Assembly: GCF_028368995.1 (NCBI RefSeq)
Contig: NZ_JAQNDL010000001.1
Span: 2,176,001 to 2,240,000 of the forward strand
Direction of reading: 5' to 3'
From: Nannocystis bainbridge
GTDB taxonomy: Bacteria > Myxococcota_A > Polyangia > Nannocystales > Nannocystaceae
DNA: 64,000 bases
Positions 1 through 64,000 of the stretch are shown piece after piece (positions within the stretch are counted from its first letter, which is position 1; each line of letters begins with the position of its first letter). Under the pieces are notes generated by a model. That model did not search any database. It was not told the origin of the DNA and was given only the letters and a program-made list of their open reading frames with translations. The position numbers were made by a program, and so were the translations under genes.

Positions 1-422
1 TGCCGCCCCTGCCCCCAGCAGCGCTGGCGATCGCCGGTCAGGTCGGCTCCACGGGCTGCGAGGTCGTCGAGCGTCCCCGTCTCGCCGTCGAGCAGCCACA
101 AGTGCTTGCCCGCGAGGGCCACCGCCCAGCGCCCGCGCGGGTCGGTGGCGACGACCTCCTCGATCATGCGCCGCGTCCCCGCGACCGTGTCGTGGAGCAT
201 CAACAGCGGCGGCACGTCCAGGCCGAGCTTCCTCTTGCTCTCCTCGTCCGTGTACACGTACAGCGCCACGAACCGCGCGTTCGCGCTCATCCACTTGAGC
301 TCGCCCGGCCGTCGCTCGCCGAGCTCGATCACCTCCGGCTCGCCGGCGATCTCATGCACCATGGGGGCCGGCTTCGCCGTGCACGCCGCCAGCGACAGGG
401 CCACGATCGTCGTGCGTCGCAT
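1..422 (-). CDS. Lipoprotein, hypothetical; 3' end runs off the window
   Basis: Translated by hand (not in the ORF track): MRRTTIVALSLAAC-TAKPAPMVHEIAGEPEVIELGERR...; lipobox LAAC; frame open to position 1; GC3-rich codons. Confidence 0.7.
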   Translation of the reverse strand, partial: MRRTTIVALSLAACTAKPAPMVHEIAGEPEVIELGERRPGELKWMSANARFVALYVYTDEESKRKLGLDVPPLLMLHDTVAGTRRMIEEVVATDPRGRWAVALAGKHLWLLDGETGTLDDLAARGADLTGDRQRCWGQGR

Positions 423-643
423 TCGCCGTGCAACGCCCGTCGCCCGCTGAAGTTTCCCGCCCCTGCACTCCGCGGCGCCAGGTCGCGCCTGTCCTGCGGC
501 CCGCGAGCTCAAAAAACAATCGCCGGCCGTGTCGCACGCCCTGCCGAAGCCTGCTGCTCCTTCGGGCATGTCCTTTCTGCCATATTCCCAGTGCACCACG
601 AGCCGTCGGGCGTCCCCTCGCGCGGGCCCGACGCGCGATCACT

Positions 644-713
644 TGACCTTTCGGACATGTCTCATCAGCCATGTCCACAGGCCCCCGCGTCATGGAACCT
701 GTCCTCCGGGACA
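644..713. repeat. Phased array of the 14-bp TGTCC-N4-GGACA palindrome (5 units, two degenerate)
   Basis: TGACCTTTCGGACA 644, TGTCTCATCAGCCA 658, TGTCCACAG.. 672, degenerate unit 686, perfect TGTCCTCCGGGACA 700; two further units at 555-582. Confidence 0.75.
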
Positions 714-1290
714 TGCGCGCACAGGTCGCCGTGCGCGCCCATGCCGAACTCGTCGAGCACCCGCTCGCCGAGCAACCCGCACCGGCCGCGCGCATCCGCC
801 GGACGTGGCCCTGTCGTCGCGGTCGTCGTGGGCGCGGGCCCGCGGCGATCGTCCCGAGCCGCACCGTGTCGGCGAGCTCACCGGTGGTGAGCGGGGCGAA
901 CCGGGCGCGGCCTGCGGTCACGAGACGGCGACGACAGCTCGCGGCCCGCGCACCACCCCACGCGCACCCAGCCAGTCGACAACACCCGGCCACAGCCACT
1001 CGCCGCGACCGCAGGGACATCTGCCTGTGGAACCAGCTCCGCAGCCCGCACTCTCCGGCGCATCCTCCGCACCCACGGGCGGAAGCGCCCCGAGCCGCCC
1101 CCGCACCGGCTGCAGCCTCGCCCGGACCGCCCGCTCCGACCGCGGACCCGTCCCCCACGAGAACCGCGCGCCCCAGCGCCTCAGCCGCTCCGGGGCCGGT
1201 CTGGGTGCGCCCGCCTACCACAAGGGGTCGTGGTCGCCGAATCACCCCGCTTCCGTGACTTGGCCGCCGGGCCGCGGTAATTCTGGATCC

Positions 1291-2247
1291 GTGACCGACC
1301 GCTCCGTCGCCTGTCGCCGGCCCGCCGCTCTGGGCCTCGTGCTCGCCGCCGCCATCGCGGCGTGCAGCGGCGTCGACGATCCAGGCGAGCTCGGCGTGGC
1401 CCCGCAGGAGTCGGGCGAGCCGGCGGCCACCTCGCGGCTGGCCCAGATCCGCGTCGTCGTCCAGCCGCCCGGCGAGTTCGCGGGTGACGAGCCGGCGCTC
1501 GAGGTCTCGGCCGTGTTCGCCCAGTACCGCGGCTACGACGAGGCCGCCGCGCGCACCCGCCTCGACCTGCCGCGGCCCCCGGCCGAGCGCATGCGTCCCG
1601 GCCACTGTGCCCCGAGCGACCAGCTGCTGGCCGCCGACGAACCTGTCTCCAAGGACAGCAGCAGCAGCGCGCGCGAGCTGATCTTGCTCGACGCCGGCAA
1701 CCTCGGCGTCACCATCGGCGAGGCCGCGATCGACGTCCCGCTGGCGCTGCTGCCCGACCTGGTGCCCAACATCTCCGGCGTCACCTACACCTACCTGGGC
1801 GACAGCCTGCCTGCCGGTGCCTGGCCGCCGGGCGAGCCGGCCCCGTCCGAGTTGGTCGTCCGCGTCGACGGCGAGGGCGACGAGCTGCCCGGCTTCACCC
1901 TGCGCCCGCGCCTGCCCGAGCCGGCCGCGCTGACCGGCAGCATCGACCGCGGTCGCGACGAGCTGCGCCTCGAGTGGCGCCCCGGCGCCCGCGAGCCGCT
2001 GGTCCTGCGCCTCGCCAGCCTGATCGGCGGCGAGCCGGTCGGCGAGGAGCTGACCTGCGTGACCCATGACGACGGCTCGTTCGTCGCCGACCTCGACGAG
2101 CTGCACGCGCTCGGCCTCGACGCCGGCCCCGGCACCGCCCTGCGCATCGCGGCCACCCGCTCCGGCCGCACCGTGTTCGACGCCGGCGAGTTCGTCGGCG
2201 CCGAAGCCGTCGTCGAGGTCCGCACCGTCACCGTGCTCCCCCCCTGA
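1291..2247 (+). CDS. Secreted lipoprotein, hypothetical
   Basis: 3' part of ORF 529..2247; GTG start followed by ...LGLVLAAAIAAC-SG lipobox. Confidence 0.75.
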   Translation: MTDRSVACRRPAALGLVLAAAIAACSGVDDPGELGVAPQESGEPAATSRLAQIRVVVQPPGEFAGDEPALEVSAVFAQYRGYDEAAARTRLDLPRPPAERMRPGHCAPSDQLLAADEPVSKDSSSSARELILLDAGNLGVTIGEAAIDVPLALLPDLVPNISGVTYTYLGDSLPAGAWPPGEPAPSELVVRVDGEGDELPGFTLRPRLPEPAALTGSIDRGRDELRLEWRPGAREPLVLRLASLIGGEPVGEELTCVTHDDGSFVADLDELHALGLDAGPGTALRIAATRSGRTVFDAGEFVGAEAVVEVRTVTVLPP

Positions 2248-2278
2248 GCCGCCGGGTCGCTCGAGCGACAGAGGGACA

Positions 2279-2348
2279 TGTCCACCCGGACATGTCCCTT
2301 TCGACATTTCTCTCACGACATGTCGATGAAGACATGTCCGATCGGCCA
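2279..2348. repeat. Phased array of the 14-bp palindrome (5 units) between convergent genes
   Basis: TGTCCACCCGGACA|TGTCCCTTTCGACA|TTTCTCTCACGACA|TGTCGATGAAGACA|TGTCCGATCGGCCA. Confidence 0.9.
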
Positions 2349-2365
2349 TCTCCTGGCCCGCGAGC

Positions 2366-3871
2366 TCACCCCGACGCCCGCAGGCGCAGCGCCGCGGCTG
2401 CCTCCTCGCGGTCGTCGAAGTGCAGCTTGGTCGTCCCGACGACTTGATAGTCCTCGTGCCCCTTGCCCGCGATCACCACCACATCCTCGACGCCCGCCTC
2501 CGCGACCGCGCGGGCGATCGCCGCGCGGCGGTCGACCTCCGGCACCACCCGGTCGCGGCGGCTGGCCGGCACGCCGGCCAGCATCTGCGCCACGATCGCC
2601 GCCGGATCTTCCGTGCGCGGGTTGTCGGAGGTCGCGTAGAAGCGATCGGCCAGGGTCGCCGCGAACTCGCCCATCGGCGCCCGCTTGCCTGGATCGCGAT
2701 CGCCGCCGCAGCCCAGCACCACGAACAGCCGGCCGCTGCAGGCCCGCCGCACCGCTTGCAGCGCCCGCGCCACCGCGTCGGGCGTGTGCGCGTAGTCGAC
2801 GAGCACCGTCGGCCCGCGCGCGCCCGCCACCGTCACCCGCTCGAGCCGCCCCGGCGCCCCGCGGCACTCCGCCAGCGCCGCCGCGATCGCCGGCGGCTCC
2901 AGCCCCAGCCCCAGCCCCAGCCCGATCGCCACCAGCAGGTTGTCGAGGTTGAACGCCCCGACCAGCGGCGAGCGCAGCGCCAGCGGCCCCGCCGGCGTGT
3001 CCACGCGCGCCGTCAGACCTGTGCTTTCGGACATCACCGAAGACGCCACGATCTCCGCCCCCGGCAGCCCGCCGCGCGACGCTCGCCACACCTGCGACCC
3101 GGCCGGCGCCGCCGCCAAGAATTGCTGCGCCGCCGGCTGCTCGTCGACCGCCGCCACCACCACCCCGCCGGCCCGCAGGTGCTCTGCCGGCAGCAGGCAC
3201 TTGGCCGCCAGGTACTCGGCCATCGTCGCGTGGAAATCGAGGTGGTCCTGCGAGAAGCTGGTCAGCCCGGCCGCGTCGTAGCGCAGCGGCTTCGCCCGGC
3301 CCTGCGCCAGCGCGTGCGACGACACCTCCATCACCGCGTCGGTCGCCCCGCGCTCGCGCGCCCGCGCCAGCAGCTCCTGCAGCTCGAGCGGGAACGGCGT
3401 GGTGAAGGCCGCCGTCTCCTCGCGGTCGCCGACCCAGTTGCCCGTCGTACCGATCCGCGCGTGCTTGCGCCCCGCGGCCGCCAGCATCGCCGCGACCAGG
3501 AACGTCACCGTCGTCTTGCCGTTGGTCCCCGTCACGCCCGCCAGGCGCAGGTGCTCGCCGGGCTCGCCCCAGGCGCGCGCACACAGCCGCGGCAGCGCGT
3601 CGGCGATCGCCGGCAGCTCGACCCGCGGCTCCGGCTGCGGCGCCGCCAGCCGCCCGCGCTCGACGATCGCCAGCGCCGCGCCTGCCGCCAGCGCCGCCGG
3701 CACGAACGCGTGCCCGTCGTGTGCCAGCCCCGGCACCGCCACGAACGCCGCGCCGGGGACCACCCGCCGCGAATCGACGACCAGCCGCGCGACCGCCGTC
3801 TCCGGCCCGCAGCCGTGGTAGCTCGCGTCTTCACCGGCGAGCAGGGCGCCGAGGCGCAGCGTGTCGGACAT
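2366..3871 (-). CDS. murE: UDP-N-acetylmuramoyl-L-alanyl-D-glutamate--2,6-diaminopimelate ligase
   Basis: GVTGTNGKTT P-loop, MEVSSHAL, DYAHTPD, GCGGDRD, SDNPR (meso-DAP motif), IAGKGHE. Confidence 0.95.
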   Translation of the reverse strand: MSDTLRLGALLAGEDASYHGCGPETAVARLVVDSRRVVPGAAFVAVPGLAHDGHAFVPAALAAGAALAIVERGRLAAPQPEPRVELPAIADALPRLCARAWGEPGEHLRLAGVTGTNGKTTVTFLVAAMLAAAGRKHARIGTTGNWVGDREETAAFTTPFPLELQELLARARERGATDAVMEVSSHALAQGRAKPLRYDAAGLTSFSQDHLDFHATMAEYLAAKCLLPAEHLRAGGVVVAAVDEQPAAQQFLAAAPAGSQVWRASRGGLPGAEIVASSVMSESTGLTARVDTPAGPLALRSPLVGAFNLDNLLVAIGLGLGLGLEPPAIAAALAECRGAPGRLERVTVAGARGPTVLVDYAHTPDAVARALQAVRRACSGRLFVVLGCGGDRDPGKRAPMGEFAATLADRFYATSDNPRTEDPAAIVAQMLAGVPASRRDRVVPEVDRRAAIARAVAEAGVEDVVVIAGKGHEDYQVVGTTKLHFDDREEAAAALRLRASG

Positions 3872-3950
3872 CGCCCGCAGGCTAGCGCACCCGCGCCCGC
3901 CCGAACAGCACCCCTCCGCCCGCCCGCCCGAGCTTCCGGGGCGCCAGTCC

Positions 3951-4265
3951 TCGCCTGTCCCTTCAGTCAGCTCCTCGCAATGCCCGCTCGCCCGCCCGCC
4001 CGCAGATCCGGCCGCGCTCGCGGACATGCTCGATCGGACATGCCCCGGCGCCGCTGCTCGCCTGTCCTTCAGTCAGCTCCTCGCAGCGCGGCCGAGCGCG
4101 GGAGACGATGCCCAGCCGCGCTCGCACACATGCCCGGCGCCGGTTCTCGCCTGTCCCTTCAGTCGGCTCCTCGCAGCACGGCCGAGCGCGGGAGACGATG
4201 CCCGGCCGCGCTCGCGGACATGCCCGGCGCCGCGCCTCGCCTCGCCCTTCAATCAGCTCCTCGCA
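3951..4265. repeat. Imperfect tandem repeat (4 copies, about 90-107 bp) upstream of murE, carrying degenerate 14-bp palindromes
   Basis: TCGCCTGTCCCTTCAGTCAGCTCCTCGCA-like core at about 3951, 4058, 4147 and 4237. Confidence 0.8.
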
Positions 4266-4329
4266 ATGCCCACGATTCACCCCTCAACGGCCGAACGCGG
4301 GTGGCGAAACCCGGCCGCGCTCAAGGACA

Positions 4330-4436
4330 TGCCCGATCGGACATGCCCCAAGGGGCATGCCATCATGAACATGTCCCCCGCGCCATCTCCCCACATTCGA
4401 TCTCGCTGATTTTTAAAGGACATGTCCCGGAGGACA
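4330..4436. repeat. Phased arrays of the 14-bp palindrome (4 units at 4330-4385; perfect unit at 4423-4436)
   Basis: TGCCCGATCGGACA|TGCCCCAAGGGGCA|TGCCATCATGAACA|TGTCCCCCGCGCCA ... TGTCCCGGAGGACA. Confidence 0.85.
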
Positions 4437-4448
4437 TGCCTTTAATCA

Positions 4449-5402
4449 TCAGCTGCCGCCGGGCGTCTTGACCAGGCGACCGATCCGCAGGTTGGGGATG
4501 AACGCCTCGGTCAGGGCCGCCGGCGTCTGGATCTTCCCGCGCATCGTGTCCTCGAGCCGGCGCGGCACCTCCGGGATCGGGGGCGGCGGCGGCGAGTCGT
4601 CGGCCGGCAACGCCGCCAGCAGCGGCGGCGGCGGCATCGTCAGCTGCGCCGCGGGCATCGGCGGCGGCGGCGGCAGGTCGGTGTACGCGTCGTACTCCTC
4701 GTGTTCCTGTTCGTGCTCGAGCTCGACCTCGAGTTCGCCGGAGATGGCGACCTGCGCCGGGCGGGACCCGAGCACCGGCTGCGCTGGCGCGAACTCGGGG
4801 ACGCGGGCCTGCGGCCGGCTCGGCTCCGCGGGCGCGCTCGCCTGCTCGTCCGCGCGGGCGAAGATCCCCGACTGCGCCGCCAGGTCGAGCTCACCGCGCA
4901 GCGCCGGCACATCGAGCCGCTCGAGCCACGCCCGGTCGACCAGGAACCGGCCGTCGAGCGGCACCAGCGTCAGCGACCCGCGCGTGATGCTGTGGAGCAG
5001 CTTGCCACCTGCGTGGTGTCGCAGGCGACGGCCGAGCTCCGCCACCGCCTCGTCGTCGTCGTCGAGCGCCCGGGTCAACGCCGACAGCACCAGCCCGAGC
5101 ACCTCGCGGGCGCGATCGAACTCGCTCTGGAGCTGCTGCTGCTCGGCGTCGGTGCGGTCGGTTCGCACCACCACCTTGGGCGTCGGCAGCGGCGGCTCGT
5201 GCTGGGCGGCGCGCAGCCGCTGGGCCAGGCCGGCCGCCACCTGCAGCTTCTTGTTCAGCTGGCGAGCCAGGCCCGCCCAGTGGTCACGCTCGTGCTGACC
5301 GGTCGCGACCGCGCTCTCGAGCTCCGCCACTCGCGCTTCGAGCTGTCGGATGTGCAGGACCTTCGCGTCGTAGCGCTGCCAGATATCACCGGAGTCCGTC
5401 AT
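4449..5402 (-). CDS. Hypothetical coiled-coil protein with Pro/Glu-rich C-terminus
   Basis: MTDSGDIWQRYDAKVLHIRQLEARVAELE... heptads; polyproline tail; coding-like codon bias begins at the ATG at 5402. Confidence 0.7.
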   Translation of the reverse strand: MTDSGDIWQRYDAKVLHIRQLEARVAELESAVATGQHERDHWAGLARQLNKKLQVAAGLAQRLRAAQHEPPLPTPKVVVRTDRTDAEQQQLQSEFDRAREVLGLVLSALTRALDDDDEAVAELGRRLRHHAGGKLLHSITRGSLTLVPLDGRFLVDRAWLERLDVPALRGELDLAAQSGIFARADEQASAPAEPSRPQARVPEFAPAQPVLGSRPAQVAISGELEVELEHEQEHEEYDAYTDLPPPPPMPAAQLTMPPPPLLAALPADDSPPPPPIPEVPRRLEDTMRGKIQTPAALTEAFIPNLRIGRLVKTPGGS

Positions 5403-5808
5403 CGGCGGGTTCCAAGCATAGTCGGGAATCCCTGCCGACGCGAACCCCCAGCGCCGGGCAGCGACGCCCCTCGACGCAGCGAGACGTAGGTCCGCGTGAG
5501 CCCGCGCCGCGCACCATGGGCGACTGCGACGGCGAACACATGTCCGCCGGAATTCCAGGTCTGCTCCCGCAGCGGCACCCCCTGCGCGATGTACGTCCCC
5601 TGGCAGCCGTCCGGCGTCGCGCTGGCGAGCCGCAGTGGAGCCCGCCGGCGCCGACGATCCTCGCTTCGTCGCCGATGTCGGCGATGTCGAAGTCGGTGAT
5701 CGGTGTCCCATCGTGATCACCGAGCGCGAGCGCGAGGCCGGCGGGATCACGGTCGCCGGCCGCGGCGATCGTATCGGCCGCGATCGCCTCGAGGATGAGC
5801 CGTGTCAT
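5399..5808 (-). pseudogene. Small hypothetical gene with an apparent single-base frameshift near 5640
   Basis: MTRLILEAIAADTIAAAGDRD...RIVGAGG reads as protein; the protein-like continuation PLRLASATPDGCQGTYIAQGVPLREQTWNSGGHVFAVAVAHG...TRTYV is in another frame that ends at a TGA overlapping the next ATG. Confidence 0.5.
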
Positions 5809-5935
5809 GCCGCCGTCACGTGTGATCTCGGTCGCTGCGCCAGCTTACGCCGGCCGGGCCGCGCAGCCGGACGCCGCGGCGCACGCGCCAGAGGCCCGTT
5901 TCCGCGATCCCTGTCTCTTGCGCCAGGAGCCCGGC

Positions 5936-6751
5936 TCAGGCCGCCTCGGGGGCGGTCTCAGCCGCATCAGGGTTCAGGCGCTGCGCCAGCGCCGGCAGGC
6001 GGCGGTCGGGCACCGCCGTGAACAGGTGGTGCAGGAAATGGAAGCGCACCCCCAGGTAGTTCTCGCGGCCGACCAGCGCGATCCACAGCCACCGCAGCGG
6101 GCGCGGGAACTCGGGCGGATCGACCTGTCCGTAGAGCCATGGCTGATGGACCAGCCACGCGAACACCAGCCAGGCCAGCGCGTTGCCGATCCGGACCACC
6201 AGGTTGTAGGCGATGAAGCCGCGCAGGCCGCCGAGCCACATCAGCGCCGCCCACGTCGCCGCGTGCGTCAGCATGGCCAGCGCCAGGCGCGAGTCGAGGC
6301 CGCGACGTCGCAGGTACCACACCGCCAGCAGCTCCGGCTGGACCAGGCACAGCAGCGCCGCCCGCAGCGGCCCGGTGTCCATCATCTCGCGGTCCGGGTC
6401 GGCCTCGCTGCCCTCCTCGCGGTGGTGCATCACGTGCAGCTCCTCGAGCTGCGGGCGACCGAGATAGATCGGCGACACCACCACCAGCAGCGCCCGCGCC
6501 GGGTGCCAGCGCGCTGCCACCCGCTGGTCGGCGTGCAGCGCCTCGTGCCAGCGGTTGAAGTAGCGCAGGAACAGCACCACCCCCAGCGGGCCGAACAGCC
6601 AGCCCGGCATCACCTCGGCCACGAACGCGAAGTAGCTGGCGTGGAAGGCCAGCGACCACGCCAGCATCGCGTCGTCGTAGCGCGTGCGTGGGTCGCCCGG
6701 AAACACCGCGTTGACCTCTCGCCGCGTCATGCGGAGAGTGCGCGCGGCCAT
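5936..6751 (-). CDS. Membrane fatty-acid desaturase/hydroxylase family protein
   Basis: His boxes WHEALH, LHVMHH and FHFLHH; hydrophobic segments; start uncertain (6730-6775). Confidence 0.75.
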   Translation of the reverse strand: MAARTLRMTRREVNAVFPGDPRTRYDDAMLAWSLAFHASYFAFVAEVMPGWLFGPLGVVLFLRYFNRWHEALHADQRVAARWHPARALLVVVSPIYLGRPQLEELHVMHHREEGSEADPDREMMDTGPLRAALLCLVQPELLAVWYLRRRGLDSRLALAMLTHAATWAALMWLGGLRGFIAYNLVVRIGNALAWLVFAWLVHQPWLYGQVDPPEFPRPLRWLWIALVGRENYLGVRFHFLHHLFTAVPDRRLPALAQRLNPDAAETAPEAA

Positions 6752-7005
6752 CGTCCGGAGGTTTCCCGCCACCACCCCGTGATAGCGATTCCCGCCCCGC
6801 CTCGCAAAGCGCGCTCCGCGACCGACCCTCTCCGCTCGTGGACAGGCGAACGCAGTTCACTCGCGCAGACCGATCGATGCAACTGCAACCGAGGTCTCCC
6901 GGCCTCTTGACGGGCCGCGGCAGTGCCCGGGCCCGAAAGCCCCGGCCCGCCGCCCGGCGCCGGCCCGGGCCAGCCCTGCGCGGGGCGCACCGGGACTTCA
7001 GGACA

Positions 7006-7061
7006 TGTCCTTGCGGACACCTCGTCCGGGACATGTCCCGGAGGACATGTCCCGCGAGCCA
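7006..7061. repeat. Phased array of the 14-bp palindrome (4 units) just past the protease stop codon
   Basis: TGTCCTTGCGGACA|CCTCGTCCGGGACA|TGTCCCGGAGGACA|TGTCCCGCGAGCCA. Confidence 0.9.
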
Positions 7062-7065
7062 GCCC

Positions 7066-8478
7066 CTAGTTCGGCTTCTTGGCGTAGAACTTGTACGCCC
7101 CGGCGCCGCTGTACGACTGGATCAGCCACGTGTAGTGGCCCGCGGTCCCGTTGTACTTGACGGTCTCGTTGGTCGAGGCCGTCTCGGCCTTGGCGACCAC
7201 CGCCCACGCGCTGCCGTTCCACTTGTAGAGCAGCAGGTCGAAGTCGGTGCCGGCCGGCCCGACCAGGTAGCCCTCGTGCGCGCCCGCGCCGTTGCTCGTG
7301 TAGTAGCTGGCGTTCGGGTGCTGGTCGCTGTCGCCGCTGCCGGACAGCGAGCCGCTGTACTCGGTGCAGCCGGTGCACGGCACGTCCGCCGGCGGCGGCG
7401 GCGGCGGCGGCGGCGGATTGCCCCCGCCCTGGTACGGCGAGCCGCACGTCGCGCTGTACGCCCCGTTCGGCGCGCCCGCGTTGCAGCCGCCGCTCCACGT
7501 GTCGTTCACGCTGCCCGGATTGGTCTGGAAGTTGAAGCACTTGGGCCCCGGGTTCCAGGTGCCGTTGGCGTCGTGGCACGGCGTCAGATCGATCGCCGTC
7601 TGCTGCTCGAACCACGCGATGCCCTTGTGCATCATCGAGTACATGCCGCCGCTGCCGCACGCCCCGCCGTACGAGGTGATGCCGAACACGCGCCATGTCC
7701 CATCGGCCAGCTTGATGAACGCCGGCCCGCCGGAGTCGCCCTGACAGGTGTCCTTGCCGTTGCCGCCGATCGAGATCTCGTCGCCCTGGAACCCGTTGAT
7801 CGTCGTCGTCACCTGGCGCTTCACGCCGTAGGGCCCGTTGTCGGCGTTGCCGAAGCCGACCAGCGTGACCTGCTTGCCGGGCTGCAGGTTGCTCGTCTCG
7901 CAGCCCATCAAGATCGGCACGATCGGCACGTCGGTGACCGGCGTCGAAAGCTTGCACACCGCGAAGTCGTTGCCCGAGCCCGGCTGGCCGCCCGGATAGA
8001 TCTTGCACCACTGCGGCGTGACCGACTTGGCCGCCGCCGTGTACTTCTCGCCGAAGTAGATCTTGTTGTAGCTGGCGCCGCAGTGGGCGGCGTAGATGAC
8101 CACCTGCGGGTCGACCAGCGTGCCCGTGCACGAGCCGCCGAGCTCGACCGTCGACGCCCAGCCGCACACCGGCACCGTCGTGCCGCCGTAGATGGCCTCG
8201 CCGTCCTGCTCGTCCGCCGACGAGAATTCGTCGCTCGCCTCGTCGGCGCCCGGCGCCGGCGGTGGGTCGTCCACGCCCGCGAACAGCTCCGCGTGGCTGA
8301 GGATCTTCGGCTGGCCGGCGTCGGTGAAGTCGGCCTCGGCGACCGCGAGGTCGACGCTGTCGAGCTCGGCGTCGCTCTCGACCTCCGGATCGCATCCGCC
8401 CGCGATCAGCGCGAGCATGGAGAGCGGTGTGAGCAGTACGGTCGAGCGATGCTTCCGGGCAATGAGGCGATGCGTCAT
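7066..8478 (-). CDS. Trypsin-like (S1) serine protease lipoprotein with polyproline linker and C-terminal PPC-type domain
   Basis: IYGG mature N-terminus, AAHC, GNDFA, CQGDSGGP; GPAGTDFDLLLYKWNG PPC-like tail; IAGGC lipobox. Confidence 0.92.
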   Translation of the reverse strand: MTHRLIARKHRSTVLLTPLSMLALIAGGCDPEVESDAELDSVDLAVAEADFTDAGQPKILSHAELFAGVDDPPPAPGADEASDEFSSADEQDGEAIYGGTTVPVCGWASTVELGGSCTGTLVDPQVVIYAAHCGASYNKIYFGEKYTAAAKSVTPQWCKIYPGGQPGSGNDFAVCKLSTPVTDVPIVPILMGCETSNLQPGKQVTLVGFGNADNGPYGVKRQVTTTINGFQGDEISIGGNGKDTCQGDSGGPAFIKLADGTWRVFGITSYGGACGSGGMYSMMHKGIAWFEQQTAIDLTPCHDANGTWNPGPKCFNFQTNPGSVNDTWSGGCNAGAPNGAYSATCGSPYQGGGNPPPPPPPPPADVPCTGCTEYSGSLSGSGDSDQHPNASYYTSNGAGAHEGYLVGPAGTDFDLLLYKWNGSAWAVVAKAETASTNETVKYNGTAGHYTWLIQSYSGAGAYKFYAKKPN

Positions 8479-9026
8479 GGCGGCGTCCTTGTCGATGAAC
8501 GTGGTCGATGAATGGGGTCGGTCGATCGCGGCGCGGAGCCGCGGAGCCGGGGCTTCACGCGCCCGGGCGCGCCAGGTCCGAACGTGCCAGTGACACCAAT
8601 TCCTGCCCCCACCTCATTCGGCAGGTACGACTCGGAAACAGGGTATATCGCTGCACAGGCACACGAATCCTAGCTCATCCCTTCGCTATCCCGACCGCCC
8701 ACACTCCGTCAAGAAGAATCGCGGACCGGGCCCATGGCCCCCACATGGGGGCCCACAGCACGCAGCCGCGACCCACAACGATTATTCGGTGTGCGCATCG
8801 GCAATGGCACGGCCGTGCTTCGCGCAGCTCGCTCGATTGCAGCTGCACGAACACCGAACCCGACGTCGCACGACGCGCCCCGCGCAGCGCGCTCGGCGGA
8901 TCCGAGCCGCGCAATGTCGTCACGCCCCCTCGCGCATCCCGCTCCGGCGCGACCGCGGCGAGCCGCGTGATGACGTCATCGCCGCAGCCGCGACATCGCG
9001 CACAGGCATCGACGCGAACCTCCGCG

Positions 9027-10169
9027 CTACACGAAGCGGATCGGGTGCGGCACCGGGGCCGCGAACAGATAGCCCTTGTCGTTCAGCCGCTGCTGCGACA
9101 GCGGCGGCTGCGTATGTCCATGCTCGTCGACCGCGCGCGGCGTGATCGAAAGCTCCCCCGGCGGCGCCTCGAGCTCGAGCTGCCACCACGTGCCCGCGAC
9201 CGGCAGGTCGTCGCCGATCAGCCGGGCCACCCGCGTGAAATTATGCCCGCCGTCGAGGCTGACTTCGACCCTGGCGATCGCGCCGAACGGCGACCACGCG
9301 AGGCCGTAGATCGTTCGCCGCCCGGCCGGCAGCAGCCCCGGCCACGGCATGCAGACGGCGCTGCGGATCACCTGCGTCGTCAGCACCGGCGGCGGCCGCG
9401 GATAGTCGGCGCCGAGCAGCACGTAGTCCTCGGTGTTCGCCGGCACCATCGGCTCGCGCGTCGACACCTCGAGCGCCCCGACCCACTTCACGCTCGCCGC
9501 CCCGATCCACCCCGGCACCACCACCCGCGCCGGAAACCCGTGGTCCATCGGCAACGGCCCGCCGTTCATGCGATAGGCCAGGATCGTATCCTCCATCATC
9601 GCCTTCGCCAGCGGCAGCGGCCGCGCGTAGCCGTCGCCGTCGAGCCCCACCGGCATCACCCACGCCGCCCCGTCGCGCAGGCCCGCCAGGCCCAGCAGAC
9701 GCGCCAGCGGCACCCCCGTCCATGTCGCCACTCCGTACGCCCCGTCGCGCCACGGATCGCCGTCGGCCGCGAACCCGAGCAGTTCGGCGAAGAAGGCCCG
9801 CCCGTTGCCCGCGCATTCGAGGTAGCGCGTGATCGTCCGCGACGGCAGCGTGACCAATTCGTCGTACGTCAGGCTCACCGGCCGTGCCACCGCATCCCCA
9901 TGAATCTCCAGTCGCCACCCCGCCGCCGACAGCCGCGGCGTCGGCCCGTGGTTGCGCACGTAGAAGCGATCGTTCGGCGTGACGAGCTGCCCCGGCGACA
10001 GGCTCTCGAGCCGCGTCTCGGCGTTGTGCGCCCCGTGGCGGATGAACAGCGCGTCCGGCAACGGCTTGACGAGCTCCGACCTGGCCCCGCTCGCCCGGCA
10101 CCCGAGCGCGGCGACCAACCCGCCGCCGCCCGCGAGCGCGAGGAACCGGCGGCGCGAGGATTCGTCCAT
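9027..10169 (-). CDS. Tat-exported sulfite-oxidase-family molybdopterin oxidoreductase
   Basis: SRRRFL Tat motif; FYVRNH, LECAGNGR, DHGFPARVVVPGWIG, VKW. Confidence 0.9.
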   Translation of the reverse strand: MDESSRRRFLALAGGGGLVAALGCRASGARSELVKPLPDALFIRHGAHNAETRLESLSPGQLVTPNDRFYVRNHGPTPRLSAAGWRLEIHGDAVARPVSLTYDELVTLPSRTITRYLECAGNGRAFFAELLGFAADGDPWRDGAYGVATWTGVPLARLLGLAGLRDGAAWVMPVGLDGDGYARPLPLAKAMMEDTILAYRMNGGPLPMDHGFPARVVVPGWIGAASVKWVGALEVSTREPMVPANTEDYVLLGADYPRPPPVLTTQVIRSAVCMPWPGLLPAGRRTIYGLAWSPFGAIARVEVSLDGGHNFTRVARLIGDDLPVAGTWWQLELEAPPGELSITPRAVDEHGHTQPPLSQQRLNDKGYLFAAPVPHPIRFV

Positions 10170-10404
10170 CCGCACGCCCGCAAGCATGGCCTGCGGCCCC
10201 TGTTTCGCCACCGACCTCTCGCCGACGCCCGCCCCGTGAATGCGCCACGACGCCCCGCGCGGCGACCACGAGCCCGGCGCGGGGCTCGAGCAGCGCCTCG
10301 CCGCCGCTCGCTCGAAGCGCTGCCCGGCTCGCTGCAATCCGGGCAGCTCCCCGACCGAGCGAGCGTCCTCCCGTGATTGCCTCTATACCGAAAGCGAACC
10401 CGAC

Positions 10405-11367
10405 TCAGCCGTTTCGCAGCTGCGGCAGCACCTTCGCCGCGAAATCATCGATGAAGCGCCCCTGCTCGCCGCCCACCTGATGCAGCGACACCAGATCGAT
10501 CCCCAGCTCGGCGTCTTTGGCCAGCCACTCGGCGTGTTGCGAAAGATCGGCCGCCACCCGCACCGGCCCGCGGATCGCCTCCGGCGTCACGAACTCGGCA
10601 GCCGCCTCGAATTGCCCCGGCGTGCGCAGCTCGGCCAGCACCTCGCTGGCGAGCACATTGGTGCGCCACTGCGCCCACGCCTCGTGCAGTGCCGTCGCCT
10701 CGTCGCGCGCGTACGCCAGCTGCACCTTGAGGTGGACCGGCTTGCCGGCGCCGCCGCCCTCGCGGAACGCCTCGATCACCCGCGCGTGCCCCTGGTCCGG
10801 CTGCGCCGCCGTGATCAGCCCATCGGCCCAGCCGCCCAGCCAGCGCGCCGTCGCGGCCGTCATCGCCGCCCCGAACAGCGCCGGCCGCTCGCGCGGTCGC
10901 GTGTAGAGTTGCGCCGCTTCGACCTGCACCAGCCCGCGGTGCGTCACCGTCTCACCGGCCCACAGCGCGCGCATCACCTCCGCGCATTCGCGCAGGCGCT
11001 CGTTGCGGCGCTGCTTGAGCGGCCACGGCTCGCCGGTGATGCCCTCGTTGAGCAGCTCGCCGCTGCCGATCGCCAGCCAGAAGCGCCCGGGGAACAGCTC
11101 GAGCAGCGTCGCCACCGCCTGCGCGTGCACGGCCGGGTGGTAGCGCTGACCCGGCGCCGTCACCACCCCGAAGCCGCACGACGTCGCCTGCAGCGCCGCG
11201 CCGAGCCACGTCCACGCGTGACCGCTGTGGCCCTGGCGCTCGTTCCACGGGTGAAAATGATCCGAGCAGGTCACCGCGTCGAAGCCGGCCGCCTCGGCCC
11301 GCCGCGCCAGCGCCAGCAGCTCGCTCGGCGCAAATTGCTCGTGAGAGCAGTGATACGCCAGCCTCAT
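10405..11367 (-). CDS. LLM-class (luciferase-like, FMN/F420) oxidoreductase
   Basis: MRLAYHCSHEQF, SDHFHPW, RYHPAV, GSGELLNE. Confidence 0.9.
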   Translation of the reverse strand: MRLAYHCSHEQFAPSELLALARRAEAAGFDAVTCSDHFHPWNERQGHSGHAWTWLGAALQATSCGFGVVTAPGQRYHPAVHAQAVATLLELFPGRFWLAIGSGELLNEGITGEPWPLKQRRNERLRECAEVMRALWAGETVTHRGLVQVEAAQLYTRPRERPALFGAAMTAATARWLGGWADGLITAAQPDQGHARVIEAFREGGGAGKPVHLKVQLAYARDEATALHEAWAQWRTNVLASEVLAELRTPGQFEAAAEFVTPEAIRGPVRVAADLSQHAEWLAKDAELGIDLVSLHQVGGEQGRFIDDFAAKVLPQLRNG

Positions 11368-13829
11368 CGCGCCTCCAGGCACTCGCCGAGCTTGCGCGCG
11401 CTGGCCGGCGCGACCGCGAACGTGCGCCGCGCCCCCGGCTGGACCGTCTCCGCCTGCCCGTCGATGCGCACCGTCACCGGGTGCTCCGCGTCGTCGTCGA
11501 CCTGCACCGTCACCCCGTCGTTGCGGACCGTCAGCGACACCCACGCGCAGCGGTGGCGCACGCGGAACGACACGCTCTTCAGCTCGTCCGGCAGCGCCGG
11601 CCGCAGCCACAGCGCCCCGTCGCGCGCCTCGAGCCCGGTGTAACAGCGCTGGAAGATGTCGATCGTGCCCGCCATCGCCCCGAGGTGCACCCCCTCCTCC
11701 GTCGTCCCGCCCTGGATGTCGCCCAGATCGCTGCCCAGCGCCTCGCGCAACATCTGCCACGAGTGCGCCGGATCGCAGCGCGCCAGCACCCACGCGTGGA
11801 CCACCCGGCTCAGCGTCGACCCGTGCGACGTGCGCCGCAAATAATAGCGGGCGTTGACCGCCAGCATCGCGTCGTCCCACGCGTAGCCCAGGCCGGTGAA
11901 GATCGCGCGCAGCTCCTCCGGCGCCAGCAGGTAGAACAGCATCAACACGTCGGCCTGCTTCGACACCTTGTAGCGATTGGCCGTGTCGCCCTCGGCCTCG
12001 AGGATGTTGTCGAGCCGGTGGATGTCGTCGCGGTAGCGGGCGCGGTACAGGTCCCAGTCGAACTCGGCCAGCCGCTCGTAGCCCTCGAATTGACTGATGA
12101 GCCCCTCGCCGTGGAACGGCACGAACATCCGCCGCGTGATGTCCTCCCAGGTCCGCAGCTCGTCGGCGCCGAGCCCCAGCCGGTCCACCAGCAATTGTCG
12201 CGCCCCCTCCGGCAGCAGCGCCAGCGCCTCGCGGGCCCGCAGCAGCGTCCACACCGCCATCACGTTGGTATAGGCGTTGTTGTCGACCCCGGGCCGGGCG
12301 GCCTCGGGGTACGCGTCGTGGAACTCGTCCGGCCCGCCGACCCCGCGGATCACGTAGCGCTCGCGCGCCGGCTCGAACTGCGCCGCGCTGGCCCAGAACC
12401 GCGCCACCTCGACCAGCATCTCGGCCCCGTGCTCGGCCATGAATTCGCGGTCGCCGGTGATCTCGTAATAATGCCAGACGTTGTAGGCCACCGCCGCGCC
12501 GATGTGCCGCTGCAGTCGGCTGTTGTCGGCGATCCACCGGCCCGAGCGCGTGTTCTTGCGCCGCGGCTCGCTGACCTCGCGGCCGTCGCTGGCGCTGCGC
12601 CACGGGAACATCGCCCCGCGCAGCCCGGCCGCCCGCGCCGCGGCCCGCGCCGCCGGCAGGCGCCGGAATCGATAGAGCAGCAGCGAGCGCGCCAGCTCGG
12701 GCAGGCGATACGCGAGCACCGGGAACACGAACAGCTCGTCCCAGAACACGTGCCCGCGATACCCCTCACCGTGCCAGCCACGCCCGGGGATCCCCGCGTC
12801 GAGCCCGATCGTGTGCGGCGAGACCGTCTGCAGGATGTGAAACAGGTGCAGCCGCAGCGTCGTCGTCGTCGATTGCTCGTCCTCGACCTCGACGTCGAAG
12901 CGGTCCCACAGCTCGGCCCACGCCCGCGTGTGCGCCGGCAGCAGCGCCGCGAAGTCCGGGGCCCCGGCGACCGCGCTGGCGGCCGCGTCGAGCGGCTCGC
13001 GGATCGTGCGATCGTGGCGGGCGTACAGCGCGGCGATCTTCTCGAGCGTGACGCTGCCGCCGGTCTCCAGCGCGGCGCAGGTGTGGAGCCCGACCCTGCG
13101 CGCCCCGTCGGCCAGCGGCGCCAGCGGCTCGACCTCGCCGCCCTCGACCAGCACGCGCGTGCGCGTCGCGACCGCGAACTCGAGCCGCGAGCCGCAGGTG
13201 CGAGCCCGCAGCGTCAGCACGCCCGCCCCCGGCGCCGCGACCTCGAATTGCTCGAGGTGCTCGCCGTCGGCCCCGCGGTACTCCTCGGCGTTGGCGTTCG
13301 TCACCTGTCCGTCGAGCCAGGAGCGCAGGCGGACCCGCGCTCCCGCGCCCGCGAGCTCGAGCCGAAGCTGCTGCGCCGCCAGGTGCGGCATGCCGAGGTG
13401 CACCAGCCGCTGCTCGTGCAGCGTCGCGCGCAGGCCGTCGACCTCGAAGCGAATCGTGCGGACCAGCAGGCCGCGCCGCAGATCCAGCTCCTGCCGATAT
13501 TCACGCACGGTCACCCGCTCGGGCGAGAACCAGTCGCCGTCGCCGAGGCCGACGTCGATCCGCAACCAGTTCGGGAGATTGACGAGACCCTCGTGCGCGA
13601 GCGGCTCGCCGTCGACGACGCTGGTCTTGTGATTGTAGAGCCCCGCGCGGTACGTGCCCGGATAGTGCGACTCGCCCGCGACCGCCCACGGGGCCGCCGC
13701 GCGCGTCACGAAATGCCCGTTGCCGAGCGCGCACAGCACCTCGCGCTGGCCCTCGCGCTCGCGCTCGAACGACTCGTAGACGATCGACCACGGCGCCAGC
13801 CGGGCCCCGTCGCGCTCGTGCGGGCTCAA
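11364..13829 (-). CDS. Glycoside hydrolase family 65 (trehalose/maltose/kojibiose phosphorylase-like)
   Basis: LGNGHF, GEGYRGHVFWDE, GPDEFH, KQADVLML, HGSTLS; TTG start overlaps the ribokinase stop. Confidence 0.9.
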   Translation of the reverse strand: MSPHERDGARLAPWSIVYESFEREREGQREVLCALGNGHFVTRAAAPWAVAGESHYPGTYRAGLYNHKTSVVDGEPLAHEGLVNLPNWLRIDVGLGDGDWFSPERVTVREYRQELDLRRGLLVRTIRFEVDGLRATLHEQRLVHLGMPHLAAQQLRLELAGAGARVRLRSWLDGQVTNANAEEYRGADGEHLEQFEVAAPGAGVLTLRARTCGSRLEFAVATRTRVLVEGGEVEPLAPLADGARRVGLHTCAALETGGSVTLEKIAALYARHDRTIREPLDAAASAVAGAPDFAALLPAHTRAWAELWDRFDVEVEDEQSTTTTLRLHLFHILQTVSPHTIGLDAGIPGRGWHGEGYRGHVFWDELFVFPVLAYRLPELARSLLLYRFRRLPAARAAARAAGLRGAMFPWRSASDGREVSEPRRKNTRSGRWIADNSRLQRHIGAAVAYNVWHYYEITGDREFMAEHGAEMLVEVARFWASAAQFEPARERYVIRGVGGPDEFHDAYPEAARPGVDNNAYTNVMAVWTLLRAREALALLPEGARQLLVDRLGLGADELRTWEDITRRMFVPFHGEGLISQFEGYERLAEFDWDLYRARYRDDIHRLDNILEAEGDTANRYKVSKQADVLMLFYLLAPEELRAIFTGLGYAWDDAMLAVNARYYLRRTSHGSTLSRVVHAWVLARCDPAHSWQMLREALGSDLGDIQGGTTEEGVHLGAMAGTIDIFQRCYTGLEARDGALWLRPALPDELKSVSFRVRHRCAWVSLTVRNDGVTVQVDDDAEHPVTVRIDGQAETVQPGARRTFAVAPASARKLGECLEAR

Positions 13830-14779
13830 GACCGCCGCTCCCGGCCTCCACGCGCCCGCTCGACCGCCCCGCGATCGGGGTACGCCTGCTGCGACCCGTA
13901 GGCCGTCACCGCCAGGCTCGACACCGCCGCCGCGAACTTGACCGCCTGCAGCAGCTCCTGCCGCTCGAGCAGCGCCACCCCGAGCGCCCCCGCGAACGCG
14001 TCGCCCGCCCCCGTCTTGTCGACCACCGGCACCGCCAGCGGCCGCACGATCTCCTGCTGGTCCGCCGTCACCAGCGCCGTCCCGCCGGCGCGCAGCTTGA
14101 CGCACGCGACCGCGACCCCGCGGGCCAGCAGCTGCTCGCCGGCGCGAATCGCATCCTCGTCGGTCTGGACGTCGAGCCCGATGAGCCCGCGCGTCTCCTC
14201 GGGGTTGGGGGTGACGACATCGATCATGGCGTAGAGGTCGTCCTCCATGTTGCCGGCCGGCGACGGATCGAGCACCACCTTGAACCCTCGCTCACGCGCC
14301 GCTTTGGCGGCCGCGCGCACGACGTCGATCGGCACCTCGAGGTCGACGGTCAGCACCGAGCCCGCCGGCGCCGCCGCGATGACCTTCACCACCGCCTCGG
14401 CGTCGCCGGCCTGCCACGCCTCGTTGGCGTTCGCCGCCAGCAGGATGGTCTTGTCGCCGTCGTCGTCCCGCACCACGATCATCGCCAGCGCCGTCGCCTG
14501 CCCGGCGACCCGCTTCACGTGCGAGACGTCGACCCCGACCTCCCGCGGCCCGCGCAGCACCTCGTCGGCGAAATCGTCGTCCCCGACATGACCCAAAAGA
14601 CAGGCATTTACGCCGAGCCTCCGGCCCAGGAACGCGCGATTGGCCGCCTTGCCCCCGCCCGTGCGCAGCAGGTCGCGGACCGGCAACGTCTCGCCCGGCC
14701 CGGGCCAGCGGTCGGCGCGGACCTGCAGGTCGAGGTTGATGCTACCCAGCGCGAGCAACAGCGGTGAATCGTTCGTCAT
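13826..14779 (-). CDS. rbsK: Ribokinase / PfkB-family sugar kinase
   Basis: GSINLDL, GGKAAN, VGDDDF, VDKTGAGDAF. Confidence 0.85.
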   Translation of the reverse strand: MTNDSPLLLALGSINLDLQVRADRWPGPGETLPVRDLLRTGGGKAANRAFLGRRLGVNACLLGHVGDDDFADEVLRGPREVGVDVSHVKRVAGQATALAMIVVRDDDGDKTILLAANANEAWQAGDAEAVVKVIAAAPAGSVLTVDLEVPIDVVRAAAKAARERGFKVVLDPSPAGNMEDDLYAMIDVVTPNPEETRGLIGLDVQTDEDAIRAGEQLLARGVAVACVKLRAGGTALVTADQQEIVRPLAVPVVDKTGAGDAFAGALGVALLERQELLQAVKFAAAVSSLAVTAYGSQQAYPDRGAVERARGGRERRS

Positions 14780-14826
14780 CGTGAAATCACCACAGGCGAA
14801 CCCCTCGCGGCGCGAGGGAGGGGAGG

Positions 14827-15204
14827 TCAGGCCGGGAACGCGATCGTCGTGATCAGCGCATTCTCGGCCTGCCGCGAATCGAGGCGCGTGTGCTGGACCA
14901 CGATCGGCTGGTCCGACTCGATCACGCACGAGAAATCGGTGCCCAGCGGGATCGGCTCCGGATCGTTCAAATCGTTGAAGCGCACGTGGCGGGTCCGCCG
15001 GGCCGGCACCGTCACCTCGTAGGGCCCGGCCGGCTCGCGGTCGGCGAAGTAAATCGTGAATCGCACGTGGGCGTCGTGGCCCGAGGCGTTGAGGATCGAA
15101 GCCGTCTCGTGGCTCGTCATCTCCGGCTCGGGTCCGTGACTCTCCCGGGGGATGTACCCGTCGGCGATGGCCCAGCGACGATGACCCAGCGGTGTCTCGC
15201 TCAC
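14827..15204 (-). CDS. Anabaena sensory rhodopsin transducer (ASRT) family protein
   Basis: GHRRWAIADGYIP...SHETASILN...VPARRTRHVRFNDL...IVVQHTRLDSRQAENAL. Confidence 0.85.
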   Translation of the reverse strand: MSETPLGHRRWAIADGYIPRESHGPEPEMTSHETASILNASGHDAHVRFTIYFADREPAGPYEVTVPARRTRHVRFNDLNDPEPIPLGTDFSCVIESDQPIVVQHTRLDSRQAENALITTIAFPA

Positions 15205-15446
15205 GCAGGCACCGTGAGCGGTGTGCTCGCCCTGCGCAAGCCCGCGGCCGCCACGGCTCGGACCGGCGGGTGCTCCATTCATCCTACACGGCCGAGCCCG
15301 CTGCCGTCGCGGCGAATCCGCGCCTGGCCGCGGCTCCTGCGCGACAATCTCCGCAGCGCGTCCGGGAGCCCGCGTCGTCCCGCCATTCGGCCCGCCTGCG
15401 GTGCGAGCATTGAACGCGCCCTGCCCTTCGCCCAGCCTCGCCGCGC

Positions 15447-16568
15447 ATGACCGCAAAGACACCCAGCAAAAAGGCCCGTTACGCCGTGGTCGGCGCCGGC
15501 AACATCGCCCAGGTCGCAGTGTTGCCGGCCTTCGCCAACGCCGGCGAGAACTCCGAGCTGGTCGCGCTCGTCTCCGGCGACCCGATCAAGCGCGAGGCCC
15601 TGCCCGAGCGCTACGCCAGCATCGAGCACCTCGGCGACTACGACCAATTCGAGGCCGTGCTGCAGCGCGCCGGCGTCGACGCCGTGTTCATCGCCACCCC
15701 CAACACCCACCACCGCGAGTTCACCGAGCGCGCCGCGCGGATCGGCGTCCATGTCCTGTGCGAGAAGCCGATGGCGCCGACCGTCGCCGACTGCGAGGCC
15801 ATGATCGCCGTCTGCCGCGAGCACCGCGTCAAGCTCATGATCGCCTACCGCCTCCACTTCGAGGCCGCCAACCTGCAGGCCATCGAGGCCCTCAAGGACG
15901 GCAAGATCGGCGACCCGCGGATGTTCAGCTCGCTGTTCACCCAGCAGGTCCGGCCCGGCGACATCCGCACCCGCCGCGAGCTGGCCGGCGGCGCCCTCCT
16001 CGACCTCGGCGTCTACCCGATCAACGCCGTGCGCTACCTGTTCCGCGAGGAGCCGACCGAGGTCCTCGCCGCCGTGTCGAGCAGCGGCGACGCCCGCTTC
16101 GACGGCGTCGACGAGACCACCACCGCGATCCTCCGCTTCGCCAGCGGCCGCGTCGCCCAGCTCACCGTCAGCCTCGGCGGCTCGTCGGCCGGCTATTACC
16201 GCGTCGTCGGCACCGAGGGCGACCTCCACGCCGAGCCGATCTACGACTACGAGCAGGGCCTCGAGCTCGCCATCACCACCGAGGGCAAGCGCAGCGAGCA
16301 AAAATTCCCCAAGCGCGATCAGTTCGCCCCCGAGCTGCTCGAGTTCTCGCGCTGCGTGCTCGAGGATCGCGAGCCCGAGCCGTCGGGCGAGGAGGGCCTG
16401 GCCGACCTCCGCGTGGTCGAGGCGATCTTCGAGTCGGCCCGCAGCGGTCGCGCCGTGCAGCTGCCCCCGTGGTCGCGGGCCCAGCGGCCCGACGCCACGC
16501 AGGAGCACAAGAGGCCGCCCGTCGACCCGCCCGAGCCGATCCGCGCCCCCTCGCCGACGATCCGCTGA
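15447..16568 (+). CDS. Gfo/Idh/MocA oxidoreductase (glucose-fructose oxidoreductase-like)
   Basis: YAVVGAGNIA, HVLCEKPM, GGALLDLGVYPIN. Confidence 0.92.
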   Translation: MTAKTPSKKARYAVVGAGNIAQVAVLPAFANAGENSELVALVSGDPIKREALPERYASIEHLGDYDQFEAVLQRAGVDAVFIATPNTHHREFTERAARIGVHVLCEKPMAPTVADCEAMIAVCREHRVKLMIAYRLHFEAANLQAIEALKDGKIGDPRMFSSLFTQQVRPGDIRTRRELAGGALLDLGVYPINAVRYLFREEPTEVLAAVSSSGDARFDGVDETTTAILRFASGRVAQLTVSLGGSSAGYYRVVGTEGDLHAEPIYDYEQGLELAITTEGKRSEQKFPKRDQFAPELLEFSRCVLEDREPEPSGEEGLADLRVVEAIFESARSGRAVQLPPWSRAQRPDATQEHKRPPVDPPEPIRAPSPTIR

Positions 16569-16688
16569 TTCGTCCGCGACGGCCCCACGCGCGCCTCGCA
16601 GCGCGCCCGGGCCCGCGCGTGCGTCGACGCAGTCCTGCTGGCGGCGCGAGGGCTTGCGCCGCCGGGGCCGACGGCGGTCAATCGCGGC

Positions 16689-18572
16689 ATGCATCGATTC
16701 AGCCTACCCCTCACCGCGGCCGCGCTCGTCCTCGTCGGCTGCGGCGGCGACGACTCCGCCGTGTCCGCCAGCCAGACCGACGGCAGCACCGCGACCGCGA
16801 CGGCCCCCGCGACCGACACCCAGGGCCCCACCTCGACCGAGGCCGCACCGACCTCCTCGACCACCGAGGCCAGCGGCACCGCCGGCGCCAGCGACTCGAC
16901 CACGACGTCCTCCACCACCGCCAGCTCCGACACCACCTCGCCCACCGGCACCGGCGTCGTCACGGCCAGCGACCCCTCCACGAGCACCACCGGCACCACC
17001 CAGCCCTGCCTCTGCGTCCCCGGCGAGCTCGCCGGCTGCGACCGCGACGGCCAGCAGCTCGTGTGTCAGGACGACTGTCAGACCCTCGATCCCGAGCCGT
17101 GCCCCGGCGGCGGCGCCTGCATCGACGGCGCCTGCTCGACCGACCTCTGCAAGCCCGGGCAAAAGGTCTGCGAGGGCGAGGACGCCTACAAAGAATGCAA
17201 CGACCAGGGCGACGGCTGGCAGCCCCCCGTCGATTGCGCGCTCGAGGAGACCTGCGCCGGCGGCCAGTGCCTCTCGCTGTGCAGCCTCGCCGAGGAGACC
17301 CCCAGCTCGGTCGGCTGCTCCTTCTTCGCGGTGCGCCAGGACAACTACGATTACGAGCAGGTCGACTCGCTGGTGGTCGGCAACACCTCCAAGACCAAGA
17401 CCGCCTCCGTCCAGCTCTACTTCACCCCCGACGGCACCAACAACGAGCAGCCCTCCGGCATGCCCGCCAACCTCCTCCCGGGCGTCACCCTCGAGTTCCA
17501 GCTCACCAACCAGCCCTTCATGAAGGTCAGCGCCCTGCGCAAGGGCGGCGTCTACCGCGTCCAGAGCACCATCCCGATCGTCGCCTATCAACATTCGCCG
17601 ATCACCGCCCAGGCCACCAACGACTCGTCGATGCTGCTGCCCGAGCACGCCCTGCGGCAGGACCACGTCATCACCGCCTATGGTGACACCGTCGGCGGCG
17701 AGGACCGCCCCAGCTACTTCAACGTCGTCGCCACCACCGACGGCACCACCGTCCAGTGGACCCCGCCGATCGGCACCGTCGCCGGCGCCGGCGTGCCGGG
17801 CGTCGCCGCCAACCAGACCGGCAGCGTCATGATGAACCGCTTCGACGTCATGCAGGTCCGCGCCCCCAACGACGCCGACCTGTCCGGCACCTTCGTGCAC
17901 GCCGACAAGCCGATCTGGGTCATCGGCGCCGTCAACTGCGCCAACGTCCCCGCCAACGTCTTCTTCTGCGACCACCTCGAGGAGCAGGTCATCCCGCTCG
18001 ACTATTGGGGCAAGCAGTACATCGGCGCCCACTCGCCCAAGCGCGGCTCCGAGAAGCACTACTGGCGCGTCTACGCCGGCGAGGACCAGACCACGATCAC
18101 CACCACCCCGGTCCAGGCCGGCACCCCCTTCGTGCTCAACAAGGGCCAGTGGAAGGAGCTCGTGATCCCCAACAACACCAGCTTCGTGTTCGACGGCGAC
18201 AAGCCGTTCATGCCCGTGCAATACCTCGAGGGCGAGGGCGGCGGCGCCGGCACCGGCGACCCCGCCATGTACCAGATGGTCCCGGTCGAGCAGTTCCTCG
18301 ACCGTTATGCCTTTGTCACCGGCACCGGCTACTCCATCCATTATGCCCAGATCATCCGCCTCGCCGGCAACCCCGACGTCGTCATCGACGGCCAGACCGT
18401 CACCGGCTACTACGCCGTCGGCGGCTACGAGGTCGCCGACTTCCCGATCGACGAGGGCGCCCACCTGGCCGAGAGCGACGCCCCGTTCGGCATCCTCAAC
18501 ATCGGCTACACGCCGGTGACGTCGTACGCGTACCCGGGCGGGCTGAAGCTGAAGATCATCAACCCGCAGTGA
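16689..18572 (+). CDS. Lipoprotein with Ser/Thr linker, Cys-rich repeats and IgGFc-binding-type domain
   Basis: LVGC lipobox; PSSVGCSFFA, NDSSMLLP, CDHLEEQVIP, GDPAM, SYAYPGG. Confidence 0.85.
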   Translation: MHRFSLPLTAAALVLVGCGGDDSAVSASQTDGSTATATAPATDTQGPTSTEAAPTSSTTEASGTAGASDSTTTSSTTASSDTTSPTGTGVVTASDPSTSTTGTTQPCLCVPGELAGCDRDGQQLVCQDDCQTLDPEPCPGGGACIDGACSTDLCKPGQKVCEGEDAYKECNDQGDGWQPPVDCALEETCAGGQCLSLCSLAEETPSSVGCSFFAVRQDNYDYEQVDSLVVGNTSKTKTASVQLYFTPDGTNNEQPSGMPANLLPGVTLEFQLTNQPFMKVSALRKGGVYRVQSTIPIVAYQHSPITAQATNDSSMLLPEHALRQDHVITAYGDTVGGEDRPSYFNVVATTDGTTVQWTPPIGTVAGAGVPGVAANQTGSVMMNRFDVMQVRAPNDADLSGTFVHADKPIWVIGAVNCANVPANVFFCDHLEEQVIPLDYWGKQYIGAHSPKRGSEKHYWRVYAGEDQTTITTTPVQAGTPFVLNKGQWKELVIPNNTSFVFDGDKPFMPVQYLEGEGGGAGTGDPAMYQMVPVEQFLDRYAFVTGTGYSIHYAQIIRLAGNPDVVIDGQTVTGYYAVGGYEVADFPIDEGAHLAESDAPFGILNIGYTPVTSYAYPGGLKLKIINPQ

Positions 18573-18689
18573 CCCGCGCTCGTGTCCCTGCGTGTCGACC
18601 GCGATGAGCAGCCTCGAGCTGCTCGTCGCCATGCTCGAGCTCGGTGCCCTTCTCGATCATGAAGCTCGCCACGAACCGGTACCGGAGCG

Positions 18690-19637
18690 TCACGAGCATA
18701 CCCCGCGCTGCAGTCGGGCCGCGATCGCCTGCAGCGTCGGGGCCAGCTCCGCCGGCTCGAGCAGCGTGAACTCGAGGCCCGCGTGGACGATCAGCGCCGC
18801 CAGCGTCTCGGCCGACTCGGCGCCGATGACGTACACCGCGCTGCTCGCGTCGGACGACTCCAGCAGGCCCGTCCACGGCGGGACGCGCTCGGCGATCTGC
18901 TCCGGCGACCCGTACAGGCGCACCCGCGCCTGGTGCTGGTACGGCGCCACCGCGATCGACCGCGACACGTACGACGCGATGTCCTCCGGCAGTTCGCGCG
19001 GCGTGAATCGGGCCCCGCGGATCAGCTTCGCCGCCACGCGGTCGACCCGGAACGTCCGCAAGCTCTCGCGCCCGAGGTCCCACGCGACCAGGTACCAGAC
19101 CCGGCCGGTGTGCACGAGCCGCAGCGGCTGGACCTGGCGCGTCGTCGACTTCCCGTCCCGGTCGCCGTAATCGAAGCGCAGCTCGACCTCATCGCGGCAA
19201 GCCGCGGCGATCGCCGTCAACGCCCCGAGGTCCGCCGCGGTCCGCCGGTCGAGCAGCGACAGCGTCACCTCCGGCAGCGCGCCCAGGCGACGGCGCAGGC
19301 GCGACGGCAGCAGCTGATCGAGCTTGGCCAGCACGCGCAGCGCCACCGCCTGCAGGTTGGCCACCGTGCCCGCCGCCGCCCCGAGCGCGACGGCCACCGC
19401 CACCGCCTCGTCGTCGTCCAGCAGCAGCGGCGGCGTCCTCGTGCCCGCGCCGAGGCGATAGCCGCCGCCGGGCCCCGAGGACGCCTCGACCGCGTAGCCG
19501 AGCTCGCGCAGTCGATCGACGTCGCGCCGGACCGTGCGCACATCGACCTCGAGCCGCTCGGCCAGCTCGTCGCCCGACCACTCGTGCCGGGCCTGAAGTA
19601 GCGAGAGGAGCCGCAGCACCCGCGTCGAGGCCTTCAC
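18690..19637 (-). CDS. wHTH-WYL-WCX transcriptional regulator (YafY-like)
   Basis: RLLSLLQ, ELAERLEVDVRTVRRDVDRLRELGY, RVWYLVAWD, RTFRVDR. Confidence 0.93.
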   Translation of the reverse strand: MKASTRVLRLLSLLQARHEWSGDELAERLEVDVRTVRRDVDRLRELGYAVEASSGPGGGYRLGAGTRTPPLLLDDDEAVAVAVALGAAAGTVANLQAVALRVLAKLDQLLPSRLRRRLGALPEVTLSLLDRRTAADLGALTAIAAACRDEVELRFDYGDRDGKSTTRQVQPLRLVHTGRVWYLVAWDLGRESLRTFRVDRVAAKLIRGARFTPRELPEDIASYVSRSIAVAPYQHQARVRLYGSPEQIAERVPPWTGLLESSDASSAVYVIGAESAETLAALIVHAGLEFTLLEPAELAPTLQAIAARLQRGVCS

Positions 19638-19652
19638 CGCGCCAGGATAATC

Positions 19653-19671
19653 GAGGACCGATCCTGTCCTC
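19653..19671. promoter_or_regulatory. Inverted repeat between the divergent WYL regulator and GFA genes; probable operator
   Basis: GAGGAC-cgatcct-GTCCTC within an 87-bp divergent intergenic region. Confidence 0.55.
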
Positions 19672-19724
19672 AACCCCTGGTATCCCTGGAAGCGCGTCTC
19701 CGACGCGAGAAAGGTTCAAAAAGC

Positions 19725-20159
19725 ATGAGCGACACGACCACGGATGCGGGCGGCGGTTCGAAGCGGACCTACCACGGGAGCTGCGCGTGCCGCAGGGTGC
19801 GCTTCGAGGCGGACATCGACCTCTCGCAGGGCACCGGCAAGTGCAACTGCACGAGCTGCTGGAAGCGGCGCTGGTGGAGCGTCAAGGTCCAGCCGGGCGA
19901 TTTCCGGGCGATGGGCGGCGAGGACGCGCTGAGCAAATACCGCCCGGACGCGACGAGCGGCGGCCACTGCAAGCACTGCGGCGTCACCCCGTACGACTTC
20001 GTCGACGCCGCCGAGTGGAACGAAGGCGCGTACGTCTCGGTCAACATCGCCTGCCTCGACGACCTCGAGCCCGCCGACCTGGTCGCAGCGCCGGTCGTCT
20101 ACATGAACGGCCGCGCCGACGACTGGTGGCACCCGCCCGCCGAGACGCGGCACCTGTGA
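19725..20159 (+). CDS. GFA/CENP-V family Zn-binding protein
   Basis: GSCACRRV, KCNCTSC, HCKHCG, SVNIACLDD. Confidence 0.9.
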   Translation: MSDTTTDAGGGSKRTYHGSCACRRVRFEADIDLSQGTGKCNCTSCWKRRWWSVKVQPGDFRAMGGEDALSKYRPDATSGGHCKHCGVTPYDFVDAAEWNEGAYVSVNIACLDDLEPADLVAAPVVYMNGRADDWWHPPAETRHL

Positions 20160-20242
20160 ATGGGGCGGGCCCGCGGCTCACGTGGCCGCGCGGGCGGGAT
20201 TCGAGCAAACCGCAAAGATGCTCGTCAGGGCGACCCGCAGTC

Positions 20243-20773
20243 CTACCAGTTCGGCACGAGCACGAACACGGCCGGATTCGCGGGGTCGTACGCGACCTCG
20301 ACCGCCCGGTTCACGAACTCCGCCGCGTCGCTCGCCGTGTCGACCAGCGTCGTGAACGGCGCCACCGGCCCGTTCACCCCCACCGCGAGCCTGAGCTTCG
20401 TCGTGGTCACGCGCTGCGCCTGGACCACCCGCGCCTGGGCCCGCGAGCCACGCTCGAGCAGGCCCTGAATCCTGGCGATCGCCCGGCTGCGCCGGCTCAG
20501 GCCGAGGCGGTTAACCGCCACGGCTGTCGCCACCGCGCCGACCATGACGCCGATCCCGACGAACTGCCAGCTCCACCCATTCGCCGCGTTCTCGCCGCCG
20601 AGCGCCGTCGGCACAGGATCGCGTCCGACGGACTCCATCTCAAAACTCCCGAAAAAGCACAGGGCCCCGCCCACCATCACGCCGAGCAATCCGACCCCGA
20701 TCGCCGCGACGAGCACCAGCGCCCTGGACTGCTCCCGGGAGTCGACGATGCGCGCGGCGAGGACCTCGTTCAT
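20243..20773 (-). CDS. Two-TM membrane protein with C-terminal beta domain
   Basis: Two hydrophobic helices, then ARVV...VEVAYDPANP. Confidence 0.65.
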   Translation of the reverse strand: MNEVLAARIVDSREQSRALVLVAAIGVGLLGVMVGGALCFFGSFEMESVGRDPVPTALGGENAANGWSWQFVGIGVMVGAVATAVAVNRLGLSRRSRAIARIQGLLERGSRAQARVVQAQRVTTTKLRLAVGVNGPVAPFTTLVDTASDAAEFVNRAVEVAYDPANPAVFVLVPNW

Positions 20774-20849
20774 CGCCGCCAAGTATAACCCGGCGCGAGG
20801 TCCGTGCCCGCGCACGTTCTCGCGCTTCGACCACGCCTGCTCGGCGCGA

Positions 20850-23522
20850 CTACCTTTTCGCCTTCTCCCCTGGCGACTTCGATCCCGACTTCTTCGTAGC
20901 CTTCTTCGTCGGCGACTTCTTCGCAGCCTTCTTCGCCGTCGTCGTCGTCCCCGACTTCTTCGCCCCCGACTTTGTCGACGCCTTCGCGGTCCTCGTCGTC
21001 ACCGACTTTTTGGTTCCCGACGTCTTCTCCCCCGACTTCTTCGCCGTCTTCTTCGCCCCCGACTTCTTCACCGCCTTCGCAGTCTTCGTCGTCCCCGAAT
21101 TCTTCCCGGCCTTCGCGGTTTTCTTCGTCGGCCCTGACCTCTTCGCCGCCTTCTTGGCTCCCGACTTCTTCGTAGTCTTCGCGGTCTTCGTCCCCGATTT
21201 CTTCGCCGCCTTCTTGGCTCCCGACTTCTTCACCGCCTTCGCGGTCTTCTTCCCTGACTTCTCCGCCCCCGCCGGCTTCGCGCTCACACGAACCGGGGGC
21301 TCCTCGCGCTCCGCGAGCTGGCGCAGCTCGAACGAGTCATACGGAAGATCGAAGTCGCCGAAGACCTCCGCGTGATTGACGAAGTTGGGGAATGCGTCGA
21401 CCACATCCGCGCAGGCTCGCAGCGCCCGGCGCTGCACCGGCGACAGCTGCTCGGGCTCGCCGTCCGGAAACAGCACCCCGAACAGCGTCTCCAGCGTCGT
21501 CACCTGCGACAGCGGATCTTGCTCGTGCATCACCGCGATCAAGCCGCCCATGTGCTGTGCCAGCACCTCGTCGGGCAGATGGTCGCGCGCCACCTCGGCC
21601 GCGTCTCCGCGGAAGAACGGCTCCAGCGCCACCATCGCCTCGTCGATCGGCGAACCGTCGATCACGTACGGCTCAATCGCTGCGATCCACGCCGGCGCCG
21701 GCTCCTCCGCGCGCGAGTCGAGCAGCACCGCCAGCAGGAAGCGCACCATCGGGTCGCTCTCGACCGCGAACGCCGCCTCGAACGCCGCCTGCGACGCCTC
21801 CGCGCTGGCCGTCATCCCCAGCCCCATCGCCGCCCGCCCGCGCTCGCCCGGCGTCGCTCCTGCTCGCAGGCGCTGCGCGAAGAACTCGATCGTCTCCCGC
21901 TGCCCGCGCCCCGCGTGCGCCATCAAGAACTCACCCTCGCGCGCCAGCTCCTCGTCCTCGCCGCTCGCCAGCGCCATGAAGCGGGCCAGCGACGGGCGCA
22001 TCGCCGTCATCCACGCCTCGTACGGCTTTCGCGTCTCGGTGATGTACGGCAATTGCAGCACCTGGACCAGGAATTCGATCACTCGCCGCTCCACCGCCGG
22101 CCGCGACCCCTGCAGCGGCAGCATCGTCGCCAGCGCCGTCGCCACCCGATACGTCGCCGGATACACGCTGCCCTGATGCTCGATCTCCGGCCAGATCTGC
22201 CCCAGCGAATACTCCGCGATGGCCGGCTCGTCCGCCAGCACCCCTTTCACGTACAGCGGCAGCGCCTTGCCCGCGCCGAACGCCGTCTCCACCCGCGCCC
22301 ACGAGCCCGGACCCAGGGCCGCCTTCAGCTCCGGCGACACTTCCAGCCGCTCCAACGCCTCCGCAGTGACGTTCTCCTCGTGGGCCTGGTGAAACGCCTC
22401 GCGCACGAACGACGGATCGTCCTGCGTCTGCTCCTCGTCATAGGCGGCGAACCCCGGCAGGAAGCAGCTCCAACCGTCATATTCGTTGAGCGAGTGCTCG
22501 CCGTCCGTCGCCATCGTCAGCTCTGCCGCGCCCGTCGAATCGTGCAGCGTCCACACCCCTTTGCCCCCGCCCGACGACGCATACGAGACCAGCAGCGCGC
22601 CCGACAGCTCGTAGTATTCGACCTTGCGCGGCGGCTGCTCCGGGTCCTCGCCCGATTGCGCCTCGAACACCAGCCTGTCCTCGTAATAGCGGCGCACGTG
22701 GTGCGGCCCGACCTCCTCCATCCGCACCGAGTACAGCCGCTTCCCCGCCGGATCGAAGAACGTCTCCGTGCGATCGTTATCGCCATTGCGGTACAGCGTC
22801 GCGCTGCGGACCGCTGGCGGCTCGGTGTCATCATAATAGAACGACTGCACCAGATCACCGTTCTCCGCCCACCGCCTGGTCATCGACAGCGCACCACTGC
22901 TATAAGTATCCTCCTCGCGCGGCTGCCCCGCGGGCTCGTGCAGGCTGCGCTCCGCGAGAACTCCGTTGCGGTCCCACTGGCGCCGCTCCCCGCGGAGCTC
23001 GCCGGTCCCCATCGCGCTCCGCTGCAGCACCCAGGCGTCCACCTCCGGGTCGTAGAACGCCTCCGCCGGCACGCTCGCCGGCCGCGGCGGCAGCGCTTCG
23101 CCGTCGCGCGCCACAGGCCGCCCCTGCGCGTCGAACGTCCGCTCCGTGGCGATGTAACCGTCGTCGTCGAACTCGCGCTCGATGACCCGCACCGCCTCGC
23201 CAAGGTCCGGGTCCCAGTATTTGTCCTCCGGCGACGGCCCGTCCAGCCGCCTCCACCGCATCAGCCCCGTCCACGCATCTTTTAAAAGATTCTTCGCCCC
23301 GCGCTGCGCCTCCGAGCCGTCCGGATGGAACCGCCGATACTCGAGCCGCTGCGTCCCGTCGCCCCACTCCTCCACGCACTCGACCTCGCCGCTCGCGCGC
23401 CACGAGGTCCACGTCCCGACCCGCCGCCCGGTGGCGTCCTTGGGCCCCGAGTTCCAGACTTCATCCTCCCAGAACGCATCGGCAGGCACATGAGCGGGCT
23501 TCGCGGGGGGGTGCTTCGGCAT
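20850..23522 (-). CDS. Large protein: MORN/YwqK-like beta repeats, HEAT-like helical region, Lys/Ala-rich histone-H1-like tail
   Basis: GTWTSWRASG, RRFHPDG, RQWDRNG repeats; EIEHQGSVYPAT; KKSGAKKAAK repeats over the last ~140 aa. Confidence 0.8.
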   Translation of the reverse strand: MPKHPPAKPAHVPADAFWEDEVWNSGPKDATGRRVGTWTSWRASGEVECVEEWGDGTQRLEYRRFHPDGSEAQRGAKNLLKDAWTGLMRWRRLDGPSPEDKYWDPDLGEAVRVIEREFDDDGYIATERTFDAQGRPVARDGEALPPRPASVPAEAFYDPEVDAWVLQRSAMGTGELRGERRQWDRNGVLAERSLHEPAGQPREEDTYSSGALSMTRRWAENGDLVQSFYYDDTEPPAVRSATLYRNGDNDRTETFFDPAGKRLYSVRMEEVGPHHVRRYYEDRLVFEAQSGEDPEQPPRKVEYYELSGALLVSYASSGGGKGVWTLHDSTGAAELTMATDGEHSLNEYDGWSCFLPGFAAYDEEQTQDDPSFVREAFHQAHEENVTAEALERLEVSPELKAALGPGSWARVETAFGAGKALPLYVKGVLADEPAIAEYSLGQIWPEIEHQGSVYPATYRVATALATMLPLQGSRPAVERRVIEFLVQVLQLPYITETRKPYEAWMTAMRPSLARFMALASGEDEELAREGEFLMAHAGRGQRETIEFFAQRLRAGATPGERGRAAMGLGMTASAEASQAAFEAAFAVESDPMVRFLLAVLLDSRAEEPAPAWIAAIEPYVIDGSPIDEAMVALEPFFRGDAAEVARDHLPDEVLAQHMGGLIAVMHEQDPLSQVTTLETLFGVLFPDGEPEQLSPVQRRALRACADVVDAFPNFVNHAEVFGDFDLPYDSFELRQLAEREEPPVRVSAKPAGAEKSGKKTAKAVKKSGAKKAAKKSGTKTAKTTKKSGAKKAAKRSGPTKKTAKAGKNSGTTKTAKAVKKSGAKKTAKKSGEKTSGTKKSVTTRTAKASTKSGAKKSGTTTTAKKAAKKSPTKKATKKSGSKSPGEKAKR

Positions 23523-23831
23523 GGTGCGCGCGAGGGTGGCCTGCGTCTCATATCGCTGTCAACCCGAGGCGGCACCGAAGCGCTCGTTCGCGCATGCAGC
23601 CTAACATGTCCTTACGGTCATATATCTATGAGGCATCATCTGGCTGGCGCTTGGAGCCCGTACCTCGTCGGCGACAACGACCCTCGTCGTCGCCCGGATC
23701 GTCCGGCCGAAGTTTGGCCGCAAGGGATCTGCGGCTGGCACGAGCAGCTCGCCGGCCTGTGCCCGACCCGACCCGCCGTGAACGGCGGCCCTCGGATCAT
23801 GCTCGGGTCCGAGAGCACGCGGGAAGCTTTG

Positions 23832-25013
23832 TCAAGGGAGCTTCGTAATGCTGCCGGAGACCTGATCGCCCGTCTGATAAAGCTCCAAGCGAGCTGAAGC
23901 AAGCATTGCACCGATGCCCAGATCGCCCAGGCCTGGAACCTTTTGAGTGTCCGCCACCTGAATAGCGAGTTTGTAATGGCGTGGAGCCTCGGGTGCGGAG
24001 TCGAGGTGGCGTTTCACCCTCTCCGGCTGCGTCGTGAGGATTGCCCATCCCCCTTGCTCGTCCGCCCAGGCGTAAAGGTAAACGGCCAGTCCGCCCACAC
24101 CGAACACCGGCTTGCCGCGCTTGGGGGACCGCGCCGGATGTCCCCCGCCCCCTCGGCCCTCGACCAGGCCGACGAGTGAGGCTGCAGCCGCCGGGAGCGT
24201 TCGGACGAGCACCGTTACTGCCAGTCCTTGCCCCGCGTCCTCGACAGCGACGCCGACATCCGTCGTGTTGTCATAAATCGCACGCAGCTCAGGGGGTAGC
24301 CCATTGACGATCGCAGCGAGGGCGTTGGGCCACTGCTCGACCGCGAACAAGATAAGGAGAGTAGAATTTGCGAGGCCGAGAGTGTCAAGCAGCTCAGATA
24401 CCCGCTCAGGGGCGAAGCTCCCCGTCGCCAGCGGAGCGAGGGCGCCGGCCGACGGTGTTCCGACGACATGCGCACACAGCAAAGTCTCGCTACAGAGAGA
24501 CTCGACAGGAAATCGAGTCGGCGCCGGAGTCGGCCACATCCCGGCGATCAACTCGCTCGCTGAGGTTTCCGGCACCCATCGAAATGTTAATATGTTGTCG
24601 CGGGCAGGCTGTCCTACTACGGCCGTGAAGATCCGCTTGGCCTCCCGGAGCTCGCCAAACTGTTCGATAAGGGAGAACCCCTGATCCAACAACCGCACGC
24701 CGTCCACCGGAGACCTCGTCACCAGAGCATCCGCGAGCTCGCTCGCAGAGGTGCTACCCCAATTCAACGCGAGCGCGGAGCCATCGAGGGTAAACTCCAT
24801 TGAGGGCCCTGAACTACCGGCTTGCTGGACCGGTGCGACGAGGCCTTCAGATACGATCGCCATCCGCTGCGAACGTGTCAGGGGATCCAGGAGATCCTCC
24901 GGTCGCAAATGGCTGTGCTTGGGGTATCTAATATCAAATTGATCGTACACCACTTCCGTTTCGTCTACGCGGACGACCAAGGCGCGGTCATCGGCACCGC
25001 CGCAGAAGGCCAT
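23832..25013 (-). CDS. Hypothetical protein, possibly N-terminally truncated, in a lower-GC island
   Basis: 393-aa ORF with atypical codon usage; abuts the divergent fragment at 25013 with no promoter space. Confidence 0.5.
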   Translation of the reverse strand: MAFCGGADDRALVVRVDETEVVYDQFDIRYPKHSHLRPEDLLDPLTRSQRMAIVSEGLVAPVQQAGSSGPSMEFTLDGSALALNWGSTSASELADALVTRSPVDGVRLLDQGFSLIEQFGELREAKRIFTAVVGQPARDNILTFRWVPETSASELIAGMWPTPAPTRFPVESLCSETLLCAHVVGTPSAGALAPLATGSFAPERVSELLDTLGLANSTLLILFAVEQWPNALAAIVNGLPPELRAIYDNTTDVGVAVEDAGQGLAVTVLVRTLPAAAASLVGLVEGRGGGGHPARSPKRGKPVFGVGGLAVYLYAWADEQGGWAILTTQPERVKRHLDSAPEAPRHYKLAIQVADTQKVPGLGDLGIGAMLASARLELYQTGDQVSGSITKLP

Positions 25014-25390
25014 TGGAACTCGACCTGGACCTCACCGCGGAGCGGTTCCCATATCTCGGGGCAACCTCGCCGGGACTGGAAATCAACGCCGTGCGCCTGG
25101 TTCTCGTCCCAGACCTCGAGACACCCATCGGCGGCGTCCAGCTCGAGAGCGCCGGCGTCGCGGTCGGGGAAGCACAGGGTCTGACGCCGAACGCGGCGAT
25201 CCTCGGGGGCTTGCCGACGACTCGCTGGGGCGACCTCACGGAGGCGCCTGGCGCCTTCAAGGTAAAGATCGCGGACGGGCAAATCCCCGAGGCCCATCGA
25301 GAGGAGTACACTATCGATGGGATCACTTATCGTCGGTTCAAGGCCGGGTCGGTACGTGACCTGCTCGTCATCGTGCACTTCACCGTGTGA
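25013..25390 (+). pseudogene. Probable C-terminal fragment of a large Tc-toxin-A-like protein
   Basis: LDLTAERFPY...LEINAVRLVL...VRDLLVIVHFTV-stop resembles TcA-like C-termini (from memory); no upstream coding frame or RBS. Confidence 0.4.
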
Positions 25391-25456
25391 GCGTCAGCGC
25401 GCGCAAATCGCGCCCGGACGCTTGCGCGGTTACCCCCTCGCTTGTATAAAAGGAGC

Positions 25457-26368
25457 ATGCGCACGCGCTTTCGAGCCTCCACTGCCTTCCTGCTCGTTGC
25501 AGCTTGCATATTTGCTTGCCAAGACGATTCCTCGGGGACCCCTGGCACGACGACCACGATGACTTCTGGGCCATCGTCGAGTCCGTCTGGGTCGGACAGC
25601 GCGGGCTCTACGACTGACGGCCCCAACACGAGCTTCGGGTCTGGCACCGAAACCGGCGGGTCGAACCCGCACGAAATCTGCCAGCGCTATCTTGCTTGCA
25701 TCGCCGAAGTATCGCCCGGAGGGCTGCCAGAGGCGCAGATGGGCTTCGGCGAGAACGGCTCTTGCTGGCAGGGCAGCGACGCGGAGGCGCAACTCTGCAT
25801 TGATGCCTGCCGGTCGGCGCTTGAGATGTACAACGAGCTGTTCCCCGAAGAGATGACTTGCGCCCAGTGCCACGCCGATTCCGAATGCGATACAACGGCA
25901 GGCGAGGTTTGTTTCTTGGGTAATTGCGCAGTCACCAGCTGCGGGGATGGGGTTGTCGATCCCACCGAGATGTGCGATTCACAGCCAAGCTGCGACGAGG
26001 ACTGCCAGGGGCCTCAACAGTGCAATCCTCTCTCCAATTATCCCTGTCCGGAGTTCGAGGTCTGCTACTTGGACGACCAGCAGCCTGATCTGCTCGACGC
26101 GCATTGTTCACAGGAGTTCAGTGCGGCGGGGCTCGGTCAGTCCTGTGGCTTCGATGTCAGCAGGCGCTGCGTTGATCGAATGGGATGCGTTCCCAAAGAC
26201 TTTGATCCCACCTGCATCGCCCTCGGGGACGACGGGTGTTGCCAGCCGCTATGCGACCTCGGCGTCCCGGAATCATGCGAGATGGGCCGCACGTGCATCG
26301 CTTATCAGGACTACTTCGGCGCCTTTCCCCCAGAACTCGGCTTCCTCGGGGTCTGCGTCCTATCCTAA
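25457..26368 (+). CDS. Cys-rich lipoprotein
   Basis: AAGGAG RBS; IFAC lipobox; Ser/Thr linker; CGDGVVDPTEMCD, CNPL, CCQPLCD. Confidence 0.8.
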   Translation: MRTRFRASTAFLLVAACIFACQDDSSGTPGTTTTMTSGPSSSPSGSDSAGSTTDGPNTSFGSGTETGGSNPHEICQRYLACIAEVSPGGLPEAQMGFGENGSCWQGSDAEAQLCIDACRSALEMYNELFPEEMTCAQCHADSECDTTAGEVCFLGNCAVTSCGDGVVDPTEMCDSQPSCDEDCQGPQQCNPLSNYPCPEFEVCYLDDQQPDLLDAHCSQEFSAAGLGQSCGFDVSRRCVDRMGCVPKDFDPTCIALGDDGCCQPLCDLGVPESCEMGRTCIAYQDYFGAFPPELGFLGVCVLS

Positions 26369-26562
26369 GCCAAACGGCACGCCCCCAGAGCTACCCTTTC
26401 CTCATGCCGCGACCACGACCGCCTCGGCGGAAATGACAATCAGCGGCGGGCGGAAGCGGGGGTGGCGTTCAGGGATTCTCGACTCGGTCGAGAGCAGGGA
26501 GATCATGCGAGTTTACGCGTCGACCGGTCGTCCGCTTGCGCGGCCGCAGGGTCGAGGTATTC

Positions 26563-27210
26563 TCAAATGCCCGTGGGGCACGATACTCCGGTGCCACCAA
26601 TCCCACAGTAACCCCCCGGGTTCTTCTCTAAATACTGCTGGTGATAGTCCTCCGCGTAATAGAACGTCGGCGCCGGCAGCACCTCCGTCGTGATCTCGCC
26701 GAAGCCTGCGTCGCGCAGTCGCTTTTGAAAGCCCTCGCGCGACGCCTCGGCCGCGGTCTTCTGCGACTCGCTCGTGTAGTAGATCCCCGAGCGGTACTGC
26801 GTGCCGACGTCGTTGCCCTGGCGCATGCCCTGCGTCGGGTCGTGGTTCTCCCAGAACACCCGCAGCAGCTCCTCGTAGCGGACCCGCTGCGGGTCGAACA
26901 CCACCTGCACCACCTCGTTGTGGCCGGTGCGGCCGCTGCAGACCTCGCGGTAGCTCGGGTTGGGGGTGAAGCCGGCCGCGTAGCCGACCATCGTCGAGAT
27001 CACGCCGGGCACCTGCCAGAACTTGCGCTCGGCGCCCCAGAAGCAGCCCAGGCCGAAGATGGCGATCTCGGCGCCGGCGGGGAACGGCGCGGACATCGGG
27101 CCGCCGAGGACCACGTGCTGCGCGGCGACCGGCATCGCCGTGTCGCGGCCGGGGAGCGCCTCGTGCGGGCGCGGCATCTGAACCTTGTCGGAGGAGGCGA
27201 ACCAGGACAT
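26563..27210 (-). CDS. msrA: Peptide methionine-(S)-S-oxide reductase
   Basis: [42 protein letters not shown]. Confidence 0.97.
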
Positions 27211-27346
27211 CCCTCGCAGGGTGACGCATGGCGAGGGCCGCGGCCAGCGGCGGGCCCGGCCGGCGGCGTGCCCGATCGCGCACACGGTGGCGGGCGCGCG
27301 GTCGGGCGCGCGCGGACGGCTCTGCTATCTTCGCCCCCGCCCCCGC

Positions 27347-28123
27347 ATGTCCACGCTCACCCGCGACCGGCTCGTCACGTCCCTGCAGCAGCTCACCGAA
27401 AGCGGCGGGGCCGACAACCACCTGGTCGTCGCTGCGGGGGACCACTACGTGGTCGTGCACGGCCGCCTGGGCGGGTCGGACCTGGCGGTCGAGGTCGTGT
27501 CGAACTTCTACCTCGGGGCCGCGGCCCAGCTGACCCCGGCGCGGCTGCGGTCGCTCGGCGATCGCGGCTACTTCGAGCGCAGCGGCTTCAACAACCTGTT
27601 CCGCGACGTGCGGCTGGTCGGGGCCGACGCGGCCGGCAAGCTGGCCGACGAGCTGCTGGCCCTGTTCGCCCAGATCTTCGGGGTCGAGGCCGACGCGCCG
27701 GCGACGTTCGACCTGCAGCTCGGCGACCCCGAGCCGACGCGCAACCCCGACCTGGTGCGGGCGATGAAGCAGCTGGCGGTGCGCCGCGACATGGACGCGC
27801 GCCAGCGGGTCTACGTGGCGGTGATGAACGCGACCTTCCTGATGCCCATCAACCCCGCGGGCCGCATCCCTGACGAGCCGCTCGAGGTCGACCGGCTCGG
27901 CAACTTCCCGGTGATCGCGGCCTTCACCGAGGTCGACTCGCTGCGGCTGTGGCAGCCGAAGGGCTGGCCGTTCGCGCTGGTGCCGGGGTCGCGGCTGGTG
28001 CCGATCGCGGTGTCGCGGCGGGTCGGCTCGCTGCTGGTGAACCCGCGCGGCAACGTCGGCGGCGAGCTCTACATCAACGAGCTCGAGTCGATCGAGGGCG
28101 CGCTGCGCCGCCGCAACAACTAG
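27347..28123 (+). CDS. SseB-family protein
   Basis: C-terminal VMNATFLMP...VIAAFT...LLVNPRG SseB-like pattern. Confidence 0.65.
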   Translation: MSTLTRDRLVTSLQQLTESGGADNHLVVAAGDHYVVVHGRLGGSDLAVEVVSNFYLGAAAQLTPARLRSLGDRGYFERSGFNNLFRDVRLVGADAAGKLADELLALFAQIFGVEADAPATFDLQLGDPEPTRNPDLVRAMKQLAVRRDMDARQRVYVAVMNATFLMPINPAGRIPDEPLEVDRLGNFPVIAAFTEVDSLRLWQPKGWPFALVPGSRLVPIAVSRRVGSLLVNPRGNVGGELYINELESIEGALRRRNN

Positions 28124-28164
28124 CGAGGCACGGCGCCGACGCGGGCGCGGCACGAGGGGGCGCG

Positions 28165-29094
28165 ATGGAGGGCGAGTTCTCGAGCACCACGACCTTGACC
28201 GCGGACGAGCGGCGCGAGCTGTACGCCCGCCGCGACGGTCCCGGGCTGCGCAGGTTCACGGTCCAGCTCGCCCTGCTGGCGGCCTCGGCGGCCGCCGTGG
28301 TCGCGCTCGCCGACGCCGACGCGTGGTGGTTCTGGCCGGCGTTCGCGGCCTACAGCGTACTGCTGGCGTCGATGTTCGCGCCGATGCACGAGGCCGGCCA
28401 CGGCACCGCCTTCGCCAGCAAGCAGCTCAACCGCCGGGTGTTGCAGATCGCCGCGAACCTGTCGCTGCTGCCCCCGACCGCGTTCGTCGCCTTCCACTTC
28501 GAGCACCATCGCAAGACCCACGAGGTCGGCGACCCCGAGATCCCCGGCGGCAACCTCGAGCTGGCGGCCTGGCCCAAGAACCCGATCGCGGCGCTGATCG
28601 TGCTCAGCGGGCTGCCGCTGCTGCTCGGCAAGCTGATCGTGCTGCTCACCCTGGTGGTGCCGCGCGGGCCGCAGTGGTTCGACAAGTGGCTGCCGTGGCT
28701 GCCCGCGGCCCAGCGCCCGGCGACGATCGCCGAGGCGCGGCGGATCCTCGCCGGCCTGGCCGCGCTGGCGCTGCTGGCCTGGCAGGTGTGGCCGCCGCTG
28801 GGCTGGCTGCTGGCCGGCTTGGCCGGCGCGCACGTGGTCCTCGGGCCGTACCTCGCGGCCGAGCACACCGGCATGCCGACCACCGGCGACGTGCTGGCGC
28901 GCACGCGATCGATCCGCAGCAACGCGGTCGTCAGGTGGCTGTTCTGGAACATGCCCTACCACGCCGAGCACCACGGCTGGCCCGCCGTGCCGTTCCACGC
29001 CGTGCCGGCCCTGCACCGCCGCGTCGCGCCCGGGCTGCCGCACCGCTACCGCGGGTACCTGCACGTGTACCTGGCGGCGCTGCGCGGCAGGTGA
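28165..29094 (+). CDS. Fatty-acid desaturase family protein
   Basis: MHEAGHGTAF, HFEHHRKT, AEH, WNMPYHAEHHGWPAVPFH. Confidence 0.9.
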   Translation: MEGEFSSTTTLTADERRELYARRDGPGLRRFTVQLALLAASAAAVVALADADAWWFWPAFAAYSVLLASMFAPMHEAGHGTAFASKQLNRRVLQIAANLSLLPPTAFVAFHFEHHRKTHEVGDPEIPGGNLELAAWPKNPIAALIVLSGLPLLLGKLIVLLTLVVPRGPQWFDKWLPWLPAAQRPATIAEARRILAGLAALALLAWQVWPPLGWLLAGLAGAHVVLGPYLAAEHTGMPTTGDVLARTRSIRSNAVVRWLFWNMPYHAEHHGWPAVPFHAVPALHRRVAPGLPHRYRGYLHVYLAALRGR

Positions 29095-29161
29095 CCTCGA
29101 GGACATGCCCCCTGAGGCATGTCCTAGGAACCATGTCCTATTGAGCATGTCCCGTGAGACA
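29092..29161. repeat. Phased array of the 14-bp palindrome (5 units) starting on the desaturase stop codon
   Basis: TGACCTCGAGGACA|TGCCCCCTGAGGCA|TGTCCTAGGAACCA|TGTCCTATTGAGCA|TGTCCCGTGAGACA. Confidence 0.9.
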
Positions 29162-29367
29162 TGGGATTCCTCGAGCTCGACCGAGGACGCGTCGACGCCC
29201 GGCCGGCATGTCACCTCGGGTCGTCCGGCGGCTTGCCTCGTGCGACCGCGCGGGCTCGACTGGCGTCACGTGGGCCGCAGCGCGGACGACTCATCGCTTC
29301 CCGGCCGGGTTCTACCGCGCCGCGCCTCGGCGGTCCGCCCGACCGGCCAGCGCTCAGCCTCGTGCTC

Positions 29368-29409
29368 TGTCTCGAAGAACATGTCCTCACAGACATGCTC
29401 TCGCAGGCG
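29368..29409. repeat. Phased array (3 units) abutting the ftsI stop codon
   Basis: TGTCTCGAAGAACA|TGTCCTCACAGACA|TGCTCTCGCAGGCG. Confidence 0.8.
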
Positions 29410-31497
29410 TCACTTCTTCGGCGCGAACGCGACCTGCACGACCTTGCCGCTCTCGACCTGGCCGGGGGTCACGTCTTGCGACACGGCGATGCCGGAGCCC
29501 GAGGCGCGCAGCTCGACGTGGTTGCGGCCGGCGAGGTCGAGCGCCTGCGCCAGCGTGAGGCCGGTGAAGTCGGGCATGCCGGTGGTGACCTTGGGGTGGG
29601 CCGTGCCGCTGCCGCGCTCGTCGGAGCCGGGCAGTGACGGCTCGCCGTCGATCTCGGCGAGCACCCCGAGCGCGGCCTCCATCTGCTTGGCGGCCACCAC
29701 CACCGGCTTCGGCGGCGGCGGCGTCTTGCCGTCGTCGCGCGGCACCCCGAGGTGGGTCATGATCTGCCCGCCGAGGCGGGCGAAGCTGGGGGCCGCGACG
29801 TCGTTGCCGTAGTGGGCGCCCTCGGGCACGTCGACCGACACGAGGATCACCACCCGCGGCGCGCGGGCCGGCAGCGCGCCGATGAAGCTCGAGTAGTACA
29901 TGCCGTCGGCGTAGCCCTTGGTGCCGGCCTTCTGCGCCGTCGAGGTCTTGCCGGCCACCAGGTAACCGGCGACGTGGGCGTTGTTGCCGGTGCCGAGCTC
30001 GGTGTGGACGACGTCCTCGAGCATGCGCATCACGGACTTGGCGGTCGAGCTGCGGACCAGGCGCTCGCCCTCGGGCGCGTGCTCCCACACGCTGCCGCCG
30101 CGGGCGTCGAGGATCTTCTGGACGATGGTGGGGTCGTGATAGACGCCGTCGTTGGCCAGCGCGCCGAAGGCCGCGGTCACCTGCAGCGGCGACGCGGCCA
30201 TGCCCTGGCCGAACGCGATGTTGGCCATCTGGATGTCGGACCACTTCTCCGGCGGCGCCAACAGGCCCGCGGTCGCGCCCGGCAGCTGGACCCCGGGGCG
30301 CTCGCCGAAGTGGAACTTCTTGACCCACTTCGAGAGCGTCTGCTTGCCGAGGCGGTCGGCGATCTTGGTCGTGCAGATGTTCGACGACGCCGCCAGGATC
30401 TCCGTCACCGTCAGCCACTCGGCCGCGTGCGCGTCGTGGATCGTGTTGCGCGGGGTGTACTTCCAGCGGCCCTTCTCGCAGTAGAACGTCTCGTTCTCGC
30501 GCACCGCCCCGAGCTCGAGCGCGGCCGCCACGGTCACCGCCTTGAGCGTCGAGCCGGGCTCGTAGGCGGCCTGCACGGCCAGGTTCTGGGTCTGCTGGGC
30601 CTTCTCGACCGGGTGGTTGGGGTCGAAGGTCGGCCGGTTGGCCAGGGCGAGGATCTCGCCGTTGCGCGGGTCGAGCACCAGGATCGAGGTGCCGACCGGG
30701 TTCCACTGGCGGACGAGGGTGTTGATCTCCTCCTCGACCATCGCCTGGATCGCCGAGTCGATCGTCAGCACCACCGTGTCGCCGCGCGCGACCCCGGGGT
30801 CGGGCACGCCGTCGACCAGCAGCTTCTTGCCGGCCGCGAAGTAGGCCGGCGACAGCGCCTCGCGCCCGCGCAGCTGCATGTCGAGCCCGAGCTCGACGCC
30901 AGCGGTGCCGCTGCCCTGGGCGCCGACGCGGCCGAGCACGTGCGAGGCCAGGAGCCCGCGCGGGTACACGCGCGCGGTCGACGGCTCGAACGACACGCCG
31001 GGGATGCCCTTGGCCTGCAGCGCGGTCACCTGCGCGTCGGACAGGGGCAGGCGCAGCAAGCGATAGGCCTTGTCCTTGGCGATCTCCTCGCGCAGGTAAT
31101 CGGCGCTCTCGTCGGGCTCGAGCTCCAGCACCGCCTCGACGAGCGCCTCCTCGGCCCCGCGCGCGCGCACGAGGCGGGGGTTGATGGCGATCTTGTGTAC
31201 GCGGTCGTCGACCGCCAGCGTCATGAAGTCGCGGTCGACGATCTCGCCGCGGCTGGCCGCCAGCTTGAAGCTACGCAGCTGCTGGCGGTTGCCCTGCTCG
31301 GCGTAGGCCTCGTGCTCGACGGTGGCGAGCCGGGTCGCCTTGACCCCGGCGCCGACCAGCGCCGCGCAGATCGCCGCGCCGACCAGCGACGCGCGCCGCC
31401 CGACCGCCCGCATGTCGCTCGCCATCGGCGCGGGGATCAGGTTCTTGCGCATGGTGTTGCCGCGCTTTTCGGACATGTTCGATCCGCCCTGTCTCAT
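29410..31497 (-). CDS. ftsI: Cell-division penicillin-binding protein FtsI/PBP3 with C-terminal PASTA-like domain
   Basis: RGEIVDR, EPGSTLK (SxxK), SSN, KTS, MPDFTGLTL; lies downstream of rsmH-ftsL. Confidence 0.92.
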   Translation of the reverse strand: MRQGGSNMSEKRGNTMRKNLIPAPMASDMRAVGRRASLVGAAICAALVGAGVKATRLATVEHEAYAEQGNRQQLRSFKLAASRGEIVDRDFMTLAVDDRVHKIAINPRLVRARGAEEALVEAVLELEPDESADYLREEIAKDKAYRLLRLPLSDAQVTALQAKGIPGVSFEPSTARVYPRGLLASHVLGRVGAQGSGTAGVELGLDMQLRGREALSPAYFAAGKKLLVDGVPDPGVARGDTVVLTIDSAIQAMVEEEINTLVRQWNPVGTSILVLDPRNGEILALANRPTFDPNHPVEKAQQTQNLAVQAAYEPGSTLKAVTVAAALELGAVRENETFYCEKGRWKYTPRNTIHDAHAAEWLTVTEILAASSNICTTKIADRLGKQTLSKWVKKFHFGERPGVQLPGATAGLLAPPEKWSDIQMANIAFGQGMAASPLQVTAAFGALANDGVYHDPTIVQKILDARGGSVWEHAPEGERLVRSSTAKSVMRMLEDVVHTELGTGNNAHVAGYLVAGKTSTAQKAGTKGYADGMYYSSFIGALPARAPRVVILVSVDVPEGAHYGNDVAAPSFARLGGQIMTHLGVPRDDGKTPPPPKPVVVAAKQMEAALGVLAEIDGEPSLPGSDERGSGTAHPKVTTGMPDFTGLTLAQALDLAGRNHVELRASGSGIAVSQDVTPGQVESGKVVQVAFAPKK

Positions 31498-31931
31498 CCG
31501 CCATGTCCCTTGGGACCGGTCTGATTGGACTCGTCACGCAGCCGGATCGCCTGCAGCCGGTCCGGCGTGGCCGGCACCATCTGCATGCGCCCGGCCGCCA
31601 CGTCCTCGATGTAGTCCGGGTGGCGCAGGTAGGCCCGCTCGGCCTCGAGCCGACGCTTCTCGTCGAGCAGGCGCCCGTGCTCGGCCGTCAGCTCGGCGAT
31701 GTCGGCCCCGAGCTCGAGCACCCGCGCCCGCGTCCGCACCTGGACCACGCCGGCCGCGGTCATTAGCCCGAGCGCCAGCATCAACACCAGCGGCAGCCCG
31801 GTCGGCCGGCGCGGCGGCGGCGGCGGCAGGCCGTCGTCGGCGCGCTGGAAGCCGTGCTCGAAGTTCGCCGGGGTCGCGCCGCGCCGCCCGTTGCGGCCGC
31901 GCGCGGGCGCGGTGGTGGGCGGCGGCGTCAT
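31494..31931 (-). CDS. ftsL: Cell division protein FtsL
   Basis: One TM helix plus leucine-zipper coiled coil; lies between rsmH and ftsI with ATGA overlaps. Confidence 0.8.
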   Translation of the reverse strand: MTPPPTTAPARGRNGRRGATPANFEHGFQRADDGLPPPPPRRPTGLPLVLMLALGLMTAAGVVQVRTRARVLELGADIAELTAEHGRLLDEKRRLEAERAYLRHPDYIEDVAAGRMQMVPATPDRLQAIRLRDESNQTGPKGHGG

Positions 31932-32899
31932 GGCAGCGCGCGCTCCACGACGCGCAGCCGGCTGCTGCGGCTGCGCGGGTTGGCGGCCACCTCGGCGTCG
32001 CCGGGCGCGGCGCCCTGGCGGTAGCCGGCGGGCACGACGAAGCGGGGCTGCGGCAGGTCGCGGGCGGCGATCGGCAAGCCGGGCGGCGGCTGCTCGGCGC
32101 GGGTCAGGGCGGAGAACCGCTGCTTGGTCGCGCGGTCCTCGAGCGAGTGGAACGTGATGATGCCGAGGCGACCGCCGACCTGCAGCCGCTCGGGGGCCGC
32201 GCTCAGCAGCGCATCGAGCTCGCCGAGCTCGTCGTTGACGCGGATCCGCAGCGCCTGGAAGGTGCGCGTGGCGGGGTGGATCCGCAGCCCCAGCTTGCGC
32301 CGCTGCGGCGCGCTCATGGCCGCGGCCACGACCTTCGCCAGCACGCCGGTGGTGGTCGGCCGCACCGCCACGATCGCGGTGGCGATCCGCGAGGCGTCGG
32401 TCTCCTCGCCGTAGTCGCGCAAGATCCGGGTCAGCTCCCCCACGCTGATGTCGGCCAGCAGCTGCGAGGCCGACATGCCGCGGCTCGGGTCCATCCGCAT
32501 GTCGAGCGGGGCGTCGGCCTGGAACGAGAAGCCGCGCGCGCCCGTGTCGAGCTGGTGTGAGGACACTCCGAGGTCGGCGAGGATGGCCGTCGCTGCCGCC
32601 ACGCCGGCCGCTTCGAGCACCGCGGGCAAGTGACGGAAGCTCGAGTGCACGAGCTCGACGTCGGCGGGGACCTTCTGGCGCGCCTCGGCCAGCGCCTCCT
32701 CGTCGCGGTCGAGGGCGATGGCCCGCAGCTTGGGCCCGTCCGGTCGCGCCGCGGCGTAGGCGGCCAGGACGGCGAGCGTGTGCCCGGCCCCGCCGCAGGT
32801 CGCGTCGACGAACACCGGCGCCTCGGCGCGCACGAGCGCCGGCGTCAGCGCCTCGCAGACCTCGCGGACCAGAACCGGCCTGTGAAATTCGGAGGACAT
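31928..32899 (-). CDS. rsmH: 16S rRNA m4C1402 methyltransferase
   Basis: HRPVL, DATCGGAGH, DLGVSSHQLD, PLDMRMD, ITFHSLEDR, NPRSRS. Confidence 0.97.
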   Translation of the reverse strand: MSSEFHRPVLVREVCEALTPALVRAEAPVFVDATCGGAGHTLAVLAAYAAARPDGPKLRAIALDRDEEALAEARQKVPADVELVHSSFRHLPAVLEAAGVAAATAILADLGVSSHQLDTGARGFSFQADAPLDMRMDPSRGMSASQLLADISVGELTRILRDYGEETDASRIATAIVAVRPTTTGVLAKVVAAAMSAPQRRKLGLRIHPATRTFQALRIRVNDELGELDALLSAAPERLQVGGRLGIITFHSLEDRATKQRFSALTRAEQPPPGLPIAARDLPQPRFVVPAGYRQGAAPGDAEVAANPRSRSSRLRVVERALP

Positions 32900-33068
32900 C
32901 GCGGGCGCGCCAGGGGGGTGTGACAGCGCCGGCCGGCCCGGTCAAAAAACCGGACCGGCCGGCGCCGGGGAGGTGCCCGCGCGGGGCGCCCGCGCCGGAC
33001 TCGGCCGTGGACGGAGGGCGTCTACGTCGAAAATTAGCCGGCAAAAACGGCACTTTGGACGCTTTTCA

Positions 33069-33098
33069 TTGACCCCCCGGGGCCAAAATTTGTAGGTT
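33069..33098 (+). promoter_or_regulatory. Possible sigma70-type promoter for the fic-ribA genes
   Basis: TTGACC-N18-TAGGTT in an AT-rich patch of the divergent intergenic region. Confidence 0.3.
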
Positions 33099-33141
33099 GC
33101 GCTGCCTTATTTCGAGGGAGCCCGCCGTGCTTTCGACGCGG

Positions 33142-33891
33142 ATGAAGAATTATCGCCAGCTCTTCGAGTCCTCGGAGCTCCTCTGGGAAAAGCTCGGGAT
33201 GCTCAATGCCGCGCAGCGTCGGAACTTCGACGAGCGCTTCATGATGTCGTGGATCTTCCACGACTTCGCCCTCGAGGGGCAGATGCTGTCGGTCGCGGAG
33301 ATCAAGGCCGCGATCGACGACGAGATCATCTCGACGCCGAGCTTGATCCCCGCGTATCTGCACGTCAAAGCGGTGCGCGACGGCATCTACATGCTGCTCG
33401 AGACCCGCGGACAGCGCCTGCAGCTGTCGCTCGAGTGGCTGAAGAAGCTGCACCAGACGCTGCTGCCGCAGGGCAAGAAGGATCAGGTCCAGTACCGCAA
33501 GGACAACCCGATCCACCGCATGTACTTCCACGACCTCGCGCCGGCCGACAAGATCAGCTACCGCATGCGCAAGCTGACCGACTGGTTCCGGACGGAGGAG
33601 TGCCGCAAGGCCCACCCGATCGAGCTGGCGGTCGAGGTCCACCGCGAGCTGATCCGGATCTTCCCCTGGCCGGACATCAGCGGGCGCGTCGCGCGCTTGG
33701 CGATGAACGCGATCCTGATCGCCGAGAACTACTGGCCGTGCATCCTGCACCACAACGAGCGCCAGACGTACTACGACGTGCTTCGGCTCGATCAGGACCA
33801 GCTGCTGCAGTTGGTGCTCGACAGCATGGACGAGGGGATCCGCTCGTCGAGCAAGCTCTACCAGAGCATTGTTGATTCGTCGCGCGCGTGA
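33142..33891 (+). CDS. Fic/Doc-fold protein with a degenerate active-site motif
   Basis: SWIFHDFALEG, WLKKLHQTL, YRK, HPIELA, IFPWPDISGRVAR in place of HPFxDGNGRxxR. Confidence 0.8.
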   Translation: MKNYRQLFESSELLWEKLGMLNAAQRRNFDERFMMSWIFHDFALEGQMLSVAEIKAAIDDEIISTPSLIPAYLHVKAVRDGIYMLLETRGQRLQLSLEWLKKLHQTLLPQGKKDQVQYRKDNPIHRMYFHDLAPADKISYRMRKLTDWFRTEECRKAHPIELAVEVHRELIRIFPWPDISGRVARLAMNAILIAENYWPCILHHNERQTYYDVLRLDQDQLLQLVLDSMDEGIRSSSKLYQSIVDSSRA

Positions 33892-34541
33892 CAGACCTTA
33901 GGCACCGCATGCCCGTGCCGAACAACCTCCAGGCCCGGCCGCTGCGCGCCGTCCGCGATGCGCAGGTGTTCGCCCGGGCGCGCCTGCCCTCGCGCCACGG
34001 CGAGTTCGAGATCGTGTCGTTCATCGACGACGTCGGCCGCACGCTCGACGACGTGGCGATCGTGCGCGGCGACGTCCGCGGCCGCGTCGAGGTGCCGACG
34101 CGGATCCACTCCGAGTGCCTGACAGGCGACGTGTTCGGCTCGTTCCGCTGCGACTGCCGCGACCAGCTCGAGCTGGCGCTGCAGCGGATCGCCGGCGGCG
34201 ACGCGGGCATCATCCTGTACCTCCGCCAGGAGGGCCGCGGGATCGGCATCGCCCAGAAGATCCGCGCCTACCACCTCCAGGAGCAAGGCCTCGACACCGT
34301 CGAGGCCAACCTCCACATGGGTTTCGATGATGACCTGCGCGACTACTCGGTCGCGGCGGCGATGCTGCGCGCGCTCGAGGTCGGCTCGGTCGTGCTGCAC
34401 ACCAACAACATGCGCAAGATCGCCGGCCTGCAGCAGGGCGGGGTCGCGGTGACCCGCCGCGAGCCGCTGATCGCCGAGGCCCGCGAGCACAACCGCCGCT
34501 ACCTGGCGACCAAGCGCGACAAGAGCGGTCACCTGCTCTGA
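33888..34541 (+). CDS. ribA: GTP cyclohydrolase II
   Basis: RIHSECLTGDVFGSFRCDC, YLRQEGRGIG, DTVEAN, YLATK..KSGH. Confidence 0.96.
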   Translation: MTDLRHRMPVPNNLQARPLRAVRDAQVFARARLPSRHGEFEIVSFIDDVGRTLDDVAIVRGDVRGRVEVPTRIHSECLTGDVFGSFRCDCRDQLELALQRIAGGDAGIILYLRQEGRGIGIAQKIRAYHLQEQGLDTVEANLHMGFDDDLRDYSVAAAMLRALEVGSVVLHTNNMRKIAGLQQGGVAVTRREPLIAEAREHNRRYLATKRDKSGHLL

Positions 34542-34617
34542 GGGACATGTCTGTTCGGGCATGGCCTCTGCGCCATGTCCGATCGGACATTTCCCCGCGG
34601 ACATGCCCCATCGAACA
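34534..34617. repeat. Phased array of the 14-bp palindrome (6 units) overlapping the ribA stop codon
   Basis: TGCTCTGAGGGACA|TGTCTGTTCGGGCA|TGGCCTCTGCGCCA|TGTCCGATCGGACA|TTTCCCCGCGGACA|TGCCCCATCGAACA. Confidence 0.9.
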
Positions 34618-34673
34618 TCCGGGACGCGCGGCGGCCGCTTGTGCGGCGCGGCCGCCGCGGATACCGTGGCTGC

Positions 34674-35093
34674 ATGACGGACGCTGCCATCTCCGACGCC
34701 GAGGCGATCGCCATCCTGGGCGACGCCTTCGTCGAGCCGATCGTCGTCGCCATCGCCGAGCCCGACGCGTGGTGGGGCCAGCCGGAGGTGACGCTGCGCT
34801 TCCGCGTAGAGCCGGTCGAGGACGCCGGCTGGGCCGACTTCAAGCGCGAGCTCGACACGCACGGCCTCGGCCGGACGCGGACCGGCCAGTGGATCGAGCT
34901 GGTGCCGCGCGGCACGACCGTCTCGCGCGCGCGCTACCAGGCGTTCGCGCTCGGCCTGCGCGACGCGATGCCGGCGATCTTCGTCCGCCTCGGGCCGCAC
35001 GACGAGGACCCGGCGCACGCCTTCCTGGTCGCGACCCTGCGCGACGCCTCGCTCGTCACGCGCGAGGAATTCGCCCGCGCCATGCGCGGCTGA
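34674..35093 (+). CDS. Hypothetical protein
   Basis: 139-aa ORF with host-like codon bias. Confidence 0.65.
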   Translation: MTDAAISDAEAIAILGDAFVEPIVVAIAEPDAWWGQPEVTLRFRVEPVEDAGWADFKRELDTHGLGRTRTGQWIELVPRGTTVSRARYQAFALGLRDAMPAIFVRLGPHDEDPAHAFLVATLRDASLVTREEFARAMRG

Positions 35094-35130
35094 CCCCGCG
35101 GCCAGCCGCGGCTTGTTCGTCGCCCGCGAC

Positions 35131-35337
35131 GCCTCGCGCGGTCGCCTGCGCCCTGCCTCGCACGGGCGCGCGAGCCCACGGCTGCCTCGCGCGGTCGCCT
35201 GCGCCTCCCCGGGCGCGCGAGGCCACGACTGCCCCGCGCGGTCGCCTGCGCCCTGGCTCGCGTGGGCGCGCGAGCCCACGGCTGCCTCGCGCGGTCGCCT
35301 GCGCCCTGCCTCGCCGGGCGAGCCCGCGGCTGCCTCG
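35131..35337. repeat. GC-rich tandem repeat, 4 copies of 47-53 bp
   Basis: GCCTCGCGCGGTCGCCTGCG-like unit starts at 35131, 35184, 35231 and 35284. Confidence 0.85.
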
Positions 35338-35678
35338 AGGCCCGCGACGAAGCGTCCGGCGAACCAAACAAGAAGCGGCGGAGCACGATGCTCCGCCGCG
35401 GGTCACCTCGGGCGCGATGCCGGTTCGAGTTGCGGGGGACGAGCCCCGTCAGGGGTTTCCGGCCGCGGTGGGCCGGGTGCCACGGGCGTGGCGCGCGGTC
35501 AGTCGCCGGGCTGACCAGTGGGTGACTTTCGGCGGCGCGGCGGCGCCGTCGCAGGGTCGGTCCGCGCGGGGCGAACCGGTGGAAGCGTGACTTTGCGGCC
35601 GCGATCACGCGACCGGGGGTGTCACTGCGTGCCCGCCCCGCAGAGCGGACACGGGAAGGGGCGGCTCGGCGAAGCGAG

Positions 35679-35805
35679 CCTCAGACCCCGGCAAAGGCTA
35701 GTGCGCACCTCCTGAAGAGCAGGACAGTCGAGGCGCAGCGCAAAGACGACACACACAACGATCTGCTTGGTTCATCAGCTACCTCCTTTTGCCGGTGGCC
35801 TGAGG
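35679..35805 (-). ncRNA. Candidate structured RNA whose terminal stem encloses a 25-aa ORF (35698..35775)
   Basis: 5' arm CCTCAGGCCACCGGCAAAAGG pairs with 3' arm CCTTTGCCGGGGTCTGAGG; AGGAGGT-N5-ATG; peptide MNQADRCVCRLCAAPRLSCSSGGAH. Confidence 0.45.
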
Positions 35806-35967
35806 GTGACGATCCAACCTTAGCAAGCTTGTGTGCGCCGGCAAAGAGTTGTGGCGGGCCACGCCCCTCTCGCGGCGGACCCGCGAGCAGAGGCCCGCGG
35901 AGCCGGCGCGGGAGCGGGTTTGACAGTGCGCCGCCCCGCGTGGCAAGAGCCAGGCGATGAGGTCCGC

Positions 35968-37299
35968 GTGGTAAGCTCCGAAGTGGTTCAGACCGGCCCC
36001 GATCACGCGCCGGTGTTCGCCGCTCCGGCGCGCTGGGGCCTGCGCGTGCACGCCGGCCGGCTCGCGGTCGAGGACGTGGCGCTCGCCGAGATCGCCGCGG
36101 CCGTGGGGACGCCGACGTACGTGTACGGCGCCGGCGAAATCGCCGCTCGCTTTCATGCCCTGGCCCGCGCGTGCCGCTCGCACCCGACGCTCATCGCCTA
36201 CGCGGTCAAGGCCAACAGCAGCCAGGCGGTCCTGGCTCACCTCGCGCAGCTCGGCGCCGGGGCCGACATCGTGTCCGGCGGCGAGCTGCGGCGGGCCCTC
36301 GTGGCCGGCGTGCCGGCCGACAAGATCGTGTTCTCCGGGGTCGGCAAGCTCGACGCGGAACTCGACGCGGCGATCGCCGCCGGCGTGCGCGCGATCAACA
36401 TCGAGTCGGTGGCAGAGCTCGACCGCGTGGCCGCCCGCGCCCGCGCCCTCGGCCGCGTGGCCGCCGTCGCCCTCCGCCTCAACCCCGACATCGACCCCGA
36501 CACCCACCCGTACCTGGCCACCGGCCTGCGCGAGAGCAAGTTCGGCATCGCCATGAGCGACGGCGCGGCCGTGGCGGCCCGCGCCCGCGCCCTGCCCGAG
36601 CTGCGGCTGGTCGGCCTGGCCTGCCACATCGGCTCGCAGATCCTCGACGCCGCGCCGTTCCTGGCCAGCTTCGAGCGCCTGTGCGGCCTCGTGCGCGCGC
36701 TGCAGGCGGACGGCGCGCCGCTGCGCCAGCTCGACCTCGGCGGCGGCATGGGCATCGCCTACGCGCCGACCGACCGCGAGCTCGACGTCGAGCGCCTCGG
36801 CGCCGCCCTCACCGCCGCGGTCGCGCCGCTCGGCCTCGAGCTGGTGCTGGAACCGGGCCGCTTCCTGGTCGGCACCGCCGGCGTGCTGCTCACGCAGGTG
36901 ATCGGGCGCAAGCGCAGCGGCGAGCGCGAGTTCGTGATCGTCGACGCGGCGATGAACGACCTGCTGCGCCCGGCCCTCTACGGCGCGTACCACCCGATCG
37001 TCCCGGTCGAGGTGGCCGCCGGCGAGCGGCCGACGCTGCGCGCCGACGTCGTCGGGCCGGTGTGCGAGTGCGGCGACTTTTTGGCGGAGAACCGCCTGAT
37101 CGCCGCGGCCGAGCCGGGCGAGCTGCTCGCGGTCCTCAGCGCCGGCGCCTACGGCATGGCCATGGCCTCGACCTACAACTCGCGCCCGCTGGCCGCCGAG
37201 GTGATGGTGCACGGGCGCGAGTTCGCGGTCACGCGCGCGCGCAAGACCGTCGACCAGCTGATCGCCGAGGAGCAGCTCCCGGCCTGGCTGGCGCGCTGA
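35968..37299 (+). CDS. lysA: Diaminopimelate decarboxylase
   Basis: YAVKANS, DIVSGGEL, SKFGI, CHIGSQI, DLGGG, EPGR, GPVCECGD, GAYG..MASTYN; start uncertain. Confidence 0.95.
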   Translation: MVSSEVVQTGPDHAPVFAAPARWGLRVHAGRLAVEDVALAEIAAAVGTPTYVYGAGEIAARFHALARACRSHPTLIAYAVKANSSQAVLAHLAQLGAGADIVSGGELRRALVAGVPADKIVFSGVGKLDAELDAAIAAGVRAINIESVAELDRVAARARALGRVAAVALRLNPDIDPDTHPYLATGLRESKFGIAMSDGAAVAARARALPELRLVGLACHIGSQILDAAPFLASFERLCGLVRALQADGAPLRQLDLGGGMGIAYAPTDRELDVERLGAALTAAVAPLGLELVLEPGRFLVGTAGVLLTQVIGRKRSGEREFVIVDAAMNDLLRPALYGAYHPIVPVEVAAGERPTLRADVVGPVCECGDFLAENRLIAAAEPGELLAVLSAGAYGMAMASTYNSRPLAAEVMVHGREFAVTRARKTVDQLIAEEQLPAWLAR

Positions 37300-37363
37300 C
37301 AGGCTGTTCTTCGGGCAGGTCGGCTGCGACGCGGCGGCTGCCTGCCCTTGCCGTGGGCTCGCC

Positions 37364-37787
37364 TGTCCCTTCGGCCAGACCGACGCCCGGAGAACCGGCG
37401 CTGCTCCAAGGACCTCTGCGGCGCCACGTCGCCCCCGGGTCAGCACCCGCATGGGAAGTTCGGCGCCGCTCCCTGGATCATCTCGCCGCACGCTCACCTG
37501 TCCTTTCGGGCAGCCCGTCACGCGAAGGTTGGGCGCTGACCTGACGGACATCTTCCGCGCGCCGCATTCGCCTGTCCTTTCGGGCAGCCCGCAAAGGCGC
37601 TGACCGGACGGACATTTCTCGCGCGCCGCGTTCGCCTGTCTCTTCGGGCAGCCCGCCCCGCGCGCAGGTTCGGCCCTGACCTGACGGACATCTTCCACGC
37701 GCAGCCCGCCTGTCCCTTCGGTCAGCCGCCGCGCGGACAGTCAGCGCTGACCGCCGGACCTTCTCGCCTCACATGTCTCTCGGGACA
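37364..37787. repeat. Imperfect tandem repeat (about 64-74 bp) downstream of lysA; most units carry two 14-bp palindrome variants
   Basis: TGTCCYTTCGGNCA-type units at 37364, 37499, 37573, 37637 and 37711; TGACCNGACGGACA at 37537, 37601 and 37677; TGTCTCTCGGGACA at 37774. Confidence 0.85.
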
Positions 37788-37995
37788 GCCGGCGGCTGAG
37801 CTCGCCACACCTTCCCTAACGTCAGCTTGCGGCCATGCGCGAGGTCCAGGGCCCCCTGCCACACAGGACATCACGGCGCGGGCGTGCGCGCCCGTGGGCG
37901 CCGCTGCGCGTCGGCGATCGCGGCCGCGTGCGCGACAACGGATTCTTGCGCCTCGTGGCCGGCGCTGGCTATCGTCCGCCGCGATCGACACGCTC

Positions 37996-38403
37996 ATGAA
38001 TTACTCGCGCGCCCACACCCTGTTCACCGACCTTCGTACGTTGATGTTCGCCCTCGTCCTCGCGCCGCTGGCGGCCGCGGGTTGCGGCGGCGGCGAGGGC
38101 AAGGACGACGCCGGCGACGGCCCCGAGATCGACTGCAGCACCGGGACGACGCCGAAGTTCTCGGAGATGACGGCCGTGTGGGGCAAGTGCACCACCTGTC
38201 ACGCCTCGACCCTGAGCGGGGCGAGCCGCGTGAACGCGCCCCCGGGCGTCGACTTCGACGTCTACGCCGCCGCCAAGACCCACGCCCAGACCGCCATGCA
38301 CGAGGTCTACGAGGGCGAGATGCCGCCCGCCGGCCTGCCCGCGCTGTCCACCGAGGAAGAGGATCAGCTGTTCCGCTGGGCCAGCTGCGGCACCCCCGAG
38401 TGA
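37996..38403 (+). CDS. Small monoheme c-type cytochrome lipoprotein
   Basis: AAGC lipobox; CTTCH heme motif; distal MPP. Confidence 0.75.
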   Translation: MNYSRAHTLFTDLRTLMFALVLAPLAAAGCGGGEGKDDAGDGPEIDCSTGTTPKFSEMTAVWGKCTTCHASTLSGASRVNAPPGVDFDVYAAAKTHAQTAMHEVYEGEMPPAGLPALSTEEEDQLFRWASCGTPE

Positions 38404-38405
38404 CG

Positions 38406-38503
38406 TGCCCGCAGGGACATGCCCCGAAGGGCATGTCCCTCTCGACATGTCATCGAGGACATGTCTATGAGGGCATGTCCTCGATGACATGTCCTCAGCG
38501 ACC
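38406..38503. repeat. Longest phased array of the 14-bp palindrome (7 units), filling a convergent intergenic gap
   Basis: TGCCCGCAGGGACA|TGCCCCGAAGGGCA|TGTCCCTCTCGACA|TGTCATCGAGGACA|TGTCTATGAGGGCA|TGTCCTCGATGACA|TGTCCTCAGCGACC. Confidence 0.95.
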
Positions 38504-38510
38504 GCTCGGG

Positions 38511-38849
38511 TCAGGCGGGCCCGGCGCTGAACTTGAGGCCGACGATGGCGACCACCAGCATCGTCAAGAACAGCAGCCGCAGCGGCGCCACCGGCTCGCC
38601 GAGCAGCATCATCCCGCCGATCGCGGCCCCGGCGGCGCCGATCCCGGTCCACACCGCGTAGGCGGTGCCGATCGGCAGCGTCTTGCTGGCCTGGGCCAGC
38701 AGGGCGAAGCTGGCCACCAGGGCGACCACGGTGACGAGCGTCGGCAGCGGCTTGTTACGAAAGTCGAAGCCGTCGCTCCACTTGAGGCCGAGGGCCCAGC
38801 CGACCTCGAGCAGACCGGCGACGAACAGATAGATCCACGCAGTGGACAT
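38511..38849 (-). CDS. sugE: SMR-family guanidinium exporter Gdx (SugE)
   Basis: AWIYLFVAGLLEVGWA, LPIGTAYAVWTGIG; four TM helices; riboswitch upstream. Confidence 0.93.
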   Translation of the reverse strand: MSTAWIYLFVAGLLEVGWALGLKWSDGFDFRNKPLPTLVTVVALVASFALLAQASKTLPIGTAYAVWTGIGAAGAAIGGMMLLGEPVAPLRLLFLTMLVVAIVGLKFSAGPA

Positions 38850-38868
38850 GATGGCGCGCTCCTTCCAC

Positions 38869-38909
38869 GCGTCGTCTTGTCCTCACCGGGTACGGCGCAC
38901 CTCGTCCGG
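38869..38909 (-). promoter_or_regulatory. Guanidine-III (ykkC-III) riboswitch
   Basis: Minus strand CCGGACGAGGTGCGCCGTACCCGGTGAGGACAAGACGACGC closely matches the ykkC-III aptamer and lies directly before the GGAAGGAG RBS of sugE. Confidence 0.9.
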
Positions 38910-39061
38910 GCCCGCGAAGCGGGCGAGCTTCGGGTCAGCTTAGCCGCTCCCCCGTGGCGGGCCCGGCGGGGACGCGTGAGCCAACTCCGGCCCCCGCCGT
39001 CCCACCTGTCCTTTTGCGCAGGTCTTTCGCGCCTGGCGGCCGGGCCGCGGCGCGTGGGCGA

Positions 39062-40102
39062 TCAGCCGGGCGGCACGAAGTTCTCGCAGGCCTGGTCGAT
39101 GACCGCGATCGCGTCGTGGAAGAACGGCTGGAACGAGTCGGCGCAGATCTGGCCGATGCTGCCGTAGGTGAACATCTCGGCGAACTCGACGATGCGGTAC
39201 GCGACCTCGGCCGCGCTGGCGCACTCCGGGTTCTCGGGGCCGATCAGCGCCAGCGTCACGATGTTGGTCTCGACCCCGCCCTTGAGCGCCACCAGCTCGT
39301 TGAACCAGTCGGGTGGGTCGCCGGAGGAGCCGTCCTCTTCCTCGTCGGTGATGACGACCAGGACCAGCAGCGCGTCCTCGCGGACGAAGCCCTCGTTGCA
39401 CTGGCCGGGCTGGCCCAGCTCGGGCCCCAGCGCGCGCAGGGCCGCCTGCAGCGGCTTCTCGTTGCTGTCGCCCGCCGTCCCGACCTGGGCCGCGCAGGCG
39501 AACTTGCTCGCCAGGTCGTCCTGCTCCGTCATGTAGCGCTGGCCGCTGACATACGGCCCGCACGTCGCCTTGCTCGAGTTGCTGCCGCTGGTGCGGGTGA
39601 TGAGCCCGCCGAGCACCCCGCACGGGCTCTCGTTGCCGTCGTACTTGTCGGTCGCGACCACCCCGATGTGCAGGCTCTCCGCGTCCTCGAGCTGCTGCTG
39701 GATCTCCTGCACGAAGCCCGGGAAGCTCGCCACCAGGTTGTCCTGCTCGTTCTTCATGCTCGCCGAATTGTCGACCACGAACAGCAGGTCGACCTTCAGG
39801 CACGCCTTGGGCGGCGGCGGCGGCCCGGCGTCGGGCGTCTCGCCGATGTCGAACTTCGGCCCGCTCGCGCCGCTCGGGTCGACCGCGCTCGTCGCCTCGT
39901 CCTCGGTCGCGCTCGCGCTCGTGCCGGCCGCCTCGCCGGTCGAAGTCGGCGCCGCGGTCGACGTCGCGTCCTCGCTGGTCTGCGGCAGCGTGCCGACCCC
40001 CGAGACGATCGCCGCGGTGGCCGAGGCGCGGCCGCCACCGTCGTCGGAGCAGGCAGACAGCGCGAGCGAGGCGAGCGTGACGAGGGCCGCGGCGCGGAGC
40101 AT
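39062..40102 (-). CDS. vWA-like domain lipoprotein (myxobacterial type)
   Basis: LSAC lipobox; Ser/Thr linker; VDLLFVVDNSASM MIDAS-like motif; VITDEE. Confidence 0.8.
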   Translation of the reverse strand: MLRAAALVTLASLALSACSDDGGGRASATAAIVSGVGTLPQTSEDATSTAAPTSTGEAAGTSASATEDEATSAVDPSGASGPKFDIGETPDAGPPPPPKACLKVDLLFVVDNSASMKNEQDNLVASFPGFVQEIQQQLEDAESLHIGVVATDKYDGNESPCGVLGGLITRTSGSNSSKATCGPYVSGQRYMTEQDDLASKFACAAQVGTAGDSNEKPLQAALRALGPELGQPGQCNEGFVREDALLVLVVITDEEEDGSSGDPPDWFNELVALKGGVETNIVTLALIGPENPECASAAEVAYRIVEFAEMFTYGSIGQICADSFQPFFHDAIAVIDQACENFVPPG

Positions 40103-40242
40103 GTCGCCACGGTACGTCGCGCCCGCGGCCTGCTCAAGCTGCGCCGCGCCGCGCGACCGACCTGCAGTTCTCGGGTCGGCGCCGATTCACGCCTTGCGGA
40201 CCGGCGGGCCGCCTCGCGCCCTGGGGGCCTGCAGGCCTCGCC

Positions 40243-41214
40243 TCAGGCCGCGCGACGGACCAGGTGGACCACCGCGAAGCGGGCCGCGTCGTCGGTCCAC
40301 GCCTGGGTCAGCGTCAGACCTGCGCTGGAGGACATGTCCGAAAAGCCATCCAGCGTATACTTGTGCGACAGCTCGGTCAGGATCGACTCGCGGGCGCGGA
40401 AGCTGAAGCTGCGGCCGCCGACCCCGACGACCTGGTCGATCTTGCTGACCAGGTGCATCTCGATGCGGCTGGCGGCCTCGTTGAACACGGCGCGGTGGGC
40501 GAAGCGGCCCGGCTGGAACTCACCGCCGAGCTCGCTGTTGATGCGGTGGAGCAGGTTGAGGTTGAACGCCGCGGTCACCAGGTCGCGGTCGTTGTAGGCG
40601 GCCTCGAGCACCGACTTCGACTTGACCAGGTCGATGCCGACCAGCGCGCCCTCGCAGCCGGGCGCGCGGGCGATGTTTCGCAGCAGCGCGGTCGCCTCGC
40701 TCGGGTCGAAGTTGCCGATCGTCGAGCCCGGGAAGTACACCAGGCTGCGGCCGAGCGCCCCGACCGGCAGGGCGAACGGGCGCGTGAAGTCGGCGTGCAG
40801 CGGCAGCACCTTGAGCTTCGGGTACTCGGCCTGGATCGCCGCGCTGGCGGCCAGCAGCGGCTTCTCCGACACGTCGACCGGCACGTACGCGGTCGCGTCG
40901 AGGTGGTCGAGCAGCAGCCGGGTCTTGATGCTCTCGCCGCTGCCGTACTCGACGATGATCCGGCGCGGGCCGACGGCGGCCGCCATCTCCATCGCGTGGT
41001 CGCCGAGGATCTCGATCTCCGCGCGGGTCAGGTAGTACTCCGGGGTCTCGCAGATCGCCTCGAACAGGTGCGAGCCGCGGGCGTCGTAGAAATACTTGGA
41101 GGGCAGGCGCTTGACCGGGCGCGACAGCCCCTCGATCACGTCGGCGAGGAACCCGTCGGCTGGCGCCTGCGTCGCCTCGTCATCGCGCGGGCGTTGGTGG
41201 AGCGGTCGCATCAT
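40243..41214 (-). CDS. egtD: L-histidine N-alpha-methyltransferase
   Basis: KRLPSKYFYDARGSHLFEAICETPEYYLTRAE, VEYGSG, FPGSTIGNF, AAFNLNLL, TELSHKY. Confidence 0.95.
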   Translation of the reverse strand: MMRPLHQRPRDDEATQAPADGFLADVIEGLSRPVKRLPSKYFYDARGSHLFEAICETPEYYLTRAEIEILGDHAMEMAAAVGPRRIIVEYGSGESIKTRLLLDHLDATAYVPVDVSEKPLLAASAAIQAEYPKLKVLPLHADFTRPFALPVGALGRSLVYFPGSTIGNFDPSEATALLRNIARAPGCEGALVGIDLVKSKSVLEAAYNDRDLVTAAFNLNLLHRINSELGGEFQPGRFAHRAVFNEAASRIEMHLVSKIDQVVGVGGRSFSFRARESILTELSHKYTLDGFSDMSSSAGLTLTQAWTDDAARFAVVHLVRRAA

Positions 41215-42449
41215 GCATCCTTGGTGAGACGGATCCCCGTGAACGGCCACCGCGCCCGGGGCGGAAAGAAATTGCGGTAGCTGGCACGCAAATGATCCCG
41301 CGGGGAAGCGCACGAACCGCCGCGCAGCACCATCTGGTTCGACATGAACTTGCCGTTGTATTCGCCGAGCGCGCCCGCCGGCGGGTGATAGCCGGGGTAC
41401 GGCAAGTACGCGCTCGCGGTCCACTCCCACACGTCGCCGAACAGCTGCGCCGGCCGGGGCTCGGCCTGCGGCGGCGCGTCCGCGACGGTCGGGTGGAGGC
41501 GGCCCGAATCGACGAAGTTACCGGCCACCGGCGCGCCCTCGGCCGCCGCTTCCCACTCGAACTCGGTCGGCAGGCGGGCGCCGGCCCAGCGGGCGAACGC
41601 GTCGGCCTCGTAGTGCGACACGTGGACCACCGGCGCGTGCGGGTCGAGCGGGCGCGGCCCGCCGAGCGTCATCTGCCACCATGTCCCCTGGGACATGTAC
41701 CAGTAGAGCGGCGCCGTCCAGCCCTCGGCCTGCGCCTGGGCCCAGCCGTCGGCCAGCCACAGCGTGCTGCGGCGGTAGCCGCCGTCGGCCACGAACTCCG
41801 CGTACTCCGCGTTGGTCACGCAGCGCGACGCCAGCGCGTGCGGCCGCAGCAGCGTCTGGTGGCGCGGGCCCTCGTTGTCGAAATGAAAGCCCGCGCCGGC
41901 GTTGCCCACCTCGCGCAACCCGCTCGGCCCCGGGCACCAGCGCAGCGGCGCCGCCGGTCGCGACGACGGCGGCGCCGCCTCCGCCCGCAGCCCCGGCCGC
42001 AGCGGGTTCTGGGCGTACAGGTGCAGCAGGTCCATCAGGATCAGCTCCTGGTGCTGCTGCTCGTGCTCGAGCCCGAGGCGGACCCGCTCGACCAGCCACG
42101 CCGGCCCGCCGCGGGCCAGCAGCTCGAGCATCGCCGCGTCGACGTGGGTCCGGTACTGCAGCACCTCGGCCCCGGTCGGCCGCGTCAGCAGCCCGCGGCG
42201 CGGCCGGCTGAACTGCGGGCCCACCGACTCGTAATACGAGTTGAAGAGGACCTCGAACTGCGGGTGAAACGGGCGGTAGCCGGGGTCGGCCGGGCCGAGC
42301 ACGAACGTCTCGAAGAACCACGTCGTGTGCGCCAGGTGCCACTTGGCCGGGCTCGCGTCCGGCATGCTCTGGACCGCGAGGTCCTCCGCGGGCAGCCCCG
42401 CGACCAGCCCCTCCGTGGCCGCGCGCACCCGGGCGTAGGCCGCCTCCAC
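41211..42449 (-). CDS. egtB: Ergothioneine sulfoxide synthase
   Basis: QSMPDASPAKWHLAHTTWFFE, HEQQHQEL, RLPTEFEWE, GEYNGKFM. Confidence 0.95.
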   Translation of the reverse strand: MEAAYARVRAATEGLVAGLPAEDLAVQSMPDASPAKWHLAHTTWFFETFVLGPADPGYRPFHPQFEVLFNSYYESVGPQFSRPRRGLLTRPTGAEVLQYRTHVDAAMLELLARGGPAWLVERVRLGLEHEQQHQELILMDLLHLYAQNPLRPGLRAEAAPPSSRPAAPLRWCPGPSGLREVGNAGAGFHFDNEGPRHQTLLRPHALASRCVTNAEYAEFVADGGYRRSTLWLADGWAQAQAEGWTAPLYWYMSQGTWWQMTLGGPRPLDPHAPVVHVSHYEADAFARWAGARLPTEFEWEAAAEGAPVAGNFVDSGRLHPTVADAPPQAEPRPAQLFGDVWEWTASAYLPYPGYHPPAGALGEYNGKFMSNQMVLRGGSCASPRDHLRASYRNFFPPRARWPFTGIRLTKDA

Positions 42450-43427
42450 TCAGAACCTCCCGCCGAGCGCGACCCCGAAGCCCTGGCCCGAAGGACCTGC
42501 CCCCAGGTGCAGCTGACCGCGGCGGGCCGTCTTGCCCACGCCGGTGTCCTGCCGCTCGAGCGTCTTCAGCTCGGCGCGCGACGACAGGGCGTCGACCGCC
42601 ATGAACGCCGAGCCGGCCAGCCCGAGCCCGCCCGCCAGGCTGGTGACGCCGACGAAGCGCAGCGGCTCCTTGTCGCCGTACTGACCGATCAGCCACAGCG
42701 CGCTGAACACCGCCGCCCCGGCGTAGAGGGCGTAGCCGAGCCCGCGGGCCCACAGCTTGCCGCGCACGCGCAGGTCCCGGCCGGTGCTGGCGCCGCCGAT
42801 GGCGACGATCGGCGTGCCGAGCAGCGTCGTCGTCAGGCCGAGGCTGGCGTACATGAAGTGCTTCATGCCGTAGTCGCTCGGGTCGGTCTTGCCGGCGCGA
42901 CCGGCGTCGTAGAGCACGCCCATCAGCATGCCGACCGCCGAGAAGCCGACGCCGACGCCGGCGCCGACGCGGGCCCACTCCGACGGCGTCGACTCGCGGC
43001 CCTCGACGCACTCCCACGAGTTCTCGTGCACCGCCGTCACCGCCCCCAGCGGAGCCTGCTGCGCGCCGTTCTTCGGGTGCACGTAGTAGACCGCCGACTT
43101 GTCGGCGCGGGTCAGCGTCACGCACTCGCGCCCCGCGGTGCCGAGGATCACCAGCACCCGCCGCCCGGCCAGCCGCTGCCACTGCGCGTCGCTCACCGGC
43201 GCGGGGTAATAGCGCGGCATGTTGTCCGCGGCGGCCGGCGCCTCCGCGGCGGTCGCGTCACCGGCGACCGCGTGGTGGATCAGCGTGACATGACCTTCGG
43301 GCAAGGTCCGATCGGACATGTCCGAAGCGCCATCCACGATCACCGCCTCGGGCCCCTCGTAGCTGCGCAGGCCGGCGGGCGGGGTGAGGGCGAGCGACAC
43401 GACGGCGAGCGCGGCGAGCATGGCCAC
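42450..43427 (-). CDS. Exported/membrane hypothetical protein
   Basis: Signal peptide, several hydrophobic helices, C-terminal GVALGGRF. Confidence 0.65.
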   Translation of the reverse strand: MAMLAALAVVSLALTPPAGLRSYEGPEAVIVDGASDMSDRTLPEGHVTLIHHAVAGDATAAEAPAAADNMPRYYPAPVSDAQWQRLAGRRVLVILGTAGRECVTLTRADKSAVYYVHPKNGAQQAPLGAVTAVHENSWECVEGRESTPSEWARVGAGVGVGFSAVGMLMGVLYDAGRAGKTDPSDYGMKHFMYASLGLTTTLLGTPIVAIGGASTGRDLRVRGKLWARGLGYALYAGAAVFSALWLIGQYGDKEPLRFVGVTSLAGGLGLAGSAFMAVDALSSRAELKTLERQDTGVGKTARRGQLHLGAGPSGQGFGVALGGRF

Positions 43428-43430
43428 AGT

Positions 43431-44834
43431 CTACACGGCCTTGGGCGGCGCCTGCAGCAGGGCCTCGACGACCCGCTCGAGCCGCATGCCGCGGCTGCCC
43501 TTGACCAGGAGGGCGCCCGGTCGCTCGGCGAAGGTGGCGCGGACGGCCGCGACGAGGTCGGAGACGCCGAGCCCGGCGTGCCATGACGCGATCCCGCCGG
43601 CCTTGGCCGCGTCGGCGGCCGCCTGCGACAGCGTGCCGAAGGTGAACAGCGCGTCGAGCCCCAGCGCCGCCGCCAGCCGGCCGACCTCCGCGTGCAGCTC
43701 CGGCCCGCGCTCGCCCAGCTCGAGCATGTCGCCGATGACCGCGGCCAGCGGACCCGGCCGTGACGGGCGCAGCGCGGCCAGGCTCTGCAGCGCCGCCGTG
43801 ACCGACCCGGGGTTGGCGTTGTAGTTGTCGGCGATCAGCAGGTGATGCTCGTCGAAGCGCAGCACCCGGCCGCGGTCGCCGACCGGCAGCACCCCTTCGA
43901 GCGCCTCGATCATCGGCCCGACCGGGCAGTTCAGGTGCAGCCCGACGGCCAGGGCCGCCGCCGCGTTGCGGGCGTTGTGGGCCCCGAACACCCGCAGGCT
44001 GAGGCGGATCTCCTCGACCTCGCCGCCGGGCAGGTGCAGCCGCAAGGTCGCGTGGGTGCGCTCGTCGAGCTCGACCCCGACGATCCGCACCGACGCCTCC
44101 GGACCTTCCCCGAAGGGCAGGATCGAAAGGCCAGGTGGGAAGTGCGGCGGCAGCAGCCGCTCGTCGTCGGGCACCACCGCGACCCCGCCGGGTCGGACGT
44201 GGCGCAGCGGCTCGGCCTCGGCGGCGGCGATCGCCTCGAGGCTGCCCATGAACTCGAGGTGCTCGAGCGCGACGCTGGTGATCACGGCGACGTCGGGGCG
44301 CACCAGCGCGGCCAGCCGCTCGTTCTCGCCGGGCGCGCTCATCCCCAGCTCGAGCACGATCGCCTCCGGGTGGTCCGGCCCGTTGAGCAGCGACAGCGGC
44401 ACCCCGAGGTGATTGTTGAGGTTGCCGCGGGTCGCCAGCACGCGCCCGTGGCGGCTGCGCAGCACCGCCTCGATCAGCGCGCGCGTGGTCGTCTTGCCGT
44501 TGCTGCCGGAGATCGCCACCACCGGCCCGCTGCAGGCCTCGCGGACCGCCCCGCCGAGCGCTGTCAGGGCCGCGAACGTGTCCTCGACCTCGACCACCGT
44601 GACCGTCGGATCGTCCGGCAGCGGACGCCCCGGCGCCTGCAGGATCGCCGCGGCGCCGGCCCGGATCGCGTCGGGGATGAACGCGTGGCCGTCGCGGGCG
44701 GCCACGATCGGCACGAACAGGCCGCCCGGCACGGGGTCGCGGCTGTCGACGAAGGCGCCGCGGATCTCCCGCGAACCGGCGCGGAGCAGCCGTCCGCCGG
44801 AGGTCGCGGCCAGGGTCTCGGGGGTGAAGTGCAC
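43431..44834 (-). CDS. murF: UDP-N-acetylmuramoyl-tripeptide--D-Ala-D-Ala ligase
   Basis: AISGSNGKTTT, GNLNNHLGVP, ELGMS, DNYNANP, GDMLELG, KGSRGM. Confidence 0.95.
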   Translation of the reverse strand: MHFTPETLAATSGGRLLRAGSREIRGAFVDSRDPVPGGLFVPIVAARDGHAFIPDAIRAGAAAILQAPGRPLPDDPTVTVVEVEDTFAALTALGGAVREACSGPVVAISGSNGKTTTRALIEAVLRSRHGRVLATRGNLNNHLGVPLSLLNGPDHPEAIVLELGMSAPGENERLAALVRPDVAVITSVALEHLEFMGSLEAIAAAEAEPLRHVRPGGVAVVPDDERLLPPHFPPGLSILPFGEGPEASVRIVGVELDERTHATLRLHLPGGEVEEIRLSLRVFGAHNARNAAAALAVGLHLNCPVGPMIEALEGVLPVGDRGRVLRFDEHHLLIADNYNANPGSVTAALQSLAALRPSRPGPLAAVIGDMLELGERGPELHAEVGRLAAALGLDALFTFGTLSQAAADAAKAGGIASWHAGLGVSDLVAAVRATFAERPGALLVKGSRGMRLERVVEALLQAPPKAV

Positions 44835-45026
44835 GAGGAGACCGTTAGCACCCCGACGCGGCCGCGCGCCACTCTTCGGCAGGGCCCGCCGCGGCGGCTG
44901 CGCAGCGGGTCGGCGGTGCAGCGCGGACACGGGGTGCCCGGGGGCCCGGGGACCGCGACGGGGCGAGCGTCCCCCGGTCGTTCGGCGCGGTCGCGGCGGG
45001 CGCCGACCGGCGTTTGTCCCATCACA

Positions 45027-45054
45027 TGTCTTACGGGACATGTCCGATCGGACC
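45027..45054. repeat. Two in-phase 14-bp palindromes in the murF/HNH divergent region
   Basis: TGTCTTACGGGACA|TGTCCGATCGGACC. Confidence 0.8.
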
Positions 45055-45214
45055 TGTGATTGCGCGGCCCGGCGTTCGGCGGCCCCGCGCGCGGGCCCGG
45101 CTCGCGTTCGCCCGCGCCGATGCTCGCGCGTCGGCGCGCGCCTGCGTCGCAGCCGTCACGCGGGCGTGGCCGCGTCGACGCCGGGTCATGCTAGCCTCGT
45201 GGATGGGGAGCCTC

Positions 45215-45727
45215 ATGCACACGCTGGTCCTCGATCCCGGCTTCTTGCCGGTCAAGGTCATCTCCTGGCGGCGTGCCCTGTGCCTGAGCTTCCTCGCCAA
45301 GGTCGAGGTCCTCGCCAGCTACGAGCGCGAGGTCCGGACCGTCGACCGCGGCTTCCCCACCCCCTCGGTCGTCCGCCTGCTGCACGCCGCGCGTCCGGGC
45401 CCGCAGGTGGTCCGGTTCTCGCGCCGCAACGTGTACCTGCGCGACAACCATCGCTGTCAGTACTGCGGCGTGCAGTACAGCGACCACGAGCTGACCCTCG
45501 ACCACGTGGTCCCGCGCGTCGACGGCGGCAAGACCACCTGGACCAATGTCGTCGCCGCCTGCGCCGCCTGCAACCGGCGCAAGGGCGGCCGCACCCCCGA
45601 GCAGGCCGGCCTGCCGCTGCGCACCCGCCCGGCCCGGCCGAAGTGGACGCCGATGACCCTCGCCCAGCGGCTGCCGCTGCACGACGTGCCCGAGGCCTGG
45701 CGCGCCTGGCTCGGCGTCAAATATTAA
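45215..45727 (+). CDS. HNH endonuclease family protein
   Basis: FSRRNVYLRD..CQYCG..LTLDHVVPR..GG..W.NVVAAC..CN..K. Confidence 0.93.
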   Translation: MHTLVLDPGFLPVKVISWRRALCLSFLAKVEVLASYEREVRTVDRGFPTPSVVRLLHAARPGPQVVRFSRRNVYLRDNHRCQYCGVQYSDHELTLDHVVPRVDGGKTTWTNVVAACAACNRRKGGRTPEQAGLPLRTRPARPKWTPMTLAQRLPLHDVPEAWRAWLGVKY

Positions 45728-45730
45728 AGG

Positions 45731-45948
45731 TGTCCCGAGGGACAGGTCGCACCGGCCGGGCCCGGCGAACGCGGCGGCCGTCTCGGCGCAGGCCCGCCGC
45801 GCCTGCGCGCGGACCATTCACCGCATCCTGTCCCGAAGGCCAGGTCGCCGGCCGGGCCCGGCGAACGCGGTGCCCTCTCGGCGCAGGCCCGCCGCGCCCG
45901 CGTGCGCCGGGGCCATCCTCCACATCCTGTCCCGAAGGCCAGGTCGCT
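45731..45948. repeat. Tandem repeat of about 98 bp (2 copies plus a partial third), each starting with the 14-bp palindrome
   Basis: TGTCCCGAGGGACA 45731; TGTCCCGAAGGCCA 45829 and 45928. Confidence 0.85.
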
Positions 45949-45954
45949 CTTGTC

Positions 45955-47124
45955 TCACCCGGGGATCGTCGTCATGCACTCGGTGAGCGGCCCGGCGAGG
46001 CCGCTCCAGCCGTTGTAGCCGTTGTCCAGGCCGAGCACGGGCCCGACGATGAGCGGCTGCGAATCGGTGAAGTCGTCGAGGTCGACCTGCATCAGCTCGG
46101 CGCCGGTCTGGACGTCGCCCGAGCTGAGGATGTAGAGGCGCGGCTGCTGGTCGTCGAACAGCGGCCCTCCGAGCGCGTGGATCCCCCACGTCCCGTCGGT
46201 CTGGGCCAGCTGCGTCCCCGTGCCGGTCGTGTAGTCGATCTGCCACAGGTTGCTCGAGTCCATGGCGAACCCGAGGCTGTCGCTGACCTCGCCCTCGACG
46301 ATGCCCGGCGACATGTCGTCGATGTCGGCCACCGACGCGTTGCCGAGGTCGGTGATCACCTCGAACGTCAGGTCGCCGTCGAGGTACGCGCCGGTGAAGC
46401 GGAGCAGGCGGTTGCCCTCGGTGTTGCCCACGTCCTCGCCGGTGTCCATGAGGTAGACCCGGCCGTCGCAGTCGGTGTAGAGCGCCTCGATGCGGATCGG
46501 CTGGGCCTGGCCGTCGTTCGGCACCGTGCCCAGCAGCGTCGCCTGGGCCGGCGTATCCTCGGTGGTCGGCGGCGCGGCGATGTGGAAGATCTGGGTCCCC
46601 TCGGCCGACTCGCGCGAGCCGATCAGTGAGCCGTCCTCGAGCATCGTCAGCCCGTTCTGGCCGTGGATCAGCGGCGCGTCGGCGACCAGCTCGTTGTGCA
46701 CGAGCGCGACGACCGAGCCGTCGGACGGATCGATCTCGATGTACATCAGGTGATTTTCGACCGAGTACCACAGGTTCGGCGAGTCCCACAGCGGGTTGCC
46801 GCCGGTCGTCTCGGTGGTCGTCGCGTCGGTCGTCGTCGTCGTCGCGTCGGTCGTCGAGGTCGTCGTCGACGTCGTCGTCGCGTCGGTCGTCGGCAGCGCC
46901 TCGGTGGTCGCGTCGGTCGTGGTCGTGCTCGGATCGCTGGTGCCGAGCGTGGTGTCGGTCGCGCTCGTCGTCTCGCTGCCGCCGGTCGTCGGGTCGGTGT
47001 CGACGGTCGTCAGCGTCGTCGCCGTCGAGGCGTCCGAGTCGACCGCGGTGTCGGTCGAGCCCGGTTCGCTCGGGGTGCAGGCGACGAGGAGAGACAGGAG
47101 CGCGGCGCGGGCGGCATAATTCAT
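45955..47124 (-). CDS. Thr-rich-linker lipoprotein with probable beta-propeller domain
   Basis: LVAC lipobox; long Thr/Asp tract; beta-strand-rich C-terminal domain. Confidence 0.8.
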   Translation of the reverse strand: MNYAARAALLSLLVACTPSEPGSTDTAVDSDASTATTLTTVDTDPTTGGSETTSATDTTLGTSDPSTTTTDATTEALPTTDATTTSTTTSTTDATTTTTDATTTETTGGNPLWDSPNLWYSVENHLMYIEIDPSDGSVVALVHNELVADAPLIHGQNGLTMLEDGSLIGSRESAEGTQIFHIAAPPTTEDTPAQATLLGTVPNDGQAQPIRIEALYTDCDGRVYLMDTGEDVGNTEGNRLLRFTGAYLDGDLTFEVITDLGNASVADIDDMSPGIVEGEVSDSLGFAMDSSNLWQIDYTTGTGTQLAQTDGTWGIHALGGPLFDDQQPRLYILSSGDVQTGAELMQVDLDDFTDSQPLIVGPVLGLDNGYNGWSGLAGPLTECMTTIPG

Positions 47125-47439
47125 GGGCAAGACGATCACCTCGTTCGAGACGGCGGTCGCCCAGTGTCGCGGCCTCGGCCCGGCTTGTCCAGGCAGGCGC
47201 GTGTCGGCCACGCGCGCAGGTATTCGCACCGCGCTCCGGCGCTCGCCGATGCGCGCGATGAACCCGCCGGGGCTCGCAATTGCGACCCGTCACCCGTCGC
47301 GTCGCAAGACGCGAAGCCCGCGCCGCGGCGCGCCGCCGATCGCTCGTCGCTCGCGGCGCGCGAGCTCGTCGTCGCGACGCGAAGGCGCGGCTCATACGTG
47401 ATCGCGTCGAGCGACCGAGCTCGTCGGTGCATCTGTGCA

Positions 47440-47481
47440 TGGTCGAAACGACATGTCCAAAAGCACATGTACAAAAAATCA
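47440..47481. repeat. Phased array (3 units) with A-tract spacers
   Basis: TGGTCGAAACGACA|TGTCCAAAAGCACA|TGTACAAAAAATCA. Confidence 0.75.
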
Positions 47482-47678
47482 TGCCGATCGCGTCCCTCAG
47501 CCGCTCGCCGACGGCCAGCTCCTGGACGACGGACGTCGCACCGGGGGGCATCCGACCGCTCCTTCGATCACGAACGCCGCGACCCTCTCGCCAGAGCGCC
47601 GCGCTCGTGCGAATCGATCGCGCGGACTCGCACGAAACGCGCCCCAGGCCGGCTTGCGACGTGCGCTGGCTCAACTTT

Positions 47679-47697
47679 GACAGTGAAAATCAATTTC
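47679..47697 (+). promoter_or_regulatory. Fur box upstream of the methyltransferase
   Basis: GACAGTGAAAATCAATTTC, 14/19 match to GATAATGATAATCATTATC, in an AT-rich island. Confidence 0.7.
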
Positions 47698-47714
47698 ACT
47701 ATTAACTCCGCCCC

Positions 47715-48560
47715 ATGACGAACAAGCAAACGGTCGCCCTCGGCGACGTCAGCGAGACGCTCATGATCCCGCTGTGGTGCCGCGCGATCGAGACTGGCCG
47801 GCGCCGGCCGATCCTCCGCGACCCGCGGGCCCAGGAGATCGTCGCGCAGCTGGACTACGACTTCGAGCGGCGGTTCGCCTCGCAGCGCGACCTGGCCTTT
47901 CGCGCATGTCTGCGCACCGTCATGATCGATCGCTGGGTGCAGGAGTTCTTGCGCATGCACCCGGGCGGCACCGTGGTCGAGATCGGCACCGGGCTCAACA
48001 CTCGCTTCGAGCGGGTCGACAACGGCGCCATGCGGTGGTTCGACGTCGACCTGCCCGACTCGCTGGCGCTGCGGCGGCGGTTCTTCAGCGACACCGCGCG
48101 GCGGCGCATGCTGCCCGGCGCGTTCGGCGACGACGACTGGCTGGCCCAGCTCGGCTCCGCCGGCGACGGCCCGTTCCTGTTCATCGCCGAGGCGGTCCTC
48201 GTCTACCTGACCGAAGAGACAGTCCGTCGCGGCCTCAACGCGATCGCCTCCGCCTACCCCGGCAGCCAGTTCGTGCTCGACACCGTGACCCGGCGCGCGA
48301 TCGCCAGCCAGTCGCGGCCGATGATGCAGACCTACAACGCGCCGTTCGTGTGGGGCTGCGACGATCCGCGCACGATCGAGGCCTGGGGTCGCCACCGCTG
48401 CCTCGACTCGATCACCATGCTCGACCTGCCGCCCGAGCTGCGCCGCCGCGTCCCGCTCAAGCACCGCCTCGCCTTCTCGTACCTGCGCGCGCGCAAGCCC
48501 GAGGTGCTGCGCTCGCACGCGCTGCACCGCTTCGAGCTGCGCCCGCCCGCGTCCGCGTGA
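47715..48560 (+). CDS. Class I SAM-dependent methyltransferase, leucine-carboxyl-methyltransferase/TcmP-like
   Basis: VSETLMIPLWCRA, VVEIGTGLNTRFERVD, WFDVDLPD, FIAEAVLVYL. Confidence 0.88.
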   Translation: MTNKQTVALGDVSETLMIPLWCRAIETGRRRPILRDPRAQEIVAQLDYDFERRFASQRDLAFRACLRTVMIDRWVQEFLRMHPGGTVVEIGTGLNTRFERVDNGAMRWFDVDLPDSLALRRRFFSDTARRRMLPGAFGDDDWLAQLGSAGDGPFLFIAEAVLVYLTEETVRRGLNAIASAYPGSQFVLDTVTRRAIASQSRPMMQTYNAPFVWGCDDPRTIEAWGRHRCLDSITMLDLPPELRRRVPLKHRLAFSYLRARKPEVLRSHALHRFELRPPASA

Positions 48561-48751
48561 GCGCGCTCGCGTGACCTCGCCGGCGCAGCGAGCCGCGCCA
48601 AGATCTGCGCGCGGCGCCTGCGAATCATCCGGACGCTGCGAAGGCGCCGCGACGTCGCGCGTGCGGCGTCGCGAAGTGCACCTCGTCTCATCGACGCGGC
48701 GCGTGCGTCGCCGTGGCTCGCGCTCTGCCGCATGCGCGCTCTGCTGGCGAG

Positions 48752-49011
48752 CTCACGCGGCGGCTCGTGCGTCCCTCTCGCGCCATTCCCCTGGCGCGCG
48801 AGCATCCCCGCGGCTCGCGTTCGGCCTCACGCGCAGCGGCTGCGCGTCCCGTTCACGCCTTCTCCTGACGCCCGAGCATCCCCGCGGCTCGCGTTCGGCC
48901 TCACGCGCGGCAACTCGTGCGTCCGGCTCACGCCATCCTCCTGCCGCGCGAGCATCCCCGCAGCTCGCGTTCGGCCTCACCCGCGGCGGCTCGCTGTCCC
49001 GCTCACGCCAT
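48752..49011. repeat. Tandem repeat of about 75 bp, 3-3.5 copies
   Basis: CGAGCATCCCCGC(G/A)GCTCGCGTTCGGCCTCAC at 48799, 48873 and 48949. Confidence 0.85.
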
Positions 49012-49242
49012 GCACGTGGCGCTCGTCGCTCGCAGCTTCTGGACCCCACGCGCGTGGCCGTGACACCCGTGACATCTCACCGACGTCGTCGTCTCGGGTT
49101 GCGAGCAGCCTCGCGAATGCGCCTCCGACGTCGAGGCCGTCGGCGCGAACGAGTTCACGGCCGTGTCACGATTCTGAATGTCAAAATCCACATGAAGTGG
49201 CGCAAATAGCCTGAGAATTCTCTCCCCGAGCCCGGCACGTTT

Positions 49243-49261
49243 AATTTTGAAAATCATTATC
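49243..49261 (+). promoter_or_regulatory. Fur box upstream of the siderophore operon
   Basis: AATTTTGAAAATCATTATC, 15/19 match to the Fur consensus. Confidence 0.8.
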
Positions 49262-49283
49262 GCTTAACAATACCTTCCGCCGT

Positions 49284-50120
49284 ATGCGAACCAGCTTGCG
49301 ACGACCCCTCGTTGTCCTGTTCTCGGCGGCGTGCGTGCTCGCGTGTGGCACCACCGGGTCGGCGACGGACGCGACCTCCGACGGAGGCGTGACCACCACG
49401 ACCGGCGCGAGCACGGCCGCGAGCACCGACGCGAGCACCGGGACCACGACCGCCGAGCCGACCACCGGCGGCACCACCGATCCCGCCGAGGCCCAGTGTC
49501 AGGCCGACCTGCAGGACTGCCCCGACGAGTTCAAGTGCGTGCTGCGGCGCGGCGCCGCCGACTGGGAGTTCGTGTGCTTGCCGGTCCAGGGCGACAACGC
49601 GGCCGGCGACGCCTGTCATCACGACGGCGTGGTCGCCGGCACCGACGACTGCGACGAGACCTCGTGGTGCATCGGCGCCTTCGACACCACCGGCGCGCCG
49701 TGGGAGGGCCTGTGTTACCCGCTGTGCGTCGGCGACGTGTGCGGCAACGACCAGCGCTGCGTCGGCATCGGCGCGCTCCCGGTGTGCGCGCCGATCTGCG
49801 ACCCGCTGCTGGCCGTCGGCTGCACCGCCGACGAGGCCTGCATCTTCCGCGAGCCCGAGGGCTTCGTATGCTTCCCGCAGGGCACCGACGGCCACGCGAT
49901 CGGCGAGGACTGCGAGACCGCGATCAGCTGCGCGCCGGGCCTGCACTGCTCGCAGCGGGTCGCCGGCTGCCCGCCCGAGGCGTTCTGCTGCACCGACTAC
50001 TGCGACACCGGCAGCGCCGACAACACCTGCACCGCCCAGGGCATGGGCGCCACCTGCGAGACGATCGGCGCCACCGCGCCCGAGCAGGCCCACGTCGGCG
50101 CGTGCGTGATCCCGGAGTGA
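49284..50120 (+). CDS. Cys-rich lipoprotein, first gene of the siderophore operon
   Basis: VLAC lipobox; Thr linker; more than 20 Cys (CDPL, CAPGLHC, CCTDYCD); 3 bp from the next gene. Confidence 0.85.
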   Translation: MRTSLRRPLVVLFSAACVLACGTTGSATDATSDGGVTTTTGASTAASTDASTGTTTAEPTTGGTTDPAEAQCQADLQDCPDEFKCVLRRGAADWEFVCLPVQGDNAAGDACHHDGVVAGTDDCDETSWCIGAFDTTGAPWEGLCYPLCVGDVCGNDQRCVGIGALPVCAPICDPLLAVGCTADEACIFREPEGFVCFPQGTDGHAIGEDCETAISCAPGLHCSQRVAGCPPEAFCCTDYCDTGSADNTCTAQGMGATCETIGATAPEQAHVGACVIPE

Positions 50121-50123
50121 GCC

Positions 50124-52829
50124 ATGACCGCGCGCGCACCCACGACCCTCGGTGAACCCGACGACCTCGTGCTCGAGCCGTCCGCCCGGGCCCTGCTCAG
50201 CGCCCTCGTGCGCGAGCTCGACGGCTGGACGAGCGAGCGCGCGCCCGGCCGCGAGTGGCTGCGCCTGGCCATGCCGGTCCAGGGCGGCGCGATCGAGGTC
50301 CCGCTGGCGCGGCCGTTCGGCGTCGGCCGGATCGCCGGCGGTCAGGCCCGCTGGCGCGACGCCGCCGGCGCCAGCGAGCCGCTGCCGCTCGCCCGCCTGG
50401 TCGCCCGCCTGGTCGAAGAGCCAGCCGTCGCCGCCGCGCTCGGCCTGTCCTCCGGGCCAGGTCTCGATCGCTTCGTCGCCCGCGTGCGCGCCAGCGCGGC
50501 CAACCTCGAGGCCACCGTCAGCGCGCGCGCGGCCGACCTCGACGTCCTGTTCAGCGAGCCGCTCGGCTTCATCGCCGCCGAGCAGGGCCTGCTGCTCGGC
50601 CACTCGGTCCACCCGGCCCCGCGCCTGCGCGAGGGGCTCGGCGACGGCGACGACGACCTCGTGCCCGAGCTGCGCGGGCGCACGCCGCTGTGCGTGTGGG
50701 CGGTCCGGCGCGAGCGGCTGCTCCACGGCGGCGACGAGGCACCATCCCTGCTGGCGCGCCTGGTCGCCAGCGACCCGGCGTGGGCGGCCCAGGCCGACAC
50801 CGTCGGGCCCGAGTTCGTGCTGCTGCCGCTGCACCCGCTGCAGCACCGCGCGCTGCTCGACGATCCCTCGCTCGAAGCCGGTCGCCGGCGCGGCGAGCTC
50901 GTCCCGCTCGGTCCGCTCGGCGGCGCGTGGTCGGTGACCTCGTCGCTGCGCACGCTGCACCGCGACGGCGCGCCGTTCATGCTCAAGCAGTCGCTGCCGG
51001 TGCGGCTCACCAACTCGCGCCGGACCCTGTCGCTGGCCGAGCTCGACCGCGGCCTGCTGCTCGGGCGCGTGCTCGGCGACACCGACGCCCCGCTGCCGCT
51101 TCACCCCGACTTCCACATCCTGCGCGAGCCGGCGTGGTTCGGCCTGCGCGACGATCAGAATCAACCTGGCCCTTCGGTCAGCTTCTTCGCCCTGCGCGAC
51201 AACCCGTTCCGCGAAGGCCAACCGGCCGAGATGCTGGCGACCCTGCTGCAGGACGATCCCCGCAGCGGCCGCAGCCGCCTCGCCGTCCGCCTCGAGCGGG
51301 CCGCCGCGCGCCTCGGCGTGCGCCCGATCGCCCTCGCCGAGGCGTGGTTCGTCCGCTTCCTCGCCGTCGCGTTCGCGCCGATCGTCGCCGCCCAGGCCGA
51401 GCTCGGCCTACTGCTCAGCGCCCACCAGCAGAACCTGGTGATCGGCTTCGCCGACGACGGCCTCACCCCGGCGCGCGCGTGGTTCCGCGACGCCCAGGGC
51501 ACCGCGTACACCGAGCTCGCGCTGCGCCGCCACGGCGAGCGCGTGCCCGGGCTCGAGCGGGCGGTGTTCCGCGCGCCGCTGGCCGAGCGCGTGTGGGCCT
51601 ACTCCGTCGTCATCAACGGCGTGTTCAACACCGTCGCCTCGCTGGCGATGATCCCCGGCCTCGACCAGGGCCTGCTGCTCGAGCACCTGCGCGCTTGCCT
51701 GCAGGGGCTGCGCGCCGCGGCGCCCGCCGACCCGCGCGCGATCGACTACCTGCTGCGCTCGCCCGAGCTGTGGACCAAGGCCAATGCGCGCTGCTTCGCC
51801 GGCGGCGTCGACGAGGTCTCGCTCGCCGACCCGCTCACGATCTACCGCCCGATCGCAAACCCGCTGCACCGCGCGCCCGTCGACTCGCCCGCGCCGACCT
51901 CCGGCCGCGCCGCCGATCTCGACGGCGACGTCCAGGTCGAGCTCACCCAGCTCGCGCCGTCGCGGTTCACCGGCCACGTCGACGGCGCCCGGCCCTTCAC
52001 GCTCGACCTCGCCGACGATCACGCGACGATCGCGTGGGAACAGTTCGACCCACGCGCGCGCGACCTGGTGAGCGACCGCCTGTTCACCGGCCGCCTCGGC
52101 CTGCGCCACCTCGCGCATGTCCACGCGGAAGGGCGGGAGATCGTCGCCCGCGAGGCGTTTTATCAGCGCCCGCTGTGGCACCACCGCGGCGAATCACTGC
52201 CGGCGACCACGCCGCTCGTGCAGACCGGCGCGATCGTCCATCCCCTGCGCCAGGACGACGGCGAGTCCCTGCTCTACCGCCGCCACTGCGCCGCCATCGA
52301 TCGCACCTTCAGCCTGCGGCGCTTCGATCTGTCGCGCGACCTCGACCTGTTCTGCGCCTGGATGAACGACCCGGTGGTCGCGAAATTCTGGGAGCAGGCC
52401 TGGCCGCGCGCGCAGCTGCTCGACTACATCGAGCAGCGGCAGGCCGACCCGCACACGATCCCCGCGATCGGCTGGTTCGACGAGCGGCCGGTCGCCTACT
52501 ACGAGATCTACTGGGCCAAGGAGGACCGCCTCGGCCCGCACTACGCGGCCGACGACTTCGACCGCGGGTTCCACATGGCGATCGGCGACCCCGAGGTGCG
52601 TCACCGCGGCTGGGGTCGGCAGTGGTTCCTCTCGATGGCGCACTACCTGTTCCTCGACGACCCGCGGACGCAGCGGCTGGTCGGCGAGCCGCGCGTCGAT
52701 CAGGCCCGCGTGCGCAACTGGGCCAACTCCACCCCGTGGGAGGAGTGGGGCGAGGTCCACTTCCCGCACAAGACCGCCGTGCTGATGGTGCTCTCCCGCG
52801 AGCGCTTCTTCGCCACCTTCGAGGGCTGA
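50124..52829 (+). CDS. iucA: IucA/IucC-family NIS synthetase fused to a C-terminal IucB/AlcB-type N-acyltransferase
   Basis: EQGLLLGHSVHP, LHPLQ, TSSLRT, LTNSRR, AHQQN, FRDAQG; then WMNDP.V..FW, EIYWAKED, DRGFH, LDDPRT..VGEP, FPHK. Confidence 0.9.
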   Translation: MTARAPTTLGEPDDLVLEPSARALLSALVRELDGWTSERAPGREWLRLAMPVQGGAIEVPLARPFGVGRIAGGQARWRDAAGASEPLPLARLVARLVEEPAVAAALGLSSGPGLDRFVARVRASAANLEATVSARAADLDVLFSEPLGFIAAEQGLLLGHSVHPAPRLREGLGDGDDDLVPELRGRTPLCVWAVRRERLLHGGDEAPSLLARLVASDPAWAAQADTVGPEFVLLPLHPLQHRALLDDPSLEAGRRRGELVPLGPLGGAWSVTSSLRTLHRDGAPFMLKQSLPVRLTNSRRTLSLAELDRGLLLGRVLGDTDAPLPLHPDFHILREPAWFGLRDDQNQPGPSVSFFALRDNPFREGQPAEMLATLLQDDPRSGRSRLAVRLERAAARLGVRPIALAEAWFVRFLAVAFAPIVAAQAELGLLLSAHQQNLVIGFADDGLTPARAWFRDAQGTAYTELALRRHGERVPGLERAVFRAPLAERVWAYSVVINGVFNTVASLAMIPGLDQGLLLEHLRACLQGLRAAAPADPRAIDYLLRSPELWTKANARCFAGGVDEVSLADPLTIYRPIANPLHRAPVDSPAPTSGRAADLDGDVQVELTQLAPSRFTGHVDGARPFTLDLADDHATIAWEQFDPRARDLVSDRLFTGRLGLRHLAHVHAEGREIVAREAFYQRPLWHHRGESLPATTPLVQTGAIVHPLRQDDGESLLYRRHCAAIDRTFSLRRFDLSRDLDLFCAWMNDPVVAKFWEQAWPRAQLLDYIEQRQADPHTIPAIGWFDERPVAYYEIYWAKEDRLGPHYAADDFDRGFHMAIGDPEVRHRGWGRQWFLSMAHYLFLDDPRTQRLVGEPRVDQARVRNWANSTPWEEWGEVHFPHKTAVLMVLSRERFFATFEG

Positions 52830-52833
52830 CGAC

Positions 52834-54600
52834 GTGAACCCCGGCGAGACCTCCGAGTGGCAGGACCACGCCCGCCTGGCCGGCCGGCGCCGGCTGGCGC
52901 AGGCGATCGGCGAGCTCAGCTTCGAGGGGCTGCTGCACCCGCGTCCGCTCGGCGACGACCGCTGGGCGCTCGATCTGTCCGATGGGACATGTTATTCGTT
53001 CACAGGGCGGCCGAGCGCGTGGGGCGGGCTGCACGTCGAGGCCGACGGCATCACCCGCCGCGAAGGCGACGGCGACGAGCAACCGGCCGCCTCGCCGGTG
53101 CAGCTGATCCTCGACGCCCGGGCCGCGCTCGGGGTCGGCGCCGACGCGCTGGCCGAGTTCCTCGAGGAGCTCCACAACAGCCTGCTGGCCGAGACGGAGC
53201 AGTGCGCGCGCCTGGCCGAGCTGCGCGCGCCGCAGCTGGCCGCGCTGTCGGGCGCCGCGCTCGAGCAGCACCTCGACGGCCACCCCAAGCTGGTGGCGCA
53301 CCGCGGCCGCGTCGGCTGGGGCGTCGCCGATCTCGCAGCCTACGCGCCCGAGTCCGCCAGCCGCGTGCAGCTGCACTGGCTCGTCGTCGCGCCCGAGCTG
53401 GCCCGCTGCAGCGGCGCCGCCGGTCCGGGCCAGCTGCAGTTGGTCGACGAGAGCTGCGACGCCGAGGCCCGGGCCCGCCTGCTCGAGCAGCTGCACGCGC
53501 GCGCCCCCGGGCTCGCGCGCGGCGGCGTGCTGGTGCCGGTGCACCCGTGGCAATGGCAGCACCACCTGGCCGCCCAGTATATCGACGCGCTGACGCGCGG
53601 CGCGATCGTCTCGCTCGGCCGCTTCGGCGACGCCTACGCGCCGCGCCTCTCGATCCGCACCCTCGCCGACGCTTCGCGACCCGAGCGCGCCGACGTCAAG
53701 CTGGCGCTGACGATCCTCAACACCTCGTGCTGGCGCGGCCTGCCCGGCGAGCACATCGAGCAGGGCGTCGGCATCGGCGCGGCGCTGCGGCGGCGCGTCG
53801 CCGGCGATCCTCTGCTGCACGGCGTGCACGTGCTCGCCGACCTCGGCGGCGTGCACGTGCCGCAGCCCGAGTTCGAGGCCCTCGGCGCCGCGCCCTACCG
53901 CCTGCGCGAGCAGCTGGGGGCGCTGTGGCGCGAGAGCGCGACGGCTCGCCTCGGCGCCGACGAGCGCGAGGTCGCGGCCGCGGCGCTGCAGCAGACCGAC
54001 CTCCGCGGCGAGCCGCTGCTGCGCACATGGGTCGAGCAGAGCGGCGCCTCGATCACGGCGTGGTTGACCGCGCTGTTCGAGCGCACCGCGGCGCCGCTCT
54101 ATCACTTGCTGTGCCGCCACGGCATCGGCGTGATCGCCCACGGGCAGAACCTCGGGCTGGTGCTGCGCGCGGGAATGCCGACGGCGATCCTGCTGCGCGA
54201 CGTGCACGGCGACGTGCGCCGGGTGGCCGACGACCGCTTCGATCACGAGCCGGCGCTGCGCGGGCTCAAGGCGCTGCCGGCCGGCCAGATCGTGCACGAC
54301 CTCTACACCGGCTATTTCGTCAGCGTGCTGCGGTTCGTCGCGCCGCTGTGCGAGCGCAGCTTCGGCCTGCCGGAGCGCGAGTTCCTGCGGCTGCTGTCCG
54401 CGGTGCTCGCCGCCTACTGTGATTCGGTGCCGCACGAGGCGACGGCGCGCTTCGATCTGTTCCGTCCGGAGATGGAGCGGATCTGCCTCAACCGCGCCCG
54501 TCTGCGGATCGGCCACGGCGGCGGCGCCACGCGCCCGCTGCCCGCGCTCGGTCCGCCGCTGCATAACCCGTTGGTGAGGGAGGTGGACGATGAACGATGA
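52834..54600 (+). CDS. iucC: IucA/IucC-family NIS synthetase (IucC-like)
   Basis: GHPKLVAHRGRVGW, VHPWQW, SIRT, LNTS, HGQN. Confidence 0.9.
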   Translation: MNPGETSEWQDHARLAGRRRLAQAIGELSFEGLLHPRPLGDDRWALDLSDGTCYSFTGRPSAWGGLHVEADGITRREGDGDEQPAASPVQLILDARAALGVGADALAEFLEELHNSLLAETEQCARLAELRAPQLAALSGAALEQHLDGHPKLVAHRGRVGWGVADLAAYAPESASRVQLHWLVVAPELARCSGAAGPGQLQLVDESCDAEARARLLEQLHARAPGLARGGVLVPVHPWQWQHHLAAQYIDALTRGAIVSLGRFGDAYAPRLSIRTLADASRPERADVKLALTILNTSCWRGLPGEHIEQGVGIGAALRRRVAGDPLLHGVHVLADLGGVHVPQPEFEALGAAPYRLREQLGALWRESATARLGADEREVAAAALQQTDLRGEPLLRTWVEQSGASITAWLTALFERTAAPLYHLLCRHGIGVIAHGQNLGLVLRAGMPTAILLRDVHGDVRRVADDRFDHEPALRGLKALPAGQIVHDLYTGYFVSVLRFVAPLCERSFGLPEREFLRLLSAVLAAYCDSVPHEATARFDLFRPEMERICLNRARLRIGHGGGATRPLPALGPPLHNPLVREVDDER

Positions 54601-55882
54601 GATCGATCTCGCAGGCGTGGGCGTCGGGCCCTTCAACCTCAGCATCGCGGCGCTCGCCGACGAGCTGCCCGAGCTGCGAGCCCGCTTCTTCGAGAAGCGC
54701 GAGCGGTTCGCCTGGCACCCGGGCCTGTTGTTCCGCGGCTCGCGGATGCAAACTTCTTTCTTGAAGGACCTGGTGACGGCGGTCAGCCCGACCAGCGCGC
54801 ACTCCTTCATCAACTACCTGGTCCAGCACGGCCGCTTCCACGCGTTCCTGGCCGCAGACAGCTCGGCGATCGAGCGGCTCGAGTTCGCGGACTACCTCGG
54901 CTGGGTGGCGAGCCGGCTGTCGTCGCTGCGCTTCGGCGTCGAGGTCCGCGACGTCGTGCCGGTGCCCGGCGGCTTCGAGCTGCGCCACGACCACGACCGC
55001 ACGCGCACGCGTCACGTGGTCCTCGGGACAGGTCGCGTCCCCGCCATCCCCGAGTGCGCGCGGGCCCACCTCGGGCCGCGCTGCTTCCACGCGATCGACA
55101 TCCTCGCGCGCCCGCTCGAGCTGCGCGGGGCCCGGGTCGCCGTGGTCGGCGGCGGCCAGACCGGCGCCGAGGTGGTGCTCGAGCTGCTGCGCGGCAGCTG
55201 GGGCGAGATCGCCGAGCTGAGCTGGGTCTCGCGCCGCCTCAACTTCGAGCCGCTCGACGAGAGCCCGTTCACCAACCACCTGTTCACGCCCGGCTTCGTC
55301 GCCGCTTTCCACGAGCTCGACCGCCCGCGCCGGCAGTCGCTGCTGGCCCGCCACAAGCTGGCCGGCGACGGCATCTCGCTGTCGACCCTGCGCGAGCTGC
55401 ACGACCGCGTCTACCAGCTCACCGCCCTGCGCGCCGGCCCGCGGGTCGAGCTGCTGCCGGGCCGCGAGCTGGAGTCGCTGAGCCCGCGCGGGTCCGGCTT
55501 CGAGCTGCACACCCGCAACAACCTCGACGGCGAGCACGAGGAGGTCGCCGCCGACACGGTGATCCTCTGCACCGGTCTGCGCGAGCACCTGCCGCCGTGC
55601 ATCGAGTCGCTGCTGCCCGCGCTCGAGCGCGACGAGCACGGCGGCCTGCAGGTCGACGCCAACTTCGTGCTGCGCCGCCAGGCCGCCGGCGACGGCCGGC
55701 TCTACATCGTCAACGGCGGCCGCTCGACCCACGGGATCGCCGAGTCGCAGCTCAGCCTGATGGCCTGGCGCTCCGCCGTGATCCTCAACGACGTGCTCGG
55801 CCGGCGCCGCTTCGCCGTCGAGCAGGAGCGCGAGCTGGTGCGCTGGCGCGCCCGCCCGCGCGCGGACGCGAGGTCGCGATGA
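54590..55882 (+). CDS. iucD: L-lysine N6-monooxygenase (IucD/PvdA family)
   Basis: GVGVGPFNLS, WHPGL, MQTSFLKDLV, VVGGGQTGAE, ILCTG, LSLMAWRS. Confidence 0.92.
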   Translation: MNDEIDLAGVGVGPFNLSIAALADELPELRARFFEKRERFAWHPGLLFRGSRMQTSFLKDLVTAVSPTSAHSFINYLVQHGRFHAFLAADSSAIERLEFADYLGWVASRLSSLRFGVEVRDVVPVPGGFELRHDHDRTRTRHVVLGTGRVPAIPECARAHLGPRCFHAIDILARPLELRGARVAVVGGGQTGAEVVLELLRGSWGEIAELSWVSRRLNFEPLDESPFTNHLFTPGFVAAFHELDRPRRQSLLARHKLAGDGISLSTLRELHDRVYQLTALRAGPRVELLPGRELESLSPRGSGFELHTRNNLDGEHEEVAADTVILCTGLREHLPPCIESLLPALERDEHGGLQVDANFVLRRQAAGDGRLYIVNGGRSTHGIAESQLSLMAWRSAVILNDVLGRRRFAVEQERELVRWRARPRADARSR

Positions 55883-57729
55883 GCGAAGCTCCGCACGAGC
55901 CGGGCGCCCTCGAGGTCGCGGGCGAGGCCCTGCGCGAGCCGGGCTCCCGCGGACTCGCGGGCGAGGCCTCGCGCGAGCCGGGCTCGATCGAGGCGGTCGA
56001 ACTCCCCCGCGAACCCGACGCTCTCGAATTCACAGCAGGCGACGCGCCCCCGCGGGGCGCCCCCGCGCCGAACCTGCCCGACGCCCCGCGCAAGCTGGGC
56101 GCGCGCGCGCAGTTCGGCCTGGTCGTGTTCGCCGGCCTCGGCGCCGTCCTGCTCACCTGGGCGCTCGCGCGCTTCTGGCCCGACTCCCCGGCCGAGCGCG
56201 CCACCGTCGCCAGCGTCGCCTTCATCCCGATCTGGACCCTGCTCGCCCTCGCCCTGCTCGCCTGGCGGCGCCGCGCCCCTGCGGGCTCCGGTCGGCGGCG
56301 CCTGTTCGCCGTCCACCGCGGCCTCGGCGGCGCGCTCGCGCTCGCGGGCGTGCTGACCTTCGGCTCGGGCGTCGGCGCCGTGCTCGACCGCGCCCTCGCG
56401 CGCTGGCAGGTCGTGCACGCGGCCGCGAGCGACGTCCCGCCGGTCCACGAGCAGCCGATCGACGGCGTCCTGGCCGGCCTGCTGGAGGCCCAGCCGGCCC
56501 TGGTCCGCGGCGAAATCTCGATCCACCCCGCCGGCCCCGAGCACCCGTGGATCGAGGTCGTCTACTTCGGCCCCACGCGCGTCCCGGTCCGCGTCGATTT
56601 CGACCCCCGCAGCGGCGCCCCGATCGCCGAGGGACGCGGCCCGCTGTGGGTCGTGCGCGACCTGCACCGCCAGCTCCTGACCCAACCCTTGCTCGGCGAG
56701 ACCGTGCTCGGCCTGCTCGGGTTCGCCCTCGCGCTGATCCTCTGCACCGGCCTGGCCACCCGCCGCGACTGGCTGCGCAACCTGGTCCGCCGGCGCCGCC
56801 CGGCCCAGCCGCTGGCGATGCGCATGCACCAGTGGGTCGGCTTCTTCACCCTGCCCGCCGCGCTGCTGTGGGCCTGGACCGGCGCCCTGCTCGGCCTGAC
56901 CCTGATCGTCGTCCCGATCGTCGGCGGCGCAGCCTATGGCGGCGACCGGGCCGCCTTGATGCGCGACGTGCTCGCCAGCGATCGCCCGCCGCTGGTCGAC
57001 GCCCCGGCCCCGCGGCCCGACCTCCAGCGCTTGCTCGCGGCCCGCTGCCCCCTGATCGACGCCCACCTCCCCGAGGCCGAGGTCCACCAGCTGCGCGTGC
57101 GTCACCCCGGTCTCGCCAGCGGCACCGTGCGCATCGATCTCGAGGGCGACGGCCTGCTGCAGCGCGGCTCCTTCACCCGCGACGCTGACGGCGGCCTGCG
57201 GGACTGTCGCGCCCTGCCGGCGGCCGGCCCCGGCCTGCAGGCCTTCCTCGCCTCGATCGCGCTGCACTACGGCGAGTGGGGCCCCGGGTGGCTGGTCGAC
57301 CTCGCCTACGTCCTGCTCGGCGCCGGCCTCGTGGCCCTGTCGTGGCTCGGCGGGCTCCTGCTGGCCCGCCGGCGCGAGAAGGGCGGCGAGGCCCGCTCCG
57401 CCGAGCGCCTGCGTCGCTGGCTCGCCGGCCTCGGCTACGGCCTGCCGCTGGCCACCGGCGCCCTGCTGCTGCTGTCGCGCGTCCCGGCGCTGGCGCGGGC
57501 CGAGGACGTGGCGCTGCGCGTGTTCCTGGCGGTGCTCGTGCTGGCGCTGCTGCTCGCGCGGATCTTCGCCCGCGCCCCCGCGCTGCTGCACACCGCCCTC
57601 GTGGCCCTGCTCGCCGCCGTCCCGCTCGTCGGCTGGATCGCCGCCGGCGTGGTCCCGGGCGCGGTCGAAGCGGTGCTGGTGATCCTCGCCGCGGCCCTCG
57701 TCGGCCTGCACCGCCGCCGTCCCGCCTGA
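55879..57729 (+). CDS. PepSY-associated TM-helix (iron-uptake/ferrisiderophore reductase-type) membrane protein
   Basis: LFAVHRGLG, DLHRQL, MHQWVGFFTLP, ALHYGEWG; many TM helices; ATGA overlap with iucD. Confidence 0.8.
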   Translation: MSEAPHEPGALEVAGEALREPGSRGLAGEASREPGSIEAVELPREPDALEFTAGDAPPRGAPAPNLPDAPRKLGARAQFGLVVFAGLGAVLLTWALARFWPDSPAERATVASVAFIPIWTLLALALLAWRRRAPAGSGRRRLFAVHRGLGGALALAGVLTFGSGVGAVLDRALARWQVVHAAASDVPPVHEQPIDGVLAGLLEAQPALVRGEISIHPAGPEHPWIEVVYFGPTRVPVRVDFDPRSGAPIAEGRGPLWVVRDLHRQLLTQPLLGETVLGLLGFALALILCTGLATRRDWLRNLVRRRRPAQPLAMRMHQWVGFFTLPAALLWAWTGALLGLTLIVVPIVGGAAYGGDRAALMRDVLASDRPPLVDAPAPRPDLQRLLAARCPLIDAHLPEAEVHQLRVRHPGLASGTVRIDLEGDGLLQRGSFTRDADGGLRDCRALPAAGPGLQAFLASIALHYGEWGPGWLVDLAYVLLGAGLVALSWLGGLLLARRREKGGEARSAERLRRWLAGLGYGLPLATGALLLLSRVPALARAEDVALRVFLAVLVLALLLARIFARAPALLHTALVALLAAVPLVGWIAAGVVPGAVEAVLVILAAALVGLHRRRPA

Positions 57730-57870
57730 GCGCCGGCGCCGAAATCCATCGCTCACGCCTCGACATCGGCCGTGAGCGCTGGCGATCGCCGTCCCGTCTG
57801 AGCGCCGGCGGCGAAATCCATCGCTGCACGCCTCGACATCGACGCCCGCGAGCGCTGGCGATCGCCGCGG
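57727..57870. repeat. Two-copy direct repeat of about 70 bp after the siderophore operon
   Basis: TGAGCGCCGGCG.CGAAATCCATCGCT..CACGCCTCGACATCG at about 57727 and 57798. Confidence 0.7.
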
Positions 57871-58029
57871 CTCTCCGACCCGCGCGCACAGCCCTCTGCG
57901 GGCCGACGTGGACCGACGCGCACGCGCGGCCACCCACCCTGATTCCCCGCGCGGCCCGGGCGCCGCCTGGCGGCGCGTTCGGCGAATAGTTGCGCCATCG
58001 GGGCCATGCATGGCAAGCCGGCTTGCGAC

Positions 58030-59154
<1,125 letters not shown>

Positions 59155-59161
59155 GCCCCAC

Positions 59162-60712
59162 GTGACCGCCGACCACACGTCCCCCTCCGACCCCGCCGAC
59201 GCGAGAGCCCCCTCCGCGTCGGCGGCCGCCGTTTCGCCCCCGACGTCCGCGAGCGGCCTCGACCCGACCGCTTCGACCCCAGCGATCCGAAGCGCCGCGG
59301 GCTCGCCGGGTGACCCCGATCCGTCCGCCTCGTCGGCCCCGCCCGAACTCGATTTCGCCCGCACCACCGCCCTCGTCATCGGCGCCGGCGCCAGCGGCCG
59401 GGCCGCCGCCGAGCTGCTGGTGTTCCTCGGCGCTCGCGTCCGCCTCTACGACCAGAACCCTGACGCCACCGTGCCCGCCGGCGTCGAGCCGGTCCTCGGC
59501 GCCGCCGAATTGCCCGCCGAGGCCTTCGCCGGGCTCGGCCTCATGATCCTGAGCCCCGGCGTCCCGCCCGCCCGCTTCCGCGACGCCCAGCGACGCTGGG
59601 CCCCGCAGGCCCGGGTCCACGGCGAGATGAGCCTGAGCCTGGCGATCGCCGCGGCCCGCTTCGGCCGCCTGCCGACCGTCCTCATCACCGGCACCAACGG
59701 CAAGAGCACCGTCACCGCCCTCACCGGCGCCCTGCTCGAGGCCGGCGGCCTGAAGCCGTTCGTCGGCGGCAACCTCGGCGTCCCGCTGGCCGCCGCCCTG
59801 CTGGGCCTCCTGCGCGCCCGCGCCCCCGCGCCCGACGCCCTCGTGCTCGAGTGCTCGAGCTTCCAGCTCGAGACCCTCGAGCACGCCGCCACCGACGTGG
59901 CGATGGTCCTCAACATCACCCCCGACCACCTCGACCGCTACCCCGGCCTCGACGACTACGCCGCCACCAAGGCGCGCGTGTTCACCGGCCTGGGCCCGGA
60001 CGGCCTGGCCCTGCTCGACGCCGGCGACGGCTTCACGTCGTTCCTGCGCGCCCGCGTCGGCGCCGGCCGGCTCGTGCTCGTCGACGACCCCGACGGCGCG
60101 CGCCTCCTCGGACCTGGCCCCGGGGACAGCCTCGTCCTCCCGGACGGCGAGACCTTCGCCCGCCGGGCCCTGCCGATCCCCGGCCGCCACAACAGCAAGA
60201 ACGCCCTGTTCGCCCTGCTCGCCGCCCGCCGGCTCGGCGTCGACCACGACGCCTGCGTGCGCGGCCTGGAGGGCTTCCACGGCCTGCCGCACCGCATGAC
60301 CTTCGTCCGCGAGCGCGCCGGCGTCCGCTTCTACGACGACTCCAAGGCGACCAACGTCGCCAGCGTGCTCGCCAGCCTCGACGGCTTCGACCGCCCGGTC
60401 GTCCTCATCGCCGGCGGCCGGGCCAAGGGCGACGATCTCACGCCCCTGCGCGCCCTGCTGGGCCGCAGCGGCCGCGCCCTGGTCGCCATCGGCGAGTCGG
60501 CCGACGCCTTTTACCCCCTCGCCGACGGCCTCGTGCCGGCGCGCCGGGCGAACTCCATGGCCGAGGCCGTCGAGCTCGCGGCCGCGCTCGCCGGCCCGGG
60601 CGACGCCGTGGTCCTCTCGCCGGCGTGTGCCAGCTACGACTGGTTCAAGAATTACGGCGAACGCGGCGACACCTTCGCCCGCCTGGTGCGGGCGCTGCCT
60701 GCGGAGAAGTGA
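59162..60712 (+). CDS. murD: UDP-N-acetylmuramoyl-L-alanine--D-glutamate ligase
   Basis: SPGVP, ITGTNGKSTVT, ECSSFQLE, DHLDRY, DDSKATN, LSPACASYD. Confidence 0.96.
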   Translation: MTADHTSPSDPADARAPSASAAAVSPPTSASGLDPTASTPAIRSAAGSPGDPDPSASSAPPELDFARTTALVIGAGASGRAAAELLVFLGARVRLYDQNPDATVPAGVEPVLGAAELPAEAFAGLGLMILSPGVPPARFRDAQRRWAPQARVHGEMSLSLAIAAARFGRLPTVLITGTNGKSTVTALTGALLEAGGLKPFVGGNLGVPLAAALLGLLRARAPAPDALVLECSSFQLETLEHAATDVAMVLNITPDHLDRYPGLDDYAATKARVFTGLGPDGLALLDAGDGFTSFLRARVGAGRLVLVDDPDGARLLGPGPGDSLVLPDGETFARRALPIPGRHNSKNALFALLAARRLGVDHDACVRGLEGFHGLPHRMTFVRERAGVRFYDDSKATNVASVLASLDGFDRPVVLIAGGRAKGDDLTPLRALLGRSGRALVAIGESADAFYPLADGLVPARRANSMAEAVELAAALAGPGDAVVLSPACASYDWFKNYGERGDTFARLVRALPAEK

Positions 60713-60724
60713 TACACCGCCCGC

Positions 60725-61582
60725 ATGCGGCTCGACAGCGTGCGCGGCAACACCCAGAGGCTCGACGGCGGCGCGATGTTCGGCAACGTCCCGCGGCCCC
60801 TGTGGCAGCGCTGGGCCCCGCCTGACGACCTCAACCGGATCTCCCTGGCCTGTCGCTGCCTGCTCGTCCGCGACGACCGCGGCCGCACGATCCTCTTCGA
60901 GGCCGGCATCGGCGCCTTCTTCGAGCCCAAGCTGCGCGAGCGCTTCGGCGTCGTCGAGTCGGAGCACGTCCTCCTCGACTCGCTGGCCGCCCTCGGCGTC
61001 GGGCCCGACGACATCGACATCGTCGTGCTCTCGCACCTCCACTTCGATCACGCCGGCGGCCTGCTCACCACCTGGTCCGAAGGACAGGCGCCGGCCCTGG
61101 TATTCCCGCGCGCCAGCTACGTCGTCGGCGAGGACGCCTGGCAGCGCGCGCTGCACCCCCACCCGCGCGACCGGGCCTCGTTCATCCCCGGCCTCACCGA
61201 CTTGCTCCTCGCCACGGGTCGGCTCGAGCGCGTGAGCGGCGACCGCAGCGAGCTGCTCGGGCCCGGCTACACCTTCACGGTCTCCAACGGTCACACACCG
61301 GGGCTGCTGCTCGCACGCATCGAGACACCGCGGGGCGCCGTCACCTTCATGGGCGATCTCGTGCCCGGCGTCCCGTGGGTCCACCTGCCGATCACCATGG
61401 GCTACGACCGCTTCCCGGAGCTCCTCATCGACGAGAAGGAGGCCCTGCTGGCCCGGATCCTCGCCGACGACGGCACCGTCTTTTACACCCACGATCCAGA
61501 TGTCGCGGCCAGCAAGCTGACCCGCGACGCCCATGGCAAGTTCACCGCGACATCCATGGTCAGCGAGCTCCACTGGGCCTGA
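60725..61582 (+). CDS. MBL-fold metallo-hydrolase (YtnP-like)
   Basis: [30 protein letters not shown]. Confidence 0.92.
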
Positions 61583-61704
61583 CACCGCTGTCACATTCGC
61601 GGTGGCAGAGGTCGGTATTTTAAGTTCGCGCCATCGTCGAGGGCGGGCGCGTCGCCCGGACACATGCCCGAGACGGCCGGCGAACCGACCGCCGCGGGGT
61701 TTCA

Positions 61705-61821
61705 TTAAGTCAGCGCAAGCAGCTTCTTCTGCAGCCTGCGGACCGAGCGCGGCGCCGTCATCAGGTAGTACACGCCGGTCAGCACGTAGAGGGGCAGCTT
61801 GGAAGCATTGGGGGGGGTCAT
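61705..61821 (-). CDS. Putative 38-aa small membrane-associated protein
   Basis: GGAG RBS; MTPPNASKLPLYVLTGVYYLMTAPRSVRRLQKKLLALT; mostly GC3 codons. Confidence 0.4.
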   Translation of the reverse strand: MTPPNASKLPLYVLTGVYYLMTAPRSVRRLQKKLLALT

Positions 61822-62056
61822 GGCACGTTCTCCGCGATAAGGTCTGCGTCTTTGTAGCGGCGGGGGGCCGCGTGTCGGATCACTCGATGTCCGACACCGT
61901 TTCGATCTCGCACATCTCGGTGCTCTCTTGCAGATCACGCACCGAGATGGCGATCCGACCTCTGCGAAACGCATCGCATTCCTGTGAGATTCCGTCGCGA
62001 CAATTTGTCCGCCCGCGGTGACGGACGGCGCCGCTGGCGGCCAATTTATCTGGCTG

Positions 62057-63469
62057 TCAGGACATGCTCGGAGAGACAGGTACTCGCGGGCGCCCGGGGA
62101 ACATCGCTTCGACCTCGCGCGCGACCGCCAGCACCCGATCCTCGCGGCCGAGCGGGCCGACCAGCTGGACCGCGATCGGCAGGCCCTCGCGGGAGCTCGC
62201 CACCGGCAGCGCCACCGCCGGCTGACCGGTGACGTTGAACGGCGCCGTGAACGCCCCGTAGACCGCGTAGGCGCGGAACACCGCCTCGCCGTCGGGTCCG
62301 CGCCACGCCCCGATCGGCGGCGGAGGTCCCACCACTGCGGGCGTCAGCACCAACTCGGCGTCACCGACCCACGCCAGCACCCGCTCGCGCAGCGCCTCGA
62401 ACGCCGCGTGGGCCAGCGCCGGCGAGTTGCGGCGACCGGCCTCGACGAGCCAGCGCGTCGCCGGCTGCAGCCGGTCCGCCCGCACCCACGGCACCTCGGA
62501 CAGGAGGCGCTGGTAGATCGGCAAGAAATCGTCGACCGACCCCCGCGCCATCTCGACCTCCTCGACGCGGTGGCCCGCGCCGGCGAGCGCCTCGCCGACG
62601 GACCGCGTCGCCGCGGCCCACTCTGGCGCGGCGGCGGCCAGCGGCGAGTCGACCGCCAGCTTGATCCGCAGGCGCGGCGACGGCTCCAGCATCTGTCCGT
62701 AAGGACATGGCGGAGGGGACAGCCAGTGCGGCCGCCCGACGGTGAGCCCGGCCATCACGTCGAGCAGCGCCGTCGCGTCGGCGACCGAGCGCGCCAGCGG
62801 CCCGCAGGTGTAGAGCAGCGTGCGGTCGTCGCGACCGAACGCGTTGGCGACCCGCCCGCGCGACGGCTTGAGGCCGACGAGGCCGCAGAACGCGGAGGGG
62901 ATCCGGATCGAGCCGGCGCCGTCGCTGCCCTGGGCCCACGGCAGCAGGCCAGCGGCGACCGCCGCGCCCGAGCCCCCGCTCGAGCCGCCGGCCGTGCGCG
63001 CCGGGTCCCACGGGTTGCGCGTCGGCGGGTGCGTGTCAGGCTCCGTCACCGGCAGCGCCCCGAGCTCCGACGTCGCCAGCTTGCCGAGCACCACGAGGCC
63101 CGCCGCGCGCAGCTTGGCCACCGTCGCGTCGTCGATCGGCGAGTACAGCGGCAGCACCCCGCGCGAGCCCATGCGGGTCCGCGAGCCGCGGACGAAATTG
63201 AGGTCCTTGACGCCGATCGGCACCCCGAGCAGGGGCGGGACCGAGTCGAGCGCGCCGCGCCGCGCCGCGCGGTCGAGCGCATCGTCGGCGGCCCGGGCCG
63301 CTCGCCGCGCCCGCGCGTCGAACACCGACACGAAGGCCGACAGCGCGGGGTTGTGCGCGGCGATACGGTCCAGGTACAGCGCGACGAGCTCCTGGCTGCG
63401 GATCTCGCGGCGCCGCAACAGGCGCGCCTGTTCCAGGCCAGACACGTGGAGGAGCTCGGCGAGCGACAT
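62057..63469 (-). CDS. Amidase-signature family amidase
   Basis: GVPIGVKD, TRNPW, GGSSGGSG, GSDGAGSIRIP, GLKPSRG. Confidence 0.95.
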   Translation of the reverse strand: MSLAELLHVSGLEQARLLRRREIRSQELVALYLDRIAAHNPALSAFVSVFDARARRAARAADDALDRAARRGALDSVPPLLGVPIGVKDLNFVRGSRTRMGSRGVLPLYSPIDDATVAKLRAAGLVVLGKLATSELGALPVTEPDTHPPTRNPWDPARTAGGSSGGSGAAVAAGLLPWAQGSDGAGSIRIPSAFCGLVGLKPSRGRVANAFGRDDRTLLYTCGPLARSVADATALLDVMAGLTVGRPHWLSPPPCPYGQMLEPSPRLRIKLAVDSPLAAAAPEWAAATRSVGEALAGAGHRVEEVEMARGSVDDFLPIYQRLLSEVPWVRADRLQPATRWLVEAGRRNSPALAHAAFEALRERVLAWVGDAELVLTPAVVGPPPPIGAWRGPDGEAVFRAYAVYGAFTAPFNVTGQPAVALPVASSREGLPIAVQLVGPLGREDRVLAVAREVEAMFPGRPRVPVSPSMS

Positions 63470-63611
63470 CGGCCGCGCAGTCTTGCGCCGCCGGTCGCCG
63501 CGAAGCAAGCCCCGAACCTCGCGGAAGCGAGCCCCAGAGCCCCTCCGAGCGGCCATTGTGCTCCCGACGCGGCTTGGGTTAGCGTGACCACGGGGAACGG
63601 GGAGGGCACCG

Positions 63612-63842
63612 ATGGTCCCGCGTGGGGATAGGAAAAGCGCGAAGCCTCGCTCAGACAACGCCGCGGCGCTCGACCTGCTCACGGTCGACGAGGTCGCGAC
63701 CATGCTCAAGACCAGCCGCAAGGCCATCTATCACCGCATCAGCCGCGGCCAGATCCCGTCTGTGAGGCTCGGACGCAGCGTCTTCATCCGCCGCAGCGAC
63801 CTCGCCGCCTGCCTCGTGCCCGGCGCCTTCAACGACCCCTGA
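63612..63842 (+). CDS. Excisionase-like helix-turn-helix DNA-binding protein
   Basis: LLTVDEVATMLKTSRKAIYHRISRGQIPSVRLGRSVFIRRSDL. Confidence 0.85.
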   Translation: MVPRGDRKSAKPRSDNAAALDLLTVDEVATMLKTSRKAIYHRISRGQIPSVRLGRSVFIRRSDLAACLVPGAFNDP

Positions 63843-63894
63843 GCAGCCCACCACGCGGCGCGCCAGGGCCTCCCCCACGCCCCTGGCGCGCGCC

Positions 63895-64000
63895 TCACTT
63901 GCCGCGGGTCAGGTGCAGGCGGACCACCTGCAGCGTCGCCGTGAAGCCGCCGCAGCTGTCGCCCGCGCACACCTGCCACGCGCCCGGGGCCGCCGAGCCG
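63895..64000 (-). CDS. 3' end of a gene entering from outside the window, possibly a proprotein-convertase P-domain
   Basis: ...GSAAPGAWQVCAGDSCGGFTATLQVVRLHLTRGK-stop. Confidence 0.5.
   Translation of the reverse strand, partial: GSAAPGAWQVCAGDSCGGFTATLQVVRLHLTRGK

Follow-up and report, generated by a model that had tools for sequence, protein, structure and literature searches.

Positions 47679-57729 of the window (the whole 64-kb stretch of Nannocystis bainbridge DNA that was analysed) hold a methyltransferase gene with a Fur-like box upstream of it, followed by an operon for a Cys-rich lipoprotein, an IucA::IucB fusion, IucC, IucD, and a PepSY_TM protein, in that order. The features are as follows (strand given for genes).

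47679..47703: Fur-like box 1; core palindrome TGAAAATCAATTTCA at 47684-47698; 14/19 and 13/19; one mismatch to the local palindrome
47715..48560, + strand: SAM-dependent methyltransferase (MT) of the LCM/TcmP-like superfamily, 281 aa; PF04072 LCM
48756..49011: tandem repeat in the non-coding stretch from MT to operon; unit, 76 nt; 3.4 copies (Tandem Repeats Finder and repeat search)
49170..49188: Fur-like box 2a; 13/19
49243..49262: Fur-like box 2b; core TGAAAATCATTATCG at 49248-49262; 15/19
49284..50120, + strand: lipoprotein, operon gene 1; signal peptide and lipobox Cys
50124..52829, + strand: IucA::IucB fusion, 901 aa; Pfam IucA_IucC, FhuF, and Acetyltransf_8
52834..54600, + strand: IucC-like type C NIS synthetase; Pfam IucA_IucC and FhuF
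54590..55882, + strand: IucD-like flavin N-monooxygenase; Pfam Lys_Orn_oxgnase, 342 bits
55879..57729, + strand: PepSY_TM membrane protein; Pfam PF03929, 90.2 bits

The gene frames were backed by third-position GC (GC3, 0.93-0.97) and Pfam, and all genes listed in the first-pass annotation were recovered in place. The tandem repeat had neither a coding signal (GC3) nor an Rfam match.

Fur-like boxes were scored across the 64-kb window with the classic 19-mer consensus (threshold, ≥13/19). Only four positions scored, 47679 (14), 47685 (13), 49170 (13), and 49243 (15), all of them at the MT and operon promoters; 100 first-order Markov simulations gave a mean of 0.09 and a maximum of 1 such position. 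No site in the window matched the 19-mer with three or fewer mismatches, and a locally derived palindrome (TGAAAATCATTTTCA, ≤3 mismatches) was found only at 47684 and 49248 (0.05 expected). Box 1 lies 17 nt upstream of the MT start codon and is kept before the MT in 5/5 Nannocystis loci, while equivalents of box 2a (14-15/19) stand at the same place in five Nannocystis loci. About 22 nt separate box 2b from the lipoprotein start codon downstream, and a palindrome (≤4 mismatches) occupies this position before the lipoprotein gene in all 10 loci with upstream DNA. The earlier call of two Fur boxes is thus one short: the MT has a single Fur-like box upstream, and the lipoprotein gene has two.

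The operon enzymes correspond one-to-one and in the same gene order to those of Escherichia coli (BLASTP identity: IucA, 31%; IucB, 37%; IucC, 38%; IucD, 41.5%). The fusion protein joins an IucA-like type A NIS synthetase (residues ~1-585; best PDB match, IucA 5jm7, 8.5e-54) to an IucB-like N-hydroxylysine acyltransferase (~670-900; best PDB matches, SidF 7qf6 and MbtK). Among the proteins compared, this acyltransferase domain scored 152 bits against IucB, 131 bits against SidF, and 81 bits against MbtK; its nearest relative being the acetyl-transferring IucB, it gives no specific pointer to cinnamoyl. The IucC-like protein matched IucC 6cn7 best in the PDB (6e-109; E. coli IucC, 3e-119), and the IucD-like protein, a putative lysine N6-hydroxylase by homology, matched E. 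coli IucD over its full length (345 bits), with a lower best PDB match (6xbb, 205 bits). The lipoprotein combines a variable Thr/Asp-rich linker with a Cys-rich domain of ~210 aa; the lipobox is present in the window and in 10/10 orthologues, and 26 Cys are invariant (11 sequences). It had no Pfam or NCBIfam match, its ESM Atlas neighbours were unnamed Myxococcota clusters, and its structure model was poor (pLDDT, 60). The PepSY_TM protein, with several hydrophobic segments and no PDB sequence match, closes the operon in all 10 loci reaching that far and may be a ferric-siderophore reductase.

The MT scored 54.3 bits against Pfam PF04072 LCM (cut-off, 22.3) and 71.3 bits against TIGR00027, under the cut-off of 93.55. 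Its named relatives at 45-50% identity carry the labels "O-methyltransferase involved in polyketide biosynthesis" and "tetracenomycin C synthesis protein." The AlphaFold model (pLDDT, 92.2) gave Rv0731c, PPM1, LCMT1, ML2640c, and TYW4 as top Foldseek matches, so that, among best matches, the predicted fold is closest to proven or named carboxyl methyltransferases. Both ML2640c and Rv0731c (PDB 2uyo/2uyq and 6id6) are demonstrated small-molecule carboxyl methyltransferases (PMC10193983). They ranked first or close to it among the structural matches (6id6, E value of 8.3e-12, TMq of 0.70; 2uyo, TMq of 0.68) and have the SAM-binding and E...Y motifs in common with the MT, but identity in structural alignment was 18-21%, and the MT, under the TIGR00027 cut-off, belongs to a different branch. 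The spacing of E159/Y164 equals that of E189/Y194, and the spacing of T15/R23 equals that of T20/R28, the Thr landmark being set by spacing alone because HMMER left the N-terminal Thr region unaligned to ML2640c or Rv0731c. Across 61 MT homologues, E159 and R23 were invariant, and T15 and Y164 were conserved in at least 90%. The dN/dS of the MT was 0.11-0.14 (versus 0.38-0.48 for IucD). We propose that the MT is a carboxyl O-methyltransferase.

Further loci were recovered via peptide words of the fusion protein (n = 11, all Nannocystaceae), and the module was present in 11/11. As the search used words from one protein, further NIS clusters are possible in Nannocystis genomes. The module occurs in N. 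exedens DSM 71, N. pusilla, N. punicea, N. radixulma, and Nannocystis sp. RBIL2 (fusion protein identity, 80-88%), with one such locus recovered in each of these five genomes; flanking murF and mraY are common to Nannocystis only. The MT adjoins the operon in 9/10 informative loci (those with upstream DNA). These span three or more genera, and the adjacency survives inversion and altered flanks; the exception is a MAG (L011) with the operon and no MT within 9 kb upstream. In Nannocystis, the gap from MT to operon is 336-724 nt. The Enhygromyxa loci (n = 3) have the MT inverted at 117-134 nt from the operon, sharing a Fur-boxed spacer with it, and an MFS transporter gene comes after the MT. In Paraliomyxa, MT and fusion genes lie on one contig, and in 12/35 MT clusters (≥60% identity) the longest contig equalled in size that of a fusion-protein cluster, a number of these contigs measuring only 5.4-6.4 kb.

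A close known counterpart is the aerobactin operon iucABCD-iutA of E. coli/Klebsiella plasmids (NZ_CP074703.1, L012), which shares its four enzyme families and their order with the present operon and, like it, is thought to be Fur controlled; an MFS gene lies divergently beside E. coli iucA and also beside the Enhygromyxa module. The present operon differs in that IucA and IucB are fused, an iutA-type TonB receptor is absent, and the Cys-rich lipoprotein, PepSY_TM protein, and LCM-fold MT are added; cinnamoyl would be expected in place of acetyl as the acyl group, with the product esterified. IucA::GNAT fusions of marine Gammaproteobacteria (Vibrio maritimus, Paraneptunicella, Agarivorans, and Ferrimonas) share the three-domain architecture and length (~900 aa), but at 29-33% identity they stand apart from the Nannocystaceae proteins, which form a separate group (49-100%).

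Nannochelins are iron chelators known since 1992; their scaffold is exactly that of aerobactin, and nannochelins A to C differ by methyl esters. A literature search found no publication linking nannochelin to genes. The reported sources are N. exedens and N. pusilla (PMC10127202, PMC4902002), and nannochelin appears in the title of a cited reference as a "cinnamoyl hydroxamate-containing siderophore." We think it probable, judging from sequence comparison, that the module directs iron-repressed biosynthesis of a nannochelin-type siderophore and that the MT esterifies it. The first-pass annotation had proposed a nannochelin-type locus, and this is supported by the orthologous module in both reported producers, the IucABCD pairing, the MT linkage in 9/10 loci, and the Fur-like boxes. 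Cinnamoyl transfer and methyl ester formation at the locus are putative, as are the assigned acyl donor, receptor, and MT substrate. A Pfam scan of 42 ORFs of the window indeed gave no PAL, CoA-ligase, or TonB receptor domain (ORFs 23832-25013 and 25442-26368 lay outside the scan), and no cinnamate-forming or -activating gene or TonB-dependent receptor was found in the window or the flanks of the non-Nannocystis loci. Of the genes that the first-pass annotation would place elsewhere, PAL may be dispensable: a review describes cinnamate, the starter unit of Nannocystis phenylnannolones, as proposed to arise by a non-PAL route (PMC5577590).

Methyl ester tailoring, described earlier as absent from aerobactin clusters, is less novel than this implied because of two precedents, Spm and LusM, each likened here by its published description. 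Spm is a Fur-regulated TcmP-like (IPR016874) MT beside siderophore genes that esterifies a siderophore carboxylate, converting pyochelin to its methyl ester (PMC10592502). LusM, an LCM-domain SAM MT in a metallophore BGC, is proposed to form the terminal methyl esters of lusichelins, whose ester and non-ester congeners coexist; StnF2 and MelK are cited as similar, and these pathways are NRPS/PKS, in contrast to the NRPS-independent aerobactin type here (PMC12210259). The target of Spm is a foreign siderophore whose iron binding is destroyed (PMC10592502), whereas the MT is proposed to act on the siderophore of its own cell at non-iron-binding carboxylates.

An Fur-regulated MT of this kind can nevertheless act on foreign siderophores, as Spm, encoded beside siderophore-uptake genes, illustrates (PMC10592502). 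It is accordingly conceivable, if unlikely, that the operon makes the siderophore while the MT esterifies competitors' siderophores or other acids, the nannochelin esters being methanol work-up artefacts or the work of another enzyme. OPCMT-like LCM-fold enzymes take many different acids (PMC10193983), the Nannocystis MT is a separate transcription unit set off from the operon, L011 lacks it, and methyl ester artefacts are a recognised worry that the lusichelin authors had to exclude (PMC12210259). Against this, the MT stays linked to one operon through inversion and new flanks, and in Enhygromyxa the MT shares the Fur-boxed spacer with the operon, the MFS gene after it standing where one stands beside E. 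coli iucA. In the expected product, moreover, two carboxylates are free and take no part in chelation, and the methyl esters of the known compounds sit precisely there.

We give only a small chance to the module making another citrate-bis(N6-acyl-N6-hydroxylysine) siderophore (acetyl, as in aerobactin, or fatty/enoyl, as in ochrobactins), with nannochelin coming from a different locus. The IucB-like acyltransferase domain, the absence of cinnamate genes nearby, and the module of marine Enhygromyxa are in its favour; the single reported siderophore BGC of Paraliomyxa grouped with aerobactin and ochrobactin clusters (PMC9960870), and a second NIS cluster is reported in Enhygromyxa strains (PMC6226438). 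Yet the genus makes cinnamate for phenylnannolones (PMC5577590), and one such locus was recovered per genome in five Nannocystis genomes. Nannochelin synthesis needs an IucABCD set, the aerobactin scaffold being identical, and a dedicated carboxyl-type MT suits nannochelin, not aerobactin or ochrobactins.

We know of no described nannochelin congener methylated at the iron-binding group. Methylation of the siderophore at an atom outside the lysine carboxylates, for example on the central carboxylate of citrate or an oxygen of a hydroxamate (for inactivation, storage, or self-protection), is highly improbable: the family assignment is silent on regiochemistry and Spm inactivates pyochelin by methylating an iron ligand (PMC10592502), but blocking the iron-binding group of its own siderophore under iron starvation would be counter-productive.

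For the nannochelin-type pathway, homology assigns hydroxylation of L-lysine at N6 to the IucD-like enzyme, acylation of N6 to the IucB-like domain fused to IucA, coupling of the first acyl-hydroxylysine with citrate to the IucA-like domain, and attachment of the second to the IucC-like enzyme. The acyl donor would be cinnamoyl-CoA supplied by genes elsewhere in the genome. The conserved module has no decarboxylase, so the lysine carboxyl groups should persist as targets; the separately transcribed, Fur-boxed LCM-fold MT would methylate, with SAM as donor, one of the two lysine alpha-carboxylates or both. Since these do not bind iron, esterification would yield less charged mono- or dimethyl esters. 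The PepSY_TM protein may reduce the returning ferric complex, the Cys-rich lipoprotein may take part in siderophore handling or uptake, and under iron-replete conditions Fur on the three boxes would repress both transcription units.

To our knowledge, there are no nannochelin reports from Enhygromyxa, which has the module with its MT, or from Paraliomyxa, which has the MT and fusion genes on one contig, and products may therefore differ across the family. The locus is an iron-regulated aerobactin-like cluster with its own carboxyl-type MT and, if the assignment is true, would give the nannochelins a gene cluster.

By sequence comparison, positions 47679-57729 of the window hold a cluster of the aerobactin type in which IucA and IucB are fused, with a dedicated methyltransferase of the carboxyl type, a PepSY_TM membrane protein and an invariant cysteine-rich lipoprotein. 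The whole set, consisting of the methyltransferase gene, a spacer and a five-gene operon with nearly no intergenic gaps, lies on the plus strand. Because the window has a G+C content of about 72%, reading frames were chosen by third-position GC content (GC3) and then checked with Pfam, which confirmed the aerobactin-like genes and the methyltransferase gene proposed here in the first-pass annotation. The Pfam scan covered 42 window ORFs (two mid-window ORFs lay outside it) and found among them no phenylalanine ammonia-lyase (PAL), CoA ligase, TonB-receptor or Plug domain, in agreement, over these 42 ORFs, with the earlier statement that PAL, cinnamate-CoA ligase and a TonB receptor are absent.

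Features of the siderophore locus and its flanks (window coordinates)
43431-45041, minus strand, murF-like gene (flank)
45014-45727, plus strand, HNH endonuclease ORF, placed between the murF-like gene and that of the Thr-rich lipoprotein
45955-47229, minus strand, Thr-rich lipoprotein without a family (flank)
47715-48560, plus strand, methyltransferase, 281 aa (Pfam LCM, PF04072, 54.3 bits)
Between methyltransferase gene and operon, non-coding spacer, 723 nt, holding a 76-nt tandem repeat
48756-49011, tandem repeat in the spacer, 76 nt × 3.4
49284-50120, plus strand, Cys-rich lipoprotein, 278 aa, matching no family
50124-52829, plus strand, fusion protein, 901 aa (Pfam IucA_IucC, FhuF and Acetyltransf_8)
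52834-54600, plus strand, second synthetase, 588 aa (Pfam IucA_IucC/FhuF)
54590-55882, plus strand, lysine/ornithine N-monooxygenase, 430 aa
55879-57729, plus strand, PepSY_TM membrane protein, 616 aa
55883-55985, tandem repeat inside the variable N-terminus of the PepSY_TM protein, 39 nt × 2.6
57715-57867, tandem repeat just after the PepSY_TM gene, 72 nt × 2.1
Downstream flank of the module, mraY, murD, a metallo-beta-lactamase-fold gene and an amidase gene

A coding role for the spacer tandem repeats was considered and set aside, as GC3 gives no coding frame there, and Rfam gave no match across 45000-58500 (E up to 0.1). The module sits between murF and mraY/murD (58006-60712), which run on opposite strands, and further cell wall genes (mraW, an ftsI-like PBP gene and another Mur ligase gene) are dispersed in the window, including at 29410-32899 and 2366-4027, so that Nannocystis has a fragmented dcw cluster. 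This insertion was seen in all five Nannocystis loci and was absent from Enhygromyxa and Nannocystaceae ST9, and the HNH ORF may be a mobile-element remnant close to the insertion point. Upstream of the locus lie ergothioneine-type genes (40243-42449, minus strand; EgtD-like Methyltransf_33 and EgtB-like FGE-sulfatase/DinB_2), of which EgtB is syntenic in Nannocystis loci, and a lysA diaminopimelate decarboxylase gene (35833-37299, plus strand), 12 kb from the locus and taken as housekeeping.

The biosynthetic enzymes were compared with the reference Escherichia coli aerobactin operon, and their order is that of iucABCD with A and B fused. The N-terminal part of the fusion protein was 31% identical to IucA (E, 1e-56) versus 26% to IucC, with IucA (5jm7) as the top PDB match of residues 17-581 (8.5e-54), and is thus assigned as a probable IucA-like, citrate-activating type A synthetase. 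Its C-terminal part (PF13523 Acetyltransf_8, 158 bits) was 37% identical to IucB over 227 aa (E, 1e-44), had PDB matches to SidF (an enoyl-CoA user) and MbtK (a lysine N-acyltransferase), and would be an IucB-like N6-hydroxylysine acyltransferase. The second synthetase (38% identity to IucC; E, 3e-119; top PDB match, IucC 6cn7, 6e-109) has the features expected of an IucC-like type C enzyme, which would form the second amide bond. The monooxygenase was 41.5% identical to IucD over 424 aa (E, 6e-120; 345 bits) and scored 114-205 bits against diamine and ornithine hydroxylases in the PDB (top, 6xbb, a diamine hydroxylase; 205 bits). Since IucD outscores these hydroxylases and the conserved module contains no decarboxylase, we infer lysine as the substrate; cadaverine or putrescine is less likely on the same two grounds. 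With an IucABCD-like set and no decarboxylase, the predicted scaffold would be citrate bis-amidated with N6-acyl-N6-hydroxylysine, leaving two lysine carboxylates free. The same fused IucA::GNAT architecture occurs in a few marine Gammaproteobacteria, at 29-33% identity.

The methyltransferase exceeded the PF04072 cut-off (22.3 bits) and scored 71.3 bits against TIGR00027, under the cut-off of 93.55; it is a relative rather than a member of this OPCMT-like subfamily. Its named relatives at ≥60% identity were Nannocystaceae throughout, and names at 45-57% included “O-methyltransferase involved in polyketide biosynthesis” and “tetracenomycin C synthesis protein.” Single-sequence PDB searching gave only marginal LCMT1 matches (E, 0.19-0.38), and no match with P0073, a mycobacterial relative. 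The five best alignments listed by a profile search included neither ML2640c nor Rv0731c. A structural model (61 homologues; pLDDT, 92.2; pTM, 0.91) was searched with Foldseek, in which the first 21 ranks among the matches listed were LCM-fold proteins only (Rv0731c, PPM1, LCMT1, ML2640c, and TYW4; best structural matches, TMq 0.65-0.70). PPM1 and LCMT1 are named as leucine carboxyl methyltransferases. The model places the enzyme in the LCM superfamily, with a predicted class I fold and N-terminal helical lid. Residues E89, G91, G93, D112 and E159 were invariant among the 61 homologues and align to the LCMT1 motifs “vNlGaGmDT” and “AEcVLvY,” so the SAM-binding residues (a Gly-rich loop after strand 1, an acidic residue after strand 2 and a Glu before the substrate Tyr) are kept. 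Y164 lies 5 residues past invariant E159, like Y194 past E189 in ML2640c and within the HMMER-aligned range; T15 lies 8 residues ahead of invariant R23, like T20 ahead of R28, a correspondence in spacing only, outside the HMMER alignment. [quoted passage not shown]

Both transcription units are preceded by Fur-like boxes, 17-22 nt upstream of the start codons of the methyltransferase and lipoprotein genes. Matches of at least 13/19 to the Fur 19-mer (the classic E. coli consensus) occurred at just four positions in 64 kb (47679, 47685, 49170 and 49243; 13-15 of 19), against a chance level with a mean of 0.09 and a maximum of 1 (100 Markov simulations). No site in the window came within three mismatches of the E. 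coli 19-mer, so the boxes are Fur-like, not canonical. The local palindrome TGAAAATCATTTTCA was found, with ≤3 mismatches, at 47684 and 49248 only (0.05 expected), but it was derived from the same data, so the 19-mer test is fairer. Among the relatives described below, 10 of 10 loci had a Fur-like palindrome directly upstream of the lipoprotein gene, and 5 of 5 Nannocystis loci had one upstream of the methyltransferase gene. Scanning 47300-49400 yielded no promoter with a sigma-70 pattern and two terminator-like matches, both of them minus-strand and no more than expected by chance. The Fur-box-like palindromes probably overlap the promoters of both units, and Fur binding and iron repression are predicted.

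Searching with the fusion protein (one genome per species) recovered 11 loci, from Nannocystaceae only. Fusion protein identity was 87-88% in N. punicea, N. exedens DSM 71, N. pusilla Na p29 and Nannocystis sp. RBIL2, 80% in N. radixulma, and 58-61% in four Enhygromyxa, Nannocystaceae ST9 and one metagenome-assembled genome (MAG); mraY from the window was 97-98% identical to Nannocystis copies. To assess synteny, 14 window proteins were compared with the loci by tblastn, and the order lipoprotein, fusion protein, IucC, IucD, PepSY_TM was unchanged wherever locus DNA extended. Of the 10 loci with upstream sequence (L007, with 89 nt upstream only, was left out of this count), 9 had the methyltransferase gene adjoining the operon, the MAG locus being the one informative locus without it. 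The gene was co-directional with the operon in Nannocystis and ST9, whereas three Enhygromyxa loci carried it in inverted orientation at a distance of 117-134 nt; the murF and mraY flanks were limited to Nannocystis loci. Gene order and methyltransferase linkage are thus kept despite altered flanks, and the conserved unit is therefore the six-gene set, not its neighborhood. Softer support came from size-matched contigs: 12 of 35 methyltransferase clusters (≥60% identity) shared their exact longest-contig size with one of 36 fusion protein clusters (≥49%), including contigs of 5.4 and 6.4 kb and one of Paraliomyxa miuraensis. The methyltransferase is under strong purifying selection (dN/dS, 0.11-0.14; IucD, 0.38-0.48; mraY, 0.06-0.12).

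Where the methyltransferase gene would stand, the MAG locus has an ORF for a 150-aa Cys-rich lipoprotein (8575-9027), and it has an upstream PD40/amidohydrolase gene in common with the ST9 locus. The N. pusilla Na p29 locus (L004, 10001-15743) gave split or frame-shifted tblastn matches for the fusion protein, IucC, IucD and murF, pointing to indels in the assembly or to pseudogenes; the fusion protein is intact, at 902 aa, in another record of N. pusilla (P0124).

Spm, the staphylococcal pyochelin methyltransferase, is a Fur-controlled, TcmP-like enzyme of Staphylococcus aureus, encoded beside fhuD1, and converts pyochelin to a methyl ester (PMC10592502); LusM, an LCM-domain enzyme, is the proposed maker of the lusichelin methyl esters (PMC12210259). 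By analogy, the two render the chemistry proposed for the Nannocystis enzyme credible. Spm is also the precedent for the main alternative, a methyltransferase directed at foreign siderophores (PMC10592502), which we consider less likely here, given that the gene stays with one operon through inversion and neighborhood change. Because of that linkage, tailoring of the cell's own siderophore is favored over a foreign target and is probably the role of the enzyme. As far as sequence comparison goes, these results support the earlier interpretation of a nannochelin-type locus with a tailoring methyltransferase.

Knowledge of the nannochelins goes back to 1992, and lysine methyl esterification distinguishes nannochelins A, B and C. 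No gene assignment for them was found in the literature searched. N. exedens is described as making them, as siderophores of the citrate-hydroxamate type (PMC10127202), the title of a cited paper names nannochelin a cinnamoyl hydroxamate siderophore, and nannochelin A, from a group reported to be cytotoxic at the nanomolar level, was also isolated from N. pusilla (PMC4902002). Both N. exedens DSM 71 and N. pusilla Na p29 carry the module; neither is a published producer strain. An orthologous Enhygromyxa/Plesiocystis cluster is listed without a product in PMC6226438, and PMC9960870 places the single siderophore cluster reported for Paraliomyxa in a group with those of aerobactin and ochrobactin. 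Regarding the acyl donor, the 42 scanned window ORFs included no cinnamate genes. For the Nannocystis phenylnannolones, cinnamate is the starter unit and was proposed to come via a non-PAL route (PMC5577590), so PAL need not exist.

The lipoprotein gene keeps its place at the head of the siderophore operon. In the protein and its orthologues (L001-L006 and L008-L011), 26 cysteines are invariant, and an acidic or Thr-rich linker is hypervariable. Its model, from 11 orthologues, reached a pLDDT of 60.4 and a pTM of 0.44; ESM Atlas returned unnamed Myxococcota clusters only, and the automatic cluster name “ribulose phosphate epimerase family” was not trusted. The PepSY_TM protein scored 90.2 bits against PF03929 (cut-off, 28.8) and had no PDB sequence match. 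FoxB, a PepSY_TM protein, has a siderophore reductase role. Whereas the E. coli aerobactin system has a cognate TonB-dependent receptor, IutA, none was found in the Nannocystaceae cluster (42 window ORFs), with no TonB-receptor or Plug domain in 32 flank ORFs of six non-Nannocystis loci. Downstream of the methyltransferase gene, and on its strand, three Enhygromyxa loci have an MFS transporter gene that diverges from the siderophore operon (L005, 6889-8187; L006, 6967-8304; L010, 6912-8129); the E. coli plasmid carries an MFS transporter gene beside iucA, in a like position, and none was found at the module in the window or in Nannocystis loci. A joint reading, speculative and with a small chance of being right, is that esterification would mask charge as a regulated step tied to export (as suggested by the Enhygromyxa transporter gene), giving a hydrophobic, membrane-partitioning cinnamoyl siderophore, with the 26-Cys lipoprotein and a PepSY_TM reductase serving capture and uptake without a cluster-encoded TonB receptor.

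The locus is a concrete, testable gene candidate for the nannochelins. We know of no earlier dedicated carboxyl methyltransferase for an aerobactin-type pathway; if its proposed role is true, this enzyme would be the first one tied to such an NRPS-independent pathway, per the literature searched, and would decide whether the nannochelin methyl esters are enzymatic or isolation artifacts. It may also find biocatalytic use in the esterification of N-acyl amino acid carboxylates. The locus further flags two conserved accessory proteins, the Cys-rich lipoprotein and the PepSY_TM protein, with putative roles in siderophore handling in myxobacteria, and if the charge-masking and uptake reading were true, they would belong to a new accessory system for NRPS-independent siderophores, found in Nannocystaceae only.
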